Below, piece by piece: positions 1 through 64,000 of a stretch of DNA of 64,000 bases. How positions within the stretch are numbered: the first letter of the stretch is position 1; each line of letters opens with the position of its first letter. Source of the stretch: Haplodiscus bocki (lineage: Eukaryota); the NCBI GenBank assembly GCA_965655095.1, contig OZ296648.1, positions 56,668,001 to 56,732,000 of the forward strand, in the 5' to 3' direction. The translations under genes were made by a program, and so were the position numbers. The notes beneath the pieces were generated by a model that was not told the DNA's origin, made no database searches, and saw only the letters and a list, made by a program, of their open reading frames with translations.

Positions 1-680
1 TAATTAGTACTACATATCAAATTCAAGACGACAAAGATCCATCAATCATAAAAACAGTACACCGTAACCATTTGGTTGAATATTACCCTAAAGAAGAATC
101 GCTTTCAGCTATTATTAAGGAACATGTACCGCATGACCAACAAAATGATAACGATTTTTTTGAACTGTTCTTGGATCAAAGAATTGGGAAATTGAACAGT
201 TTTACTGAACAACCCACAGAGGACACCACTTCATTCCCAATACGACCATTATCTTCAACTCCGGCAATCCTTTCACATAAACGTGACAGTCTCACCAGCA
301 GTGACTCAGGAGTTGGCTCAGCTCAAGTTTTTTCGCCAACCCTCCCGTCACTCCTGAACAACCACCACAACTTCCACAGGAGACGGCGACTCAACAGCCG
401 TCAACTAAGGCTCCAACCAGACCACTTACTGCAATACAACAATTTCTGCGGAACAGTCGAAAGTCCAAAGCGAGAGATCCAAGGTACGTCAGAACTCAGC
501 CACAAGATCCTAATTCTCAATTGGCTCTTCGTACCCTCACTCGCCAGCGTTATACACTCTAACAGACAACAATTTGTTGTTGCTCAGCAATCGCCTAAAT
601 TCTCTCTTTTTTTTTTTTTAGAAAAATCACTACCTACTTACCTACTTTTTCATTCATTGTTTTTAGTACAAGATGCCTAA
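1..680 (+). pseudogene. pol: pol 3' end: integrase C-terminal (GPY/F-SH3-like) region plus low-complexity tail
   Basis: Translation TTYQIQDDKDPSIIKTVHRNHLVEYYPKEE matches the Y.I...VH.N.L..Y end of Gypsy integrases, followed by an S/P/T-rich tail. Confidence 0.75.
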
Positions 681-1053
681 TTGTCACAAATTCTACCCTA
701 ACTCTCAGTGGACGGTTACCCACTGTTGGCCCGACCTGGCTTTTGACAAAGTGCTATTAACTAAACTTTACTGGAGTTATTCAACACAAATAGTCCGTGT
801 GTGTTTCACACCTCTTCTGAAACCTACACTTAAACGGGATCTCAAGCGCAAAAGTAACTTTCAAATCAACTTTACCTCGCCTGCTATGCTAAGACTTTAC
901 GAACTTTTGTGTTACCATTCTCTTGAACATTTAGATCCAATTATGGACGAATTTCTTACTTTTGTTCAATCTACACTATCTTCACTTTATTGTTTTCCAG
1001 CAATGTCAGCCGTTTTACCCGACGCAGCAGATGGCACTTTCAACCATCCTTGA
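673..1053 (+). CDS. accessory ORF of unknown function (126 aa)
   Basis: ATG-initiated open ORF immediately after pol; no motif recognised. Confidence 0.4.
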   Translation: MPNCHKFYPNSQWTVTHCWPDLAFDKVLLTKLYWSYSTQIVRVCFTPLLKPTLKRDLKRKSNFQINFTSPAMLRLYELLCYHSLEHLDPIMDEFLTFVQSTLSSLYCFPAMSAVLPDAADGTFNHP

Positions 1054-2181
1054 ACTTTACAATGTTTTCTTCACACAAACTTTGGAATGTGAAGTCCCAA
1101 AACAAGTGAATACTTCCCAGGCAGAGGATTGGTAAAAACGTAATAAGAACCAAACCAACGGTGGAGGATAACCTCGCCGGCAGGAGTTGCTTAATCAGGC
1201 ACAGGAAGCCCCGGCCTCCACCAGGGACCTCACGCGCGCCCGGAAGACAGCTTGTGGCCAAATGTCCATAGCCAGAGCAAACTCCTCCCTCTGCTCCATC
1301 GTGAGATCAAGCCACCCGGCGAGGATTGCCCGCAGTTCGAACAATAGCACCTCACTGAACTCGGACAAGACCATCGCTTTCCAGTTTTCTCCATAGAAAC
1401 GGACCAGGAAGCTCCGGAACATCGCCAACACCGGGGCTTCTTGAACTGGTGCTTCGTCATTGCCCCGATGATACCTCATGAAGGCTCTCCAACTTTCTAA
1501 TCAAAAGATGGTGGGCTAGCCGAAGATATACAGGGAGCAGCCAGACGAACCTTCCGCCGTGGAGTGGAAGAGCGGGAACTCCGGGAGAGGGTCAATCCCG
1601 TCCCAACGTACCACCTCCACGACAACTTCAGGGGGTTTGCCCATCCTATAACAACACAGGAAGAAAGAAATGGAATAACATCCACAGCACCTAGACGACA
1701 AATGTTACCTCCATGTTTACCAAAATTGAGTTCTTGTTTTCAATCCATCAATTCATCACTTCATTGTCAACTGCAGTTACTCCCTACCCGCAAACACTTT
1801 CACTATTTTTCCCAGGAAGACCCTGCTGTGACAAAGCACAGCAGATGGAAGAAAGAATGAAAGAAAGGAAGGAAGATGAAATTATGTTGCCTGATTCCGT
1901 TTATTAGTTTTGCATGAATCCGCTTACATTTAAATCGCCTAAATTATTTGAATAAATTTATTTAATTAAACTTATTTTTAGTAAATGTCCTAAATTATTA
2001 ATTATTCATTCTTTGGAAAGTCCAACACTTGGTTTTCATTGAGACATCGTTCTCAGATGGGCTGTGGACTCAACGGCACGGAAACTACTCAGAAGAAACA
2101 GCTCAACTCAACTGATCTACAATTCAGCAACTGACAACGAAAACTGTTAATAGACAGGCATTTGGGATGTTTTCTAGTTAG

Positions 2182-2403
2182 ATGACAATCATATTCTTCA
2201 AAGTCAACGGAGACACCTTTATTCTCAGAAAAAAAACCTATGACTCAACTACGAAGCTTTTTGTTGTAAAAACAGAAGCGGTTGAAGCTGGAATACAAAC
2301 GATCTTCAAGTGCTTGCAAGGATCAGAACATTATTCCTCTGTAGACGGTCTTTACAAAAACCCTCCACCAACAGAAAAAAAAAGCCAGAAACGAATTTTT
2401 TAA
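2182..2403 (+). CDS. small accessory ORF, paralogue copy A (73 aa)
   Basis: MTIIFFKVNGDTFILRKKTYDSTTKLFVVKTEAV...FKCLQGSEHY...YKNPPP aligns end-to-end with the next ORF. Confidence 0.6.
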   Translation: MTIIFFKVNGDTFILRKKTYDSTTKLFVVKTEAVEAGIQTIFKCLQGSEHYSSVDGLYKNPPPTEKKSQKRIF

Positions 2404-2420
2404 ACGGCTACAGAGATCAA

Positions 2421-2644
2421 ATGACCACAATTTTTTTGAAACTAATAACGATTCGTACCTTCTTGAGCGCTTAACTTATAATTCAGAAACTATTGGTTTT
2501 ACAGTATTGACAGAAAGAGTTGGTGATTGGGAAAAAGTTAACTTCAAGTGCCCCGAAGAGTCAGAGCACTACTTTTTCTTTAAACGCTTTTACTTCAATC
2601 CGCCACCAGAAAACATAAAGAGTAAAAACCAAAATTTTGAGTAA
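2421..2644 (+). pseudogene. small accessory ORF, paralogue copy B (one-base frameshift in a T run)
   Basis: Adding one T at 2431-2437 gives MTTIFFETNNDSYLLERLTYNSETIGFTVLTERV...FKCPEESEHY...YFNPPPENIKSKNQNFE*. Confidence 0.6.
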
Positions 2645-2651
2645 AAAAATC

Positions 2652-2906
2652 ATGTCGTACGAGCTTAACTTGAAGTGTATTTGGCAGCATCCGACAACTG
2701 GAAACCATCTGGAGATAACCAAAATTGTTTGGGCAGAAGTTGAAAAGCCAATTATAATAGCAGTCAGAAGCGTAAGACAAGCTCAGCCCGGAACTTGGAA
2801 AATACATATCAAACAAGACACGGAAAACATGATCAACTTCTTGTCGTCTCCGGTAGAATTCACCAAGTTTCCCTTCTTTGCTAAATCTCACCCACTGCAA
2901 GAATAA
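2652..2906 (+). CDS. accessory ORF of unknown function
   Basis: ATG 7 nt after the paralogue B stop; MSYELNLKCIWQHPTTGNHLEITKIVW... Confidence 0.45.
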   Translation: MSYELNLKCIWQHPTTGNHLEITKIVWAEVEKPIIIAVRSVRQAQPGTWKIHIKQDTENMINFLSSPVEFTKFPFFAKSHPLQE

Positions 2907-3265
2907 CTGGTGAAAGAACTCATTCCTTATTGCCAGTCACTGACCCTCAGCACTGGACAATCCAGCTCGAAACGACCTAAGACTAGTTTATAGAGCTTCA
3001 ACTCAGGTTAGAAAAGCCCAATTGGCGCTTTTTTGACGAACCGGTTATAGCCCGGTTTCCCTTTTTGACAATCGATTCTAGTCCGACGTCCTTTATAAAA
3101 AGCTCGGCGTTGTTTTGCAGTAGTGGAGGAACTGCTATAAACGTTTTGCGCCCGCCTTGTCCTATTGCCCACAAAGCTGCCGGTTTGATATCGCGGCTTA
3201 CATTTTTACAGTTCATTTTTCTTAGCTACCCTCTAAAGATGGGATTTCCGCTACGTAAATTAGCG

Positions 3266-5399
3266 ATGAAGCTATTTTTTTCAAATCCTCGCGCTTACTG
3301 TCAAGGTGGTTCTCAATATAACTCCAGAGGAAGACCAGTTTGCTCCAGCTCTGAAAGTAGCTCATTTTGACTGCAGTGAGATGACTGAAAAAACTCTTTA
3401 CGCCATAAATCAGGTAATGCCATGGCATATTACGCCTGAAAAAACAGAGAGGTTAAAGTTGTGCACTACACCAACTATTTCAGAAGGGAACTAAAAGCTA
3501 CAAAATGCTGAGTACAACACCAACGAGAAAATTAACATTGCGGACACCATGATCATGGCAGCACTGATCATACTTTTGCAGGGATTACAAGTGACATTGT
3601 TATCTCTCCAGAACAATGCCGAAACCTAGTGAAGTGAAAAGACAATACCTTGCTTGGTGATTCGATTAGTTTTGGTTTCGACACAAAGAACCCCATCGTA
3701 AAAGCCTCTGGTGACCCAGCGATGACTACCAGAAGGAATGTCTCGGCAAAGGTTGGATCACTCGTGACACCTTCCTCCCTCACATGCAGACAAGAACTTT
3801 GAAAGCTACGCTAGAAAACGGAAAACTTCTATCTGATAAAGGGTTTAATTTTACCATGCGCTCTAGAAGAATTGGGATGTGAAACTACCTCGTTCGAACC
3901 CTATGCTTACATTTGGGACTATCTTGACAACTGTGCGATCTCAATTCTTTGAACTGAGGAAGTTGATATGGTAAAGCAAGAAAATAAGTATTAGGTTATC
4001 ATTGGAGCCAATTCCAGCTCTAAATTTGTATTTGAACTCAAGAACAACCCTGAGAAACAATGCGGAAAGCCAAAATCTATTTACTCTACAAACTATGATT
4101 CACTTTATATGGACCTTTTCAGCGAAGGTTTTTACATCGACACCGGGAGAAACCTGGGTCGTGATCAAAACACAGCAACAAAGATCCTACAGTATTTGAA
4201 ACCAAAAGAGAAAGGAGATTTCGATCAACTTTATGCCCATAACCCCAAGTTAGAAGGAACACAAAAGTCACAAACAGCGGACCCCGAGAACTATCTGAAC
4301 ATCGATTACGAAATGCACCTCGGGACGAATATTGATTATCTATTCTTTCAGAGCTCGCGATTAGTCCAAGCGACGGAAATACAGTCATTGCAAAACCAAT
4401 GTGAACAGGAATGTACCCAAATCTTGACTAATCTCTTGTTTGCCCTTGAAAACCCTCGTTTGGCCGGTTACATGCTAAGTGATAACCGATCAAAGATTCT
4501 AGAAACGGATGGATGCGTAGCATAGCTATACCATTGCCCGAAAGTTCACTGGCCTCTTTACACAATGAACCAGTGTTACGATAAAAATCCCAATCTTTAC
4601 AGGGGACAAATTCAATTTGTTGACCCTGTGACTCGACAAAACTATCCTCATGCTACGGCTCAAAACTGTTCCGATCGCATCAAGAACCTGTTCCATCTCG
4701 ACATGGATCAGGAAGATTCTTGGTACACTCTAACACCTGGTATTGTACATCAAAACAAGGCTGCCATGATTGGACCTCAAGATATTAACCCAGTTGCTTC
4801 TCACGCCTTAACCGGATCATAGGATTCGGGCATGTATTCCCGCAACGAGCTTGAAGGATTGTGGGATAGTATCCTTATCAATGCCGCTTCGAGGACGGCA
4901 CCTAAAAAGATTTCACAAAATATTATTGTCTACACAACTGCCCAAGAAGGAACAGGCAGTTCTCATTAAATTACCAAACAAAACGAGTTCTTTGTGGATA
5001 AGATGATTTCGCCAGGGTATTTTAACGATCAATTCTTTGACACATTTGGGCCGGTCGTTTATATACTTGAGCATTGTGGAATTTATTTCTCCGTCTTTTT
5101 GTTCATCAGACTTATAATTGATGTGGTAGTTATAGTCGTGCGTTACATGGAAATAGATAACTGGTTCCACTCTAGGGTTTGCTAAGACCCTTCTGAGTGC
5201 TTAGTACAATATTTTCTTAACAAGTGTCTCAACTTCCATGTATAACCCACGTGCTCCGGCGCTAACTGCTGTTAAACACATGGAGGTAGGTCCATGTGTC
5301 GAAAACGATATGCATGAGGTAAAAGAGGATGCGAAAAAGAAAGAAGAGCACCTCTACCCTGAAATGAGCACGATAACACTATCATTGTCATCTGTCTAA
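3266..5399 (+). pseudogene. env: envelope / class III-like viral fusion glycoprotein (chuvirus G / herpes gB-like), multiply frameshifted
   Basis: Signal-peptide-like start MKLFF/QILALTVKVVL; AHFDCSEMTEKTLYAINQV; HCGHHDH; LPCALEELGCETTS..YAYIWDYLDNC; QNQCEQECTQILTNLLFALENPRLAGY; YHCPKVH..MNQCYDK..YRGQIQFVDPVTRQ..QNC; C-terminal TM helix CGIYFSVFLFIRLIIDVVVIVV. The Cys pattern resembles chuvirus-type glycoproteins. Confidence 0.8.
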
Positions 5400-5464
5400 C
5401 AATCTGTTTTCCGTTTATTGATTTTTAGTGTTTAGATTTTTAATCAAAGGAGAGCGACGATTCA

Positions 5465-5854
5465 TTGCCTGTCTTAACCGATCTGAAATTCGACTTGCTT
5501 ACGTTGATCCCATCAACTTTGAGACAGCCAATTGAACCTGTACTACCTTTTCTCTCGCCTCCTTCAATCATTTTTTCGTCAAACCCTGCTTCACTGGACG
5601 CACAATCAGACACCGTCTCAACAACGCAGGGATTATTGTCATTTTGCTCTGCTCCTCCTTTCACCACTGACCATGTACAACCTTCAACCATTTCCACTTC
5701 TGTTGGCAAAGCTACATCCCATAGCTCACGCGCACGATCTAAACAAAAACAAAAACTACGCAATTTGCAGCGACCGGCCGGCAAAACTTACAATAACGGA
5801 AATCGACTTACAATTGCTCGAAAACACAAAAGGGAACACTGGCGAGAGCTGTGA
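5465..5854 (+). CDS. Pro/Ser/Thr-rich, basic-tailed accessory ORF of unknown function
   Basis: 129-codon open frame between env and the TRAF-like gene. Confidence 0.4.
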   Translation: MPVLTDLKFDLLTLIPSTLRQPIEPVLPFLSPPSIIFSSNPASLDAQSDTVSTTQGLLSFCSAPPFTTDHVQPSTISTSVGKATSHSSRARSKQKQKLRNLQRPAGKTYNNGNRLTIARKHKREHWREL

Positions 5855-6092
5855 AATGCCCTTGTTTCAAACTTCATCTGCACTACAGGCTGAGACCGCA
5901 ATATTCTTCCTGGGAAAAACTGTTCTGAGATACCCAACGACAGGAGTTTACCATTCAGAACACGCTCCTGCTTTCTCAGCGATTTGTTGTTCCGCTGCGG
6001 GCTTCAACTGCTAATTCAAAGCCATAACTTAAATTCTGTTTTTTTTTAATCTTAATTTTGCTTAAACGTTTGAATTTAATATTTTCTTAAAG

Positions 6093-7022
6093 ATGAGCCA
6101 TTTATTTCCTGGATCCTCTGAACTACTTGAGGAACCTACTTCGCCTGCTCAAGCACCTGCGACAGATGGAAATCCAATACTATCATCTGAAGGGGTTATG
6201 TATTCCACTCTACTACAGTTGCGCGCGCACGTGGAGAAAAATTAGAACGCACAACCCTCAAGCAACCTATTACAACGTCTCGAAAGAGACTTCGCTCTTC
6301 TACAGCCCCAGATTGAGTTACTTGAACAACCAACAACAAGTAAGTTCTCCTCAGTAAAGTCACTTGAAAAAAAAGTAGAGCCTTAGAGAAGCGTTTTTCC
6401 ACCGAAACGTGCAGATGTAGTTCGAAGCTCAACTCCTTACAACATGAGCTGTCAAACATGGGTGATCAAATTTGCCAGTTTGAGCACAGCAATTCAAATT
6501 TCATTTTGTGGAAGATCACCTCTATACAACTGCTATTTGAGCCCGCCAGATTATGGTATCTGAAGCCAGGACGGGAAAATGCCCCAAACCACTCATTTTC
6601 GCAGCCCTATTGCTTGCTCCTAAGCATATGGCTACAACTTTTATTTGAATTCACACCCCTATGAATTTGCCGCTGCTATCGGAACACGGGCTTCTATCTC
6701 TCTGTCTCTCTCTGTGTCTGCTGGGGAAATTGATGACATTCTGTCTTGGTCCATCTCAAAGACAATCCAGATCAAAGTGCGTGACCGACTGAACCCTCTT
6801 AATACCTGCAGCCAGAGAATCGAGCCCAATGAAATAACTAGACCAACCTCAGTTGTATTTTCTACAGTACCAACGGTTCGATACCTTTACTTCTCTCCAC
6901 ATTCAAAACTCTTCAATGAAACTGATGGCTACCTGTATAACGACACTACGTATCTCGATATTTCCTTTTTTGACCCGTCAATACCATCTACCCAGTCTTT
7001 TCTTCTTTTTCCTTTTCCGTAG
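6093..7022 (+). pseudogene. TRAF-like protein (coiled coil + MATH/TRAF-C domain), intronless, frameshifted
   Basis: Heptad-like LQRLERDFALLQPQIELLEQ and LQHELSNMGDQICQFE, then SNFILWKI, HFRSPI..AYGYNFYLNSHPY, IGTRASISL, AGEIDDILSWSISKTIQIKVRDRL, RPTS, YFSPHSKL..DGYLYNDTTYLDISF: the TRAF MATH motif series (IWKI, SPPF-GYK, GTHLS, GEYD-L-WPF, RP, YI-DD-IFI) in order. Confidence 0.8.
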
Positions 7023-7051
7023 AGATCTCCAATCAGTTTCAACACCTTGTC

Positions 7052-7063
7052 AGTGGGGTGAGT
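7052..7063 (+). promoter_or_regulatory. polypurine tract (plus-strand primer site)
   Basis: AGTGGGGTGAGT directly before TGT at 7064. Confidence 0.55.
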
Positions 7064-8425
7064 TGTCGCGTTAGCCGTAACGCTAAACAGTGCTAGTTCT
7101 AAATTTAGAAATGACATAATAGAAGTAATAATAATAATTTACCGTTTGAAGGGATAGCTGTTGGAGAGCGGTAATAAAGTTGGAATTGCACATTTTGAAA
7201 CCTCAAATTTTTGTTGACATGCCTCAGACGGAAATTAACGAAGCTTTTCCATTTGTTACCCCCGCTCTCGGAGTTTGATTTTGTTGCTTCCCGAACGGCA
7301 CACTTTGCTTCTTAAGAGTTCATTTTTTGACTCCTTTTGGAGGATCACCATATTTGGTGCTCATTGGCGCACGGCCTACCGTAGTTGGTCATAACCTTGA
7401 AAAGTACGAGAGCTCGGCAAAATTGAGCGACCGGCCGCCAACAGTAAAAATCATAACTTTCCTGATCAATTACCGCCGACTACCAACTCCAAAAGCAAAA
7501 ACTACTAAATTCTCCACTTTCTTCTTCTAAGATTTTGGAAACTTAGAAATTCGAAACCGCCACAGAACTTCTGCTTTCTCGATATTGGAAACTTTTATAT
7601 CTTTGGAAAAGAGACAATTTTTCAAAGAAACTCAATTATTCCAACAGTGGGAAAAGGAATTGACTATTGGCAAAAACCTATCAACTATAAACCTATTTTC
7701 ATCATTTGGAATAAAACGAATTGTTAATATCTAAAATAACCAACCCTGGTAGAGCACAGCTCACCAGATGAACTTAGTTAATTAAAATCTGGTCCGTCGG
7801 CAGATCCTCTGAAAAAGAGTTGCCACGGAAATTGCTCTGAACAAGAGCTCATTGAAACTTCCAGATACATAAAAGAAATCGCTCGGTGGTCCTTCCATTT
7901 GGGGTTTTGCCTTTTTTGACTGCCTCCATTGAAGTGAAAGGATGCTGAGTCTTAGATAAAATTCTTTACTAACCCAGTTTCGATCAGAATCAGGTTCATT
8001 GGTTATCCGATGGTAATGGCCTGAACCTAAGAGAAATCGCACGGTTGCTACGCCATAAAACAAGTTACCGTGTCTTAGTTACTAACCCAACACTTTTGGT
8101 CGGAACTGAACCAGCGGTCAATAAAACCCCTAGATTTTACTCTACGGGTTGACAACTGTGTACTGGCCTAAGAGAACTCGCTAGGTTGATTCGTTACGCG
8201 AACTATCTAGTCTTAGCTCAATTTGACTTAGAGGTTCATTTTGAAAATAAACTGTTTGAAAAGACGGATGTGTTTATTCTCCGGTCTAGCACAAACTTAA
8301 AACAAAATGATGGTGCTCGAAGGCAACTCTACTCCGACAAAGTTAGAAAAGATATTGCTTAATCTTACTGGAGCTACTATTAATTTCGTATTTCATTTTC
8401 GCGTCAATTAAAAGCGCGTGCAACA
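7064..8425 (+). repeat. candidate 3' LTR (~1.36 kb)
   Basis: Starts TGTCGCG after the PPT and ends GCGTGCAACA (imperfect terminal inverted repeat TGTyGC); AATAAA at 8120; no second copy in the window to confirm. Confidence 0.55.
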
Positions 8426-8429
8426 ATAT

Positions 8430-9140
8430 TCTCTTTGAATTTCAGCTGAAACTTTTAGACTTATTATTTTGGCATAAAATTTCTGGGTGTTGAAAAAATT
8501 TGATTGAACAGAGCTGAATGGTAAAGTGGCTAACGCTCTTACTTTGAATAATATTGGAATAGAGTGAAATTTGAACCAATTCTTCTGCGCTTAAAACAGT
8601 ACCGTCCCCCTGGTGAACTCTCTGCCAAGTTTGACAATACAAATTTTATATTCGAAGCCATAACTTTCCTAGTTTATAAATCTGCTTGCGTTGAATAAAT
8701 TCTTGATGAATTTTCTAACCACTCAATAGCAGTCGACTAAGTCCTTGCCAATGAGTTCACGCTCTATTTTGTTCACGCGGGCCAGCAAGGAAACTTTGAG
8801 GCTTAAGTTTGTTTAATCAATAACGGTAGCACACCAAGAAAGTGTCAAGTTTTTGTCTACATAAAACATGAACCGAAACCTAATCTACCACCCCGCGCGA
8901 CAGTTTGTTTTTTTTCAACTCGGGTTGTTTTTGGTGCTCCATTGATTGGACCGTGAGCCTGCAATTTTTCGTAATCGCAAAAATGGAAGATTTTGGTTTT
9001 TACTACCAGATCGTCTTCTCTTCTCTTCGTCTTTGAGATCCAACAATAGGATGCTTCTCAACGTACGGTATTGTTTTGCTTTTACTTTGGCACGTAGATG
9101 ACTTTCTGACTTGTTTCCGACATCAACCATCCTCTTCATT
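8430..9140 (-). pseudogene. highly decayed non-LTR RT fragment (probable continuation of the old element at 13092-15400)
   Basis: Weak RT-like remnants TNLSLKVSLLARVNKIERELIGKDLVDCY and ESYGF. Confidence 0.3.
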
Positions 9141-9323
9141 TTGTATATATGAGTTTAATAGATATTGAAATACCGTATATGGATTCAACGCCAGTTGCTT
9201 TGGTGATTGCCCATTTTTTCTCCTCTCAGCGTAACAAACTAAAAATCTTCAAACTGCCATTTTGTTTTTCTTTTATTTCTCAGTAAAACTTAATTGTTGT
9301 GATAAACCAATAAATACTTTCAT

Positions 9324-10154
9324 ATGAATATGGCTGATGATCAAGTCAAGTCCAGAATTGGGTGCACGACGTCTGGTGTTGGTGGTAAGGACTACTACCC
9401 GAGCATTGGCGAGCTTCTCGAGGCCGGACCAGACCAGTTCCGACTTCTCACTGGCAAACTGACCAAAGATTGGCTGATCTTTCTGCCTAAAGATACTGTG
9501 GAACACCTGAGTCAAGTTAAGTTTTCTAACTCTCTATTTTTTTCCAATAATCAAAAACTGGATGACATCAAATCTGTTTAATCACCACCTATCACATCCA
9601 ATCCTCAAGTATCTCTGTTTTTGCCGACTAGCTGGATTGATGTTGTTAAAAATTCATTGAATGAACATGACTACCATGTGGCTGCTGCTGATTGTGTTTT
9701 ACTTTATAACGTTGAAGAGAGAGCTCATGACAATCTCGGCAAGAAGGCTGTGAAAGAAGTTCCCAAGACTTTGAATGTTTCATCGAACGTGGTCGTACGC
9801 GCGAATTGTTTAGTGAAAACCAATACCAACAAACCTTTTAAACCCCGCCCTATTGAAGTAAAGCTAACTTCAAGTAAGGATGAAAAGTTGATTATGTCAA
9901 AAGTGTCCCCGCTAAAAAGTTCAGGAGTTTTTGTTAAAAACAAGTTGATGTAGAACGATTGACAGAAAGATAAAGCTCTACTGAGTCTTCGTTTTGGCTT
10001 GGTTAACTTGGGTCTCAAGCGTGATCTGTTGCGAATCAGAGATCTTAAACTGTTATTTGATGGCAAATTGCTTGATGAAAACCTCTCGGCGGATGATATA
10101 TTTGCATCGTGCCGCTCAGATGTGACATCTTCCGTGGAAAGTTCTTCCCATTGA
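9324..10154 (+). pseudogene. LINE ORF1 (coiled-coil/RRM-CTD-like)
   Basis: YYPSIGELL, SWIDVVKNSL, VLLYNVEE, KPRPIEVKL, GVFVK, RIRDLKL; homologous to ORF1 at 45015-45846. Confidence 0.7.
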
Positions 10155-12984
10155 CTTATCAACAACTATTTCCCTACTAGTGAATATTCAAGGAATGACA
10201 CCTGAAAATAAACATGTTGACTTGCTAACTCTATTGCAACTTCGCAACCTTGATTAACTTTTCTTATCTGAGACATGATTGAGTCCTCTATTTGATGATG
10301 CTTTCTGTTCTATATTTGGAACTTTCTATGTGGTGACGAGAGCGGATCGCATTCAAGGTACTCATGGTAGTATTATTATTCTCTGTCGCCGTATCTCAGA
10401 CCTAAACATCTCCGAAATAATTATCGACAAGGATTATGATTTTCCTGTTGCTGCTACGGTACAAAATTCTCATGATTCCGTGGCTCTACTCATCCTTTTC
10501 TACCTACTTCCTGTCACAGGCTCCTATAGGATACTTTTCGACTTCTTCAGTAGTTGTTTGGTGGATGTTGTTCGGAAAGCTGAAAACTTCTCCCCGCCTG
10601 ACAAGTTCAACCTGTCCCTCATCGTGCTGGGCGACTTCAACTTTCCCGACTGAGATTGGTCATCTATGTTTAGCACTAACAAGCGTGAACTTGAGTTCCT
10701 GGAATATCTCAACTCTCTTGAATTACGACCTCCTATCACTACTTGGCAAACGCATCGCTGTGGAAATATTCTTGACAACATTGTGACTAATGACAACTTT
10801 ATCACTGGTTACTCTATTGATGATAGTAGCTTAAGTCACCACTCTTCCATCATTTTTATTTACTCTTTCGATTTTAACAAACCCTATCAATATCCAACTG
10901 AATATTCGTTCAAGGACCATACCGACACGGTGAACTTTCATAATTCCAGTGAAGAGTTCAGTTTTACTTCATATACTTCAGAAGCCAACGTGAACGAGGT
11001 TTATTCGTTCGTTGCATGGAGTCTAAACACTTGTTTTCCTTTCAAAAGGAAAGTTCGGAGGAACAAACTTTTTCATTACAGCTCACATACATTTCACTAT
11101 TAGAACAAGTTGAATACAGCTAGACGAAAGTACTCTAAAAACCACATTAGAAACAATCTTGATGGTCTTCAATCGTTACAAAGGGATTCTTTGGATTCTG
11201 TTGAGTTGGATAAGACTATCTACATCAATGGATCATCAACTTCCAGCCTCAATCAATGCTTCTTGTTTTTGCACAGTCTCAAAAACCCTTATTTACCGAA
11301 GCAAATGTTTCGTTCGCAGGAGAAATTACTTCACTCTGAAATTCCAACTGCATTCAACAAATGTTTTGCTGGAAATTTCGATTTTGATTCTTATGATGGA
11401 TCGATTCAACTTATGGTGCTCTGAAATTGGATTCTGTTTTAGATTTTGTCTCCAGCTCTTCTATTACACCTGAAATTATGAGATCTAAAGAGTCCACAGT
11501 CTCTTGATTTGATGGTTTTCCAATCAAATTACTTGTAAGAGCTGCAGCTCTGTTTGGAATAATCTTCTATCCTTTATTTTGTTCCATAATCTTCTGTAAA
11601 GTTTTCCCCTCCATATGGAAAGTTGCTCGGATAACTCTTCTTTTCAAATCAGGATCACGTAACAGTATAATGTGTTATCGTCCAATTAGTTTGCTGCCTA
11701 AGATCTCTCCCATTTTTCAGAAATTGCTTTTTTGTTTCCTTTTTTTGAACTTGAAATCGAAACTACATCCCAAGCAGTTTGGCTTTCAGTCTCATAAAAG
11801 TTCTGTTCGACAACTTAAAAACTATCTGGAACGTGTTTATCAAGAGAAATCAATAAATCGTTCTTCAGTTTATTTTGACTATGAAAAGGCCTTCGACAAG
11901 GTCCCTCATTCTATCCTGTTCAGAAAACTTAGTCTCTACCTTGCTTTTGGTTTTTGTTCGCTCTTTGAATCTTACCTTATGAATAGATATCATAATGTGC
12001 ATGTCAATCACTTCAGTTCGGATCTCATACCTTGCGTCAGTGCTGCTCTTCAGGGCTCTGTTTTTGGACAATTTTTTTTATGTTTGTTAATGATTTACCA
12101 TCTATCTTCTCGGACTGCATGGTGTGGCTGTTTGCTGATGATTTGAAACTCTTATTTTCCAACCTCATTTTCACGATGATCTTTGGCGACTTTATTCCTG
12201 GAATCTAGTAAATGGAATGATCGTAAACTCAGACAAAACCAAAAGTATTCACTTTACAGGTACCACTCAAAGAACATTTCCGGCTGACCTTCTACTTGAG
12301 AACGTGAATTCGCAAAAAGATTTGGGTGTGTATGTTGGATATGGTCTCAAATGGAACCATCACTTTACATAAAAACTGCACAACGCCCGTGAAAGCTTCT
12401 TTTCTCTGATGTCTAAAGTACTCTTCAACACCCCCTTTATTATAAAGTTGCAGCTGTACTATAGTAGGGTGTTATCAATTCTGCTTTATGGTTTCCCAGC
12501 TTGGTATGCCGACATTACATCTCTGAAGCGCCTTGAATCTTTTCAACAGTCCTGTTTCTCCTCAATTTTTGGACGCAAGCGATCTTACCAAGAGCACCTC
12601 AAACGATCACAGTTTCTGCCTATTTGTTATCACCTGGAGTACATTACATTCTCTTTCCACTGTCAACTTTTACATGATAAATACATTTTCAATTTTACTT
12701 CTTATTTAGTGTTTCAGGTACCCGAACGTCAACTCCGAGCTTCAATGACCAATATACTCCGCTATCTGAACCCAAAGCGTTATGAAAACGTTTCTTTTTT
12801 CGGTCGTGCTACCACCATGGCAAACTTCTTGTTCAGAAATAACATAATCGATGGTTTCAACAACTTCAACAAACATGCAGTCGAAGCCTATCTTCTGCAG
12901 AAAGAATTTAATCCTACGTTGTCTTGTTCAATTTTCATTTGTTGTACTTGCAGTCAATGTAATATCATGAAGAGTATTTGTTAA
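10155..12984 (+). pseudogene. LINE ORF2: apurinic-type endonuclease + reverse transcriptase
   Basis: LGDFNFPD, THRCGNILDNIVT, LSHH; YRPISLLPKIS, QFGFQ, YFDYEKAFDKVPH, QGSVFG, WLFADDLK; terminal CSIFICCTCSQC. Confidence 0.9.
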
Positions 12985-13011
12985 CGAAATTTGGATCTCG
13001 AAAGAGAATTA

Positions 13012-13017
<6 letters not shown>

Positions 13018-13091
<74 letters not shown>
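13018..13091 (+). repeat. (CT)n microsatellite forming the LINE 3' tail
   Basis: Seen directly; ~35 nt after the ORF2 stop. Confidence 0.95.
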
Positions 13092-15400
13092 AAAGCGGAG
13101 GCGTATTTAGCAGGGCTAGAATGTTTTCTCAAGACAGAATAGGAAGGCTTACAGTTTCTAGCTTGAAATTACTCCGTCTGGTTCAAGGTTTGTTTGATAT
13201 AAGCTTGTCCTTTTTTTTCAGGCAAAACTTAGATCGACTCGTTGTTTTAAAGTCCCACGTCTTCTGGGGATTTTCTTTTAGGCGTATTGAAATATTGATA
13301 CAGCACTTTTCACCGCTGGAGATATAGAAAGATAAATTGTTTGTCCTTGAGTAGGATTTTTCTTGGATGGCAGCCTATTTATCGATGAAGTCTACTGTAC
13401 TAAGTACTGAAGTATTTGATTAATTCATGACTAGTGACCTAACTTGTTCAAAAAAATTGTTGAAATGGCGTTTTTTTGGAAAGAGCATTCAGTTGGCAAG
13501 TTAAACAATTTGAAAATCATCAGGGCCGTCTTATGTTTTGTACCTTCTTTTCACACGTTACGAAATGTGTCGCCGCATCTACAGTTGAATTGATTTCTAA
13601 TCAAGCTTTAGTAAATCAAGTCTGGCGGTTGACTGTTCCTTAAGTACTTCATTTCGTCTATTAAAGTTTTTTTGGTCAAGTGTTTAGTTCCCGAGATACT
13701 AGGGTTCTTACTGGTATCGAGTATCACAAAAGCCGTGGTACCCCAACTTCTTCATGTGACCATTTTCAGTTTTTTTAAAATTATGACTGGATATACAGTC
13801 ATCTGAATGATTCTTGAACTATTCGAGCAGAAAGTCTCTAAAGCCGGCACAAATTTCTTGTAGACTTTATATCTAACTTCTCCATCCTCAGTATGTTTGA
13901 CAGAAGTTGAACAACTTCAGGAAATTTCAACGCAGTCGTCTGTAGTTGTGTTTGTTTGAGGTTTTGCAGTCTGAAATCAACTGTGCTAAAATTTTTTTCA
14001 GAGGTTTCTTGGTTGTTAATAAACCTAAGTGTTCCAGTCTGTGTATAGTTGATAACTTGCAAATCGCTTCTGCCTATTTCTTTGGCAAGATTTGCAAGCC
14101 TCAGCTCGATTCTCTTTCTGTTGGGAACTTTAGAGCTTATATGATTCTTCATGTTCTCTCATAATTTTGTAAGATTGATTTGCCCTTTCAGTTGTTCGGA
14201 AAGTTGTTCATTGGTAGGAAAAAAACTGTTTTTCAATATTACTTTCATCTTGTGGATTAATCTTACTTTTTCAGTGACTTTGAAATTTTACACCTTAGAG
14301 GTGGACTTCAGTTACTTTAGATGCAATTGGTTTTGCCCCTCCTTAAAAATTTTCTATAGATTTCCTTGATACTGTGTCTGCAGTCTTTCTTACGTCTGCA
14401 AGTTCTTAGTCTGGATGTAAATCCCTAGATACATTACACTCTCCCACTTTCGATGGAGAGTGTTCAATTGTGTTCGTGTTAGTATTTTTTTAAGTAGCTG
14501 TTTTTGTTTCTACATTCACAATTCGTTGTTTTTTCAAACCAATATTTTGTGAAAAAAATCCCTTGCGCTAAGTTTATTTCACTTACAGTCTTGACCAACT
14601 GTACTTTGTCCTCCTCACACGTTTGCCCAAACGGTAGAGATTCCTTCGATGTTCCAATAACATCGGTTTTGACGATTGCAGATTTAGACAGCCTTTCAAT
14701 CAGTTCTGAAACTTGGGTGATTTTCGGTTAAAGAAGCTTCTATTTTAAAGTAACGTCGATTGTATATCCATTTCTTAAACAAAATTCAAAAGTGTTTCAC
14801 GCTGGGCAATTCTTGTACAGTGAGTGCTGCCTGCAAGTAACGTTCATCTGCGTACTTGGCTGCTAAGGCGCCGTTCAGACACTTGTTCTTGTCACCATAA
14901 AAAAGTATTTGCATTAACTCATAGCTGTGATTATCTGGCAATTCATCTGGGCTAGCTTTTGGTTGGTAAACTTTAAAACCTCTCCAAGCAGCTGCGTGGT
15001 CATTCCTTTTAGTTTTCGTTCTCGTGTCGCTTTTGATTTTTTTTTCAGCTCTGCTTGCCCCTACATCGAACCTTCTTGACAAAATTTTTGTAAAATGGTA
15101 ACTATTCGTTTTTTCTCAGATTCGAATTTTTTTCTTCAAAAAAAGGTTTCTTACTTGACCCATCGAGTATTTGACAACTATCTTCTCTTTGCGTACGCCT
15201 TCTGATTAACGTTGAGAGCCTTTTAGCGTGTTTTTTGACGGTTCTTCATCCTTCCACTTCTCGCTTTGAGTTCCTTTGAAAACCGTGGGTTTGATTTTAA
15301 TGTCATTTTTTGCACTAGCGGCTGTACTGTTTTGGTTATCCTATTTGAAAGTTTATTTGTCCTCGGCTTTCTATGTTTCGTACCAAGCACTGGGTTTGCA
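13092..15400 (-). mobile_element. very decayed, probably non-LTR element remnant
   Basis: Broken minus-strand frames with ORF1-like text (VIGTSKESLPFGQTCEEDKVQLVK) and linker-like text; no clean catalytic motif. Confidence 0.25.
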
Positions 15401-15892
15401 TTTTCGGTTTGATCTGAGTTCTCGGTCACTTCGGTCAAATTTATTTTAAGCTGAGTTCTCCAGCTAACTTTGCCTGAAATTCCAACGCGTTTTCAATTTC
15501 CCGTGCTTGAGAACAAACGTTCCGCCTCGTCGACTGCCCGGCCCTTCGTCCTTCTACTGTTGTTTGCATTCCAACCTCAGCAGCTGTTGTAAAAGTTCGG
15601 GTACTCACTAAACTTCCAAGTTAGTTGGAAAACAGGAGTCATACGAAGTCAGCGCATCAAAACTTTGACCCTTGATATCAATTTCTTGACTTTTAATACT
15701 CAGGTTTCTATCGGGTTTATGATGTTCTTTTCAGTAGGGATCTTTTTTGGACAATTTCAAGCCGTCGTTTTTCCGAAATATATTTAAGCTAATCATCTAT
15801 CTGAGCAACCGAAAATTGTTTCCAAATTGTTTGCAAAGTCTTGCATGTGATACTTCCGACTTCCGCCGCTGTGTTGGCGTCTCGGGCTCTGT

Positions 15893-15893
<1 letters not shown>

Positions 15894-15958
<65 letters not shown>
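15894..15958. repeat. (GT)n microsatellite
   Basis: Seen directly. Confidence 0.98.
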
Positions 15959-15960
<2 letters not shown>

Positions 15961-16818
15961 TTCAAGATAAAATCGAGCCGGGCTCTTGGAAATTTTCGGT
16001 GATTGCTATATTTTTTATTTGGTTAGTTTATTCTTTGCGTACTTGTTAGTCCATAAAGTCCAATTTTCACCTTTTCCTTGGCCATTGTTGTTCAGTTTTG
16101 TCGAGATGCCATTACTCATTAAGGGTTCCACAAAAGGTAGCAGTTTAAAGAATTCGCATTTTTCCTAGAAATTTGGCTCAAAGACCATGCAATTCCCTCG
16201 AAGTGCTGCTGGGGTTACATCTTCAATCTCAATTTTTTTACTGTCCACATAGTTGTTGCTGTTCAGAGGTCCCGAAGCCAGATGGACCAAAATAGTAAGT
16301 GAGTGAGCAAATTAGAAGGGGGCGGATGTCCCTCTAAGTAGTAAGGTAAGCTATAGCGATCCCCAGAGCCGAATCGAGCCCAAAACTGGTGTTTGAGGGT
16401 GGAGCTCCTTTCTCAGCTCTTATGTTATTACGTGGGTCAATGAATTAAGATAGGGGCTTTTGGGCACTCTGAGACTTTTAGGCACTGTGAGACTTCTCGA
16501 CACACTGAGACCACCCCAACATAGGGTATAAAACTTCAATGTATTAAGATACCCCAACGTAACAAGATAGGGTAAACTACCTCAATGTATTAAGATAAGG
16601 TTAACCCCAAGATAGGACTCGGGCTTTTCGGCCCTGTGCGCCCGAAATAGGCGAATGTATTATACTTTATTGCGTGTGCAGATATTTTTTCAAGGGAGAT
16701 GACAACTTTATGCTTGATGTTATGCAAAAAGATTATTTGAAAGTTTAGAAAAGTATATTCGAAAATTTGAACAGAAACTTTGTACAGACTGCACCTTCAC
16801 ATTGAAACTGTTATAAAA

Positions 16819-17207
16819 CTACATGTATTCAATAAAGAAATAAATACTTTCAGATCTTGGACTCCAGTAATTCCTTCCTGACAGAACTTGAAGAGTTGCA
16901 TAGCTGCACAATTGTGGTGAAAGCACGAACACTGGGATGGGTTTGTAATTATGACGCCATCATCTGCTTATATTGCAGTTTGAGAAAACGGTATTTCTTA
17001 CGTCCAAAAAATTTTGCAATAAACATTTCATATCGAAACATTGCATTCATTATCCAATGATCACCCTTCATTTTGCTGGGTTGCGAGTTGATATTAGCAA
17101 AGGTGTCACTCATAAATCGGAACATCTTCAGAGGAAAATGAACCAAAGTACCGATACTCGAGCAGAAGAATACGATTCAATATTTGTTGTAGAAAAACCA
17201 GATCCAT
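16819..17207 (-). pseudogene. adenain-like cysteine protease
   Basis: MDLVFLQQILNRI..YRYFGSF; FANINSQPSKMKGDHWIM; LQTHPSV (decayed Q...CG motif). Confidence 0.75.
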
Positions 17208-17208
17208 T

Positions 17209-18550
17209 TTAGATAGCCTTTCCAACATCACAAAACTTGTTAACTGCAACCAAAGATAATCTTACTTCCAAAACAATGAGTTCTAGAACGTGTTCTGGAA
17301 AAAAATTTGAGGTTTAGCTGCAGTCTCAGTGGTTGTCCAACTGGTTCTGGGTAATGACAATTTTCAGTAGCATCTTGCATTGATTTTGAATCAAAAACCA
17401 GCACATGGTGTTTTTTGAACTTATCAATCGGATTGAGGGTATATCTTCTTGAAAGTTCATTTTTTTCATTGTCGTAATATATGGGTGAAAAATGTCAGCA
17501 GCGTTAAAGTCTACGATTGGCTGACTTCCTTTGAATTTTTAATTTGTCTGATATCGATTTACTGATACCTGATTGGGTTTTCAGTGTACGATCCAGTGAC
17601 CGAAGTGTTTGTATTCATTGCAATGGCAATTCGAAGAACTGGAGCATTGTTAAAAATGTTTCCCCCAAAAAACTCGTTTTTTTTCTGGAAGCGGTGATAA
17701 ACGTCTTTGCGAAAGTCTCCAAATGATTGTACTCCCTGGGAGTATATGCAAGTGTGTCCTTTCTTTTGATGAGGTAATCATTCTTGTGAGCAACACAACG
17801 AGTGTAAAACGAACAACCAACATTTCCAGGACTAACGTTGGCGTTAGCACTAACCATGTTAAAGTGAGGTCGGGATTTGATTAGACTGAGGCTATGTTTC
17901 CTATTTGGATATAGCACTTCAGAAGTAGAGAAAAAGTCTAGCCACAGTTTACCATACAACATAAAACCGCCGGGTCTACTAAGCATTTTCATTCTCCTCG
18001 TAGTGGAAGTCTCATAAAAAAGTGCCTCCATGTTCTCATCAAGAAATTCGACATAATCAGACCCCGCCCAGTGCAAAACCCTTTCGAACGTAGAGATGGC
18101 TCATTTGAAGTTGTTGGAAATATAGAGTTTGTACGCAAAGAGTCCATTTGAGTCGTAAATTTGCAGATTGTTGATGTACACCTCAACATTGAAAAAAAAT
18201 TATTGCAAATTGTTGTTTACATGAGTAACAAGAAAAACTGGAACGTCTTCCTCTTCCTCCGTTTTCTCATCCGCTTTTGCCTTTTCTTTTTGCTCCTTTT
18301 AACTTCTTTGCTATTATGAGTATCGTAACCACGACTTTTGACGGAATTCAGTTTCTAAGCTACATAAAATTGTCCCAAATCAACGTATTGGTTCCGATCC
18401 GTTTGAATATCAAACCCTGTGCAGTTTTTATCAAGTGAGGTTTTAGATTGAATTTCTTGTTCGTGGGACGACAAGGCATCGTCGACTACTGGGATTTTTC
18501 CTCCAAGTTATGCCAAATTTGCCACAAAAGTTGGTTTGAAATGATTAACC
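17209..18550 (-). pseudogene. double jelly-roll major capsid protein
   Basis: PVVDDALSSHEQEI..DIQTDRNQYVDL; MLYGKLWLDFFSTSEVLYPN..LIKSRPHF; YNHLETFAKTFI; collinear with the MCP at 57868-59207. Confidence 0.75.
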
Positions 18551-18559
18551 AGAAACGTT

Positions 18560-18890
18560 TGTAAAACCATTTCTTCGTAGCCAACTGGTTTGTTTGGTAC
18601 AATATGTTGGACTGACTTTCCTCTGCTCTCTACCATTACTCAACTGTTTTCTTGGAGTTTGTTTTACCAAACTATCTGCTGTGCTCGCTAAAGGTTTTGA
18701 ACTTTCTACAACCTCTGCTTTTTGTGGCGCCGCAAGTTACATCGAATCATCACCAACACGTTTTGCTACTGGTACGACATGTTTACGTAAGAATGGAATT
18801 GCTGTTCTCCCAATAAATTGTGCAGTTCCACGCTGTCGACCAAAACCGCTAATTTGAGGAGTTTTGAAGCAAACATCTCCTAACGTGTTT
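18560..18890 (-). pseudogene. small basic core-like protein (pX/pVII-like)
   Basis: GFGRQRGTAQFIGRTAIPFLRKHVVPVAKRVG; same position as the ORF at 57332-57718. Confidence 0.6.
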
Positions 18891-19688
18891 TTATTTTAAA
18901 ATGATCATTGGGAGTTTTTCTAGACGTCAACACAACTCGGGTAAAATCGACAGATACCAAAGAGTTTTTCAAGGCTTGTGTTTCTCAAGTCTAAGTGGTT
19001 TTTGTGAAGTTATTTTTTGAACAGCGGTCTAAATTGTAGGTTGCTAAAAGTCTGATACTTCATGTATTGTCCAGTAGTTAAACTTTCTCCAGATTTTAGC
19101 TGGCGGAAAAAAGGACAGCAGAGCAACATAGAAGAATTTGTGTTCCCCAAAACATCAATCAAGTCTGTGTATTTCTTGAGAGAAGGTTTGTGGACAGAGT
19201 CATAAACAAAAATTGGCTTGTGAGGTTCTTTTTGTCTCAACAATCCTTCAATTTCATTGCCAACATTGCTTCTAAAAAAGAGACTGAAATCTGTTTTAAA
19301 TATTGCGAGACCCGATCCCTCATATGCGAGTTGAACTTCATCTTTTTGCATTCTCTGAGATACTTTGACTACGATAGAAATTACTGTGTGATTGTCTTTC
19401 ATGAATGAGCGTGTTCAAGGCTTCCACAATTTCGGTAACTGAATGGTATAGACCGCGTTCCAGATAACAAAATTTCTGACGAGTCTGAAGATTTTGAGTC
19501 AAAAAAATCTTTTTTTCCCTCTGTATTAAATTGGTACAATCATGGGTAGGCTATTTCAGAAGTTGCAACCACCCGTTGCTCCTCTAGATTCAGTTGCTCC
19601 ATCAAAAATTCTCTAGAGGAGCTGAGCTTATTGTCTGAAAACGTTTCGCAGATGCATTAGGAAGCAACTCTTCTGTGAACGAGTTCAT
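18890..19688 (-). pseudogene. minor capsid (penton) protein
   Basis: MNSFTEELLPNASA; EQLNLEEQRVATSEIAYP; YTDLIDVLGNT..LLCCPF; YQTFSNLQFRPL. Confidence 0.7.
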
Positions 19689-19699
19689 TGTAAACTTAC

Positions 19700-20480
19700 A
19701 ATAACTAACTCTTTTTGATTAAATATGCCACGTATAATCTCACCTTATCATCTTTTTTTTGTATACAGTTTCCAAAGTTTCTTGCGTAAATTGTGACTTG
19801 TAAACTTTTCGGAATAGCTAATCAAACCTTGAGACGCAAAATATATCTCTCAATCAAAGTTTTAGATTTCTCTACTCCAGTAGGGGTCTGTTGTAAAGAG
19901 TGGACAAAAAGTCGGAATTCTTGTCATCCTTTGGTTACAAATCAATCGAGCATTTCTTTCTGGAAGTAAAAGTTATGACACACTGGGTCTCACTCATAAT
20001 AAGGTGATTTTTTAATTCCTTGAGTTTGATAATTTTTTTCAACTTTTCAGCAAACTCGGTCTTTTTCAAAACCCAACTGTTTATGAGACATCTTTTTCAA
20101 TCAGGTTTTGAAACGCTCTTAGAGTCTGTTTCGAATCTTTTGTCTTTATTCCCTGTGAACCTACTGTTCGATCTAAGAAGTGTTGACCAACTACTAGAAG
20201 CGTTACGCCATTTTTCTTTGTTGCCAGTTAATCAACAAGAGCAAGATCTAAAAACCGAAGTTTTATTTTGGACCTACCAAAAGCCTTCATTTTCTTTAAT
20301 TTTTGTGTGGTCCAATTAAATTTTGCGTAAAAAGTCTTTGATTGCGAAAACCGTTTCACTTTTGATACTGGCGGATTGCTAGTTTTTGATAAATTGCGCA
20401 CAAATCCATAAGCAGCAGCACCTTTAGTGTACAGCCTTTGCCATTTCCGCCGTTCAGTTCTCGAAAACGACCCAGTTACC
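19700..20480 (-). pseudogene. retroviral-like integrase (no PHD finger)
   Basis: LYTKGAAAYGFVRNL..SKVKRF..FYAKF; FLDLALVD; LLVVGQHFLDR; WVLKKTEFA. Confidence 0.7.
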
Positions 20481-20483
20481 CTT

Positions 20484-20860
20484 CTATTTGGTTTTTGCAA
20501 TCTGGCTCAAAACCAGAGTCAGAGATACTCCAGCAACGTCAAGTGAGGTAAAGCAAGTTTCGAGAACGTCTGCATTTTCTCGACGCAGTTGTTGAGCCAA
20601 GTCTGACAAAAACACTCCGGTTTCTACACCATCCAGTTTTAGAGTCTGCGAATATGAGAGCGTGACACGTGGATGAGACAAAACTTTGTCAACTAAAAAA
20701 CCTGCTTTGGCAGAAAAGTTTGATACCTTCCTTTTTTAACGAACCAAATTGGTCCGTACTCAGCTCAGAACATTGGATGTTCCCGCTTTTTATAAGACTG
20801 AGTATTCAAACTTTTGTTGTTGTACACAGGAATAGGGACGAGAAAAACTGCTCCATATCA
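20484..20860 (-). pseudogene. conserved uncharacterised Polinton protein
   Basis: PRVTLSYSQTLKLDGVETGVFLSDLAQQL resembles the syntenic ORF at 54235-54902. Confidence 0.5.
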
Positions 20861-21129
20861 AAACAAATAAGTAATGGCTGGAGGAGTAACAACATTTATT
20901 AGTTGAAAGCATTTTTAACTTATCTACTTTGATTCCAAGTTGTTCTCATTAGAGAGAACAACAGAACTCTGCTTTGAATGTTTCTCTCGTGATGTCTTTT
21001 CATACTCTGCAGGTTTCCTTTGAGCAGACTTAAAATGACTTTCCAAAAAACCGGGTGAATTTTCTCCAGCTAGACTCAAAGAAATGACTTTGGCATTTGT
21101 GGGAAAATGATTGAAGCACTTGGAGAGTA

Positions 21130-21790
21130 GGGAAGTTTCGTTTGTTTATCGTCCAACGGGTTTAATTGCTTCAACCGTTCATGGATATAAATTTTTGAGG
21201 GGATAAAACCAGTAATTGTAATGTAATGTAATCGGTGTTATGTTCGTGGTGACAAGTCAATCAGCAAATGACCCTAGCAAACAGACATTGCATCTCATAA
21301 CCTGTCAACCAGTTCTGCTATGAGCCCCGCTTAGGCACTAAACGAACTGGTTTTTATTACATCACGTGGGGTTTTAAAGAGAACGAATTGCGTGATTTGG
21401 AGCTCAACGTTTTGCCCTAGTTTAATTTGATGAAACAAGTTGTGCTTAATATAAATAGTATTGAGAGTACGATGTTCCATTGCGGTGGGAAAAATAACGA
21501 AGGCGTTCAAAGTGCATATTTTTTCACACGAAACGTCAAAGATCACTATTTTTTTCGTATCGTTGTTTTCCAACGAATCGGTAAATTCAAGAATTTCATT
21601 TTGAAAAAAACTCAATATTTTTGAATGTTTTTTGCACAAAATCGTCAATCGCCCGAAAAAATTGATGAAAAAAATAAATTTTCTCCAATTTTGGTTGAAA
21701 ATTTCCAAGTTTTAACCAAATGCAAATGAGCTACTATTTTGCGGTCTCGGAGGGTCCATCCAACGTTCTAAAGACGTGATTTATCGAAGA
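21130..21790 (-). pseudogene. A32/FtsK-like packaging ATPase
   Basis: Walker A remnant GPSETAK; Walker B IVIFD; EHRTLNTIYIKHNLFHQ; VLFKTPRDV. Confidence 0.8.
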
Positions 21791-22139
21791 AGTCAAATTT
21801 TCCATATTTTGGCAAAAATAAAAAACATCCGGCTAATCTACACAAAAATACCACCTGAACAGGTGAACCGTCACAAGTCTTGCAAAGAAGAATTTTCCCA
21901 ATGCAACCAATTAAGATCAACAAATTGACAAAATTTGGGACGAAAAGCCGATCAGTGATCTAGAACAGGTTTGTTTCAAACAAGCCGGCGATTTTTTCTC
22001 TTCATTGATTTCGTTGCAAACATTTTTGCTCAAATTAACGTTACCCTCTTGATCGGTCATCCAGCTTTTATGCTCAATTTCTCGTTATTAAATCTTGAAA
22101 AAAGTGAAGCATTTTACAACATTTATTTACGTAGACACA

Positions 22140-22630
22140 AACAATACGGAACACAAAACAAAATTTACAACTTCAAGTGCTGCATTGTCCTGTCACCAAA
22201 CAATTTTTTCTCTCGCTCTGCCTAGTTACGTGTAGTCTCGTGTCGCAATGGGTAGCTGAAACCAATCCACACTTCCTTATCTGATTCCAGAAGCTCCTGA
22301 AATTTGGGACAGCTATCGTCATCCAAGTTTTCTATCACTCTATCATTTAATTTGCTGAAAAGGTTACATTTTTCTGTCCCCCTTCGCCCCTTCGCAAATT
22401 ATTTGGCTTTTTTATTTTTAGGGAGAATGTTTTAGAGCTCACTGTAATCCAAATTTTCGATGTTTCACCAAGTACATCCAAATTTCTTGTACACCATAAA
22501 GCTTGTTTTGTCGGTTTACACCTTTTGGAGCACAGAATGAGCAACCCTTAACATTCTCATCAATTGAAACTCCCAACGCTTCATTAATATTTCAGGTTGC
22601 AAACTTAATATTCAGGAAAATGCATGGCAT
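22140..22630 (-). pseudogene. DEDD-like exonuclease-family accessory protein
   Basis: MPCIFLNIKF..EALGVSIDENVKGCSF; KPTKQALWCTRNL; ENLDDDSCPK; YPLRHETTR. Confidence 0.5.
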
Positions 22631-23459
22631 ACTGCGCCAAAAGCCGACATATTTGAAAATGGTAGGCACAAAGAGTTTTACGTAAAAGCGAAAAAGTAAT
22701 CCAGTCACGTGACCCAACAAACATGAATTTGGTCCTCGTCTTTTCATGTGACAAGGATTTTACCACTATGTGGTTGCAATGATCCAGCAGCATCCTGTAG
22801 TTTTGCATGTAGTCTAAATACTTTGGAGTGACAAGAAGTAAACTCCAAGTACAAGTCCCTACAACCAATGGTCCCACTAATTTGATCCAACTCACGTAAA
22901 GGAGGTGTAGCTACGCAACAGCGACATGCACTTAGAAACAAGTTTTCGCGAGCACTATTGTGTTCAAATGACAATTTGAATTCCAAGTATGATCGAAATA
23001 TGCTCATTAGAAGGGAACATCCAATGCTGGCGGAATTTTCTTTCAGATATGAACAGTTGTTTCATCCAGTACAATGCACCTCTTGGGCACCACGTCAATG
23101 TACTTGAAAAGAAAATTTTCTTTAGAAAAATGCTCTTTTGTGAATTGTCTTTTTTAGCTGAATCTCCGAATTTTTCGGATAAACCTTTTTTTGGGATCGG
23201 TAAACGACAATGTTCAACTTGTCTGTATCTGTCTTGTAGTTTACACCTAGCCTTTTCCTACCGTCGTAAATTAACCATTTTAGAAAGAAATCGCTTTTTG
23301 AATCAGACTTCTCAAAACCTGGCAATTGTTGCATTTCCACTAGACTTGGTGTATATTTTTGGCAGAAATTCTGGATTTTGTAAGTGCAACATGAAAAAGT
23401 CTCAGGTTTGATTTTAACCTCAGAAAGATTTTTTTCCCAGTGTCCCAAATCAACCCTAC

Positions 23460-24084
23460 TCAGTTAGCAAAAAAAAACAAAAAAGAGTAAATCTTTGCAA
23501 TTACTTTTTTTGGACCTGATGAATTTGTTTTTTTAAGAATAGTTTTATCATACACAGAATTCATTACGTCAAATAGATAGATGAATTTTTTCAGCTTAAA
23601 TTTCACATAGACAATTTCACGAAATTTCTCGTCCCCCTCTTTCCCTGCAATTAATCGGACATGAACATACGAACTTTCCAGCTTGTCCACATTGTACCGC
23701 AGCAGAGTCATACAAGTCTGCCTGTTTGCTTGGTCCACTACGTTAACCACCATTTGAAAGAGTTTGAGTTGTCCATCCATGTCTTTGGACTTTGTTGGTA
23801 TCAGCACTCGGGACAAGTTTTCCTCTTTACCAGAGTTTTCCGTTGCAATGACCAGCTGATTCCTCAATCGATTGAAGTGGTTGAAATTTGCTTCTCCCAT
23901 TGTAGAATTTTGGACCAGGAAAAAATCTGTTGCCAATTTTTTTGAACACTTTGATATTTACATCCAAGTAATTGGAATCACTTTTGAAGCAAACAAATCG
24001 AACATATCTGTTTGGTATTTTTCGAAAGTCCGCGTAGTCGGTACAAGTGAGTTTTTGCAAGGAAGCAGTAGTGTTTTACGCCAT
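23460..24084 (-). pseudogene. PC4-like ssDNA-binding accessory protein (possibly two repeats)
   Basis: RYVRFVCFKSDSNYLDVNIKVF..NSTMGEANFNHF and SSYVHVRLI..IVYVKFKLKKFIYL. Confidence 0.4.
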
Positions 24085-25417
24085 TGGGTTTGCCCGTTGA
24101 GATAGAACGCTGATAGTTGAGAGGAGTGATTCTATTCTGCGAGGAAAAGTTCAGAAATGACTTTAGTGCTGCAAGTTGTTGCGTTTATATGCTAATTTGC
24201 TTATCATTGTCAAGTGTTGTTTCCTTTCTTCGTCCTTGTCAAGTGATGTATTTTCTCCTGGTAGGCTTGAAGGAAAAAAGTAATAGTTGTTTTTCCACAT
24301 TCATTTGTTGGGAAAACGACTCAAAAATCAAATGGTAGCTTTAATGTTACAAGTGATACCCTGACTTTAAGCCGTCTTTCCAAAAAGCAGTATTTTTAAT
24401 TCTGCAAACGCTAATGAAAAAATTGTTGTAAGTGATGACCACTGTATTGCTCACCATGATGCCAAACGGTGCTTTCAACTCAAATTCAGATATCACAGTA
24501 TACTAATAGTTGACATTGATGAGAGTTGCTACGGAAATTGGATGTATCTGTTTCACATATCAACACATGGAGTGTCTTTTTACACCATTCAAAATCCAAT
24601 TTAGCGGAAAAACTGTTGCCAAGAGAAGAGAAGTGTTTGATAATGTGCAAAGAGCAGTCTGTTTCAACAAAAACACAGAAGAACGGACAAAATGCCCAGC
24701 ATTCGCAAAAAATCCTCTCGAGAAAAAAATACAACAAACATTTTTTGAGCTCATTCCAAAAGACAAAATAGACGCAGATAACTGTATCAGTTATCGCACA
24801 GAATTGAATTTGTTAAAATGACTGGAATTGAAGTCAAATTGAACAAAATTGTAGATTGCCATTAGACGGTTATAGTAATTATGGCAGTGATTTAGTATCT
24901 TTTAGAATAAAACTTTTATAAACTAACTATTTTTTGTAGACCGAATTAGTTTATCATTGGGAAGTGGTAATTCAAACTAAACAGTGCCACAGAGAAGAAT
25001 GAAATGGGTGGCTACGTAATCGTTCCGTGTTCGTCCAAATTGACACATCATGGTAGCACAGCGGAATGGATTAAATTCTAGTGAAGTAACCAGATTAATT
25101 GCAACGGAACACATGCGGAACAAATATTCACTTTTAAAGTCACGCTCTGTGTTCATAAATGTAGTAAATCCTGCAAACAAATTGACACTGTCAGTCTTGA
25201 TTTAAATTACTGCACAAATCAATTCAAAAAAGGTCGGTTTATATAATAAATAGCTAAAGTAGTCATACAAATAGCAGCTAATAATGGTATACACATACAG
25301 TTGGGAAAGTAAATGAATATCCGTTCGTTCCGTAGCTGTTCCGTCCCAATCCGGGAAAGTACACCGGAATTGTACGTATAGGATACGTACTTTTACATGG
25401 AATGAATGTTATGGAAC

Positions 25418-25501
25418 GATACCTAACCACTACGTATCGTTTACATGAATTACATTTATGTGAATGGGGTTGATACGTAACTACTACATCTCGTTTATAT
25501 A
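25418..25501. repeat. imperfect direct repeat (54-bp spacing), candidate Polinton subterminal repeat
   Basis: GATACCTAACCACTACGTATCGTTTACAT at 25418 versus GATACGTAACTACTACATCTCGTTTATAT at 25472. Confidence 0.6.
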
Positions 25502-25899
25502 CAAATAAAGAAATATATGTATGAAGTTTTCAGTCTTGAGTTGCTAGTTTGTTGACGACAAATCTGAGATGTCCTCCGGTTCAGGGAACGACTGTCCACA
25601 AGCCTCGCAGACGTGCTGCGACATCGGTGTTTCGTGGGAAAATTGCGGCGGGTAACGGACTTTCTCAGCAAACTTCCGCCTTTAACAGACTCTCTTTAGT
25701 TGGTCTCATTTCATATTTACAATGTGATCTAGACTTCAATAAAACGTTTCTGGACCGATTGTAAAAACTATACTGCTCTTCTGTTATTCAGAAAGAAGTT
25801 ATTTCCTTAGAAACTCTGAGATTCAATCCCCTATCTAAAAAAATCTTGTCCATTTCACAAGACAATGATATATACAACAAAAGAATAATACTTCAACCA

Positions 25900-27550
25900 A
25901 CAACTGCTTTTTTCCTATTTTGAGAGAATTGGAAACGCACACGAATGATATCGTTAAACTCTATAAACATTCGTTGGACCATTTTAACTCAAACAATAAT
26001 CATAGTAATCGTCGGTTAGGTTTTGAACGTTTCTTAATTGATGGCATCGGGCAACTCGCAACTTTCTCATAGGATAGCTCGGTATTTAGAAAATATATAT
26101 AAAAAAGACTTTTTGGACCAAATGGATAGAGTACGAGCAAGAAGCGCAGTATCAATTCAATATTACCTGACTACACCTACCCAAAGAAAACAAAAATGGA
26201 AAAACAATTCACCGCAAAGCAGTTTCCCGAGAGTTAGTCTTGGAAAGCTGCAGGAAAAAATGCTGGAAGTCCAAAAACACTCATAAATTATCAAGTCTAC
26301 TGCAGTTTTTTTCTGATTTAACATTGAGGTTCATGAAATTCTCAAATGATGAGCAAGCTCATACTGTTCAAGTGACAGCAAACTCTTCAAAAAGTTCATT
26401 TTCGCTACTTTTGTAAAGTCTGGAAGCAAGCACAAACTATCAGATCACTAGTGTCACTTGAAGAAACAGCATGGGGTCTCGGCAGTTTTTTTTAAAAAAG
26501 TTCGACTTGATTGGATAACCGAGTGAGTTGACGCACAATTCTTAGGATAACAAAATTGAACCAACTTTGGAAAGACACAATTTCAACTGAATTTCTCTCA
26601 TGAAGAGCTTAAAAAGAAACTGACCAAAGCCCAAGAAACATCTGAATTTGTCAACTGTGCTATGGTTCTGCTAGTTACACAAAGTTGATGTGAACTGAAC
26701 GTTTGGAAGTCAATATAGGCTGTTTTGATAACAGCAAATCTTCGTAAATGTCAATTTCTTCCAGTTTCCTCCAGCAAAACGGCTTACAAAAACAATGTGA
26801 TCATCTAGGACACCTTATAATATATTCTATGGAGTCTTGGGCGTTTCCTTAGACAAAACACGAGTTGATTGGATTTCAAGTGGAGATCACATTCTGTTGC
26901 AAGGATGGCAAACTTGAAACAATCTTTGGAAGGAAACATTTTTCCCTTTTCCCTCAAAAACCCCAAGAAGAGCTAATACAACGCCACAGAAACTACCAAA
27001 AATAAATCTACTGCAGTTTTAGTTGTCATGCAACACTGAAGCTGACTGAATATTTAACCTAATGCATTGGCAGAATTGCGGAAGAGAAATGGAAACCATT
27101 CATTTGATGGCTTCGCTCATACTTAAGTATATCACGAAAAATATTTGAAAGAGTCTCTACTGCGGCAAATTGAGTACCAGTAGGCATAGAGAGATGAATT
27201 CCAAGCATCCAGCCTTTCGGAGCAGCCAGTTGTATATTAGTCAATTTTCGAGGCCTTGAACACTTCGCAATTTTTGACGCATTGGGAAGCAACATTTTTT
27301 GACGCAATGAATAGTCACCGCTTGTAGAGGGTTCAAGTTTCCTGTCACGTTCATCTGATTTTCACTAGAGACGATTCTATCGCCAGAGCAAACGTCAAAT
27401 TCACGGAGGATTAAACCAAAGCTCAGCCGTTTGGGGTTAGATATGAATCGGGAGCGCAAAAAAATATATAAAATAAAAGGTATGGGAGGAGAATTCCAAT
27501 GATTTTGTGGTTTATTTTTGCGGAAAGAGTGACGAGCAAGGCCAAAAAAG
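25900..27550 (+). mobile_element. possible ancient LINE ORF2 remnant
   Basis: Faint endonuclease-like text (IIVIVG..YLENIYKKDFLDQM); no intact motif. Confidence 0.2.
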
Positions 27551-27919
27551 TTCAAGTTTTAGGATGCCACCAAACTTTAAAGGTTAAGACGTCAATGGTT
27601 TTCATAGGCTTTCCAAAAATTCAGTTGTGAGGGAATTGTGGACAAAAAAAATGTAACGCCATCACATGAACGAAAACAAAACTTGCAATCATATTTATTT
27701 GGACAAAGGGTTCGCACAAAAAAATGTTATTCATTTTGTAAAACAAACGGTCATGGCAGGGCGGCTATAGTTTTTCTGCACGATACCGTGCCTTCTATGT
27801 TTTTGATTGCTGGCATGTACCTGCTATTACAGTTTCAGAATATGCTGACATAAGTTGTCCAGATTTTTGTTTTGCGCGCATTCGTGGGAATATGAAAGCA
27901 AAATCTTCCTCTCAAATAG

Positions 27920-28558
27920 GTCCGTTTTTTAACCCGATGTTTGCCAATTGGGCTCGTGCAAAATCGATGTTGGCTCGTGTATTGCCAAGATTGCAGGAAT
28001 GGCCAAAATGGACACAATGGCCAAAATGGCCAGAATTGACAAAATGCCAAACCTGCTAAAAATGCCAAAAAATGCCAAATATGCCAGACATGCCAAATAT
28101 GTCAAAAATGCCAAAAATGCTGAAAATGCCGAAATTGCCGAAAATGCTAAAAATGTCAAAAAATGCCAAATATGTCAAAAATGCCAAAAATTCCAGAAAT
28201 GCCAAAAATTTCAAAAAATTCAAAAATTCAAAAATTCCAAGATTGCCGAGACTGAAATAGTAAGATATCTCAAAACGTCAAAGTTTGGGTCTTTTTCGAA
28301 AAAAAACTTGAGTTTTATTCAAAATCGAAAAAGATGGCAAATTTGCTGCAGAATGCATATCAAAAGGTTTTATTTCTTAAAAATGTCTTCCACATTGATT
28401 ATGCGGTTTTTCTGGCAAAAAAAAATCAAAGAACGTTGAACGTTGGAAAAATTAGACACTATGATGAAGAAAGAGTGTTTTTTCGGAAAAAGAACGTTTT
28501 CACTTTTTACAAAAATGGGAAGGCGCAAAATATGCCGGTGGTAGCCGACCGTCTTGTT
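27920..28558 (+). mobile_element. non-autonomous Helitron/Helentron-like repeat with internal minisatellite
   Basis: 3' imperfect GC hairpin GCCGGTGGTAGCCGAC followed by CTTGT|T; internal tandem repeat; 5' end uncertain. Confidence 0.4.
27981..28250. repeat. 9-bp minisatellite (consensus AATGCCAAA)
   Basis: About 30 degenerate units, seen directly. Confidence 0.9.
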
Positions 28559-29680
28559 TATTCTCTGATTGAAATGTTTGTGGCTACGACTGTGAGTAGG
28601 AGTTTAGAGTGAGCACAGCCATCACCAAGACACTGATGCTTTTCGTTGCTGAAGTTTTGACCTCCACTGCATAGCTAGATAAAGACTTTTGATACGAAGA
28701 AATTGCCATCAATATAAGATAATGAGGATCTGATTCCACAAAACCCCATCCTCCTCCACCGCAGAAAACACTTTTTGGAGGGAAATCTGGACATTGCAGA
28801 AGACTAACGCTCTAGTCCATTTTATAACGAGTAGTCGTTATGGTGACATGCAGTCCCTCAGCACCACTAGAGTCTCGAAGGTGCCTCAAACCAGGAGAAC
28901 ATTATGCGATCGCGAGGCCTATTCAACCTTCAGCGAACGTGAGTGGCATATAAAGATTGGGGTTTGTAGGAGCTGTGGAAACTTTCAAATTCAAGACCAC
29001 CCAAAAACATCAGGACTAACGAACTTAGCGCACCTGCATCCAGCAGTAGCGACTCCCTCAAACCAATAACACTTTTCGAGGAACTCGCATTCAACCGTTT
29101 CCAAACGACTTGTAAGGGAACAATGTTAAAATCACCGCGAACAAACAGTTTTCTGAATGAATGTTCCAATTTTGACTATCACTGTTTTTCACTTTCAGAA
29201 TAGTTTCTTCAATAAACGCCTGGTAGTCGTGGCCGAATAACATACCGATTTTCGAAAAAAGATTGAACCTAGACACGTTTTTAAAAAAACCTTCAGAGTT
29301 ATTTAGTTCAAACAAGCCGTGAACGGCCATGTATTTTGCGGTCTTTGTTGTTACAAAATGAAAAAAACAATGCTTTTGTTGGGATTTGAACCCACTAATT
29401 GTCGACTACTTAGATTCCATAAAGGATGTATCACGGAAAAATTTTGAACCGAAGGTCCAAAACTTTTCAGAAATAGGTCTAATTTTTAGTATGGATTCCC
29501 GCATGAAATGTAAAAGTTTTTGGTATAAATCGTAAAAAGACAACTTATGCACGCTTCCTGTTGATTTCTTAGATTTCACAAGGGTGGTATCATGAACAAA
29601 ATTTGAACCGAACGTGCATTTTTTTCGAAAATAGGTAACCTCTTGGTACATTTTTTGGAATAACCGGGAAAAGGTTTGCC

Positions 29681-29750
29681 TATATTGGGGCTCAAACCCA
29701 CGTCCTGTGGATTCCGAACTCTTTTGTCTACCCACTGGGCTATATAAAAT
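29681..29750 (-). pseudogene. tRNA-derived sequence (SINE head or tRNA pseudogene)
   Basis: A-box TAGCCCAGTGG and B-box-like GGTTTGAGCCC at tRNA-like spacing; anticodon arm does not pair. Confidence 0.45.
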
Positions 29751-30471
29751 GTTAAACATATAAAAAACACCCAAAAATTGAAATATACCGAAAACCCAAA
29801 ATTCGACGTTTTTCCCCGATTGAAGTTTTGGACTCTCCTAGTATCGAGCCCGTATCTAGGCGTTGAGGACCTTTTTGTTCTGCCCCCCAAAACCACCGAG
29901 AACTCGTAAAGTTCAGTTTGGGACAGTAGAATTCACTAGAATTTCGTCGGTTTCAGAGGTCTTGAAGAACAAAGAACAAGAAAAGTTACTGTAATAGTAG
30001 TAATAGTCGGGGAATTTTTTACAAACGCCTTAAGGTAGTAGTTCCCTTAAAGAACTGGCAGTTTAATGTTCAACCAATCTAAAAAACCGCAGTGTCGAGT
30101 CACATTTTGTTTTCAGGTTCTCAAAATATTACGGATCATTGTTCAAAATCTTTCATGAAAGCCCAATATTGCAAGTTTTTCTAGAAGGCTGTCTGGTTAT
30201 GATTGGTTAATTCAATTGCTTCAGATTGATCAACTAAAGCTGCTGAAATTGAACGTGTTGAATTTATTTGAATTTTCGGGAATTCAGTAAAATGTACAAA
30301 AGCATTAGTTGTGGACGAAAATCTACGCGAACCAAATTGAAAATTACTTAGTAGACTTTACTGTCGCAGCATGTCTGCGAAGCCTGCGGACAAACAATTC
30401 CCCTGACAAAAGACATTCCAGGACCGTCTACGAAAGACTGAAACTCTACGATTTACGAACACTCAAGCTGA

Positions 30472-30473
<2 letters not shown>

Positions 30474-30507
<34 letters not shown>
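30474..30507. repeat. (TA)n microsatellite
   Basis: Seen directly; abuts the gap. Confidence 0.95.
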
Positions 30508-30707
30508 NNNNNNNNNNNNNNNNNNNNNNNNNNNNNNNNNNNNNNNNNNNNNNNNNNNNNNNNNNNNNNNNNNNNNNNNNNNNNNNNNNNNNNNNNNNNN
30601 NNNNNNNNNNNNNNNNNNNNNNNNNNNNNNNNNNNNNNNNNNNNNNNNNNNNNNNNNNNNNNNNNNNNNNNNNNNNNNNNNNNNNNNNNNNNNNNNNNNN
30701 NNNNNNN
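30508..30707. other. assembly gap (200 N)
   Basis: Run of N. Confidence 1.
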
Positions 30708-30729
30708 ATATGTATTTACATAACATAGA

Positions 30730-33700
30730 CGATGTTTCAGGGATATGTAAAAAACTCAGGATTTCCTTGATGCGGGCAAAGCCCTCACCGGGTGATTCTT
30801 CGAAAGTGGGTATGCGGGCCTATTCTGCTGACGTGCTGCTTTCTCGGGGACGGGCTCATGTCAGTTTTCGTTGGTGAAGAGAATCCAGCTTTGTCTCCTG
30901 GTCGGCAGCTCTGGTGGCCTGTTGTCCATTGGTATTGATATCGGGAAACTTCCGTTGTTTCCTCCGTTTGTTGCTGGATGCGACAATACCTCTGTCTGTT
31001 TTTTCATAGAACTGCGATGTATTGCTTCCGTTTGGGTCCCTTGCTCATAGTTGATGTTTGAGAGACATCGATCGGCTTGTTCGGGAGTAGTCGGCTCGTT
31101 TCCTAGCGGAGAGCGTCAAAATAGTTGCTCATGAGCAATTTTTGCGGTCACACACTCGAAATGCTGTGCAATTGACTAGGAGCTGCAATGTGAGTGGATG
31201 AAGAGGTGAAGAATCTCCTTTGGTCGGTCGCATGGTTGGAGAACTTCTTTATACCCATGTATCAGCTACTCCTACTATTGGCTGTTAGGTCAACTGTTAC
31301 TAATCATCTGGGACGTCTGAAACTCTCCTAATGTTCATACTTCAAGTCGTTTGCTGTTCAGACCTCGGGAAATGTGTGTTCACATCTTTTCAACAAGTTC
31401 AGTCCTGTGGAATCATGATGAGTCAATCTTCAATCTCAGGCATCGAGAAGTGCTTGAATTCTCGTGTAAACTGGTCTTGCTACTGAAACCGATGTGTCTT
31501 GTTCTGTTTCTACTAATGCGTGTTTTACGCATCGGTTTGTTTCAACTGTCCAAATGAAGAAGAAGTGCTCACAGTTTTTTATCTCGGACGGATAGAAAAC
31601 GAGGTTATTCATCATTCTCTCCCACATCCATTCTGCTGTTGTTCTATGTACAGCTAATCGTTTGTCATTTTTCTCCTGTTGAGAGTTTTTGTGGTTGCCT
31701 ACTGCAGAATTGCTTGTGAGGTGAAACAATTGTAGCTGATGTTTTTCCGATGTGCCGTAGATTCAACTAATATACAGCTTGTTCAGGTAACTTACTGCAT
31801 TACAGAATGTACATGTGATAAATGCAGTTTTCCGGTGTCTTTAGTCTTTTCATGTGCGGTTCTACCACTAAAATTCAATCAAATAGCTCCAAGTAGGTTT
31901 GCCTTTCTAGTAAATATTGGACTATTGGCTTTGATTTGACAAAACTGCTAAGTTATGAAATGCTTAGCAATACTTGGTTTTACATAGTGCATCAATTTTC
32001 AAATTTTTTAAAGTCGCCTTCAAATCTGGCAGAAAGGATGTGATATGACATAGTTGCATTTATACCTCTGAGCATTATTTTGGCTACTGAACTTGCATCA
32101 AGATTTTGTGTACAATAGCAACCTAGTACATACAGAACATAGAAGTAGTGTTAGGGAATATTAGATAACTCAGTATTTCCCTCATGCGGTCATGAAACTC
32201 ACCAGGGGCTTTTTGAAAGCGGAAGTGCGGGCCCGTTAAGCTGAAGTTCTTGTCTATTGAAGGGCTTAAAAATGTTTTTTGTTGGTGAGGCAGATGCAGT
32301 TTTGAGAGCTGGCAGGTTGCTCTGGAGGCCTCTTGTCCTCCATTGAAACCGGCATCGTAAACAGTCGATTCTGTTTTTTCGGTGTTTGCTGAATGTGAAA
32401 ACATCGCTTTCTCTCTTTCCTTAATTCAGCAATGCTGCTGCATCGGTTTTGGTTGTTCGTTTGTGGTTGGTGTGTTAGATACAACGTTCATCTTTCTCGG
32501 GAGTAGTCGGCTGTTCGTGACCTTGCTGAGCGCGGCAAAATATTTTTTCACTAACATTTGTTATGTTTTCACCATTCGAGTGCTGGGAGACTAGATTGGA
32601 GCTGCGGTGTGATTGGATGGAAATTGGACAAATCTCCTTCCATCCCGTTATGCGCTGACGAGTGCTGATTTCGATCGTGTTTGAGTTTGTTAATTTGTTG
32701 AGTTGGCTGCCGCAAAGTTTCCTCCCGTGCATATTCCTCTTGTTTTGGTGTCGATAGTCAGATTCCAACTTTTTTCCGCTTATTCGCCGGCGTTGCTCGC
32801 AAGATAGGGAAAGATTACTTCCTGCGGTCAAAATCATGCTCTCTTGCATCGTTATCGGCGATCGGAAATGAAGTGACGAGTGTTCGGTCTGGCATTACAC
32901 AGGTCTTTTTCAATCATCGCAATACAGGTCTTTTTGAATCAATTGTCAATTTTTGTGGGTAGAGAGCAACCAAATATATTGTTTCCATGTAGCATCCTCT
33001 GCTGGTGAAAATCGGCGAGCTGAGCAATGAAAAAACGGTGAACAGGCTACTTTAAACGGCCGTGCTTTTGTGTGTGGCCTTACTGCTGCTCTTGACCGAA
33101 TGTACCTTTACTTGCTTGTTTCACAGTTGCGTAATGTTTAATGTCGGATCCTACGAGCAATGGCCTTTCTTGAGTTGATCATCCTGCTTCTTCTTCTGAC
33201 TTGAGTGGTAAGTATGCCTTCTGTTCATTTACATTTCCTTGTCGTTAAACACTGTAGGCATCTAAATCACAATTTGTGTCATGTGTTTATGGTGTTGCCT
33301 GTTTTCAGGCTGTTTGGTATTCAGGAAAATCCTGAAGGCCGTTGTCTGCTGTTGTTTTCGGGAGGACAACATGGCTTTGCTAGTTCTCCGACGAGGTCAG
33401 AGGAGTCTACTCCCGAACCTTTTGTGTATGGCGCTGTGCTACCAAAATGGTCTCCTACGCCGGCGAAGTTTGCTGTTGCACTGTAGAGGGGCTTACCTTG
33501 TGATTTCTTTGACGGTCTATCTCAACAAGTTGTTGGAGACTATGGCAGTGACGTTGCTTTGGGCGGTGTAGTTGTCCTTGGCCTTGAGGGTGCGCTGTTT
33601 TGCTCGTTCTCCGCTAAACTGTGCGGTCGCCGCAGTCTGTGTCCAGCCCTGTGGAGTCAATTGCTGATGCTGTAGAGTCTGGGTCGTGAGCATCGTCTGT

Positions 33701-36700
33701 TGTGCACATCAGCGGCGGAAAAGTTGTTGTTGTTCCCGTGGGTGAGCCCGAGAGTGAACAATTTGACGAGCCGATAGGGTCAGTGGAGGGATCTGTGTGC
33801 TCCGTGTCCACAGAGTCCAATGTGGTCCGTTCTGATGCCAACTTCTTTCTCGTTAGTGAGTCCTTTTTGTTCATCCGTGAATGCGCCTAGGTGGCTTTTC
33901 AGGCTGATGGTTGGTTTACTAAAAATACTAAGATCAGTTGACACTTCTGTTTATATGTATAAGACGGAGTTTGATTTCGCCATCTTCTGCTAAAAAGAAA
34001 AACAACATTGAAAAAAAGTGTTTCGGGGCCCTTCTATTTTTTCCCACCTTTAACGATGTGCAGTTGGGGAGAATTTTACGCGCTCTCCTAAACGTTCTGG
34101 TATGGTTGATCAGTGTGGGAGCGGCGGGTACCTCAACACTCGCTTTAGCTTGTCATCGGTTTGTTACTTGTGAGTTGGGTGGTGACATCGTTTTTTGTCG
34201 TCGGCGGGCTGACAGTTCCGGACGCATTTGCATTCGATACTGCATCTTGTCGGCTCATCGGTTGATGGGTGTCTCTTCTGTTCATCCTGGCTGTGGGCTG
34301 CGCATCAATTGCACTCTATGATAAGACGATTGTTTGTTTTTTTTTCTGAATGTTTCAGTTTAGGTCCTAGTTGAGCCCGTTTTTGTAGTAAGACGGCATT
34401 CAGCTGATTTTGTTTGTTTTTGGTAGCTTTTCTTTATGTATACATGCAAACATTTGAGACAGAAATGAAAGAAATTGTGAGAACATGCTTGCGCATGTTC
34501 TGAAGATGGTTGTAGGAAAACAGATCCTTTCCGATCTCTCGGTTCAGCTGAGTCAGTCTAGTAGGGATGTCCTTGTCCGGATGGTTTACCATGTATGATT
34601 TTTTTCGTTCACAGGTGGAGTTTCGATCACGTTGCGTCAGAGCTGGTTCGCTTGTGATGCTCTGGCGTCGTTGTGCCATGGTTCCTACGTCTCCATCGTT
34701 TTGTCGATGGCTATGTGCGATCTCATCTGTGCGCCAGGGATCTGAGGGTATCAAGTTGAGGGCGAGCAAACGTTTGTCGGTCTCTGTCAGAGTGATGGCC
34801 ATATGGACCGTGACAACAGTTACCATTTGTCTTTTAGGTTGTAGCTGTTGGACAAAATTAGTAACGTGTCCTCCCGGTTGTGATGAACTGAGGGAGTCTG
34901 CTGTTGGAAAACTTGCAATGCCCCTCTTGGAGAGTCAATCTGAAGCCTCTGTGAAAGAAGCTGTTGAACTGGAGAAGGCTATAAAATCCCTTTGGTACAT
35001 TTTTGTTGGCAATTCAGATGAAATCAACAGTTCATGTCGGAAACGGATCTATATACTGGTGGAGCGGTTTCGTAGTGGTGGAGTCTTCACTACAATGGCG
35101 CCCATGTGGGATACTCCCCCGCACTATCTTCCTCATACCACTGCTGACTAGGAACTGACGATGAGCGGTGAAATGGAGTGGGTCAGCATTAGATTTTGTT
35201 TTTTTTTGCATGGAGGTGTTTGTTTTGAAGTTCACCAGGCACCAGGGATTTTACGTTGTTCTACGTCTGTGTTTTTGTACATGTGAATGCGTCTCTTTTG
35301 CACCATCTTGTTCCTACATCCCCTTTTGTCTCTTTTAGTCCGTTGTCTTTTTCCGGCCTCAATTCATGTCTGTCGTGTGAGGGGTCATCGAGAGTGGCGT
35401 CGCTCGTTACGGTTTGCATGTGCCTGTCAGAGGTGGTGTGGCGTGTCTCTACTTGTCGACTTGTCAACTGTGGAGGGCGATGATGTGGTGACGCAGATTC
35501 TTGTCGTGTTCAAACGTGAACCTAGATGCTAGGAGTTGTTTTCGGTAAGAATCTTGATGTCGCATAGCTCCCGTGCCGTTTTTCTATCCCGTGAAGTGTT
35601 GGCTTATATGTTGTGTGGGATGGTTGAATTGGTGTCAAAAAAAGCACATCAATTATATTTTCATGTCACTCATTTTTTTAGCAATGAAGATAACCGGAAA
35701 GTGGTGTTGGTTTGTGGGCTACGCTCTTTTAGGTGCTAGGAGTTGTTGGCGCTGATGGACTACTTGTTTGGTGGTCTGCAGCCTTCAACTTCTCTCGCGT
35801 GGTTCAGTTGCTGTTCACATCTGCTAGATGTTATCACCCGATTTCCCCGCAGATGGGGTCTTACTCTGTGTTAGCCAGTTTTTAAAAAGACAACGTTTGA
35901 GGCAGGTCGTTGGGGGAGGAAATCTTGCGCGATTCATTCGTGCGGAACAAATTTATTAAAGACATGACAAGAAGAAAAGCGAATGAAGGAACAGCAGAAG
36001 AGTCAAGTGTGAGTTCTGGGTGGTTATTGAGCTAGGAAGTTTTCAACGTGTGTTTGGTGCTAGTAGGGTATTCAACGTGTTATTCAGTGCTCTTATAATC
36101 ATATATTTTGAAATTTGTTTCAGAATTTTCTTCGTGGGAATGTTCAGATTTGTTTGTTTGACCTCATCCTCAGTGAGTTGCTTGCCGTTTGAAGTAAGGT
36201 AGCCGAAGTTCTTCGAAATAGTCAGGAGCGGCTTGAGGATGTGTAGATGACAACACGGGAGATTGACTTTCATGACCCAGAGTTGTTGCGGCCACGAATA
36301 CTGGAGATGAAATTTCAATCCAGTTACTGTTTTTAGGACTGTTTTTGTCGGTTGGAGTGTCGGGTTATTTGGCTGCGAGGCAAACGGACCTTTTCCGATG
36401 TGTTTCTTTTCGGGTCACCATTCAGATAGAAATTGGTGTGTGTTGTTCTTAATAAGTGAGATTCTGTGTTTTACTGTCCGCCAGCTGTTGTCACAGCTTT
36501 CTGGATATCTGTGATTGTATGGGCTTCAAGCTGTGGCAGACTGTCTCTTGCTGTCACGCAGTGATTGCTCATAACAGTGATTTTGACAGATTGTCGGGAT
36601 TCTACTCATTTGTAGCATAGTTCGAGCTCACCGAGGATGTTGTGGTTGTGTCAGATGAACGGATCAGTTCCTTTTTGGTAGCTCTGTTGACGTTTCGCGG

Positions 36701-39560
36701 GAATTTGGTTGATGATTTCGATTTTTCGTTCGGAATGGTTTCTGGCGAATGCTTCGATTTCTCCAAGTCGGTTGACTGCAATCTTGTGACGAGGCAAGCA
36801 TTGATTGGAAAAAATTCCTGTTCGATGCCGACTTTTCTTTCTCTGGTGTTTCTGCTCCGGATTTGGACGTACTGCTTTTGCGTAGTGTCCAGGTTTGTGC
36901 AATTCTACGTGCAAACGGCTGAATTTCGGAACTTCTGGAGAAAAAGTTGCCAGTGCACTTTGTGACAGCTGTGCCAGCCCGTTGAAAGGAGGAGCTGGAT
37001 TTTGTGAAGGTGGAGCTGTACAACGTAGTGCGTCTTTGGCTGAGGAAGGAGAGACTGGAGCCCGGTCTTCGCGCTTTTTCTTGACTGCTGTGAACCTTGC
37101 GTGACAACTCAATGCCTCTACACAAATTATGCGCTTTTGATCTTGTGGCTGTGAACAAGGGGACCGTCAGGAACTGCTTGTTGTCTGCACAGATTTACTT
37201 GGGTAGTCATTCGGAACCCATGTACGATGTTTTGATTGACAGGGTGGTTTCTGCGTCAAGAAGACCTGTCAGTCACGTGCCTGATTCGAATCATGCTAAC
37301 CCTTGATTGCTAACTGTGGGTGGAGCTGGAAGCTGAATCTTGCGTGGAACACTTAGCCGCCTGGAGGCCATCCTTCCAATCAACTGTTTCAAACGACGAC
37401 GTAGATGTGGATCGGCCTCCCAGTATCGGAATTCTCTGTCTGCTGTCGTTCGGTGGTGCGGGGTTTTTGAACACTGTGCATTGACTGCCGTTTGGAGTTT
37501 GGTAGGTGTCTTTATAAGCTTGGTGTACTGTTGGTCAAAAAACAAGCAAATCAATTTCAATCTCCACACTTGGTTTTCTGGCGGCGGAGTAGAGGTGTGT
37601 CGGGCAATGATTTATGCTGAATTGCTTTCCTGTGGAATTCTTGACGTTATAAGCAAAGGAAGTCCGCTCTTTGGGCTGTTATTTTGACTTGATGATGGAC
37701 CGCGAGGTTGTCTGCAGCACATTTCTCATCTCCGCAAAATGTTTTGACGTGTAAAGAAGGAAAGTTTACTTGAATTTTCTTGGTGGCGTAATTGTTGAAC
37801 TCTTTGTAATAGTGTTTGCATTTTTAATTAGTGTACTTTTTCTTGATGTCTGTCAGTTGATTTGATAAGCTTGTTTCTTGTTTGTGTTGCTTTTGACAGG
37901 CTGCGTACTAGTTTTTTGAATCTCCGGTAAAATGGGATTTGGACGGACAGAAAACATTTAAAAAACGAAAAACAACATAACAATAGATTAACTCGTACCT
38001 AGTGGCAAAAGTTTACCTTGGACAGCAAACTGGTACAAAAAAAGAAAACTAAGAAGAAGAAAAACAGGTTGCGGCCTTGGTGGTTGATTCAAAAAAAAGA
38101 TTCTGAAATTTCTTGTTTCTGTGGAAATGGATGAGGTGGTGAGTAATGAGGGAAACAAGTATATCGAAAAATAAAAAGTTGTAAGAACATATAAGATCAC
38201 ATGTTGCGAAAAAGATGCCTTCAGTTGCTAAACTTAGATTTTGATCCACTGAAACTGAACCTTTTTGGTTGCTGTTGGAACTAACCTCTAATTTTGCAGT
38301 CTTTTTAGGCTTTTAGATTTATGTTCAAGCTCCTTTTGTTAGAAAAACTCAGCTGGTTCCGGCATCTAATTCACTGAAAAAATGCTTTTCATTTAATGCA
38401 AGTTTTGATGGAAAGCACATTTTTTAGTTTAGCATTAAGAGTAGTTGCATTTGTCGGCCAATGTAAACCTATGCAATTGCATTTTTTAGTGGTGGAGATA
38501 GACCGAGACTTTTTTGGTTTGGCAATGTCTTTTTGCTCTCTGGTGTTAGCGATAGTGCTTTTACTTGTAATCTCAAACCTTGTTCTATAACTTTTGAACA
38601 AACTGAATTGTTTAAATGAAGTAGTCGGAAAACTGATGTTTTCCCGTACGTGACTTTCTGTTGTCGGTACTGACTAAGGAAGTGCTGCTTTGGTACGGAT
38701 GTTTTCCAGTGTGCTTCTGACACAGGTGTCCGGTTTGTCTTGAGGCTCCTGATGCAAGCAGTCGTTTTGTCTGTTGTGTCTGTGGCTTCAGTGATTAAAT
38801 TGTTGTCTCATTTGTGCCTTGGCACTCTCAATTTGATTTACCAGACAGTCACGAAAAAGTATCGGTGCCGGGTTTGCTCTCAAATTGTATCGGTTTGATT
38901 TTGTTTTCGATGGTCTGTCGCTTTCAGTCTGTGGGTTGGTTTCTTTTCTTTTTGAAGATCGTTCCGTTTCATTCCATTTATCCCTTACATGTGAATCAGC
39001 AGGGCTGTCTTTTGTGTTAGTTATGGGTGCTGGCAGGAATTGATTATAGGACACCCGTTCTTCTTTTGGTCCATCAATTTCCATCGGTATATGTTGAGAC
39101 CGGGCAGACGTCAGTTTTTGCCTTCCGAGCGGCGTGTCGGGTGTGACTGCTGTTCTTCAGGCAACAACTTCTGGGACGTAGCCGTCGAAAGATGTCGGTG
39201 TTTCGTTTCCGCGGATGGTCTCCGCTGTTTCCTCCTCGAGTCTGTTTTGTTTTGCGTTGTCCATTAGGGGTGGTAGGTTTTCATCAAAACTGTCTGTGTC
39301 CTCGGTGGCTTCTCTGTCAGGATACAGTTCCTTTTGATTCACTCCGATGACATCGATTTTGATGTGAGGTACAAAGTAGTCGCGTTTAGTGAGCACATTG
39401 GTTTTTGTGTGAATGGTGCAATTACAACTGAATTGTACCTTCCCCACTTTGTAGGGTCCTCGCCAGTAGAAAGAGTAAAATTTTGGTCGAAACTCTCGTA
39501 TTCAAACATTTCAATCAGTAAAAGTAAGAGGTTGTTTACTCTGGAATACCAGCGAGACAT
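30730..39560 (-). mobile_element. second Gypsy-like LTR element remnant: pol 3' end plus long downstream region
   Basis: Integrase tail at the right end; consistent strand skew (A/C-rich minus strand) and broken ORFs down to the gap; no LTR found. Confidence 0.45.
38788..39560 (-). pseudogene. pol: Gypsy integrase C-terminal (GPY/F) region and tail
   Basis: LYWRGPYKVGKV, FVPHIKIDVI..ELYPD, terminal RYNLRANPAP. Confidence 0.7.
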
Positions 39561-39599
39561 CAGATAAAACCAAAAAGCGGAATAGACACTAAATCGGGA

Positions 39600-41340
39600 A
39601 GGAAAAAAATTCTGATCTGAAGGACTCCGAGTACCACGTCAGGAAGATTGAAAACAACCCTTGCAAGAGATGCCAGAGGTTTCGAGTAGTATTGTCTGCT
39701 GGAAGTTGTTTGTGAGAGTTACAAAGGTAATTGGAGTCGTTCAGCGGAAAAAGTTCACTACCTTCCTTTTTGTACTGGAAAGAAGAGATTACGGATTGTC
39801 GTTCCACAAAAACATATCTTTTGCAAGAAACTTTTGAGTATGCTTTTTAAAAACACTTGTGAAAAAGTAAACCTTGAAATGAAAAACCAAATCTGTCTAA
39901 AAGACGCCCGATTGGCAGGATCCGAAGCCACAGACTTTTGCAATACTAAATTTGAGTAATGCAAAAAGCAACGATGATCTGGGCAACAGAGAGTTCAAAA
40001 GTTGATCAATATTACCTGAAAAATTCAAGCATGTTTTCATCAACCTCAACTGCAACAAACACGAGTTTCCGGCAGTCTTCTGGACTGGAGATTTGGTACC
40101 GATCCATAAAAACTGGGCTTAAACCTTCTATGGACAGATGATGAGGCATTGCCTGCTTGCAAATGTGAGAAATTTGTCGAAGAGTTTGCTGTTCAACAGA
40201 TAATTCCAAATCGTTCCACTAAAAAGAAATGTTCAGCATTACAACAGTTGCAAAAGCAAGTCAACGAGGACGAAAATTGTTACATTCTTGCGCATGATGG
40301 TCGGAGGTAATTGAAATGCGTTCTCTAAAATTGGACTTCGGAGAGGACTCCGATAAATGCTACCAAGGCGTACGCTCTCAGAAGTAGTATCTCTACGCCT
40401 TCCTTGGAATTGTAATGGCTTTGACCAAAGTCTACATGACAGACAGGAAGCAGGGGATAACAAGAGGTAAAGCGTGATCAGAAAAACTCAAAGTGCCCAG
40501 CGGAGATTAGCAGGATTCAATTTCAGGCCCAGGTGATTCAATGTTCATGCAAGACTTATCAGAGAAATCATGATATACTAATTTGGACTTGCTGCTAATC
40601 GTAAAACCAAATCAGACAAACTCGTAAGTCATCTTTCTGCAGACAGACGCTCAAACATTGTCAGGTAGGTTTCGTTCGGAAGAGACGCGTCTGAACACAA
40701 AAATTCACAATCGGAAACTCTAAAGGCTGAAGTCATCGTGGGCAATGAAATCCTGACCCGAAATCGGCAGGCTGAGAAGCGCGTCTGCAGAGCAAGGAGT
40801 GCTTCTTCTCGGTTGAAGAAGCTTACTGCGTTGAGTACTAATTGAGGATTTGGAATGGAGTGTTTACTTTTATTTCTTGTTTTGTCATTAGGAGCCAGTC
40901 CGTTGAGAAACTTGAAGAAGCATCTCGAAGCAAAATAATCTGTCCACAAACGAGGAGCAACGAACTGGATAACAACACCATCTCTCAGCTACAAAGAGAC
41001 AAGTGGAGCTCGGTCTACTCCACTCTCACTAGATATTTGGTTACAAGTCTTGTTGCTTTTTAGTGGCATCAGTGGCAAATTACAATTGACTGCTCAAAGT
41101 TGCAGCAGTGAAACGTGAACTCTGCCGAAGAAAATGTACAAAAAAATTGCGAGATATACCGCGGAACTGCCTTGTGGAGAGAAACGAAAGTTTTTTCTCG
41201 CTGAGAGTTTGCTTACTTGTCAACATCATCAAGCATTACCCTGGGGAAAAATATAACAACCTCAGATAACCGGAAACCATTTGTCATGGAAGTGTAGTCA
41301 CGTTTTCAATAGAACACCTTAACGAAGACGACTTAAGCAC
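39600..41340 (+). pseudogene. decayed LINE reverse transcriptase fragment
   Basis: EFPAVFWTGDLVPIHK; LDFGEDSDKC; VYMTDRKQ; KVPSGD.QDSISGP: degenerate RT motifs in order. Confidence 0.6.
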
Positions 41341-42095
41341 CTGGAGACTCATATGTCTGTGCAGAATGTAGAAACAAGATGAATTTGGATTTGACTTAAA
41401 GAACTTTCATGAATGATTGAGAGATTGTTCTCTATCCCCGTGTCATACCCAAATCCTTCATTATTATTGTTTGTACTATTTTTATAATTATTATTCATAT
41501 TGCTGTAGTACAGTATTGAAGGGGGCTTAAACCCAAACAGTATCAATCCCCGCAATTTTTGAGTAACGAGAGTTTTGCTTCTGGGTTACAGTATCCACAT
41601 TAACATAAAATGCGTCATGTACAAGTGTTGTCCTCGTTGTAGTGAAGGTCCCGGTACTTCCAATACAGTGCTGTGAGTTTTTCCTTTACAAGAGTTACGT
41701 CTAGATGAAGATATTCGCCAAACAAATTCTATAGGAAAACTGCTGTTCTGCTTTTCAGTATGAAATTTAGCGGGTGCGGTGGCGCATTTAACAGACCGGT
41801 TTTGTTCGAGAAACATTCTTTTCTTTGTAAGGAATTTTACAGAAGAGTGATTTAACCGTAGCTTGAGATATTACAAAGCTGCGGAAGTTGACCTCAGAAT
41901 TTCACTCGCCCAGCTTCGGATCATCGCCCAGGCCCTTAGAGCTATTCAAAATTTGTCCTCGCGTTGTCATGCTGTAAGCTACAACTGAAGTAAACCATAG
42001 GTGTTGGTTTTACTATACTACTCTGCTACTACTAAGCCAGGTAGGAATCAACCAGTAATCCGCCCTTTTTGGAAGCGTTCTGCAACAATAGGCTT

Positions 42096-42097
<2 letters not shown>

Positions 42098-42135
<38 letters not shown>
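42098..42135 (-). repeat. (GA)n = (CT)n LINE tail
   Basis: Seen directly. Confidence 0.95.
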
Positions 42136-42141
<6 letters not shown>

Positions 42142-42183
42142 CAATTCCTTTTCAGGTATCCAAGAAATCTAAGAAGAGAAAGA

Positions 42184-45011
42184 TCATATCAGACTTTTCA
42201 AATGTGAGCATTTAGCACAGCAGCAACAAATATAATAGGTACAAGTGTTATCGAAATCAAAGGTTTTATTCAACAGAAAAAGTTTTACACTTCTGATTGA
42301 GGATGGATGCGGTTCACTGATTATAGAATGACGATGGAGATAATTGAAAGACATAACTGAGTTTCTCAGAACAGAATGTTTCATGTTCGAAGAAAGGACA
42401 AGGGGGTTGAAAGAACTCAGCCTTTTATAAGGTTTTCGTGGCTGATACGTCACCATTTCATCAACATTGTAGGCGTATTTATTTAAAAATAAGTTAAGTA
42501 GAAGTGAATGGGACTCCAGCTCTATATGGTAAGCAATTGGCAGTAGGTTGTTAGTTTTCAAAGTTCTTTCATAATTCAGCTTTTTTCCAAAAATCCACCG
42601 GAAGCAAAATTTTTGGAAGGACTCCAATTTCTTCAACGAAGACATACTTGGAGAACAGATGACGGTGCCATAGAGAAGGACAGATAGGACCATGCTGCGA
42701 TAGAGGTTATACTTTGTCTTCGAAGGCGTGCTCCAAGGAATAGTATTTTTCAGAAGAAAAAAAAATTGCGCGCTTTGCTGATTCTGATGTCAATATGGTT
42801 GTCCCATTTCAAGTTAGAGGTCACTACGACTTCGAGGTCTCTTTGCGAATTTACATTCATCAAGTTAATGCCACTTAGATTAACGCCAGTGACAGATTTA
42901 AAGTTGAGAGTCTTTGTTTTAGCTGTGTTGGCTAGCATTCCATTTGAGAGGTTCCAGTTATGCAATCTACTTAAGTCGTCATGGAAGTTAGCTGTATTGA
43001 ACAAAAGTTTCAAATCATCGGCAAAAAGCCAAGGTATAGCATCTAAAAAGATTGCTGGAAGATCATTAATAAACAGTCGAAGAAGAAGCGGAACCAATAC
43101 AGAGACTTGTGGTACTCCACTAAGTACAGGAAGGCATATGAGAGCTGACCTTGGGCAGAAACTTTTGCGTTCTGTCGAGCAGGTAAGATCTCATCAAAGA
43201 AACGAAATTCAGATCCATACCAAATGTGTGAAGTTTCTTCAATAGGACAGCATAAGGCACTTTATCGAAGGCTTTAGCGTAATCAAGGTACTCAGCAAAC
43301 AGAATGCTTGAAGATTGTCTGAATATAGTTTCAAGATAGTCGGGAAGTTGCAGGACTGCTCCTCGTCTGGCTTGGAAACCGAATTGTTTCGGATGTAGTT
43401 TGTCTTTGATGGCTGAATAGATGTAATTGAAAAGAATGCGTTCAAAAATTAAAGAGACTTTCGGAAGGAGACTGATGGTTCTATAGTTTTCTATGCAATT
43501 TTTAGGACCATCTTTATGTAGCGGTAGTATGTGAGACACTTTCCACTCTGGTGGAAAAATCCGGGTCAAGACAACCGATGAAAATACAGGATGCAGAAGT
43601 TTTCCAAATAACTCTGAGTGAAGTTTCAATAGACGTGTGGGAAAGCCGTCGTGGGTTGGTGACGTAGAAGACTTCAGATTGTTTACGAAGTTGACAATTT
43701 CCCAGGGAGAGAAGGTGTGAAGTACTCCATCAAGCTCAAGTGAGCAGTCGGTCGAAGGCACAACATCATCAAAGTGTTGCAAGTTGAAATTTTCAGCGAA
43801 GAAATCATTGAACCCATTTACAATTGCAGCAACTGAGTTGAAATAATTGTCTCCGCGGAACATTATTTGAGGAAGGGTTTGGCTGGAAAGAGAGCGCAGA
43901 AGTTTGAAGCTTTCAGAGATTATGTGGGTGGTGGAGCCATGAAGTAAAGTGATTCTGTCCAACTCTGCAGAATCGTCGAAATCTTTCTGTGAGCTTTTCA
44001 GATTGGTCAAGTTTTTATTAGTTGGATTTCGTATACAACGTCGTTTAAGAGTTTCATGTCTATTGTAGCAGTGGACAGTGTGTGGAGTGTAATAATATGG
44101 TAACTTTACACGTTTTGTTCGTTTCTTGACTAGAGTAAGAGCGATTGCATTATGAAGGTGTAAGTAGAATTCTTCTACGGTGCTACTAGGGTGGTTGGAA
44201 TAATCAAAGGGTTGCCAGTAGCTTCGAAATTTGTTTAACGAGCGCAAGTTGTTAAAATTGTATTGCAGAGGACTAGATACCAATACGAGTTGTTCTGAAA
44301 TAATACACTCAAAAAATATAGGATAGTGATCACTGATATTGGCACCCGAGTCGATTGATAATTGATTGAAAAGGGAAGGATCACTCACTAGAATGTCATC
44401 CAGAACAATGTTAGCTAAGTGCGTTGGGGTGTTAATAATGATTGGAGTGAGAAAGTGATTGCTCAGAATATCTAAGACATGAAGTTCATAATCAACGCTA
44501 CTACTCAACGTTTTCCAATGTGATTTCGGAAGATTGAAGTCACCTAAGACAAAAAATGGGGTAAAGAATTTGAATGTTCAGAGATAAGAGAGTTGAGGAG
44601 GCTATCAATGCACGCAGAAAGTTCATTTGCTGATACACTGTAACGACTGCTAGAAAGGGGAAGGTAGACAAGTAGCAGTAGTATTGGTGAGACATTCCGG
44701 CTATTTAGCACGAACGCACAAGCAAAGTCGAAACAGTCATCTAGCGGTATTTTTGAGAAATTGATGCTAGAGGACACCCTTTTCAAGGTAATGACCCCGC
44801 CGTGAGGGCCATTACAACGGTCACGTCTTCCGATTACAGTGTACTGCCCAAACAGCGAGGCAACATTGTCGTCAAAAGTGTGATCCAACCAAGTTTCAGT
44901 GATGAATGTGGATTCAATTTGGTTGGTGATAAGGTAGTCAAGTAGGCGTGATCGCTTTGCTATAGTTGTTAATCCACGAGCATTTAGAAGACATATCTTT
45001 GGGTTAACTAG
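42184..45011 (-). pseudogene. LINE ORF2: APE endonuclease + RT
   Basis: ICLLNARG, ITETWL, DRCNGPHGGV, LGDFNLP, ISDHYPI; NYRTISLLPKVS, QFGFQ, YLDYAKAFDKVP, GVPQVSV, WLFADDLKL; terminal CTYYICCCCAKC. Confidence 0.92.
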
Positions 45012-45014
45012 TCA

Positions 45015-45846
45015 TTACGGACCAGAATTAGGATATAAATTATCAGAGATTGTGTTAATTGTCATCATGAACTTGTCAATGTCAGAAACATCAACAGGAG
45101 AGGCATTGTAGAATAGTTTGAGGTCTCTTATCCGGAAGAGTGAACGATCGGCACCTTTCTTAACCATTTCAAATCTTGCATGAAGAAGCTCTTTCTCAAT
45201 AAGACGATCCTTCCAACACCGTTTTGGTTTCACGAAGACTGCAGTACTTTTTAACTTGGATACATTGCTCATGAGGAGACTTATCGAAAACTGAGTTCAA
45301 ACAGACTTCAATGGGACGAGGTCTAGAAGGCACAGAGGATTTCTTTATTTCGACCAGCTTTGCGTTCACCAAGCCTTTTGGCACATTTAACTACAGAGGA
45401 AGGAATTTCTAGCGTTTTCAAAAAGGGTTCCAGTTGCTGAGTAATTGGAATGTCATCGGAATGGTCAGCAATATTGTAAAACACAACGGTTTCAGATGCC
45501 GCTTTGTCATAATCTCTTTCATCTAGGGACTTCTTCACTATGTCAGCCCAGACTGCTGGTTCTGATGTCTCAGATATAATTTTCGGGGAAGTTTTGCCGA
45601 TTTCAGTACAGAGTTTTGAAGTTGTTGGAGGCAGCGTTTGTTTTCATCCCAGCATGTTATCAATTGCTCGTTTTGTTTCTTGGCATCGTTCAGTTGCGAC
45701 AGAGTTTCACATAGTAAACATTCCAAAGTAGCCTTTTTAGCCTTAGAAAGAAAGCTGGTTAGGTCACTGTTGGATGTGTTCAGGAGTTCAGCAACGGTAG
45801 GGTAATAGTTGTTATCAGAAGCAATCCTATTCCTGGGATCACTCAT
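45015..45846 (-). pseudogene. LINE ORF1
   Basis: YYPTVAELL, coiled coil, WADIVKKSL, VVFYNIAD, KRLG, RPRPIEV, VFVKP, RIRDLKL. Confidence 0.75.
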
Positions 45847-45994
45847 CTTTTGAAGGGGCTCAGAGCCAGAGACCCAATAAGCACACCTTTCGAAGACGGT
45901 ATATCAGAAATGCTCAACTTACACGTACAGAGAATCCTATTGGGAGGGGCTCAGAGCCAGTGACTCAACAAGCACACCTACTTAACAAGATTCG

Positions 45995-46591
45995 TCACTG
46001 AAGGTGTTTTGGGATTCGCCTCTTCTTCGCTTCGCGTCTGTCAATTGTGTTCCTGCGTTTCGTTCCTCCAGTTTTGAAAATTCGTTTGATGTTTGTTTCG
46101 TAATGAAGGTTTACAGACAAAGATCGAAGCTCAAGATCAGCAGACAGATGAAGACGTTTATATTGAGAGATAATAGTATCGTTGAGTTGTTCTGTTGCGC
46201 TTATGATATGCTTCGTGACATCAATAACGTAACAGGGCAAAGCTTTAAGAAGGTCCTCGAAGATGTAGGGGGCACCGTCACGTTGGCAAGTTACCACACA
46301 AAAAAGGTTTTGGAGACTTCTTAGGGTTTCGATAAGTTGGGGAACAGTTTGAGGGATATTTTTTTTCTTCGGATGAGAAGTGAGGGTGTTGTTAAGTAAA
46401 TCGTGCCAGAGGATTAGCTGAACATTCCTCAACGGGGCAGAAGTCAGATAAGGGTAAACGAAACGATTGTTGGTCGGATCAAGATTTAAACCAGGAAAAT
46501 AATAGATAATTCCGGAAAGATTATCTTCTTCAGCTTGTGGGAGTGACTTTAGGGAGTGATGCAGGGAGCTGGCAGCAATGATCTTTATCAT
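45995..46591 (-). CDS. LINE-associated ORF0, SGNH esterase-like fold
   Basis: Intact frame; IIAASSL (block I-like), YFPGLNL (block II-like), LILWHDLLNN (block III-like), KRLHL (block V-like); basic C-terminus. Confidence 0.5.
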   Translation of the reverse strand: MIKIIAASSLHHSLKSLPQAEEDNLSGIIYYFPGLNLDPTNNRFVYPYLTSAPLRNVQLILWHDLLNNTLTSHPKKKNIPQTVPQLIETLRSLQNLFCVVTCQRDGAPYIFEDLLKALPCYVIDVTKHIISATEQLNDTIISQYKRLHLSADLELRSLSVNLHYETNIKRIFKTGGTKRRNTIDRREAKKRRIPKHLQ

Positions 46592-47287
46592 CTGTTGAGA
46601 AAAATCCAATTTCTAGTCAGCTTCCTCTGAATTTGTGAAGATCAATCAAAGGGGGCCACCACAGCTGCCCCAGCCGATCATTATTTAACTGAAACCTATT
46701 TAACTGAAGGGGGAGTCTTCGAACTTTTCAATACGTCTATCCCAACGCTTAAACTGACAAATGTCAAATAGCTAATGATTGCACCGTTCTAAGGATGCTC
46801 TGATTCCCCATTGAATCAGGTTCGAGGTTTTGGGTGTGTCTATCGCCAGTTCACCTTTTGCATGGATTTTGTCCTTTCCTGAGTCTTCCCTGTCCCTGGG
46901 ATGGGGAATCCTTGGATAGAAATAATGTCTAGACTGAACTTACAGAAATGTGAAAAGGGAAAAGCCATTTAAAATCAATTTATCACATCAGTTAGTGCGT
47001 ATGATAGACTTTTTACCTCTTATTTGGCTTCAATGAATCAAACTTTTAAGCCGGTAATTTGCCAATTCGATGTGATTTAATTTGTTTATCATTTCAGAGG
47101 ATGCTTTAGCCTTCGTCTCATCAACATTCAGTCGCTCCAACAATGTCTGCGGGATCCAGTTACAGCTACCCGGTTGGCTATAGACTTTTAACAATTTTTC
47201 TAAGATGATGACGGCGAGTACCACCGGCATACTTTCTGTTCTCCAATTTTAATAACGTTTCCTTTTAGAAAGATGAAAGAGTTTTCT

Positions 47288-47579
47288 AGTCTTTTCCGTT
47301 ATCCCCCCCAGCCCTACTGACATTATTATTACTCCCTCGAGCTGCTGCTCAGCTGAGCAGTATGGTTCAAGCTTTTGTTTAATAAAGTTTTGCAATTACC
47401 TGTTCGTTTACTTCAACTAGCTTCAGCAAGCAGTCAGCTTTTGGAAGGTACTTGAGATTTGTGAATTGTGGGCACTGTCTACTGACTCGCAAAAGACGTG
47501 TTCAGTGAACACACTGGTAGCAGTAGCTAAAGCTTCGACTGAAAAAAATTATCCGCTGGGGGCATAACGGAAAAGACCC
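47288..47579. mobile_element. MITE with ~25-bp TIRs and 9-bp TSD (Mutator- or Merlin-like)
   Basis: GTCTTTTCCGTTAT(C/G)CCCCCAGC inverted at both ends; GAGTTTTCT at 47279-47287 and 47580-47588. Confidence 0.8.
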
Positions 47580-48479
47580 GAGTTTTCTTCGAAAATAATT
47601 CTTTAGCAATTTTTCCAGGTTTCTACCTTTCCTAATTTTTTGCATAAAAAACCTTAGTTAAGGTTGATAGTTAAGGTGTGAAAAAGCATTCAAAAAATAA
47701 TGCCATGTTATACGCATTCTACCGCGACTGTGCCACCTTTTAACGATTTTGAAAAAAAAACCATTTTTGTACGTTTGAAAAATCTTACTATTTCATTTGC
47801 TTTCTGCAGTAAATTTGCAATAATTTGGTGACATTAAATTCAGAATTGTGCAATTTTGCGAAATCGTTCACTTTGCAAGTGAAAGTTAAAGAAGTGCAGC
47901 GGCGAGAGAAATTTTCCCCTCCTTTTTATAGATATGAGAGAAAATAATTAAATACAATATCTAATTGTATGAAATCAAGAGGTTCCCTGACATAATATTC
48001 GATGAAGAACAAATGAAAACAATAATATATTTTGAAAATCAAAGGCGGATATTAAAAAATGGAAAAAGATGTCCATTGGGGAAATAGTTGATTAGGATTC
48101 CGCAAAATTAATGCAAAATGAATAATTTATTTTTTCACATTTTCTCTCCAAAACTATGAGAAAAATTTTGTGGCAGTTATGGCCCAAGATGTTATTTATG
48201 GCACAAGGCAAATTATTTCTCACGCTTTTAACCATAATTTTGGGAAAAGCAAAGATGACCCACTGATAAACAAGAACTTATGGTACTCTTAATTGTATTT
48301 TGAATGCACTAATTTTTTTGGTTAGAATTTCAGTTGAAGAAAGCTGAAATTTTAATTACGTTTAATCCTTCACGTTGTTCTTTTCGCTATTAAAGACCGA
48401 TGGGTATGAGGCATTTGTATGAAATACTTTTTCAAAATTCACTCATGAGCAAAAATGATCATTTTCGAATCTCAAGGAT

Positions 48480-49600
48480 TCGATGACTAAAATGTTTAGT
48501 ACAGTACGAACAAACGTTTTCATGTTGAGAAGTTCCAATTGTTTTTTAGAAAAGTACCCAAACTAAAAACAGTTTGAGACCCCTACTTTAGGTTTTTCGG
48601 GTCATTTCAGTCGTCAAATCATTAATTTTTGCCTAATTACATCAACACAAACCCCTCGAAGGCACAGTGTTTTACATTCCGTCTGAAAGGAAGATTATGA
48701 ATTGGAAACGGGCAATGCATTTTAACAGGTACTTGCTTATTTTCACCTTCTGAAAAGTACGAAAGTTTGAAAATTGGTCTGAAAAATGAACAACAGCGTT
48801 TGGAAGATTCATGTTTGACATAACAATGTTTTGAATATCCACGGTCTTGCTTGTTCTTGTTCATTTTGACTACGCATAATTTGTGAAGATTTTTTTTAAC
48901 ATTGGGCTTCAAAATGGCGTAACTTAAATGTATATATATTTTTGACAGATGAGCTTTTGCAGTATGAGACATTACAAGTACTTGACTCAAAGGACTTTTT
49001 CGAACATATTTTTGATTGGCAGCTGTTTTAGTAAGACTAGATGTGTCACATATCTCCGGGCATGGTTTCAAATGCCTTGTAAGATCTTTCACCTGAACTA
49101 ACCATTCAGAACGTATTGCGAAAATCTGCTTCGCCTCTGTGCAAGTCATTGGTGTTCCGACGAATCCATTATATGGTGGTGATATTAATATCTTTTCTTT
49201 CGGTCCACTATAATTGTCAACTGTTCTTTCTGTGTTGCAGTAACTGTGTGTTTCATCATACGGATTTTGATTTATTTTAGATTTTCACTACACATGCAAG
49301 TAAATTAGCTTCAGTGTACGTCATGAACAATGCTTTCGCTTTTTACAAATTTCTAGGCCTTGTTGAGTTTAAGCACTTTGAATTATGTGCATGCTGATAA
49401 AGTGTCGACATCTTTATTTTCCACCTTATTATAGCTGAAATATTCTCTTACGAGAAGACTTCTTAAATATTTTGGACTCAAACACTGAAATGTAGCAAAT
49501 TTGTCAGAGAATTCTACCAAAGTCGTTTGCATTAGAACAAGCAGCAGCTTTACAACCAACTTCCCAAAAAGTATCAAACAGGTTGAACGTTGTTACCTTG
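48480..49600 (-). mobile_element. decayed Penelope-like element fragment (RT thumb + GIY-YIG-like)
   Basis: KPCPEICDT..QKYVRK and STCNVSYC..NIY resemble the Cys linker and N-V-I-Y start of Penelope GIY-YIG domains. Confidence 0.35.
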
Positions 49601-49624
49601 ACAAAGTTCGGATATGATATAAAC

Positions 49625-50040
49625 AATTTCGCTGCGGTCTCAACCTACGCTATGGCAAGAACCTGAAAAACAAGACAGCCCAGTGTTCGTGCGCTCAAGC
49701 GTTCACCGCCCCTCTTTCACTCGATATGGCACACTGAGGCTACACTGACATACGCGATGATAAGTGCGGCGGCACCTTCGCTAAACTAATGCAAGGAGTG
49801 TGCTACGAAGTCAAAATTGGACCAAATTTTCAGCAATTGCTTCTGAAAACTTTGACAAGACCAAAATAACAAAAAATGCGGCTGATTAAATATCAAAATC
49901 AAACTGTCTTTTGGGAACGCGATTCTTGAAATTGAGCGCAGCAGCTTCATCTCCTTGACCTTGTCGTTTACCGGTGCGTCCGCATTCGCTGTGATGAAAA
50001 CGATGGAATAATTAGCGGAGATGATTGAGACTCAACAGTA
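49625..50040 (+). pseudogene. 3' fragment of a CRE-like (restriction-like endonuclease) non-LTR element
   Basis: FRCGLNLRYG..QCSCAQAF; GYTDIRDD..FAKLMQGVCYEVKIGPNFQQL; SFISLTLSFTGA: decayed zinc knuckle, RHN motif and RLE region. Confidence 0.6.
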
Positions 50041-53000
50041 GTTAACCGGAGACTATTAGTTAAATGAAAACAAAGATGAGTTTCAATTTGATACCAAGCT
50101 CTGTCATGTCCGACGAAGTGATGCCCTGACGAGACGAATTTGTTGAAAAACTCTGACGTGTATTTTATTTGATTAACACGGAGACCAGAATTACTTTACA
50201 GGAAACATCATGACTCTGTGGTAGCTTTTTATGTTTTCATTTTCTCACACTTTTCTTGCATAAATTACAGATTCACTTTTCATTCTCGTTGATGAGCATT
50301 TATAGGACTGCTTGTATTTGTTCCTACCAGATATTAATTTTTCTTTTCTTCACTGAAATTTTAATAATAGCCAGTGGCGCTGTAATGTTGTGTCAGCAGC
50401 TGCGCAAAATTGATTGGAATTACAATAATTAGTTTTAACAGAGAGCATGTACTTTAGCTCTAACGCGATTTTCGTAGAAAAAAGTAACCAATACAACGTG
50501 ACGTGTTGACAGTCACAGCTTTCCAATGTGAGTCAGAGAACTAGTGTCATTACCATCGAATACTCTTCTTCGCACAGCTTTTGACGGAAAACTGGGACAG
50601 ACTTACATCGGGTAGTTTGAACGAAAACGATTTTGATTATCGAGAATAAACTTGACTAATTTAGTTTTTCTTTGCATTTTCTGGTTGTCAGGGTTCAGAT
50701 AGAAACAAGATAAGCCACGATAACGTTATCTGATATTTTTCTGGAATCAAGAAGCTTACGATTGCGACCTCGATGGAATCAATTCTGCCGGCAGTTTTGG
50801 AGAAAAGAGAGTTTTAACATCGATAAAATGCATACGTAGTTGCATCAGCAGTTTTTGGTCTTTTCGGCTATCAAGCTTCCGACGTAAGGAAATAAGCTGT
50901 GTTTATATTGTCCAATAAACTTTAACACGGCAAGAATGATCACAGTCAGCAAGCACAACCAACCCCTCCCTACACCCCTCGCCTCTACGTCTCCAAAGTA
51001 CTCATGAGACGGAATTAATTTTGATGTTTGAAAAAAATGTAGTTTGGTAAATTTTATGGGTATGAAGTAAAAAACATCTTATGCTCGGATTCGCAACCGC
51101 TACTCGTCGATTGACTAGATTATCTAAGGGGGTATCACGAAGTTCGTTTCGATCGGAAGGTTTAATTTTAATTCAAGACCGTCAATTCGACCAACTGTTA
51201 CAAATGGATGAAGGCCATGTGAATTCTATCATCCTAGGAAAAAAATTAAAGTCGGCGTCTCTAAAGTGAAGCGCCAACTTAAATAGAGACTTTGATAATA
51301 GACCAAGCAGTAGTTTTGTTGGACAAAAAATGAGTTTCAATTCGAGAAAAGCATTGCTAATTGAACTTCTCGCGTGGTCGACCTATCAGGGTTCCAATAC
51401 AATGAACAGACGCGATGATAACTTCATTGAATAATTACACAAATAATAAAATTGTCGATTGCGACTTTGTTTGAAGAAGTTCAGCTGGGGCTACTGAAGA
51501 TAATTGACTTAGGTTGACGCGGAAAGTCTACTATGTGTACTTTTTTGCTAAATCCTGCTCGTCAGAAGTTAATTTTGATATCGACAAAATTCTTGCAGTT
51601 GCGCTTTGGCCTATCACAGAGTTTCGTTGGCACAGAAAACTATTTCAAAAACACTCTTGCCCTGACGCTCGGGAACAAAAATGGACTCAAAGACTGTAAG
51701 GTTATGCTGTGCAGTGTCACATATCCTGAAGTCTGTTTGAAAAAGGAAATAACGGCTTCAGCAAAGACCCTCCGAAGGTACAGCGACAGGCTGAAAAAAG
51801 ATAAAAGCCTCTCGGGTAACTTCCGACTTGGGATGTCAATTTAAAGTGATTTGGGAGTTCCAAAGAGAATGCTGTTCACCATTCGGTTGCATAGACGACA
51901 AAGAAAGAGTTGCTCATTTGTCTAAGAAACTACAGGAACTACAAAAATCCGGACCAGTTTTCAAAGATTCGGTTGTGGACTCCATCGACATTCTCATGCG
52001 TGGTTTTGGGACAATGGAGGCCTCACATCACAACAGCATACTGAAGGTCGACTTGGGTTGTTCCAATGCTCAATGTGAACGCTTTGAATGCCTTGAAGCG
52101 CAAAACTCAAGCATTCCATTCTACAGTTGAGACGATTTGAACTATCATTCAATTTTATTCAATTTTGTTGATGAGAAGACTTAATTTTCTTGAACCTTTA
52201 TAAATTGAAACTTCAATCAAAACGGTTGCTTTTTACCTAATATCAAAGTAATACACCATGCACAGAATTTTAACTGCGCTAGAACTAGATGACACTCTGA
52301 TTGAGATAACATTTCTGTTTCCCAAAAACACTCGACGCAAAAATGCATTTTTAGCCGTTTGTTATAGTTTGAATAACGAAATAAATTTGCGTTACGTCAA
52401 TGAATTCGCCGAGTTCGGAGGACTCATAGGCCCTGGCAGCAGCAATTTGGATTTTTTTTTTCAAATATTTCAAAGTAATTCGGCTTCATGCAATTTTTCA
52501 TGATGCTTTTGGTTTCATGAAAAGTAATTATAATCTTGGACCTGGTTACGTTTATGCATTCTCGAAGAAACCAATTTTCGCGAAAAGTATGTTTCTACGA
52601 CATATCACTGGTTTAGCATATTGGCTTGGGATGACACTCTGCAAAAGCTCAGATTACAGCGTTTTCACTTTAATCATTTTCAGTTTAGCTTCCACAGATG
52701 TCAGTCGAGCGTTCCTACGTGGAGACATCCATTTCTTTTCCCATTTTGAGTACCACAAACCTGACTGGACGAATAAATCCTAGAACGACATTAGTCTGTT
52801 TAGAGCAGCCAACACTTGCGAGTTCAAAAAAACGATAGAATTTAAATCGGATAAATTTGAATTTGACAGAGCTGCAACGATTTCACCACTTTTTAGGTGT
52901 TTTACTAAACTTAGCAGGTTATCAGTCTACTCTTGATCAACAAACATGACAAAGAGCCTCACCAATGGTGATTTTCTTGACTCGATCAACATTGAAAACG

Positions 53001-53231
53001 TTATTTTTGACGAGCAGAAGAAAAAGATCTTCCTTTGAGGCAAAATTATGCTGCCTCGAAAAGACTACTTGCAAGAGTTTTTTTCGTTTTGACACTTCAC
53101 TATTCCATCATTTTTGTGGTTGTTTTGTTCAGTATTGGTTTCTTGACCTTTAATTTTAAAACTGACTATCATTCTCGAGTGCTAGCATTAGTATCGGCTT
53201 GCATTGGATATATCATACCAGGCCCAAAAGC

Positions 53232-53928
53232 ATGAACAAAAAAATAATACCAACCCTCACTGCTTTCTGTCGGTCATTGGCCCGGGTGGATGTTGTAAAA
53301 CTCAACTGGTCTCACGAATACTCCTCAACCAAAAGATCATTTGCAAACCCTGCTTCGAGAAAATTTTGTTTTTAAACATTTTCAAACTGATTGCGAATCG
53401 CTTCTATTGGGATTCACACGTGAAAAAATTTCAACCGAATTTCATCACGGACTTCAATGGACAGCAGTTGACAAGAGTGAGGCTGAGAAGCTAATAACAC
53501 TAGTAGTTATCGACGATCTCTATCAAGATGCGTGCGAAGATGAAACGTTCCTTAACTTGGTTGTTGGTGGAAGACATCGGAACATACATTTGATGACTCT
53601 GAGACATAACATTTACCAACCCGCAAAAAATTCAAAAGCGATAGATCTTAACGTAACACAAATGATTCTTTTCAAAAGTCCCCGAGATGTTGAACAATTT
53701 GAGGTGCTGGGTAGACGAATGGGTGACAGAAAACTTATCCTGGAGGCTTTTAAAAGAGCTACGTTAAAACCTTTTGGTCATTTACTGATTGATATGGATC
53801 CACAAACGGATCCCAAACTGAAATACTGTTCAAATTGTAGCGGAGACCAACCCAGTGTTTTTTATATTTCTACAACCCTAGCAAAAGAGTTAGTCAAAAA
53901 TGAAGCAGCGCAACTTTTTTATTCTTGA
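53232..53928 (+). pseudogene. A32/FtsK-like packaging ATPase
   Basis: Walker A GPGGCCKT; Walker B LVVIDD; GGRHRNIHL; FKSPRD; PFGHLLID. Confidence 0.9.
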
Positions 53929-54235
53929 ACTGTTCATTAAATTTAAACCTGTCTTTAAAACAGTCATTTCCTTTAAACTGTCCCACTGAAATCATCAAGC
54001 TTTTCTGCAATTGTCTTTTTAACGTTGTATATGGCCAAATTAAAATGAGTGCGAACGTTTCAGCAAAAAAAACTAAAGAGGCATAAAACCAGTACTGCAG
54101 TTATCTGTAAAATAATAGCGGAATTGCGAAAAAGCGTCAACTTCTAGCTACGAGAAGAGGTATTAAACTTCTGAAACTGATCGATTTTTCTGTTCTCAAT
54201 CATTTGAAGAAACGACTCGATATTAAGCAGCAGCA
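53900..54235 (+). pseudogene. conserved small basic Polinton protein
   Basis: NCPTEIIKLFCNCLFNVVYGQI..KKRQLLATRRGIKLL. Confidence 0.55.
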
Positions 54236-54902
54236 TGAAAGAATTTCTGTTGATAACGTTGGACGAATACACATCCCTAATTTGTTCCAAAAATCAATCT
54301 AACCACAAAAAACATCCCTCTTGGCATCACAGTGCACAACTCGGTCAGAAGACACTCTGAACTCTCAGACTGATTTGCCAGACAAAAACAATTCCCTGTT
54401 CGAGAACGAAAAACTCTGCACACAATTAAACTTGAATTGTAGACTGAAACGAGCACAAATACGGAAAGATATAACTTCTGATGACGCCCTAGGTGACCAG
54501 GCCAAAACATTAGCAAAAACGGACCGATTTGATCTCGATTTATTGTCCTCGGGACTATCGGGTGGAGAAATTGAGCGGGCAAGGCAGATTCTCCAAAAAG
54601 TCGGTGAGTGCAATGTCATATCGATCGATCGTAACTCCAGTCGACTGATGCTTCATGTTCGAGACCTAGGTTTGACGGTATTTGACTTTTTGATCGATTT
54701 AAAAACAACCAAAAAAAACCTGAATGAAGGAACCTTAGATCTAGTAAGACGGTTAGAGTTGCCGAATTTTCTACTTGCAAATACGCTTGCAAAACAGGTA
54801 GCAACAGAAGTGGCCGACTACGACGACAACGGTAAAGATGAAATTGGAGGTTGCTCCGCAGTCAAGTGGCTGCGATTATACTACGCAGGTTTGCGTAGCT
54901 AA
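54235..54902 (+). pseudogene. conserved uncharacterised Polinton protein
   Basis: 193-codon frame; syntenic and similar to 20484-20860. Confidence 0.55.
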
Positions 54903-54977
54903 TTCATTTAACAGACACGTTTCCCATATAGTTGATTGTTCAGGGAACAGAACTGAGACACAGAAAAACGTGGTTGA

Positions 54978-56177
54978 ACAAAAGTCAAGAGAAGAGTAAA
55001 GTACTTCTGTGGAAATTGCGCCAAAGAGTTGACCAAAGGTTCAGGTCAAAAACCTTCTATATGGTGCAACATTTGCGGCTGGGTACATTTCAATTGCAGC
55101 GGTCTTCAACGGCTCGATGACTATAAAAAGACTATGGACTTCCTCTGCTCAAAGTGTGCTGTGACACGGAAACTTGTTGATCCCACAGCGGAGTCCTTAG
55201 CCTACAGCAAAATACATCGCGTTTACACGTCTTGCAACAACCCAGCTGCTTTCGCCGGTAGAACTGATCTCAAGGAAGAGTCGAAATACAGCTACAGACA
55301 AGTTGACAAATATTTAAATCGGAGTGAGACCTATACCAAATTCAAACGAACCAGAAATTGCTTCTCTTGGTTAAAGGTCCAGAGTTTTCGATTGAATGAA
55401 ATTTGGTCCGTTGATTTGGCCGATATGCAAAAACTATCCCGATACAACCACGGAATTAATTTCTTTTCCGTAGCAGTAGACACTCTGAGCCGCTTTGTGT
55501 GGGCGCTGCCATTGAGAAAAAAAGACTGCAACAGAATGTAAAAATATGTTGCAAAAAGTCATGGAAGCCCTTAGCGTGCGAAAATACAGTTCAACAGAGG
55601 TGATGAAACCGAAGTTCTTACGGCTCAGTTCGAAAACTGAACCGAAACCTGAAAAAATTTGGGTTGATAAGCGCCGAGAGTTTGCCGGTGAATTTTCTCA
55701 ATTCTGCAGAGAAAATGATATCGAACATTATTCGACACATAGTGAAACCAAATCGGCGTTTGCTGAGCGAACCTCCGATCTTTAAAAGCAATAATTTTCA
55801 AACATGTGCACGAAAACAACACAGACACGTATATCGAAAGTTTACAGCATTTCGTAAACGTGATCAATTGTCGAGTGAATCGCACCACAAAGCTAGCACC
55901 AAAAGACGTTGAAGAAAGTGATATTTCGCATCTGATTTTCCTTCAAACTCCCAAAGAAATTCGCGAGCACAAATACAAAATTGGCCAGCAAGTTGGAATT
56001 CAACGAAAAATCGAAACATTTCATAGAGGGTTCCACCGCATTCAGTTAACAGAGGAAGTTTTCACCATTACCGCAATTCAAACACTGAACCCTCGCCCAT
56101 ACACCATAAAAGATGCCAGCAATCAGTTGATCCAAGGCAAATTCCACGAATCCGAACTAACCCTCTTTCAAAAATAG
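54978..56177 (+). pseudogene. retroviral-like integrase with N-terminal PHD finger
   Basis: YFCGNC..IWCNICGWVHFNCSG..FLCSKC in frame with YTSCNNPAAF, WSVDLADM, AVDTLSRF; then IWVDKRREF, KSAFAER, EEVFTI, IQGKFHESEL*. Confidence 0.88.
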
Positions 56178-56217
56178 CTTCTTCCAATTTCTTCTAAGCG
56201 ACAACCCATCAAATACA

Positions 56218-57152
56218 ATGTCATTGAGGGTGTTCACTATAAATTTAGTGTCCAACGCATCCATGGCGACGTTTCCTGAAAATACGTTGGCCCATTTCAC
56301 ATCTCTATTACCCCAACAACTTAACCGAACTGGTTTCTGGGAAGTGGCGCTAGCCGAAATTGCATGGCCGGCAACAATACAAAACATACCATCTGGTCAT
56401 TTCAGGTATTGAGTCGCGCCAGAAGCACGAAAGGACAACGATGTTAGCAGCAGCAGCATAGACACTCGAAAAAGAAAGGTAAATGCAAGGCCCTACGGAA
56501 TGGTTACAATGTGCGAACTACCAATACGTCCTGTTCAATAGGCTATCATTGAAAAAGTCGGAAGAATCAAACCAGGTGTCTATCTAACCGTTGATCAAAT
56601 TCTGCGTTCAATTTGTAAGCAAATTTTTAGAGGGCACATTGACGACAAGTTTCCCCTCTCGTGGAAACTGGATGCCTCATTAGAATCTCTGAAACTCTAC
56701 TCTGAAGGTAGTGAACAAGAGTTTATTTTTGGAAACCATATCTAAAGAACGTTTTGGGCATGAAAACACTCATTGACTGTTCTGAACTAGGCAAAACCAG
56801 CAAGCAAGCTAACAACTCAGTCCTATCCAAAACCACCGGAAAGTTTCCGGTAGACCTCACTGGTGGCTGCAACACAATTTTTGTTTATAGCGATTTGGTG
56901 CAAAATGAAATCTTGGGAGACAGTCGAACTGCTTTGCTGCGAGCCATTCCATTGACAGAGAAACCGGCTACCGGGATTCAGCAGCAGCAGAATTATCGGA
57001 CGTTTGGCAACCTCCAATGGCGCCGCGTCGTAAAGTCTAGCATAGCGTCTATTTCAGTAGCGCTCCGGAACGAAACAGTCCAATTGGTTCTGTTTCTCAG
57101 TCGTGGTTGGACAAACTTAACTTTGCATTTTCAACAACGCCTTGAACAATGA
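56218..57152 (+). pseudogene. minor capsid (penton) protein
   Basis: FTINLVSNASMATFPENTLAHFTSLLP..WEVALAEIAWP; IFVYSDLVQNEILGDSRTALLRAIP; LTLHF. Confidence 0.88.
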
Positions 57153-57331
57153 GAAAGATGACTACTAAACTGAACTTCATCATATCATCATCATAATCGT
57201 CGTCGTCTTCAACTACCGACAAAAAGTCGGTAGCAAGATCATCATCATCATCATCAACATCATTACTTTGCAAAACAGTTCAATAAAACAGTCGGACAAA
57301 GTGTTAAAGGCTACTGCTGCTCCTCTCTCAA

Positions 57332-57718
57332 ATGGATGCACATTATGACTTTCAATTTCGTCAGCAACATCAGCAATCTACATTTCACGGACCAGCGTGA
57401 CACTTTGGCTCTGGCGGCATGGGCGCGTTTGCTATGCGAATGGGTCGAGTGGCGATGCCGTTGGTTGAAAAGTTTGTTTTTCGCGTGGCCAAAGAGTTTG
57501 GCAAAAATTTAGTTTCTTCATTTGTTCCCGAATTCTCAAACATTATTTCTGGTAAAAAGAGACCTCGGAAAGCTATTGGAGATGTTTTGAAACAATCAGC
57601 AAACAAAACAATTGCCAAGGCCTCCGAAACCCGAGGCGCCCGAGCGGTTGCCATCGCGGCAGGCGGCGGATCGGGTGGGCGCGCGAAACTCCGCGGGCGA
57701 CCGGGAACGCCCTCCTAG
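57332..57718 (+). pseudogene. small basic core-like protein (pX/pVII-like)
   Basis: HFGSGGMGAFAMRMGRVAMPLV..AKEFGK; Gly-rich protease-site-like motif. Confidence 0.65.
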
Positions 57719-57867
57719 AAAAAATGTCAGAGACGGTAACAAATCTTCAGCCGTCATTCCTCCAGTTGCAAAAAAACGTCATTTTGAAAAAGTCCCGCCA
57801 ATAGAAGTCGGTCCGATTTTTTCTCAAAAATCAACTTTAGTTAAAATAGGCTCCGGGAATATCCACA

Positions 57868-59207
57868 ATGGCAGCGAGTAAAAACAATGCAACAGCCATA
57901 ATAAGTCGATCAACAGAGATTGCCAATCCGGTGACACACAGTGCGCTTGACTTTATCGAGAGACCAAGCGTTTTGAATAATTACGAGGGATCTTTCGACC
58001 AAGAAGTTTTTCCCCACAAAGGCTGGCGTGGATCCCAGTTGGTTTTTTTTTGTAACCGTCGAAAATAGAAATCGATCAATCTAAACCGCATTTGCTTGGC
58101 TATAGAAGTGTGCTCTACCAACCTGATGGCACAGAAATGGTCAAACCAGCAGATGTTGACATGACGTTTGCAAACAACACGTTACTTTCTTCGTTTTCAC
58201 ACGTTGAGATATTCTTGAACGGAAAATTGATTTCTAGTAGCAATAACAACTATCGCCATTTAGCATTCATCGAAACCGAATTGACCTTACTAGTAAATTT
58301 ACGTGGGCCCCGTGTCAAGGTTATAAGTAAAGAGCAAACGACAAAGCAAACCAAGAAGTGAAACAGAAAGAGCTGAACGAGTTCAGAAAGGGCGAGCAAT
58401 TTAATCTCGAGCTGTATGGAGCACCACATATAGGCCTTTTGGATTGTGATCGGCTTTTGTTGCCGGGAGTTACACTCCATTTGCGCTTTTGCAGATCCCC
58501 AAACACTTGAGCAATCGAGAGCAAGGGTACGTGGGCGGCAGCAGACATCAAGCGAATTGACCAGACACCGTACGCAGTAGTCATTGAAAGAGCCTCTCTG
58601 TTTGTGAACAAAGTTGTCAGATGCTGTCGAAATCAGCATTGAAAGAGCTTTGACTAGAAGCACAGCTGTGTACCCATATATTGAACGTCTAAACAAAAGT
58701 TTCATCATCCAGGCTGGACAAAATTGTTTGGTTAAAGAGAATATTTTGGGCGCCCAACCTGTGCGGAGATTGACTCTTTGTATGGTCAGAAACGCTTCCG
58801 TGGATCAACAATTGAATCCAGGCCTTTCCAAAACAAAAAATTTCAATTGAGCAAAATCGAAATTCAGCGAGGCAACGGCGTTCCAATTGCTGGCACACCG
58901 ATTGATACCACCAAAAACACTCGTCTGTTCTACAACAATTTGTGCTCTTGGTTTCACAAGAGGTGGCAATGGAATCGAAATGGCCGGTTTTGAGAATCGC
59001 TACTTTTTAGTTTTCGATTTGACTTCGTCAAGAAGCTGGTGAAGCTCTCACTTAATTTCCAGAGCTCACAGGTGCCAGTATCACATTGAAGTTGAGCTTT
59101 GCAGAGGCGCTCAGTCATCCGGTAGAGGTATTTCTTGTCGGTGAACGCTTCAGTCATCTTTTTTGACGCCATGCACAACATATTCAAAAACAGCCTCATC
59201 GATGGAT
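57868..59207 (+). pseudogene. double jelly-roll major capsid protein
   Basis: HSALDFIERP; FANNTLLSSFSHVEIFLNGKLIS..NNYRHLAFIETEL; DRLLLPGVTLHLRF; VFDLT; ITLKLSFAEAL. Confidence 0.88.
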
Positions 59208-59867
59208 AATATAACTCTTGCTGAAGTAGCCCAAACATGTTGGGCTTCATCGAGATCAAAAATTGTTGGACTATGGTTGGCAGATAATTTTTGTTTGATG
59301 TATTCTTTGCCCCGCCGCCGACAAAAAGCTACAATGCAGCAAAAAAAATGAAATCAAAGTACACGATTCTGTCTTGCACGTTCAATCCTATTCCATTATG
59401 AACACTTCACCGGGCGGAGTTGTCGGAGCGCATTGGCTTCCTTTGCTTCTATTGTATGATCAACAAAAGCCGTGCAACATTCGAGAGGAAGGAACTTTGT
59501 TTTTCTGTGTTTGGGATCCTTTGGGCCAGCCTGTAGAACGCTATCAATTATTCTATGATCATTTGCTGAAAATTTCGAAAAAACAACCAAAATTAAAATA
59601 CTTCAAGACCTAAGATTGCGAATCCAAGCTACTCATTCAAACACTTGTGGTCTCTATTGCCTCTACATTGCACATTCTTTCATTCAAAAAATTGAGCAAC
59701 AATCAATAAGCTTTGGCAATTTTGATTCCTTTATTTTGTCGTTATTCCAGCCACTGAAGAACTTAAAGGATTTGTATGTAGTTTTACTTTGCAATGAACA
59801 CTGTAATACAAACCTTTTCGACCAAAAAATTAGTTTTGAATTCCCACACCAATTTCAAACTTTTTAA
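59202..59867 (+). pseudogene. adenain-like cysteine protease
   Basis: IMNTSPGGVVGAHW (His), WDPLGQP (Asp), IQATHSNTCGLYC (Gln, Cys). Confidence 0.88.
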
Positions 59868-59949
59868 GTCAAAGTTAAAGATATTAGTTTTCTCTTCAGG
59901 ACTGTTACTGTGCAAGTTCAGGTTAATTCGGTTCCTATAAAATTGGTTT

Positions 59950-62900
59950 TCAGAGCGTTTGTTTTTTCTTTAAAGAGCACACTGCGGCATCACAATCGTC
60001 ACTATCTTAAGAATTTCGACTGTCCTCAGCCTCATAATCAATGAAGGGACAGCTAGTGAGGCGTTTAGAATCTAGACTCGACTCATCGTCAGTGAGATTG
60101 TCAAAATCCACACACTGCGATTCTTCGCAGGAATCAAGGTCATTTTTTTTATTGAGATAGTACTCAGGGCCATCTAAAAAATGAAAAAAAATATTACCTA
60201 AAAAGAAATTTCAGTTGGAATCAGCTTTTGTACACTCCAAACAAAAATGTGTCTCGTTAAAATGATGTTTTGCCCTATCAAATTGTGTAGGAGTAACTCA
60301 CAAAAACAGCTGGCAGCTTTCCATGCCTTTGCCAAGGATCTGTCTTTGTTGGCAAAGAGCCTGCTGACGTTAGAACTGGTTTGAACCTCCTTGTCTTGAT
60401 TGCTTGCCGTAGAAATAACACTGTCACTATCAAAATCATCATCATCATCATCACCAAACTTAGACGAATTCAGAAATAGAGTCAATATCAACTAAACAAA
60501 AAAAACGTTTCGTACATTTGTCTGCTGAGATCTTACTTTGTAAATTTGTAACTTCCTGGAAATTTGCTTCGGATTAATAAAAGAGTATTGTCCGTAGGCT
60601 AGAGATGACACAGTATCGTCTAAGATGTAGCGCTTGTCGTCAAAACAACTGAGAGCAACTTTGTTCACAGCATTGACCACAACTTGATGCCCAGCCGATC
60701 TTAGTTGCGTCATTTCGTAGAACATATTTTGATAGTAAGCAGTTCTTGAAGAGACTGTGATGTAAAGTTTTTTGACGGATTTCTGAACAACTTTAGCGAT
60801 TTGTTTAGTTCCACCCAGATAATCAATTCTATATAAATTCGATCTGAGGCAAACTACTTCTTTCGAGACTTCTCCATTAAGCTCATCAGTCATCGTAACT
60901 GGTACTTTCTTGTTTGTTTTATGGTGAAGGATGTGGTCATCCGGTTAATCCGAAAGTTCGAGGAGATGCTTGAAATTTGACATGTTTTCATAGAAATCGG
61001 CAGTATTTATTCTGTAGAGTAAGGATTCAGTATCTTTATAAACTACTTACAAACAATCTGATCCATAACGAGGAAGCAGCTCTTCGTAATGAAACTTGTA
61101 CAAGGAGACCGTTGAGAGATCCAAAATAATTGCACCCACTGGTGTAGGTTTGCTCCAAAGTACTGAGGAAGCCCGAAGGGAAACAGACACAAGATTATTG
61201 CTAATAATTTTGAAGTTCTTGAACGTAACTCGTTGGGTGAAGGTTTCAGCTTGCGCTTCGGTTGTAACGAATCGCAAACAACCACGTCTCCGTAAATTCT
61301 CCATAGTCTTGCCGAAGCAAGCGTTCGACATCAGTTTGTAGAAATTTTTTTCCGAAATCATTGGCAGCTTGCTTTCGCAATTTGGTGTTTATAGATATGT
61401 TGGCTCCGAGCCATTTTGATGGTTGGAACTATACTATCCGATGGAGTATCGTGACTTTCAATCCATGATGTACATAAAACTTCAAGTTTTCGGAATGACA
61501 AATGTAGTGATGCATGTCTAACAAAGTTTCCACAAGTTTTTCAGCTGCGGACCCTACATTGAAACCAAAAAAGTTAGCGTAATCTGATCTTCAATTTATC
61601 GGAATTTTGAGCTTTTCTGGCGCAAGGGGAAGGTCATTGTTGACGTCGTGAATTGCAGGTGGATACTCAAGGTCCACCTCAACAAAAAAATTGAAAGGAG
61701 AGTCTGCGGGTGTTGCGGATATTTTCGAGAGACTGATTTCAGTGCACCATTCATATCCCCCGACTGGCATCTTTTTGCATAGTACCAGCATAAAGTGGTG
61801 TTACGTCAAAGAAAGCACCAAAGGTAGATTCCTTGTTTGAAGTAAAGTTTTCGAGGTATTTGTTATTTGCTTCGAAATGACGAAGGGCTCCCAAACCATT
61901 TATTCCACCGCGAATTCCTTTCTCAAAGAAGAACAGCTGATAAATGTCCTGCAATAATTCCAGTTTCTCGCCAGTACTAATGAGCATTGCATCCCAACTC
62001 AGGTTGGGTGCTGAATAAAAGTGTGCTGGATCCAAGTTCTAAATTTGCATGCAAACTACTCAGAACTTTTGGAAAATATCAGCCAGAGGAAACACGTCAG
62101 TTCGTAAATAGATATCATGGTAATCTAAGTTTTTACATTTAAAGGCGTTATAAACTCCCAAGGCAAAGTTCTGCTGTTCTTGGGTGACTTCAATCGATTT
62201 CGTCAAAGTGTTGTACTATAGGGAACCTTGAGGTGGGTAAGACTCATTAATTTTCTCGAAACTGTCCAGATAGTTGTACGGGAAGAAACCTTTCTTTGTG
62301 AGGTTCTCAAAAAGATTATCTCCAATGTTTGGGAAGCCAGCTCTCAACAATTTGAAGTCACTTTTGTCGACCGTTTTCGCTAACGAGTCCAAACTTTGCG
62401 ACATGAACTGGAAACTATCCAAAAATCGTAGAGAATGATAGAGCACAACATTGTGGCCTACCTTGCTTTTGAAACGTTCCATCGGTATATCCAAAGAGAA
62501 AGAAATGTAAGTTTCATCATTTTTTTCAATAGCCGAAAGCTTTTCTCTATCGTTGAGTTTCAAATATTCTATAATGTGATGGGCGTCATATCGTGATAAA
62601 TTGTGAAGAAAATATTGGCAAGAATCGCGTGGTCTTGGCACGAAGGTTACACTGAGAGTGAGCAGCGCCAATTATTTCTCCAGTCAAGTGACAATGGTGG
62701 ATAACTCCATGATTAAGCTCAACACTTTTCCGACACAAGCAGCAAAGGATTTCTTCTTTGTTCATCAAGATGTTTCTGTAATCTGTAGAGATCTTCAACT
62801 GTTTGAATTTTCGTTTCTCGACATAACACCAAGCTGACCAAGATCGAAGTAAATCCATAAGACGAGTAATAGTTTCTGCCTTTGTAGATCTTCTCCCTCA

Positions 62901-64000
62901 CCACAGCGTTACCTAAACAGACAACTCGTTAATTCCTCTGAAAGCTGAAAAACGTTACCTAGAAGCAGTAGGTATATTGCTAGGCAGATGGAATACTTTG
63001 TAATTCGAGAAAAGGGTGGAAACTAACATCTTCCGTCCACGAGGATGGCACCGAAACTGCATGGATACTGTCTTTCAATTTCTTTTGTGTTGGAACAGAG
63101 TTTATTGGCATCTACAGAGCGGACATTGATGGCTTCGAGATGCGCGTACACCACAAATGGAACTCGTTGGGTTTTTTGCCGAATCTTGAACTCAACGTTT
63201 GGCAAGGAAACAGCCATTCGAACTTCAAGAGGGTCATTTGACTCACAAAAATTTGTATGTCTTCTGTAATTTTTGTTTATTATAGGTTGGAAGCCGTTTG
63301 AACAGAATTTAGACTTGGAGCCGTGCTTTTTTTTTCTGATCGAGTCAGGCGCTGAAGCAAGTTGGAGAAGTTTTTGATTAGAGAATAATAAGTCTTGCAA
63401 CCACTGACCAAGCGAATTTACCCGCCGTTTAGAGCTTTTGTTCTTGCTGTAAAACACCGCTACCCAATTTACCATTCTCCAGCTCATATACATTAATAGA
63501 GACACTGTTTCTTTTCTCGAAAATCGCTATACTGGATAAGGACATTAGCATTCGACTTGAGTTGAGCTTTAGCATTTTCACGTTTTGTTTGCGAGATTTT
63601 GTGTAGGTGGCTCTACCGTTGAATGGAAAAATTGCGGCTGCAACGCAATACAAAAAACAAAAATTGTCGTTTTTCTTTTTCACATTCAAAAGACTTTTCG
63701 AGAGGCCTTTCATTAAACGAGGTGTCTCAATGGCAGACAATCCGCTGAGGGTTTGGCAAGTGGCAGTTTTCACTTCCACGGACTGTAGGCATTCTATTGC
63801 CCAACCGGAGTCGCAAGAAGCAAAAAGATTGAGCTTCGACATTAGTTGATCTGCGTGGTCGAGATATTCTTCATCTGTGATGTTGTTTGCGATTCTCGCC
63901 AGGAACGAATTGAAGAATGCTGTGACTTTGTCATTGTTTAATGGTTTCACCAGGTCGACGGCAATGGTAAAGCCAATTTTCATTTTGAGAGCTTTCTGAA
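59950..64000 (-). pseudogene. polB: protein-primed family B DNA polymerase with OTU-like N-region, EndoVII/HNH-like insertion and putatively spliced acidic tail
   Basis: NDNFCFLYCVAA; PFVVYAHLE; HHCHLTGEIIGAAHSQCNL; HNLSRYDAH; RFLDSFQFM; KGFFPYNY; DPAHFYSAP; GIRGG; FDVTPLYAGTM; KLMSNACFGKTMEN; YKDTES; FDDKRY; SLAYG. Confidence 0.95.

What the first reader, a model, noticed from the sequence alone, without database searches (positions are those of the whole stretch)
1..8425. Complex endogenous retrovirus-like Gypsy element: chuvirus/gB-like envelope, accessory genes and a TRAF-like gene
Seen: ~6.4 kb of co-oriented, intronless ORFs between the integrase end and the PPT/LTR, including a signal-peptide and TM-anchored Cys-rich glycoprotein and a MATH-domain gene. 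Known: insect errantiviruses use baculovirus F-type env, and chuvirus-G or gB-like envelopes are described mainly from BEL/Pao elements. Inference: a complex invertebrate retrovirus-like lineage with an independently acquired class III fusogen and several accessory genes. I cannot confirm it is undescribed.
Basis: partly seen in the sequence, partly recalled or inferred. Interest (0 to 1): 0.9.

Follow-up and report, generated by a model that had tools for sequence, protein, structure and literature searches.

The report
Retrovirus-like jumping element carrying TRAF gene
This is the decayed right-hand half of a virus-like jumping element in an animal genome that, besides a herpes-type membrane-fusion gene, carries small extra genes and a shortened copy of a host immune-signalling gene (TRAF); each ingredient has been seen before in such elements, but this retrovirus-like layout was not found in the papers searched.

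Summary
Positions 1-8902 are the 3' half of a Ty3/Gypsy-type LTR element: integrase tail, a 2.7-kb block with at least one true small gene (112 aa), a class III (chuvirus/gB-type) env, a RING-less TRAF (coiled coil + MATH), a purine tract and an LTR. Env and TRAF are broken here by stops and frameshifts, yet full-length relatives exist. Fragments from other copies tile integrase-to-env and TRAF-to-LTR. All 17 env relatives that share a contig with a TRAF relative fall in this copy's env clade (17 of 43, against 0 of 77 outside), so TRAF looks like a sub-lineage capture. The LTR more likely ends at 8902 than 8425, which puts a further broken ORF in U3. gB-type env in Gypsy elements is already described as widespread, and planarian Burro elements already combine TRAF-C with a mononegavirus-like env, in another order. 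RT, 5' LTR, target-site duplication and host could not be checked. Most likely function: env for cell-to-cell spread, TRAF as a signalling decoy (inferred). New variant of a known kind.

The parts
1..562 (+). 3' end of pol: integrase C-terminal (GPY/F-like, SH3-type) region and low-complexity tail; one frameshift near 345; gag, PR, RT, RH and the integrase core lie upstream of the window
   Evidence: PF22938 E 0.028 in the window; relatives hit PF22938 and PF24626 below their cut-offs; relative P0318 best matches Ty3 Gag-Pol integrase, E 0.0036; frames
673..1053 (+). Candidate accessory ORF A (126 aa, may continue past a frameshift); unknown function
   Evidence: ATG 7 nt after an acceptor-like AG; one relative matches in this frame at 61%; no Pfam or PHROG hit; coding status not proven
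1195..1650 (-). Candidate antisense accessory ORF (about 150 codons, 2 stops) in a GC-rich stretch; sense frame 1 (1405-1860) is the alternative reading
   Evidence: 40% hydrophobic, 13% acidic, against 17-26% hydrophobic in the five other frames; per-frame identity to other copies did not discriminate; no family hit
2182..2644 (+). Two overlapping candidate small ORFs (2182-2403, 2345-2644)
   Evidence: Sequence present in other copies (P0264, P0296); coding frame not established; no family hit
2652..2990 (+). Accessory gene E, 112 aa, one stop in this copy; predicted four strands then two helices; function unknown
   Evidence: 39 of 150 listed representatives map in this frame, many starting at the same Met, 30-85% identity; AlphaFold2 pLDDT 73; no significant fold match
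2991..3238 (+). Conserved spacer before env with TATAAA at 3094 and 3136; candidate internal promoter or splice-acceptor region
   Evidence: Motif scan; spacer sequence is carried by P0254 and by the distant env P0080; function inferred
3239..5399 (+). env: class III (chuvirus/xinmovirus G, gB-like) fusion glycoprotein, about 717 aa in intact relatives; broken here by about five frameshifts and at least eight stops
   Evidence: PF24664; 452 relatives at E<=1e-5; hydropathy; Foldseek hits almost all viral glycoproteins, led by chuvirus/xinmovirus G, from a poor model; breaks
5444..6014 (+). Candidate ORF(s) between env and TRAF: Ser/Pro-rich with a basic tail (5444-5854), then 5853-6014; no start codon visible for the first
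   Evidence: no Pfam/PHROG hit; no homolog search was aimed here and no fetched protein covers it
6093..7022 (+). TRAF-like gene, 306-308 aa in intact relatives: short linker, coiled coil, TRAF-C/MATH; no RING or zinc fingers; broken here
   Evidence: PF22486, PF21355; 121 relatives; best solved matches TRAF5, TRAF1, TRAF3; 24 of 120 listed are full length, 0 of 24 with a zinc-finger-like pattern
7052..7063 (+). Polypurine-tract-like sequence (9 of 12 purines) directly before the LTR start
   Evidence: Sequence; read across by 4 relatives of the TRAF protein
7064..8902 (+). Proposed 3' LTR, 1839 bp: U3 about 7064-8700, TATAAA 8675, AATAAA 8694, U5 to 8902
   Evidence: TGTCGCG at 7064 and its reverse complement ending 8902 each occur once on the 64-kb plus strand; 105 of 2000 shuffles; other copies match 7064-7500, 7555-7656 and 8105-8242; pairing with a 5' LTR not testable
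7743..8361 (+). Broken ORF of about 200 codons inside the proposed U3, with three short similar motifs (L/I-K/R-E-I/L-A-R)
   Evidence: P0393 from another copy matches 46 residues at 80% in the same frame; no family hit; link to the element rests on the LTR end

Best explanation
A decayed copy of a large env-bearing Ty3/Gypsy LTR element (an 'errantivirus' in the operational sense) with a complex-retrovirus-like layout: pol, an accessory block, env, TRAF, PPT, and an LTR with an ORF in U3. Shown: the gene identities, their order in this copy, recurrence of the integrase-to-env and TRAF-to-LTR neighbourhoods in other copies, and restriction of the env-TRAF link to one env clade. Inferred: the active ancestor made a full-length RNA from the 5' LTR and shorter RNAs (spliced, or from internal promoters) for the downstream genes; Env trimers on budding particles fused them with neighbouring cells, most plausibly soma to germline; one sub-lineage captured the 3' part of a host TRAF mRNA. 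The TRAF protein keeps the trimerising and binding parts but not the ubiquitin-ligase RING, so it most likely acted as a decoy that joins or out-competes host TRAFs and dampens TNFR/Toll/RIG-I-type or cell-death signalling in the producing cell (my odds for this step alone: about 0.45). That sub-lineage then burst and decayed, while sister lineages without a detected TRAF stayed young.
For: Env: PF24664 E 1e-20, 452 relatives, class III hits. Gypsy type: integrase is last in pol and relatives match Ty3 integrase and PF22938/PF24626. One unit: among 392 mapped proteins every tested junction from 600 to 3250 is spanned by 1-10 proteins, and 7030, 7064, 7300 by 6, 4, 4; 10 of 120 TRAF relatives match past 7075. 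Linkage: 17 of 48 env rows at >=72% identity share a contig length with a TRAF row, 0 of 72 below (Fisher p 2e-8; cut chosen after seeing the data); mean 0.05 matches at shifted lengths; all 17 lie in one clade with SH support 100 that holds this copy (17 of 43 against 0 of 77). TRAF: coiled coil + MATH, no zinc motifs, core 78-80% identical between copies against 67% for the N-terminal linker. RING is the ligase core and viruses target TRAF complexes (PMC3697994 passages); a truncated duck TRAF3 isoform inhibits by competing for self-association (PMC5863512 abstract).
Against: No RT, gag, PBS, 5' LTR or target-site duplication in the window. Integrase Pfam scores are all below the curated cut-offs. 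No fetched protein spans 5400-6090 or 7500-8902 continuously, so env-TRAF linkage is by shared contig length, not by distance; 26 of 43 in-clade env rows and 98 of 114 distinct TRAF contigs have no partner in the lists; one contig carries 5 TRAF rows and no listed env. The env model is poor (pLDDT 42, TM-scores 0.1-0.2; VIA best Z 4.5, gB at Z 4.0). Only 1 accessory ORF is shown to be coding. The 8902 end has p about 0.05 only. No DNA of other copies, so no dN/dS. The TRAF-C groove differs from TRAF1 at two aligned positions recalled as receptor-contacting (alignment; role recalled), so it may not bind the usual motifs. The TRAF-bearing clade is the decayed one, which does not suggest a lasting advantage.
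Confidence: 0.7

Rival explanations
1. An ordinary gB-type errantivirus that picked up a host TRAF fragment as a passive passenger; most of the 'accessory block' is non-coding spacer or shadow frames.
For: Frame tests did not establish coding for ORFs other than 2652-2990; the TRAF clade is star-like and decayed, and the highest-copy env clusters (850, 275, 268 members) lie outside it, while the largest TRAF cluster has 29 members; LTR elements are known to capture ORFs downstream of env (PMC6431247 passage).
Against: 24 of 120 listed TRAF relatives are full length with the same start and end, and the folded core is more conserved than the linker; best solved TRAF matches are distant (E 7e-12), implying long residence or fast change with the fold kept; gene E is kept down to 30% identity.
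Confidence: 0.2
2. Same element, but the TRAF protein is an active adaptor (TRAF1-like) that builds pro-survival signalling to keep producer or target cells alive, or binds the Env tail or Gag to organise budding.
For: TRAF1 also lacks the RING and works as an adaptor (PMC3697994 passage); Burro carries TRAF-C with BIR and BCL2-like domains, pointing to apoptosis control; aligned groove residues differ from TRAF1.
Against: No BIR or BCL2-like match among the ORF pieces scanned; no binding evidence; sister env clades appear to do without it.
Confidence: 0.25
3. A mosaic: an env-bearing element ending near 5400-6090, and a separate TRAF-bearing repeat that often sits nearby.
For: Nothing fetched spans 5400-6090; most TRAF contigs have no listed env partner; one contig holds 5 TRAF rows.
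Against: Sharing is confined to one env clade (17 of 43 against 0 of 77), which independent insertion would not give; no PPT/LTR-like end was seen between env and TRAF; P0332 joins LTR sequence (7219-7428) to internal sequence (1755-2084) in one copy; only 120 of 452 env rows were listed, so missing partners are expected.
Confidence: 0.07
4. The element is BEL/Pao (like the mosquito chuvirus-G elements) or a free-standing chuvirus integration rather than Gypsy.
For: Env is closest to chuvirus/xinmovirus G; such glycoproteins occur in BEL/Pao elements (PMC7642597, search listing only; cited in PMC13524379); RT is unseen.
Against: Integrase-side relatives match Ty3 integrase and Tf2/p58-type C-terminal models, and none of 15 matched any other integrase-tail model at E<=0.01; only 12-16% identity to the top viral G hits and hundreds of element-borne copies argue against a recent virus insertion.
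Confidence: 0.04

Closest known systems
HSV/gB-type 'ancient errantiviruses' (Chary and Hayashi, PMC13524379; read: abstract, section 14 whole, first parts of sections 5, 6, 9, term passages; supplements not read)
   Same: Ty3/gypsy pol followed by a signal-peptide/TM-flanked class III env without an obligatory furin site; many copies per genome.
   Different: Here 2.7 kb of extra sequence separates pol and env and 1.7 kb separates env and the LTR; their prefilter allowed at most 1000 nt between POL and ENV and 10 kb in all, although some groups were extended by 3000-5000 nt. The words TRAF, MATH and accessory do not occur in the main text.
Burro/GYPSM1 giant Gypsy elements of planarians (PMC6431247; read: section 7 whole and term passages)
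   Same: Gypsy element with MATH_TRAF_C and an env similar to arthropod and fish mononegavirus glycoproteins; in Dugesia tigrina TRAF-C is a separate accessory ORF.
   Different: Burro has env in frame between gag and pol in a polyprotein of about 5000 aa, TRAF-C upstream, plus BIR, BCL2-like and ankyrin parts; here env and TRAF are separate genes after pol. Shared ancestry versus convergence was not tested: no Burro sequence was on hand.
Tor elements of Oikopleura (PMC4402516; term passages)
   Same: Env-bearing Gypsy elements with env from a spliced RNA or an internal promoter between pol and env, expressed next to the germline.
   Different: No accessory block or TRAF in the passages read; env type differs or was not compared.
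Cer1 of C. elegans with CERV (PMC10309623; abstract) and bdelloid LTR elements with extra ORF3s (PMC5408684; abstract)
   Same: Invertebrate Gypsy elements with regulatory or captured extra genes.
   Different: One regulator or one ORF3 rather than a block of genes on both sides of env; no sequence similarity tested.
TRAF1 and RING-less TRAF forms (PMC3697994 passages; PMC5863512 abstract)
   Same: Coiled coil plus TRAF-C without RING.
   Different: Element-borne, intronless as far as seen, no zinc finger, aligned groove residues changed.

Membership tests
Ty3/Gypsy (Metaviridae) | RT groups with Ty3/Gypsy | not testable with these tools
   RT lies upstream of position 1; no full Pol was returned
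Ty3/Gypsy (Metaviridae) | Integrase is the last pol domain | tested here: met
   Integrase tail runs to the stop at 562; excludes Copia order, shared with BEL/Pao
Ty3/Gypsy (Metaviridae) | Ty3-type integrase with GPY/F-SH3 C-terminal module | tested here: met
   P0318 best solved match Ty3 Gag-Pol E 0.0036; PF22938/PF24626 in 8 of 15 integrase-side relatives at E<=0.01, all below cut-off; name GPY/F recalled
Ty3/Gypsy (Metaviridae) | Two matching LTRs, PBS and target-site duplication | not testable with these tools
   5' end outside the window; genome-contig scan empty; other collections closed
Ty3/Gypsy (Metaviridae) | PPT followed by TG...CA LTR with short inverted ends | tested here: inconclusive
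   9 of 12 purines before 7064; 7-bp inverted repeat to 8902 in 105 of 2000 shuffles
gB-type errantivirus (operational, PMC13524379) | env of class III (HSV/gB-type) with signal peptide and TM anchor | tested here: met
   PF24664, hydropathy of intact relatives, Foldseek (low-confidence model)
gB-type errantivirus (operational, PMC13524379) | Five-domain trimeric gB fold with fusion loops | tested here: inconclusive
   Model pLDDT 42, pTM 0.25; VIA Z 4.0 to HSV gB, rmsd 9.7 over 218 residues
gB-type errantivirus (operational, PMC13524379) | Intact gag, pol and env | tested here: not met
   This copy is broken; intact env exists in relatives; gag and most of pol unseen
BEL/Pao (Belpaoviridae) | BEL-type integrase C-terminal region (DUF5641; assignment recalled) | tested here: not met
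   No such model among hits for 15 integrase-side relatives at E<=0.01; RT untested
Burro | env in frame between gag and pol in one giant polyprotein, TRAF-C upstream | tested here: not met
   env starts 2.7 kb after the pol stop and TRAF follows env
Burro | Sequence kinship of RT, env or TRAF with Burro | not testable with these tools
   No Burro sequence available
TRAF proteins | TRAF domain: coiled coil plus TRAF-C beta-sandwich | tested here: met
   PF21355/PF22486 above cut-off; TRAF5 match over residues 105-290; heptad bias 0.68 in best register
TRAF proteins | N-terminal RING and zinc fingers (absent RING in TRAF1) | tested here: not met
   0 of 24 full-length relatives have a zinc-finger-like pattern; 1-6 Cys each; an upstream spliced exon is not excluded
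TRAF proteins | Trimer formation and receptor-peptide binding | not tested
   No job spent on it

The most novel reading that the evidence does not exclude
An invertebrate Gypsy lineage has independently evolved full complex-retrovirus organisation: several spliced or internally promoted accessory genes (one antisense), a class III env, a nef/sag-like gene inside U3, and a captured RING-less TRAF that works as an innate-immune antagonist; together with Burro this would make TRAF capture a repeated solution of enveloped retroelements in animals without adaptive immunity, and such elements would be missed by screens that cap the pol-env gap.
Probability: 0.3. Interest if true: 0.75.

Novelty: new variant of a known kind. 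Interest (0 to 1): 0.5.

Why it matters
Accessory genes that counter host signalling are the mark of complex vertebrate retroviruses and are barely known in invertebrate retroelements. If the TRAF here is a working decoy, it points to the host pathway that senses enveloped retroelements in a simple animal, and the family offers a natural comparison: sister clades with and without TRAF in the same set of assemblies. It also shows that env surveys with tight gap limits can miss the most gene-rich elements. If TRAF is a passenger, this is one more gB-type errantivirus.

Tried and rejected
Self-comparison of the window found no second copy of the LTR or of the internal genes. A scan of bacterial and archaeal genome contigs with the env alignment found no relative. 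Env profile against solved sequences: 0 hits at E<=1. Env model against the wide structure set: best Z 4.5, uninformative. Gene E: no Pfam, PHROG or solved-sequence match of weight; Foldseek none at E<=0.001, with PC4/PUR-like chains only at E about 1; VIA best Z 6.5 on the two helices only; a PC4-like nucleic-acid-binding role is a lead, no more. Gene E as a homodimer: no verdict. The protein atlas gave no answer for gene E. Per-frame identity as a test of which frames code at 673-2640: inconclusive, and biased because the query was frame 3. Codon-position test on the U3 repeats over 30 codons: no pattern (22/16/20). The search across 7064-9301 returned only 2 proteins, too few to map the LTR end. 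Acceptor-like sites precede several ORFs but equally strong ones lie inside genes; not tested statistically. Shorter LTR ends (7350, 7742, each CA followed by TGG) were considered; 7350 is unlikely because copies with TRAF continue to match beyond it; 7742 is not excluded. No tRNA genes or RNA families of weight. First tree run did not finish; FastTree was used, with SH-like support only. Literature: 8 searches showed no paper on this layout; subscription journals, Repbase and Dfam are not covered, and the host lists in the supplements of PMC13524379 were not read.

Full report
Observation. The first 9 kb were read and translated. They are not open reading frames any more. Env has 5 stops in 447 codons of its longest in-frame stretch and about five frameshifts; TRAF has at least three frame changes and a stop; gene E has one stop. 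The copy is a fossil, and its env tip in the tree is long (0.22).

Env. The X-read stretch found 452 proteins at E<=1e-5, of which 120 were listed, all unnamed and from one source class, 48-81% identical. Several are full length (700-742 aa) with an N-terminal hydrophobic stretch, a C-terminal one at about 601-640, 18 Cys, three sequons and no R-x-K/R-R motif in the two checked. An AlphaFold2 model from 49 of the 120 was poor (pLDDT 42). Foldseek with it still returned viral glycoproteins, chuvirus and xinmovirus G first (E 5e-12 to 1e-8, 12-16% identity), then herpes gB and orthomyxovirus GP; in the PDB all 39 rows shown were thogotovirus GP, GP64 or gB. TM-scores were 0.1-0.2 and the wide structure search was uninformative, so the class III call rests on Pfam plus this consistent ranking, not on a good model.

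Gypsy or BEL. RT is outside the window. Relatives of the integrase tail extend upstream into the integrase core; one of them best matches Ty3 Gag-Pol (E 0.0036), then foamy-virus integrase, and 8 of 15 scanned hit Tf2-type SH3 or p58 C-terminal models, all under the curated cut-offs. This favours Ty3/Gypsy without proving it.

One element or a mosaic. No DNA of other copies could be had (empty; two collections closed), so two indirect tests were used. First, gene callers often read through broken copies into neighbouring sequence. Mapping all 392 fetched proteins to the window, each of ten junctions from 600 to 3250 is spanned by 1 to 10 proteins, and 7030, 7064 and 7300 by 6, 4 and 4; 5400, 5800, 6090, 7500, 7700 and 8425 are spanned by none, and no search was aimed at 5400-6090. 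Ten of 120 TRAF relatives match past 7075. Second, the tables give the length of each protein's contig, a near-unique label. Seventeen of 120 env rows share a length with a TRAF row (16 distinct contigs), against a mean of 0.05 at shifted lengths; they are 17 of 48 rows at 72% identity or more and 0 of 72 below (p 2e-8, cut chosen afterwards). A tree, which needs no cut, puts all 17 in one clade (SH 100) with this copy: 17 of 43 inside, 0 of 77 outside. Same contig is not the same as adjacent, 26 in-clade rows have no partner, and one contig has five TRAF rows with no listed env. Still, linkage confined to one clade is what a captured gene gives and chance neighbours do not. The largest env clusters (850, 275, 268, 133, 128 members) are outside that clade, and no TRAF cluster exceeds 29 members, so the youngest families seem to lack a close TRAF; a more distant one could have been missed.

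TRAF. The search gave 121 relatives; 24 of the 120 listed are 304-310 aa. They consist of a 35-aa linker, a helical region with heptad bias and TRAF-C; none of the 24 has a zinc-finger-like pattern. Mean pairwise identity is 67% in the linker and 78-80% in the core, a mild sign of constraint. Best solved matches are TRAF5, TRAF1 and TRAF3 (E 7e-12 to 7e-8). In the alignment to TRAF1 two positions that I recall as receptor-contacting are changed.

Accessory block. Gene E (2652-2990) is real: 39 of 150 listed representatives map in its frame, many from the same Met, down to 30% identity. Its model has four strands and two helices (pLDDT 73) and no significant structural match. The other candidates are conserved as sequence among copies but their coding frames are unproven; the query was frame 3 and identity did not separate frames. 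At 1195-1650 the minus-strand frame has the most protein-like make-up. Acceptor-like AG sites lie 7 nt before ORF A and 1 nt before TRAF, and TATAAA boxes lie 100-145 nt before env, but similar sites occur inside genes.

LTR. TGTCGCG at 7064 follows a purine-rich tract. TATAAA at 8675 and AATAAA at 8694 give a sensible U3-R-U5 layout with about 190 bp of U5. A broken ORF of about 200 codons at 7743-8361, matched in frame by P0393 from another copy, would then sit in U3, as nef and MMTV sag do (comparison recalled). This is a proposal at p about 0.05; an end at 7742 is not excluded.

Mechanism. Shown: identities, order, recurrence and clade-restricted linkage. From established retroelement biology: LTR transcription, reverse transcription primed at PBS and PPT, integration. 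Inferred: subgenomic RNAs for the downstream genes, as in Tor elements (PMC4402516 passages) and Cer1 (abstract); Env-mediated spread between cells, which PMC13524379 itself calls unknown for gB-type elements; and TRAF as a decoy, because the RING is the ligase core (PMC3697994 passages) and a truncated TRAF3 can inhibit by competing for self-association (PMC5863512 abstract). Adaptor and passenger readings remain open.

Comparison and verdict. gB-type env in Ty3/gypsy is described across many phyla and argued to be ancient, with 114 gypsy elements bearing Chuviridae-like glycoproteins. Burro already joins MATH_TRAF_C and a mononegavirus-like env in a Gypsy element, though as gag-env-pol in one polyprotein with TRAF-C upstream. 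Bdelloid elements capture varied third ORFs (abstract). What I did not find in eight searches is this order: pol, accessory block, env, stand-alone TRAF, LTR with an internal ORF. Repeat databases, subscription journals and the supplements of PMC13524379 were not seen and may hold it. The host was not established; the rest of the window (LINEs, Polinton-like pieces) fits a repeat-rich animal genome. Verdict: new variant of a known kind, interest 0.5 rather than 0.9.

Noticed in passing
window 9306-13091 (+): Decayed LINE (RVT_1 at 11508-12143) ending in a TC repeat, starting about 400 nt after the proposed LTR end; its first ORF resembles that of the LINE at 45171-45810 (tblastx E 1e-19).
   Followed up: partly
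window 42100-45900 (-): Second LINE with endonuclease and RT matches, also ending in a TC/GA repeat.
   Followed up: partly
window 30717-41000 (-): A second decayed LTR-type element by eye: integrase-tail-like stretch at 39157-39501, long A-rich region after it, and a 66% direct repeat (30717-31220, 32131-32639); no Pfam hit and no similarity to the element at 1-8902.
   Followed up: partly
window 53299-64000 and 17615-23957: Polinton-like fragments; only DNA_pol_B_2 at 62219-62671 was confirmed (E 1e-5), the other labels are from recall.
   Followed up: no
TRAF table, contig length 480267 (P0122, P0154, P0219, P0231, P0233): Five TRAF-like rows on one contig with no listed env partner: a tandem array, a nest of copies, or a host cluster.
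   Followed up: no
window 589-601 and 1933-1945: The same 13-mer precedes two acceptor-like T-rich tracts, a possible shared branch-point signal.
   Followed up: no
window 7686-7715 and 8675-8699: Two TATAAA-then-AATAAA pairs about 20 nt apart inside the proposed LTR; the first may serve the U3 ORF or end the TRAF RNA.
   Followed up: no
P0332 and P0311: Proteins from internally deleted copies: one joins LTR sequence 7219-7428 to 1755-2084, the other joins gene E to mid-env.
   Followed up: partly
window 27998-28240 and 30508-30707: A 9-nt tandem array and a 200-N assembly gap next to an AT repeat.
   Followed up: no

Follow-up and report, generated by a model that had tools for sequence, protein, structure and literature searches.

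The Envelope Pseudogene

The window, the whole stretch of 64,000 nucleotides analyzed here, carries on its forward strand a pseudogene (3239..5399, +) for an envelope (env) protein predicted to be a class III fusion glycoprotein of the gB/chuvirus type, recognized by its motifs, by a match to the Pfam family PF24664 and by comparison with intact copies of the gene. A preliminary description had placed the gene at 3266..5399. Comparison with intact natural copies confirms its end, the stop codon at 5397-5399, and moves its start nine codons upstream, to the equivalent of window position 3239. All motifs named in that description are found in env, spread over three frames: FDC at 3366, HCGHHDH at 3536, QCEQECTQILTNLL (the QCE.E...IL.N.L series) at 4397 and the C..V...CY...P..Y...F..P.TR...C series at about 4532-4670, and a hydrophobic stretch at about 5060-5150 corresponds to the transmembrane (TM) helix that it proposed. 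Its motif spacings were only approximate: the literal pattern for the last series returns zero matches, yet the series can be read. A six-frame search of the 64-kb window finds HCG.HDH and QCE.E...IL.N.L once each and FDC nine times, so that FDC by itself carries no weight. An unbroken piece of 98 aa (4526-4819) matches PF24664 at E 1.6e-9 with 36.7 bits, the cut-off of the family being 27 bits; a 176-aa piece (3995-4522), searched alone, has no Pfam match.

The reading frame is interrupted by nine premature stops (3509, 3533, 3635, 3950, 3992, 4523, 4820, 4967, and 5202) and by five frameshifts (near 3276, 3441, 3716, 3838, and 5158). Short-read contigs, from runs that are possibly the source of the assembly, agree with 3386-3596 with 0-1 differences and no gaps. 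Since these contigs carry the same sequence, assembly error is rejected for the three breaks that lie within 3386-3596.

The Carrier Element

The env gene lies in an LTR element of 16.4 kb. The 3′ LTR (7064..8902, +), delimited by comparison of the LTR pair, is 1839 nt long, with TG...CA ends and a 7-nt terminal inverted repeat, and is 98.7% identical to the 5′ LTR, which lies 7.5 kb upstream of the window (L013:2011-3849). At the left edge of the window is the broken 3′ end of pol, the C-terminal part of the integrase (3..562, +), assigned by a weak PF22938 match, by tblastn and by rve and Integrase_p58_C matches on the frame that runs into the window. The remaining gag-pol and the 5′ LTR occupy G000:C1:56660511-56668000 (locus L013), and a tblastn comparison against this locus and the window finds both gag and pol broken. 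The LTR pair and the gag-pol context bear out the earlier proposal that env is carried by an LTR element. The element is laid out as LTR, primer-site-like sequence, gag, pol, small and antisense ORFs, env, ORF X, TRAF-like ORF, and LTR. The primer-site-like sequence that accompanies the LTRs is conserved, and 4-nt target duplications found at other copies are degraded at the window copy.

The type of element differs from what had been suggested, which was an association with Pao. In other copies, pol has the domain order protease, macrodomain, RT, RNase H, integrase, and Pfam matches include Retrotrans_gag, RT_RNaseH, Integrase_H2C2, rve and SH3_Tf2-1. The best solved-structure match of pol is Ty3 Gag-Pol (E 2e-57). 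The Pfam families typical of Pao elements are Peptidase_A17, DUF1758/1759 and DUF5641, and Pao-specific Pfam domains are absent at E 0.05 from five gag/pol frames of four copies. Because gypsy-type domains are present, Pao-type domains are absent and Ty3 is the best match, the carrier is, on these criteria, a Ty3/gypsy LTR retrotransposon and not a Pao element.

The Predicted Fold of Env

An intact natural env copy of 724 aa matches PF24664 (Monjiviricetes_fusion) at E 1.2e-41. Its hydropathy peaks at residues 7-30, a predicted signal peptide, and at 608-642, a predicted TM segment. It has four N-glycosylation sequons, and the furin motif R-x-K/R-R is absent from the copy scanned. Each of the 14 ectodomain cysteines is conserved in at least 91% of those aligned relatives whose sequence spans it. 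A sequence search of the PDB with intact env returns zero matches at E 10.

Comparisons of predicted structure point to class III. In the Atlas, the top matches are Monjiviricetes_fusion (0.96) and then gB and rhabdovirus G (0.94-0.95), with a recognition score below the tool’s threshold. In the full-length model (pLDDT 70.9, pTM 0.40), beta strands are long, one helix runs for 48 residues and the C-terminal part of the ectodomain is rich in beta structure. In a Foldseek search of the PDB with this model, every row listed is a herpesvirus gB (best E 9e-13, global TM 0.14-0.24). In a library of predicted viral structures, the best match is the glycoprotein of Tacheng tick virus 4 (E 3e-32), and the top matches are chu-, xinmo- and qin-related glycoproteins of 14-17% identity. 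Global TM-scores of the full-length model reach only 0.14-0.31 over the PDB and the viral library. A second structural alignment places domain IV of pseudorabies gB at Z 8.5 (rmsd 3.8 Å over 164 residues) and the fusion module of Mokola G at Z 7.7, middling values near the level (Z 7-9) that the alignment tool calls common, and identity of env to herpesvirus gB and rhabdovirus G is only 8-12%. The fusion module folded separately (pLDDT 87) gives TM 0.47-0.58 to the top chu/xinmovirus G rows and about 0.3 to gB.

The predicted models thus contain a nested beta-hairpin fusion module, a central helix and a crown like domain IV of gB. Class I (F-type) proteins are absent among the structural matches listed, an absence that alone would not exclude F proteins; a check by Foldseek and Pfam for a class I protein or a non-fusogen as best match returned class III proteins as the best matches. 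Together, PF24664, the Atlas, Foldseek, the viral library and the fusion-module model agree with the earlier assignment to a class III, gB-like fusogen whose closest viral counterpart is the chuvirus-type G, and env is accordingly predicted to be a class III fusion glycoprotein related to that type. It shares with the glycoproteins of Jingchuvirales and Xinmoviridae the PF24664 family, the predicted fold and the domain order. It differs from them in its low identity (at most 18% to any viral G in structural alignments) and in its setting, an element that uses reverse transcription and is flanked by neither an L nor an N gene. The putative fusion loops, at about residues 105-111 and 161-174, were assigned by topology, without superposition, and are mostly polar and His-rich, not aromatic. 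Position 109, in the first putative loop, is His in 22 of 37 aligned rows, and the hydrophobic residues W102, I112, W176 and I177 that flank the putative loops are conserved.

Copies of the Element and Selection on Env

The 176-aa env piece retrieves 4179 candidates from the 1.5-Gb genome, and a subfamily with a 53%-identical env accounts for 7464 candidates in its own search, counts that are not to be taken as copy numbers. The 150 scored copies from the first search have 75-100% identity, about 44 of them with open frames of at least 700 aa (a hand count from the table), and the 64 scored from the second are 92-100% identical to their query. A further env subfamily is also seen, and env identity between subfamilies inside the genome spans 52-100%. 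Among ten further elements, the LTR pairs are 98-99.7% identical in the four with intact env and 90-96% identical in the six with broken env.

Two unusual arrangements were seen among the copies. At G000:C271:17108-51765 (L019 and L020), three env copies recur with an exact period of 17,065 nt, a head-to-tail array of the element. Another copy (L017:1937-5857) has lost gag and most of pol, with env and the TRAF-like ORF still open, between LTRs of 3.9 kb that are 99.7% identical and contain a 60-nt tandem repeat; it is likely a non-autonomous derivative.

Among ten intact env genes, dN/dS is 0.055-0.168 in the 21 of 45 pairs that are unsaturated. Purifying selection on env is strong by this measure, which speaks for a use to the element and not for membrane fusion as such. 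Combined with the intact copies, it suggests that the family may have been infectious in the past. Env might instead have been kept for a non-infectious role, either blocking receptors against other elements or viruses or moving particles within a cell or syncytium. The atypical polar loop tips would fit such a role, and solo chuvirus glycoproteins of mosquitoes have been suggested to compete for receptors (PMC7642597). This is nevertheless a quite improbable account, given that ectodomain, cysteines, TM segment and tail are all kept in every subfamily at dN/dS near 0.1 and that the gene sits in multicopy elements, not at a single domesticated locus.

Co-divergence and Origin of Env

Env identity correlates with that of RT (Spearman 0.91, 10 elements), integrase (0.89, 8 elements) and the MATH domain of the TRAF-like ORF (0.90, 12 elements), in pairs that are not independent, as they come from few related elements of about four subfamilies. 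Trees of env, RT, integrase and MATH, built from family members only, give the same main subfamilies. In one element, C1d, env is far more divergent than the integrase, and this env may have been swapped between subfamilies. Since env co-diverges with pol, it was likely acquired before the family radiated; the likely course is a single acquisition that preceded the division into subfamilies and drew on an old pool common to this env and the glycoproteins of Monjiviricetes.

Outside the family, 1592 cluster representatives match env at E ≤0.001, the full-length ones with 27-42% identity. The 20 distant relatives checked in the clusters include none with an informative name, and a profile search and a search with a single protein returned four proteins each, without a name or called hypothetical. 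Scans of IMG/VR with intact env, an alignment and a distant relative gave no confirmed relative, and phage records gave no env match. A metagenome scan with a single protein as query found a single match of 26 residues on a 1.5-kb contig without usable context. A tree of 31 ectodomain segments holds no viral rows and is silent on the direction of transfer.

A fairly recent capture of env from a chuvirus-like RNA virus of the host lineage, as proposed for the mosquito Pao element Anakin, is improbable on these comparisons. It would account for the chu-, xinmo- and qin-related G proteins being the best viral structural matches. It would also agree with two places in the genome that carry mononegaviral-type L fragments (PF00946), at G000:C7:5387420-5388190 (L065) and G000:C2:20698296-20699526 (L066), which gave three matches among seven candidates in an L-gene search; such viruses therefore did infect the lineage. 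Against recent capture, the viral matches, at 18% or less, are far more distant than the many relatives outside the family at 27-42% (some of which may themselves be viral), the subfamilies inside the genome are already widely diverged and env follows pol in that divergence. Neither L-gene locus has a match to gag, pol, env, ORF X, the antisense ORF or the TRAF ORF of this family, and no L gene lies beside the window element, whose env is probably not a viral fossil. Because the relatives outside the family are so much closer than any viral G, the sequence comparisons argue against a recent chuvirus origin and leave an old acquisition as the likely one.

Accessory Genes

Several accessory ORFs surround env. 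Directly after pol lies a small sense ORF of about 125 aa (673..1053, +), which has counterparts in three other copies and belongs to no known family. It is followed by an antisense ORF (1207..1680, -), which is broken here and encodes 150-235 aa in the other copies used for comparison; its C-terminal region is conserved at 25-28% identity across subfamilies, and it has no Pfam match. Three small tandem ORFs of 73-130 aa, partly broken, precede env (2182..2992, +), and other copies have two to four. The ORFs between pol and env are conserved, in a number that varies across subfamilies.

Downstream, between env and the TRAF-like ORF, is ORF X (5429..6015, +), a reading frame of about 160-210 aa that is broken here. 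In another copy it lies at L055:2411-2887. Its N-terminal half is of low complexity, its C-terminal region, about 70 residues, is basic and conserved, and it has neither a Pfam match nor a usable Atlas match. Its dN/dS is 0.18-0.61 in 13 of 36 pairs. ORF X has no ATG in several copies and is possibly spliced.

The last gene before the 3′ LTR is a TRAF-like ORF (6093..7022, +), also broken here, which was assigned by Pfam, a TRAF1 match and alignment. It combines a MATH/TRAF-C domain (PF21355, E 3e-17; TRAF1, E 1e-13) with a predicted coiled coil drawn from weak Pfam matches and the alignment. RING and zinc fingers are absent from both the TRAF-like ORF and ORF X; TRAF1 likewise has no N-terminal RING. 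A MATH domain follows env in all 12 other elements inspected, including the subfamily with a 52%-identical env, and the gene lies at L016:3336-4694, L043:4390-5316 and L055:2869-3636 in other copies. Its dN/dS, 0.11-0.43 in the 12 of 28 pairs that are unsaturated, places the gene under purifying selection. A genome search for MATH domains gave 2967 candidates, of which 150 were scored. The best-scoring matches in the genome, L058:3496-4689 (-) and L059:4802-5275, do not adjoin env; either host TRAF genes or other carriers could account for them, and they are a candidate source of the captured gene.

One further addition lies within pol. Between protease and RT, the frame L056:1168-6825 contains a macrodomain (frame residues about 351-477) that matches human OARD1/TARG1 at E 1e-23.

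Age of the Window Copy

Over 1908 sites the window env carries 196 private changes, distributed as 61/46/89 over the three codon positions and including 123 that are non-synonymous. Four intact env copies have 44-62 private changes each, mostly in third positions. Among the changes in the window env are 36 of T>C, 30 of C>T, 27 of A>G and 27 of G>A. APOBEC-like hypermutation of this copy was considered and rejected, as there is no G-to-A bias.

The LTR pair of the same copy, whose internal genes are heavily decayed, differs at only 24 of 1839 positions. This similarity would suit a young insertion, copied in trans from a template that was already broken, an explanation that is unlikely for three reasons. 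First, the outermost 120 nt at the two ends hold 16 of the 24 differences (p 1e-9), as a conversion tract would leave them. Second, the flanks of the element, TTTG and GTTT, show no clean 4-nt duplication of the kind found at young copies. Third, no sibling exceeds 85% identity in env among the best 40 of 2318 candidates, or 87% in the LTR among the best 40 of 1533. Because the differences cluster at the ends, the duplication is not clean and no close sibling is seen, the simplest reading is that the window copy is an old insertion that decayed in place and whose LTRs were later homogenized by gene conversion. Of six other old LTR pairs, five show near-identical tracts as well, judged by eye from bins. 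Gene conversion between LTRs has been described in plants (PMC7251063), and dating by LTR pairs can understate age in this genome.

A Model for the Family

The reading that best joins these results, to which we give a probability of about 0.8, is that the region is the decayed env of a high-copy Ty3/gypsy element whose intact copies encode a predicted class III fusogen that likely lets particles enter other cells. The steps may be pictured from what class III fusogens do in general, which is the basis for trimer formation, acid triggering and delivery. The env protein would trimerize on particles that bud from somatic cells. Its trigger would then probably be endosomal acid, with no furin cleavage required; the putative fusion-loop tip is His-rich. 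Finally, it would deliver the core into germ cells, as in Drosophila, where gypsy reaches germ cells with an F-type Env. The RING-less TRAF protein would likely act as a decoy for host TRAF signaling because a TRAF domain without the ligase part would be expected to compete with host TRAFs.

A wider proposal is more tentative, and we regard it as possible but doubtful. In it, the family would be a recently active, retrovirus-like gypsy lineage of the ‘complex’ kind that spreads from cell to cell by an acid-gated class III fusogen, with His replacing the aromatic residues of the fusion loop, and that carries a counter-defense kit made up of the RING-less TRAF decoy, an ADP-ribose eraser and the small accessory proteins. 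Its env would belong to a large and mostly unsampled clade of retroelements, perhaps sister or donor to the chuvirus glycoproteins and not derived from them.

The family, which is large and has expanded recently, is a well-sampled case of a class III env together with a fixed accessory set, with several subfamilies, many intact copies and strong selection on env. It makes testable how gB-type envelopes of retroelements are triggered without the gH/gL of herpesviruses. It also makes testable which host pathways, such as TRAF signaling and ADP-ribosylation, act against retroelements in invertebrates.

Comparison with Known Elements

The pairing of gypsy elements with an env of the gB/chuvirus type is already known, and what differs here is the accessory cargo. 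Chary and Hayashi reported gB-type env genes on Ty3/gypsy elements, termed ‘ancient errantiviruses’, across animal phyla, found the chuvirus-like glycoprotein of mosquito Pao elements beside gypsy pol in 114 arthropod elements and favored an ancient acquisition (PMC13524379). The elements carrying an env of the HSV/gB type, as described there, resemble the present family in their gag-pol-env order, their LTRs and a gB-like ectodomain between signal peptide and TM segment, and also in a furin site that is dispensable, in being multicopy and in an env that diverges with pol (PMC13524379). Set against that description, the present family has a stretch of about 2.7 kb with accessory ORFs that separates pol from env, ORF X and a TRAF-like gene after env, a macrodomain in pol, a length of 16-17 kb and thousands of candidate copies (PMC13524379). 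The fusion loops are described as hydrophobic in those elements, whereas the putative loop tips of the present env are polar and His-rich (PMC13524379). The terms ‘traf’, ‘accessory’ and ‘macro’ are absent from the main text of the paper, and its first filter, as given there (a gap of ≤1 kb and a region of ≤10 kb), could miss elements of the present kind (PMC13524379).

Chuvirus-type glycoproteins on LTR elements have also been described by Dezordi et al., in the Pao-linked Anakin elements of mosquitoes (PMC7642597) and in the glycoprotein-derived endogenous elements of arthropods called Jg-EVEs (PMC10084718). In both accounts, as in the present family, the chuvirus-type glycoprotein is the third ORF of an LTR element; the present elements differ in that the carrier is Ty3/gypsy and the glycoprotein has long been resident and stands at a great distance from known chuviruses (PMC7642597; PMC10084718).

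For the TRAF-like gene, a literature search for TRAF in LTR elements gave the giant gypsy element Burro of planarians alone (PMC6431247). As described in that paper, Burro likewise has env homology, a MATH_TRAF_C domain and thousands of copies. Conversely, gag and pol flank the Burro env in one continuous frame, and that env was matched to the gypsy Env; the TRAF domain of Burro forms part of the polyprotein or sits in an ORF upstream, whereas the TRAF-like gene of the present family is downstream of a separate class III env (PMC6431247).

Other Features of the Window

A decayed LINE with endonuclease and RT matches adjoins the element at about 10280-12990 (+). Farther along, a degenerate array of 9-nt tandem repeats occupies 27978-28240. 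The region at about 31000-39000 has a raised GC content and strong opposite skews, and probably represents one more long element, which runs on the minus strand.

What the first reader, a model, noticed from the sequence alone, without database searches (positions are those of the whole stretch)
54978..56177. Polinton integrase with an N-terminal PHD finger and no C-terminal chromodomain
Seen: a complete C4HC3 pattern (CGNC-x13-CNIC-GWVHFNC-x16-CSKC) in one uninterrupted frame with the integrase N-terminus and first catalytic Asp motif; the protein stops right after GKFHESEL. Element A's integrase has no PHD. Known: many Polinton integrases carry a C-terminal chromodomain, and PHD fingers read histone H3 tails. 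Inference: a swapped chromatin reader that could steer integration-site choice.
Basis: partly seen in the sequence, partly recalled or inferred. Interest (0 to 1): 0.8.

Follow-up and report, generated by a model that had tools for sequence, protein, structure and literature searches.

The report
Polinton integrase with borrowed PHD finger
A family of virus-like transposons (Polintons) in this animal genome carries a PHD-type zinc finger fused to the front of its DNA-inserting enzyme; the finger was likely taken from a retrotransposon and probably helps the enzyme grip chromosomal DNA, but nothing yet shows that it reads histone marks or steers where the element inserts.

Summary
The fusion is real. 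The window holds a decayed copy, but the genome has at least 151 matches, and 12 of 60 loci examined carry the finger and the whole integrase in one unbroken frame. Those elements have inverted ends and 6-bp target duplications. The finger models as a PHD fold and is under purifying selection like the rest of the integrase.

The 'swap for a chromodomain' reading is not supported: PHD-less relatives also lack a chromodomain.

New here is the likely origin. The nearest non-Polinton fingers among 1.84 billion proteins sit at the N-terminus of non-LTR retrotransposons. They share the same one-residue-short spacing and often follow a 2A-like NPGP motif, which the deepest-branching Polinton lineages still keep.

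Histone reading is unproven. The cage tryptophan is kept, but other cage and pocket residues are not, the finger is basic (about +5.5), and the flanks of three PHD families match genome background. Best reading: a captured, maintained tether to chromatin or DNA. My literature searches found no Polinton integrase with a PHD finger. Verdict: new variant of a known kind.

The parts
55008..55157 (+). PHD-type Cys4-His-Cys3 finger (short C4-x3-His variant) at the integrase N-terminus
   Evidence: Sequence; Pfam PHD E 0.061, below cut-off; model of the domain from other copies matches PHD structures
55158..55523 (+). Integrase N-terminal helices and start of the catalytic core (first Asp at 55413), same frame as the finger
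   Evidence: 79% identity to an unbroken copy
55516..55773 (+). Middle integrase piece (second Asp motif WVDK), shifted frame
   Evidence: (rve E 0.016)
55770..56177 (+). Integrase C-terminal piece with beta-rich (SH3-like, label recalled) end; stop 5 residues after GKFHESEL; no chromodomain
54950..54977 (+). Decayed start region: no start codon; first codons lie in another frame
53237..53925 (+). Packaging ATPase gene of the same Polinton (broken)
   Evidence: (Pox_A32 E 0.005)
56218..57149 (+). Minor-capsid-like gene (broken; label from position and recalled likeness)
57868..59206 (+). Major-capsid-like gene (broken; label from position and recalled likeness)
   Evidence: no Pfam or NCBIfam support
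59202..59819 (+). Adenain-like protease gene
   Evidence: homologue in an unbroken copy hits Peptidase_C5 E 2e-4 (117)
60579..63980 (-). Family B DNA polymerase gene (broken); element continues about 1 kb past the window to its right inverted end
   Evidence: polymerase motifs in an unbroken copy (123)
51578..54881 (+). Four conserved uncharacterised ORFs of the element (plus the ATPase) upstream of the integrase

Best explanation
A Polinton lineage has a PHD-type zinc finger fused to the N-terminus of its integrase, likely captured as a 2A-plus-PHD cassette from a non-LTR retrotransposon and probably serving as a broad tether to chromosomal DNA or nucleosomes rather than as a strict histone-mark reader. 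Steps: (1) shown: one ORF, many copies, working integration footprints (6-bp duplications). (2) Shown: the finger is conserved under purifying selection. (3) Inferred: the cassette came from the start of a retrotransposon ORF2 and landed in frame upstream of an integrase that already lacked a chromodomain. (4) Inferred: derived families, including the window's, lost the 2A-like motif and use a start codon a few residues before the first Cys. (5) Inferred, untested: in the integration complex the basic finger adds contacts to target chromatin and raises capture efficiency without strong site choice.
For: One frame in 12 of 60 loci; 407-aa ORFs. About 16-kb elements with AGTAGT ends; exact 6-bp duplications in 10 of 12 paired ends. 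Model pLDDT 79.7; all 44 Foldseek rows shown are PHD-finger proteins by title or recalled content, best VIA Z 5.1, rmsd 3.4, 60 aligned to BPTF. pN/pS 0.21-0.51 in the finger against 0.13-0.44 in the rest, 49 of 66 pairs with pS over 0.15. Origin: of 95 weaker library hits left after setting aside 6, 57 have NPGP or an endonuclease-start motif. With 2A columns removed, the 12 best non-Polinton fingers (40-56 bits) all have the short spacing; best of 26 host-gene fingers 19 bits. Several carry APE or RT domains. 12 of 122 proteins have E-x-NPG just before the finger, in the two deepest branches of the PHD clade. The finger tree places Polinton fingers in a 95/85 group otherwise made of retrotransposon fingers. 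The same genome holds 2A-PHD-APE-RT elements with the same LLxRAGIE-NPGP type of motif. The 2A-PHD-APE layout is published for non-LTR elements (PMC3708506, passages). Function: net charge mean +5.5 (34 fingers) against -1.2 (26 host-gene fingers); no acidic residue after C3 in 34 of 34, no aromatic or Met at C3-3 in 34 of 34, Trp/Tyr at C3-1 in 34 of 34. Basic PHDs can bind DNA (PMC5636791, passages). Flank GC of three PHD families 0.374-0.381 against background 0.374.
Against: No binding data of any kind. The cage Trp two residues before His is kept in 33 of 34, and Tyr/Trp lies two before C1 in 21 of 34, which fits H3K4me reading; the best structure and sequence matches are H3K4me readers. 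VIA Z 5.1 is middling, Foldseek E is 0.015 at best, and FYVE/RING-like fingers score 4.1-3.8. The basic charge is shared with the retrotransposon fingers (+4.7), so it may be inherited, not adaptive. The finger tree has only 53 columns and long-branch warnings; the integrase trees are midpoint-rooted quick trees, so direction of transfer rests on parsimony. The library hits were preselected with a similar profile, 4 of whose 14 rows held 2A residues. The own-genome 2A-PHD retrotransposons score low (at most 14 bits), so the direct donor was not found in this genome. Flank GC and CpG are weak proxies for chromatin.
Confidence: 0.5

Rival explanations
1. The finger is an H3K4me2/3 reader that steers integration to active chromatin, as RAG2's PHD does for RAG1 (recalled) and as chromodomains do for chromoviruses.
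For: Trp at His-2 in 33 of 34; aromatic at C1-2 in 21 of 34. Top PDB sequence hits PHF23 (E 6e-4), KDM7, PHF13, TAF3; top folds AL3, KDM7A, TAF3, BPTF. An invariable Trp and 2-4 aromatic residues define the cage, and Pygo1 binds without an Arg2 pocket (PMC3241642, passages). Only 1 of 69 PHD-family sites has flank GC under 0.33 against 5 of 40 background stretches.
Against: Met/Trp cage position of PHF23 and KDM7 aligns with Ser/Thr/Leu; the Gly/Glu before C3 is Trp/Tyr; no acidic Arg2 pocket. Basal 2A lineages have Leu at C1-2. Strongly basic. One PHD-less family also has 0 of 28 AT-rich sites, and CpG o/e is 0.90-0.95 in all groups.
Confidence: 0.27
2. The finger binds the element's own terminal inverted repeats and helps assemble the integration complex, like the cross-brace finger of piggyBac transposase.
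For: Basic cross-brace finger; piggyBac CRD binds transposon ends (PMC5861402, abstract). PHD families sampled share a G-rich run a few bases inside the AGTAGT end.
Against: A PHD-less family also has a G run near its end; another lacks it. PHD-less families integrate with exact duplications. A finger from a retrotransposon is unlikely to arrive with specificity for Polinton ends.
Confidence: 0.13
3. The cassette was first kept for translational control by the 2A-like peptide, and the finger serves folding, nuclear import or a protein contact, not chromatin.
For: Retrotransposon 2A-like peptides often lower protein abundance (PMC13405545, passages). PHD-less relatives have Lys/Arg-rich N-termini in the same place.
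Against: Most PHD families have lost the 2A motif yet keep all eight zinc ligands. The Polinton motif has Gly where the canonical motif has Asp (17, 27), so skipping is uncertain.
Confidence: 0.1

Closest known systems
Polinton/Maverick (adintovirus) integrases
   Same: rve-type DDE core, Polinton gene set, AG-type inverted ends, 6-bp duplications (PMC6839031 passages).
   Different: Described with a predicted chromodomain (PMC8502044 passages) and without an N-terminal zinc finger (PMC2836005 passages). Here: N-terminal PHD-type finger, no chromodomain, and a 2A-like motif in basal lineages.
APE-type non-LTR retrotransposons with 2A-PHD-APE ORF2 (CR1, Crack, L2, Ingi clades)
   Same: 2A-like NPGP motif directly before a PHD finger at the protein N-terminus (PMC3708506 passages).
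   Different: Here the cassette precedes a DDE integrase of a DNA element instead of an endonuclease and reverse transcriptase.
Ginger1-9_HM transposase (Gypsy-integrase-like, Ulp1 + PHD)
   Same: Integrase-like enzyme with a PHD finger (PMC2836005 passages).
   Different: PHD is C-terminal beside a Ulp1 protease; cut-and-paste element without polymerase or capsid genes.
piggyBac and PiggyMac cysteine-rich domains
   Same: Cross-brace zinc finger on a DDE/DDD enzyme; binds end DNA (piggyBac) or weakly the H3 tail (PiggyMac) (abstracts, 108, 109).
   Different: C-terminal, different ligand order, unrelated enzyme family.
Chromovirus integrases
   Same: Accessory chromatin module on an rve integrase; linked to heterochromatic location (PMC6839031 passages).
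   Different: C-terminal chromodomain with a shown targeting role; no targeting is shown here.

Membership tests
Polinton/Maverick | Retrovirus-like DDE integrase | tested here: met
   rve E 3-6e-7 (just under the cut-off in P0001/P0002, over it in relatives); D, D, E motifs, D-E spacing 33 (123); fold matches PFV/RSV/HIV integrases, E 1.5e-12 (40)
Polinton/Maverick | Family B DNA polymerase | tested here: met
   1283-aa ORF in unbroken copies with HN..YD, D..SLY, DTDS and KxY motifs; no Pfam polymerase hit, only C2H2 and Endonuclease_7 (117), so met at motif level; window copy broken
Polinton/Maverick | Terminal inverted repeats starting AG and 6-bp target duplication | tested here: met
   10 of 12 paired ends exact. 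Window copy: right end found past the window, left end not found
Polinton/Maverick | Packaging ATPase and adenain protease | tested here: met
   Pox_A32 E 4e-4, Peptidase_C5 E 2e-4 (117)
Polinton/Maverick | [quoted passage not shown] | tested here: inconclusive
   455- and 314-aa ORFs in the expected place and conserved across families, but no Pfam or NCBIfam hit and not folded
PHD finger | Cys4-His-Cys3 ligand set | tested here: met
   All eight invariant in 14 of 14 rows; C4-His spacing 3 instead of 4 in 39 of 43 matches
PHD finger | PHD cross-brace fold | tested here: met
   pLDDT 79.7 (49); Foldseek top rows PHD, prob 1.00, E 0.015 (57); VIA Z 5.1, rmsd 3.4, 60 aligned to BPTF, FYVE at 4.1 (58). 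Moderate strength
PHD finger | Pfam PF00628 curated cut-off (24 bits) | tested here: not met
   13.8-18.7 bits; close retrotransposon relatives with long spacing pass it
H3K4me3-reading PHD | Invariable cage Trp | tested here: met
   33 of 34 (120); feature from PMC3241642 passages
H3K4me3-reading PHD | Cage of 2-4 aromatic residues | tested here: inconclusive
   Aromatic at C1-2 in 21 of 34; none at C3-3; side-chain geometry not inspected; position mapping partly recalled
H3K4me3-reading PHD | Acidic Arg2 pocket (frequent, not universal) | tested here: not met
   Asn/His/Thr after C3 in 34 of 34 (120)
H3K4me0-reading PHD | Acidic cluster before the first Cys | tested here: not met
   Lys/Arg-rich in the rows; feature from PMC3241642
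H3-reading PHD | Binding to H3 tail | not testable with these tools
   Needs peptide binding assays
2A-like peptide | GD(V/I)ExNPGP motif after a leucine-rich tract | tested here: inconclusive
   12 of 122 have E-x-NPG after Leu-rich tracts, mostly with Gly in the Asp position (17); absent from the window's family (8)
2A-like peptide | Ribosome skipping activity | not testable with these tools
   Needs a reporter assay
Chromodomain-bearing integrase | C-terminal chromodomain | tested here: not met

The most novel reading that the evidence does not exclude
A chromodomain-less Polinton lineage regained a chromatin reader by capturing retrotransposon PHD fingers, possibly twice (the short-spacing clade and the P0094/P0095/P0297 lineage with a different finger), and uses it to read histone H3 marks and choose insertion sites: a virus-like DNA element with a built-in, N-terminal histone-mark targeting module.
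Probability: 0.22. Interest if true: 0.8.

Novelty: new variant of a known kind. Interest (0 to 1): 0.6.

Why it matters
It documents a likely domain transfer from a retrotransposon to a virus-like DNA element, with a traceable relic (the 2A-like motif), and a Polinton integrase architecture I did not find described. How Polintons choose insertion sites is open. This genome holds PHD-bearing and PHD-less families side by side with intact ends, so the question can be tested on natural insertions once chromatin maps exist. It also offers a way to learn what the many retrotransposon PHD fingers bind. If the finger proved to be a histone reader, it would be a new natural route to chromatin-guided integration.

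Tried and rejected
1. Direct chromodomain-for-PHD swap: rejected. Own-genome PHD-less families have 316-349-aa frames that end at the same motif.
2. Separate ORFs or chance Cys pattern: rejected.
3. Capture from a host chromatin gene: disfavoured; best of 26 host-gene fingers scored 19 bits against 40-56 for retrotransposon fingers.
4. Long proteins sharing the 2A-PHD region: word-based search found none among 168 candidates; weak evidence, superseded by the profile search.
5. Viral contigs: 28 pattern matches, none confirmed, so no chromodomain-bearing outgroup was obtained and the trees are unrooted.
6. One or two PHD gains: not settled. AU p 0.38 on the integrase core, 0.07 on the finger.
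7. Targeting signal: flank GC of PHD families does not differ from 40 background stretches (p 0.64-0.86); one PHD-less family is AT-biased (0.319, p 3e-5), another is not. A first two-family comparison suggested a PHD effect in GC and in distance to chromosome ends (p 0.02-0.04, one chromosome and unplaced contigs left out); the GC effect disappeared as a PHD trait once more families and background were added. Only the first 24-30 ends per family were examined.
9. Expression: no RNA holder listed. ESM Atlas gave no answer.
10. The careful integrase tree did not finish; quick trees are cited.
11. The (TC)n inverted repeats at 13000 and 42100 are retrotransposon tails, not Polinton ends.

Full report
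1. The observation. The frame 54978-55541 (+) holds eight zinc ligands in the order Cys4-His-Cys3 at 55008-55157 and continues without a stop to the first catalytic Asp motif of an integrase at 55413. This copy is decayed: there is no start codon before the finger, and the integrase lies in three pieces with frameshifts near 55520 and 55770. The last piece stops five residues after GKFHESEL and the next gene follows within about 40 bases. Pfam gives only a sub-threshold PHD match (E 0.061).

2. It is a family trait. A search of the own genome (1.5 Gb) gave 151 matches, a lower bound since 150 of 12,401 candidates were scored. Among 60 loci examined, 12 carry the finger and the whole integrase in one frame; several are 407-aa ORFs from start to stop. 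They sit in elements of about 15-16 kb with AGTAGT inverted ends and the gene order ATPase, integrase, minor-capsid-like, major-capsid-like, protease, polymerase. In the first 30 of 102 ends of one family, 10 of 12 paired ends have an exact 6-bp duplication. The polymerase is supported by motifs, the ATPase and protease by weak Pfam hits; the capsid labels rest on position and recall. The window's element shares its end sequence with one of these families; its right end lies about 1 kb past the window and its left end was not found. Database families as low as about 51% identical to anything found in this genome suggest the clade extends to other hosts, which are not named.

3. It is a PHD-type finger. 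All eight ligands are invariant in 14 diverse copies. The model has mean pLDDT 79.7. Foldseek's listed rows are PHD proteins, best E 0.015. VIA-align ranks BPTF first (Z 5.1, rmsd 3.4, 60 aligned), then TAF3, Pygo and PHF2, with a FYVE domain at 4.1. A profile of 36 homologues hits PHF23 at E 6e-4 and KDM7, PHF13 and TAF3 more weakly. Each result is moderate, but they agree. The variant is one residue short between C4 and His (39 of 43 matches). pN/pS is 0.21-0.51 in the finger and 0.13-0.44 in the rest over the 49 of 66 pairs with pS above 0.15; pairs are not independent and distant ones are near saturation.

4. No swap. Adintovirus integrases are described with a predicted chromodomain (PMC8502044, passages). 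Of 207 homologues from two searches, 162 have a locatable C-terminal motif. 40 of 40 PHD-bearing ones and 112 of 122 labelled PHD-less end within 20 residues of it; that label includes some truncated members of the PHD clade. None of 22 long or odd proteins scanned has a chromodomain, and the long tails inspected run into the next gene. PHD-less families in the own genome end at the same place. The chromodomain was thus absent from the wider lineage, and the PHD was most likely added to an integrase that already lacked it.

5. Where the finger came from. Twelve of 122 proteins have a leucine-rich tract ending in G(V/I)ExNPGP a few residues before the first Cys, and one such family lives in this genome inside complete Polinton gene sets. 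This resembles the 2A-like motif that Odon et al. found at the start of non-LTR ORF2, in some cases followed by a PHD and then the endonuclease (PMC3708506, passages). A profile search of 1.84 billion representatives gave 143 hits. The strong ones are Polinton integrase fragments. Of 95 weaker hits left after setting aside 6, 42 contain NPGP, 30 show an endonuclease-start motif and 57 have either; APE or RT domains were confirmed in several. Because 4 of the 14 query rows held 2A residues, I rescored with those columns removed. The 12 best non-Polinton fingers (40-56 bits) all share the short spacing, while the best of 26 host-gene fingers scored 19. A 53-column tree places the Polinton fingers in a 95/85 group otherwise made of retrotransposon fingers (few columns, long-branch warnings). 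In integrase trees the 2A-bearing families form the two deepest branches of the PHD clade (quick trees, midpoint root; the '2A' label on P0025 is a pattern artefact). The genome also has 2A-PHD-APE-RT elements with a near-identical motif, but their fingers score at most 14 bits, so the actual donor was not found here. Capture from a non-LTR element, followed by loss of the 2A motif in derived families, is the simplest account (about 75%). The motif lies upstream of the finger, so skipping would not part finger from integrase. A second lineage (P0094, P0095, P0297) has a different finger; one versus two gains is unresolved (AU p 0.38 and 0.07).

6. What it does. H3K4me3 readers have a cage of 2-4 aromatic residues with an invariable Trp and often an acidic Arg2 pocket; H3K4me0 readers have an acidic cluster before C1 (PMC3241642, passages). 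In 34 fingers, Trp at His-2 is kept in 33 and Tyr/Trp at C1-2 in 21. The position that is Met in PHF23 and Trp in KDM7 is never aromatic or Met; the residue before C3 is always Trp or Tyr; the residue after C3 is never acidic. Mean net charge is +5.5, against -1.2 for host-gene fingers and +4.7 for the retrotransposon fingers, on slightly different spans. A basic PHD that binds DNA and not histone peptides is known (BAZ1A; PMC5636791, passages). Transposase cross-brace fingers can bind end DNA or, weakly, H3 (PMC5861402 and PMC8086355, abstracts). Flanks of three PHD families (20, 29 and 20 sites) have GC 0.374-0.381 and CpG o/e 0.91-0.95, like 40 evenly spaced background stretches (0.374, 0.90); one PHD-less family is AT-biased and another is not. 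I therefore favour a broad tether to target DNA or nucleosomes (0.5) over a mark-specific reader (0.27), end binding (0.13) or a non-chromatin role (0.10). None of these is shown.

7. Comparison and novelty. PHD fingers are a common accessory of mobile elements: CR1, Rehavkus and Penelope-like elements (bioRxiv 2021.04.23.441226, passages) and, C-terminally, one Ginger1 transposase (PMC2836005, passages, which also says Polinton integrases lack an N-terminal zinc finger). Earlier unchecked notes of this scan report PHD fusions to other recombinases and integrases; they are leads only. Searches for Polinton or Maverick with PHD finger, PHD domain, plant homeodomain, chromodomain or 2A peptide (listings, with 20 of 148 shown) and term look-ups in five papers (no 'PHD' in any) found no Polinton integrase with a PHD or 2A. 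Repbase reports and subscription papers are not in the library and I read no supplements, so a prior annotation cannot be excluded.

8. Verdict. This is a new variant of a known kind: a Polinton integrase with an N-terminal PHD finger, maintained by selection and likely captured from a retrotransposon, whose targeting role is unproven. Interest 0.6; 0.8 if histone-guided integration were shown (probability about 0.22).

Noticed in passing
L172-L175 (e.g. L172:4424-6127, minus): Penelope-like RT-GIY-YIG elements with a PHD finger inserted inside the reverse transcriptase, between the QxxGxxMG and YVDD motifs; four loci, Pfam PHD 25 bits. PHD insertions in Penelope-like elements are published for algae at other positions (bioRxiv 2021.04.23.441226, passages).
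   Followed up: partly
L254-L283; related to the window's other Polinton (19697-20512): A young PHD-less, chromodomain-less Polinton family sits in AT-rich DNA (flank GC 0.319 against 0.374 background, p 3e-5; 13 of 22 sites under 0.33). It shows a site bias without any known reader domain.
   Followed up: partly
P0094, P0095, P0297: A second Polinton integrase lineage with a different, canonically spaced PHD finger resembling those on CRE-like and Penelope-like elements; possibly an independent gain.
   Followed up: partly
L201:932-5626; L188-L199; L205; L206: Single-ORF non-LTR retrotransposons with 2A-like motif, one to several PHD fingers, APE, RT and, in L201, RNase H.
   Followed up: partly
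L161, L163, L176; P0222: Non-LTR elements of CRE-like type (label recalled from motifs) with an N-terminal PHD finger; some share the short spacing.
   Followed up: partly
G000:C6:2108156-2130927; C2:42123678-42137996; C4:13222073-13241728: Tandem arrays of Polinton fragments with periods of about 3.3-5.6 kb.
   Followed up: no
L221/L222 (G000:C1:106582849-106599043): A PHD-family Polinton inserted into the minor-capsid-like gene of another Polinton.
   Followed up: no
L037:5272-9120: The polymerase ORF starts with C2H2 zinc fingers and contains an endonuclease VII-like domain, recalling the HNH-bearing pPolB2 class (bioRxiv 2023.08.22.554363, passages).
   Followed up: no
window 12081-13091 and 42094-43998: Two retrotransposon 3' ends with (TC)n tails in opposite orientation that mimic inverted repeats.
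   Followed up: partly
window 27978-28240: A 9-bp-period tandem repeat.
   Followed up: no
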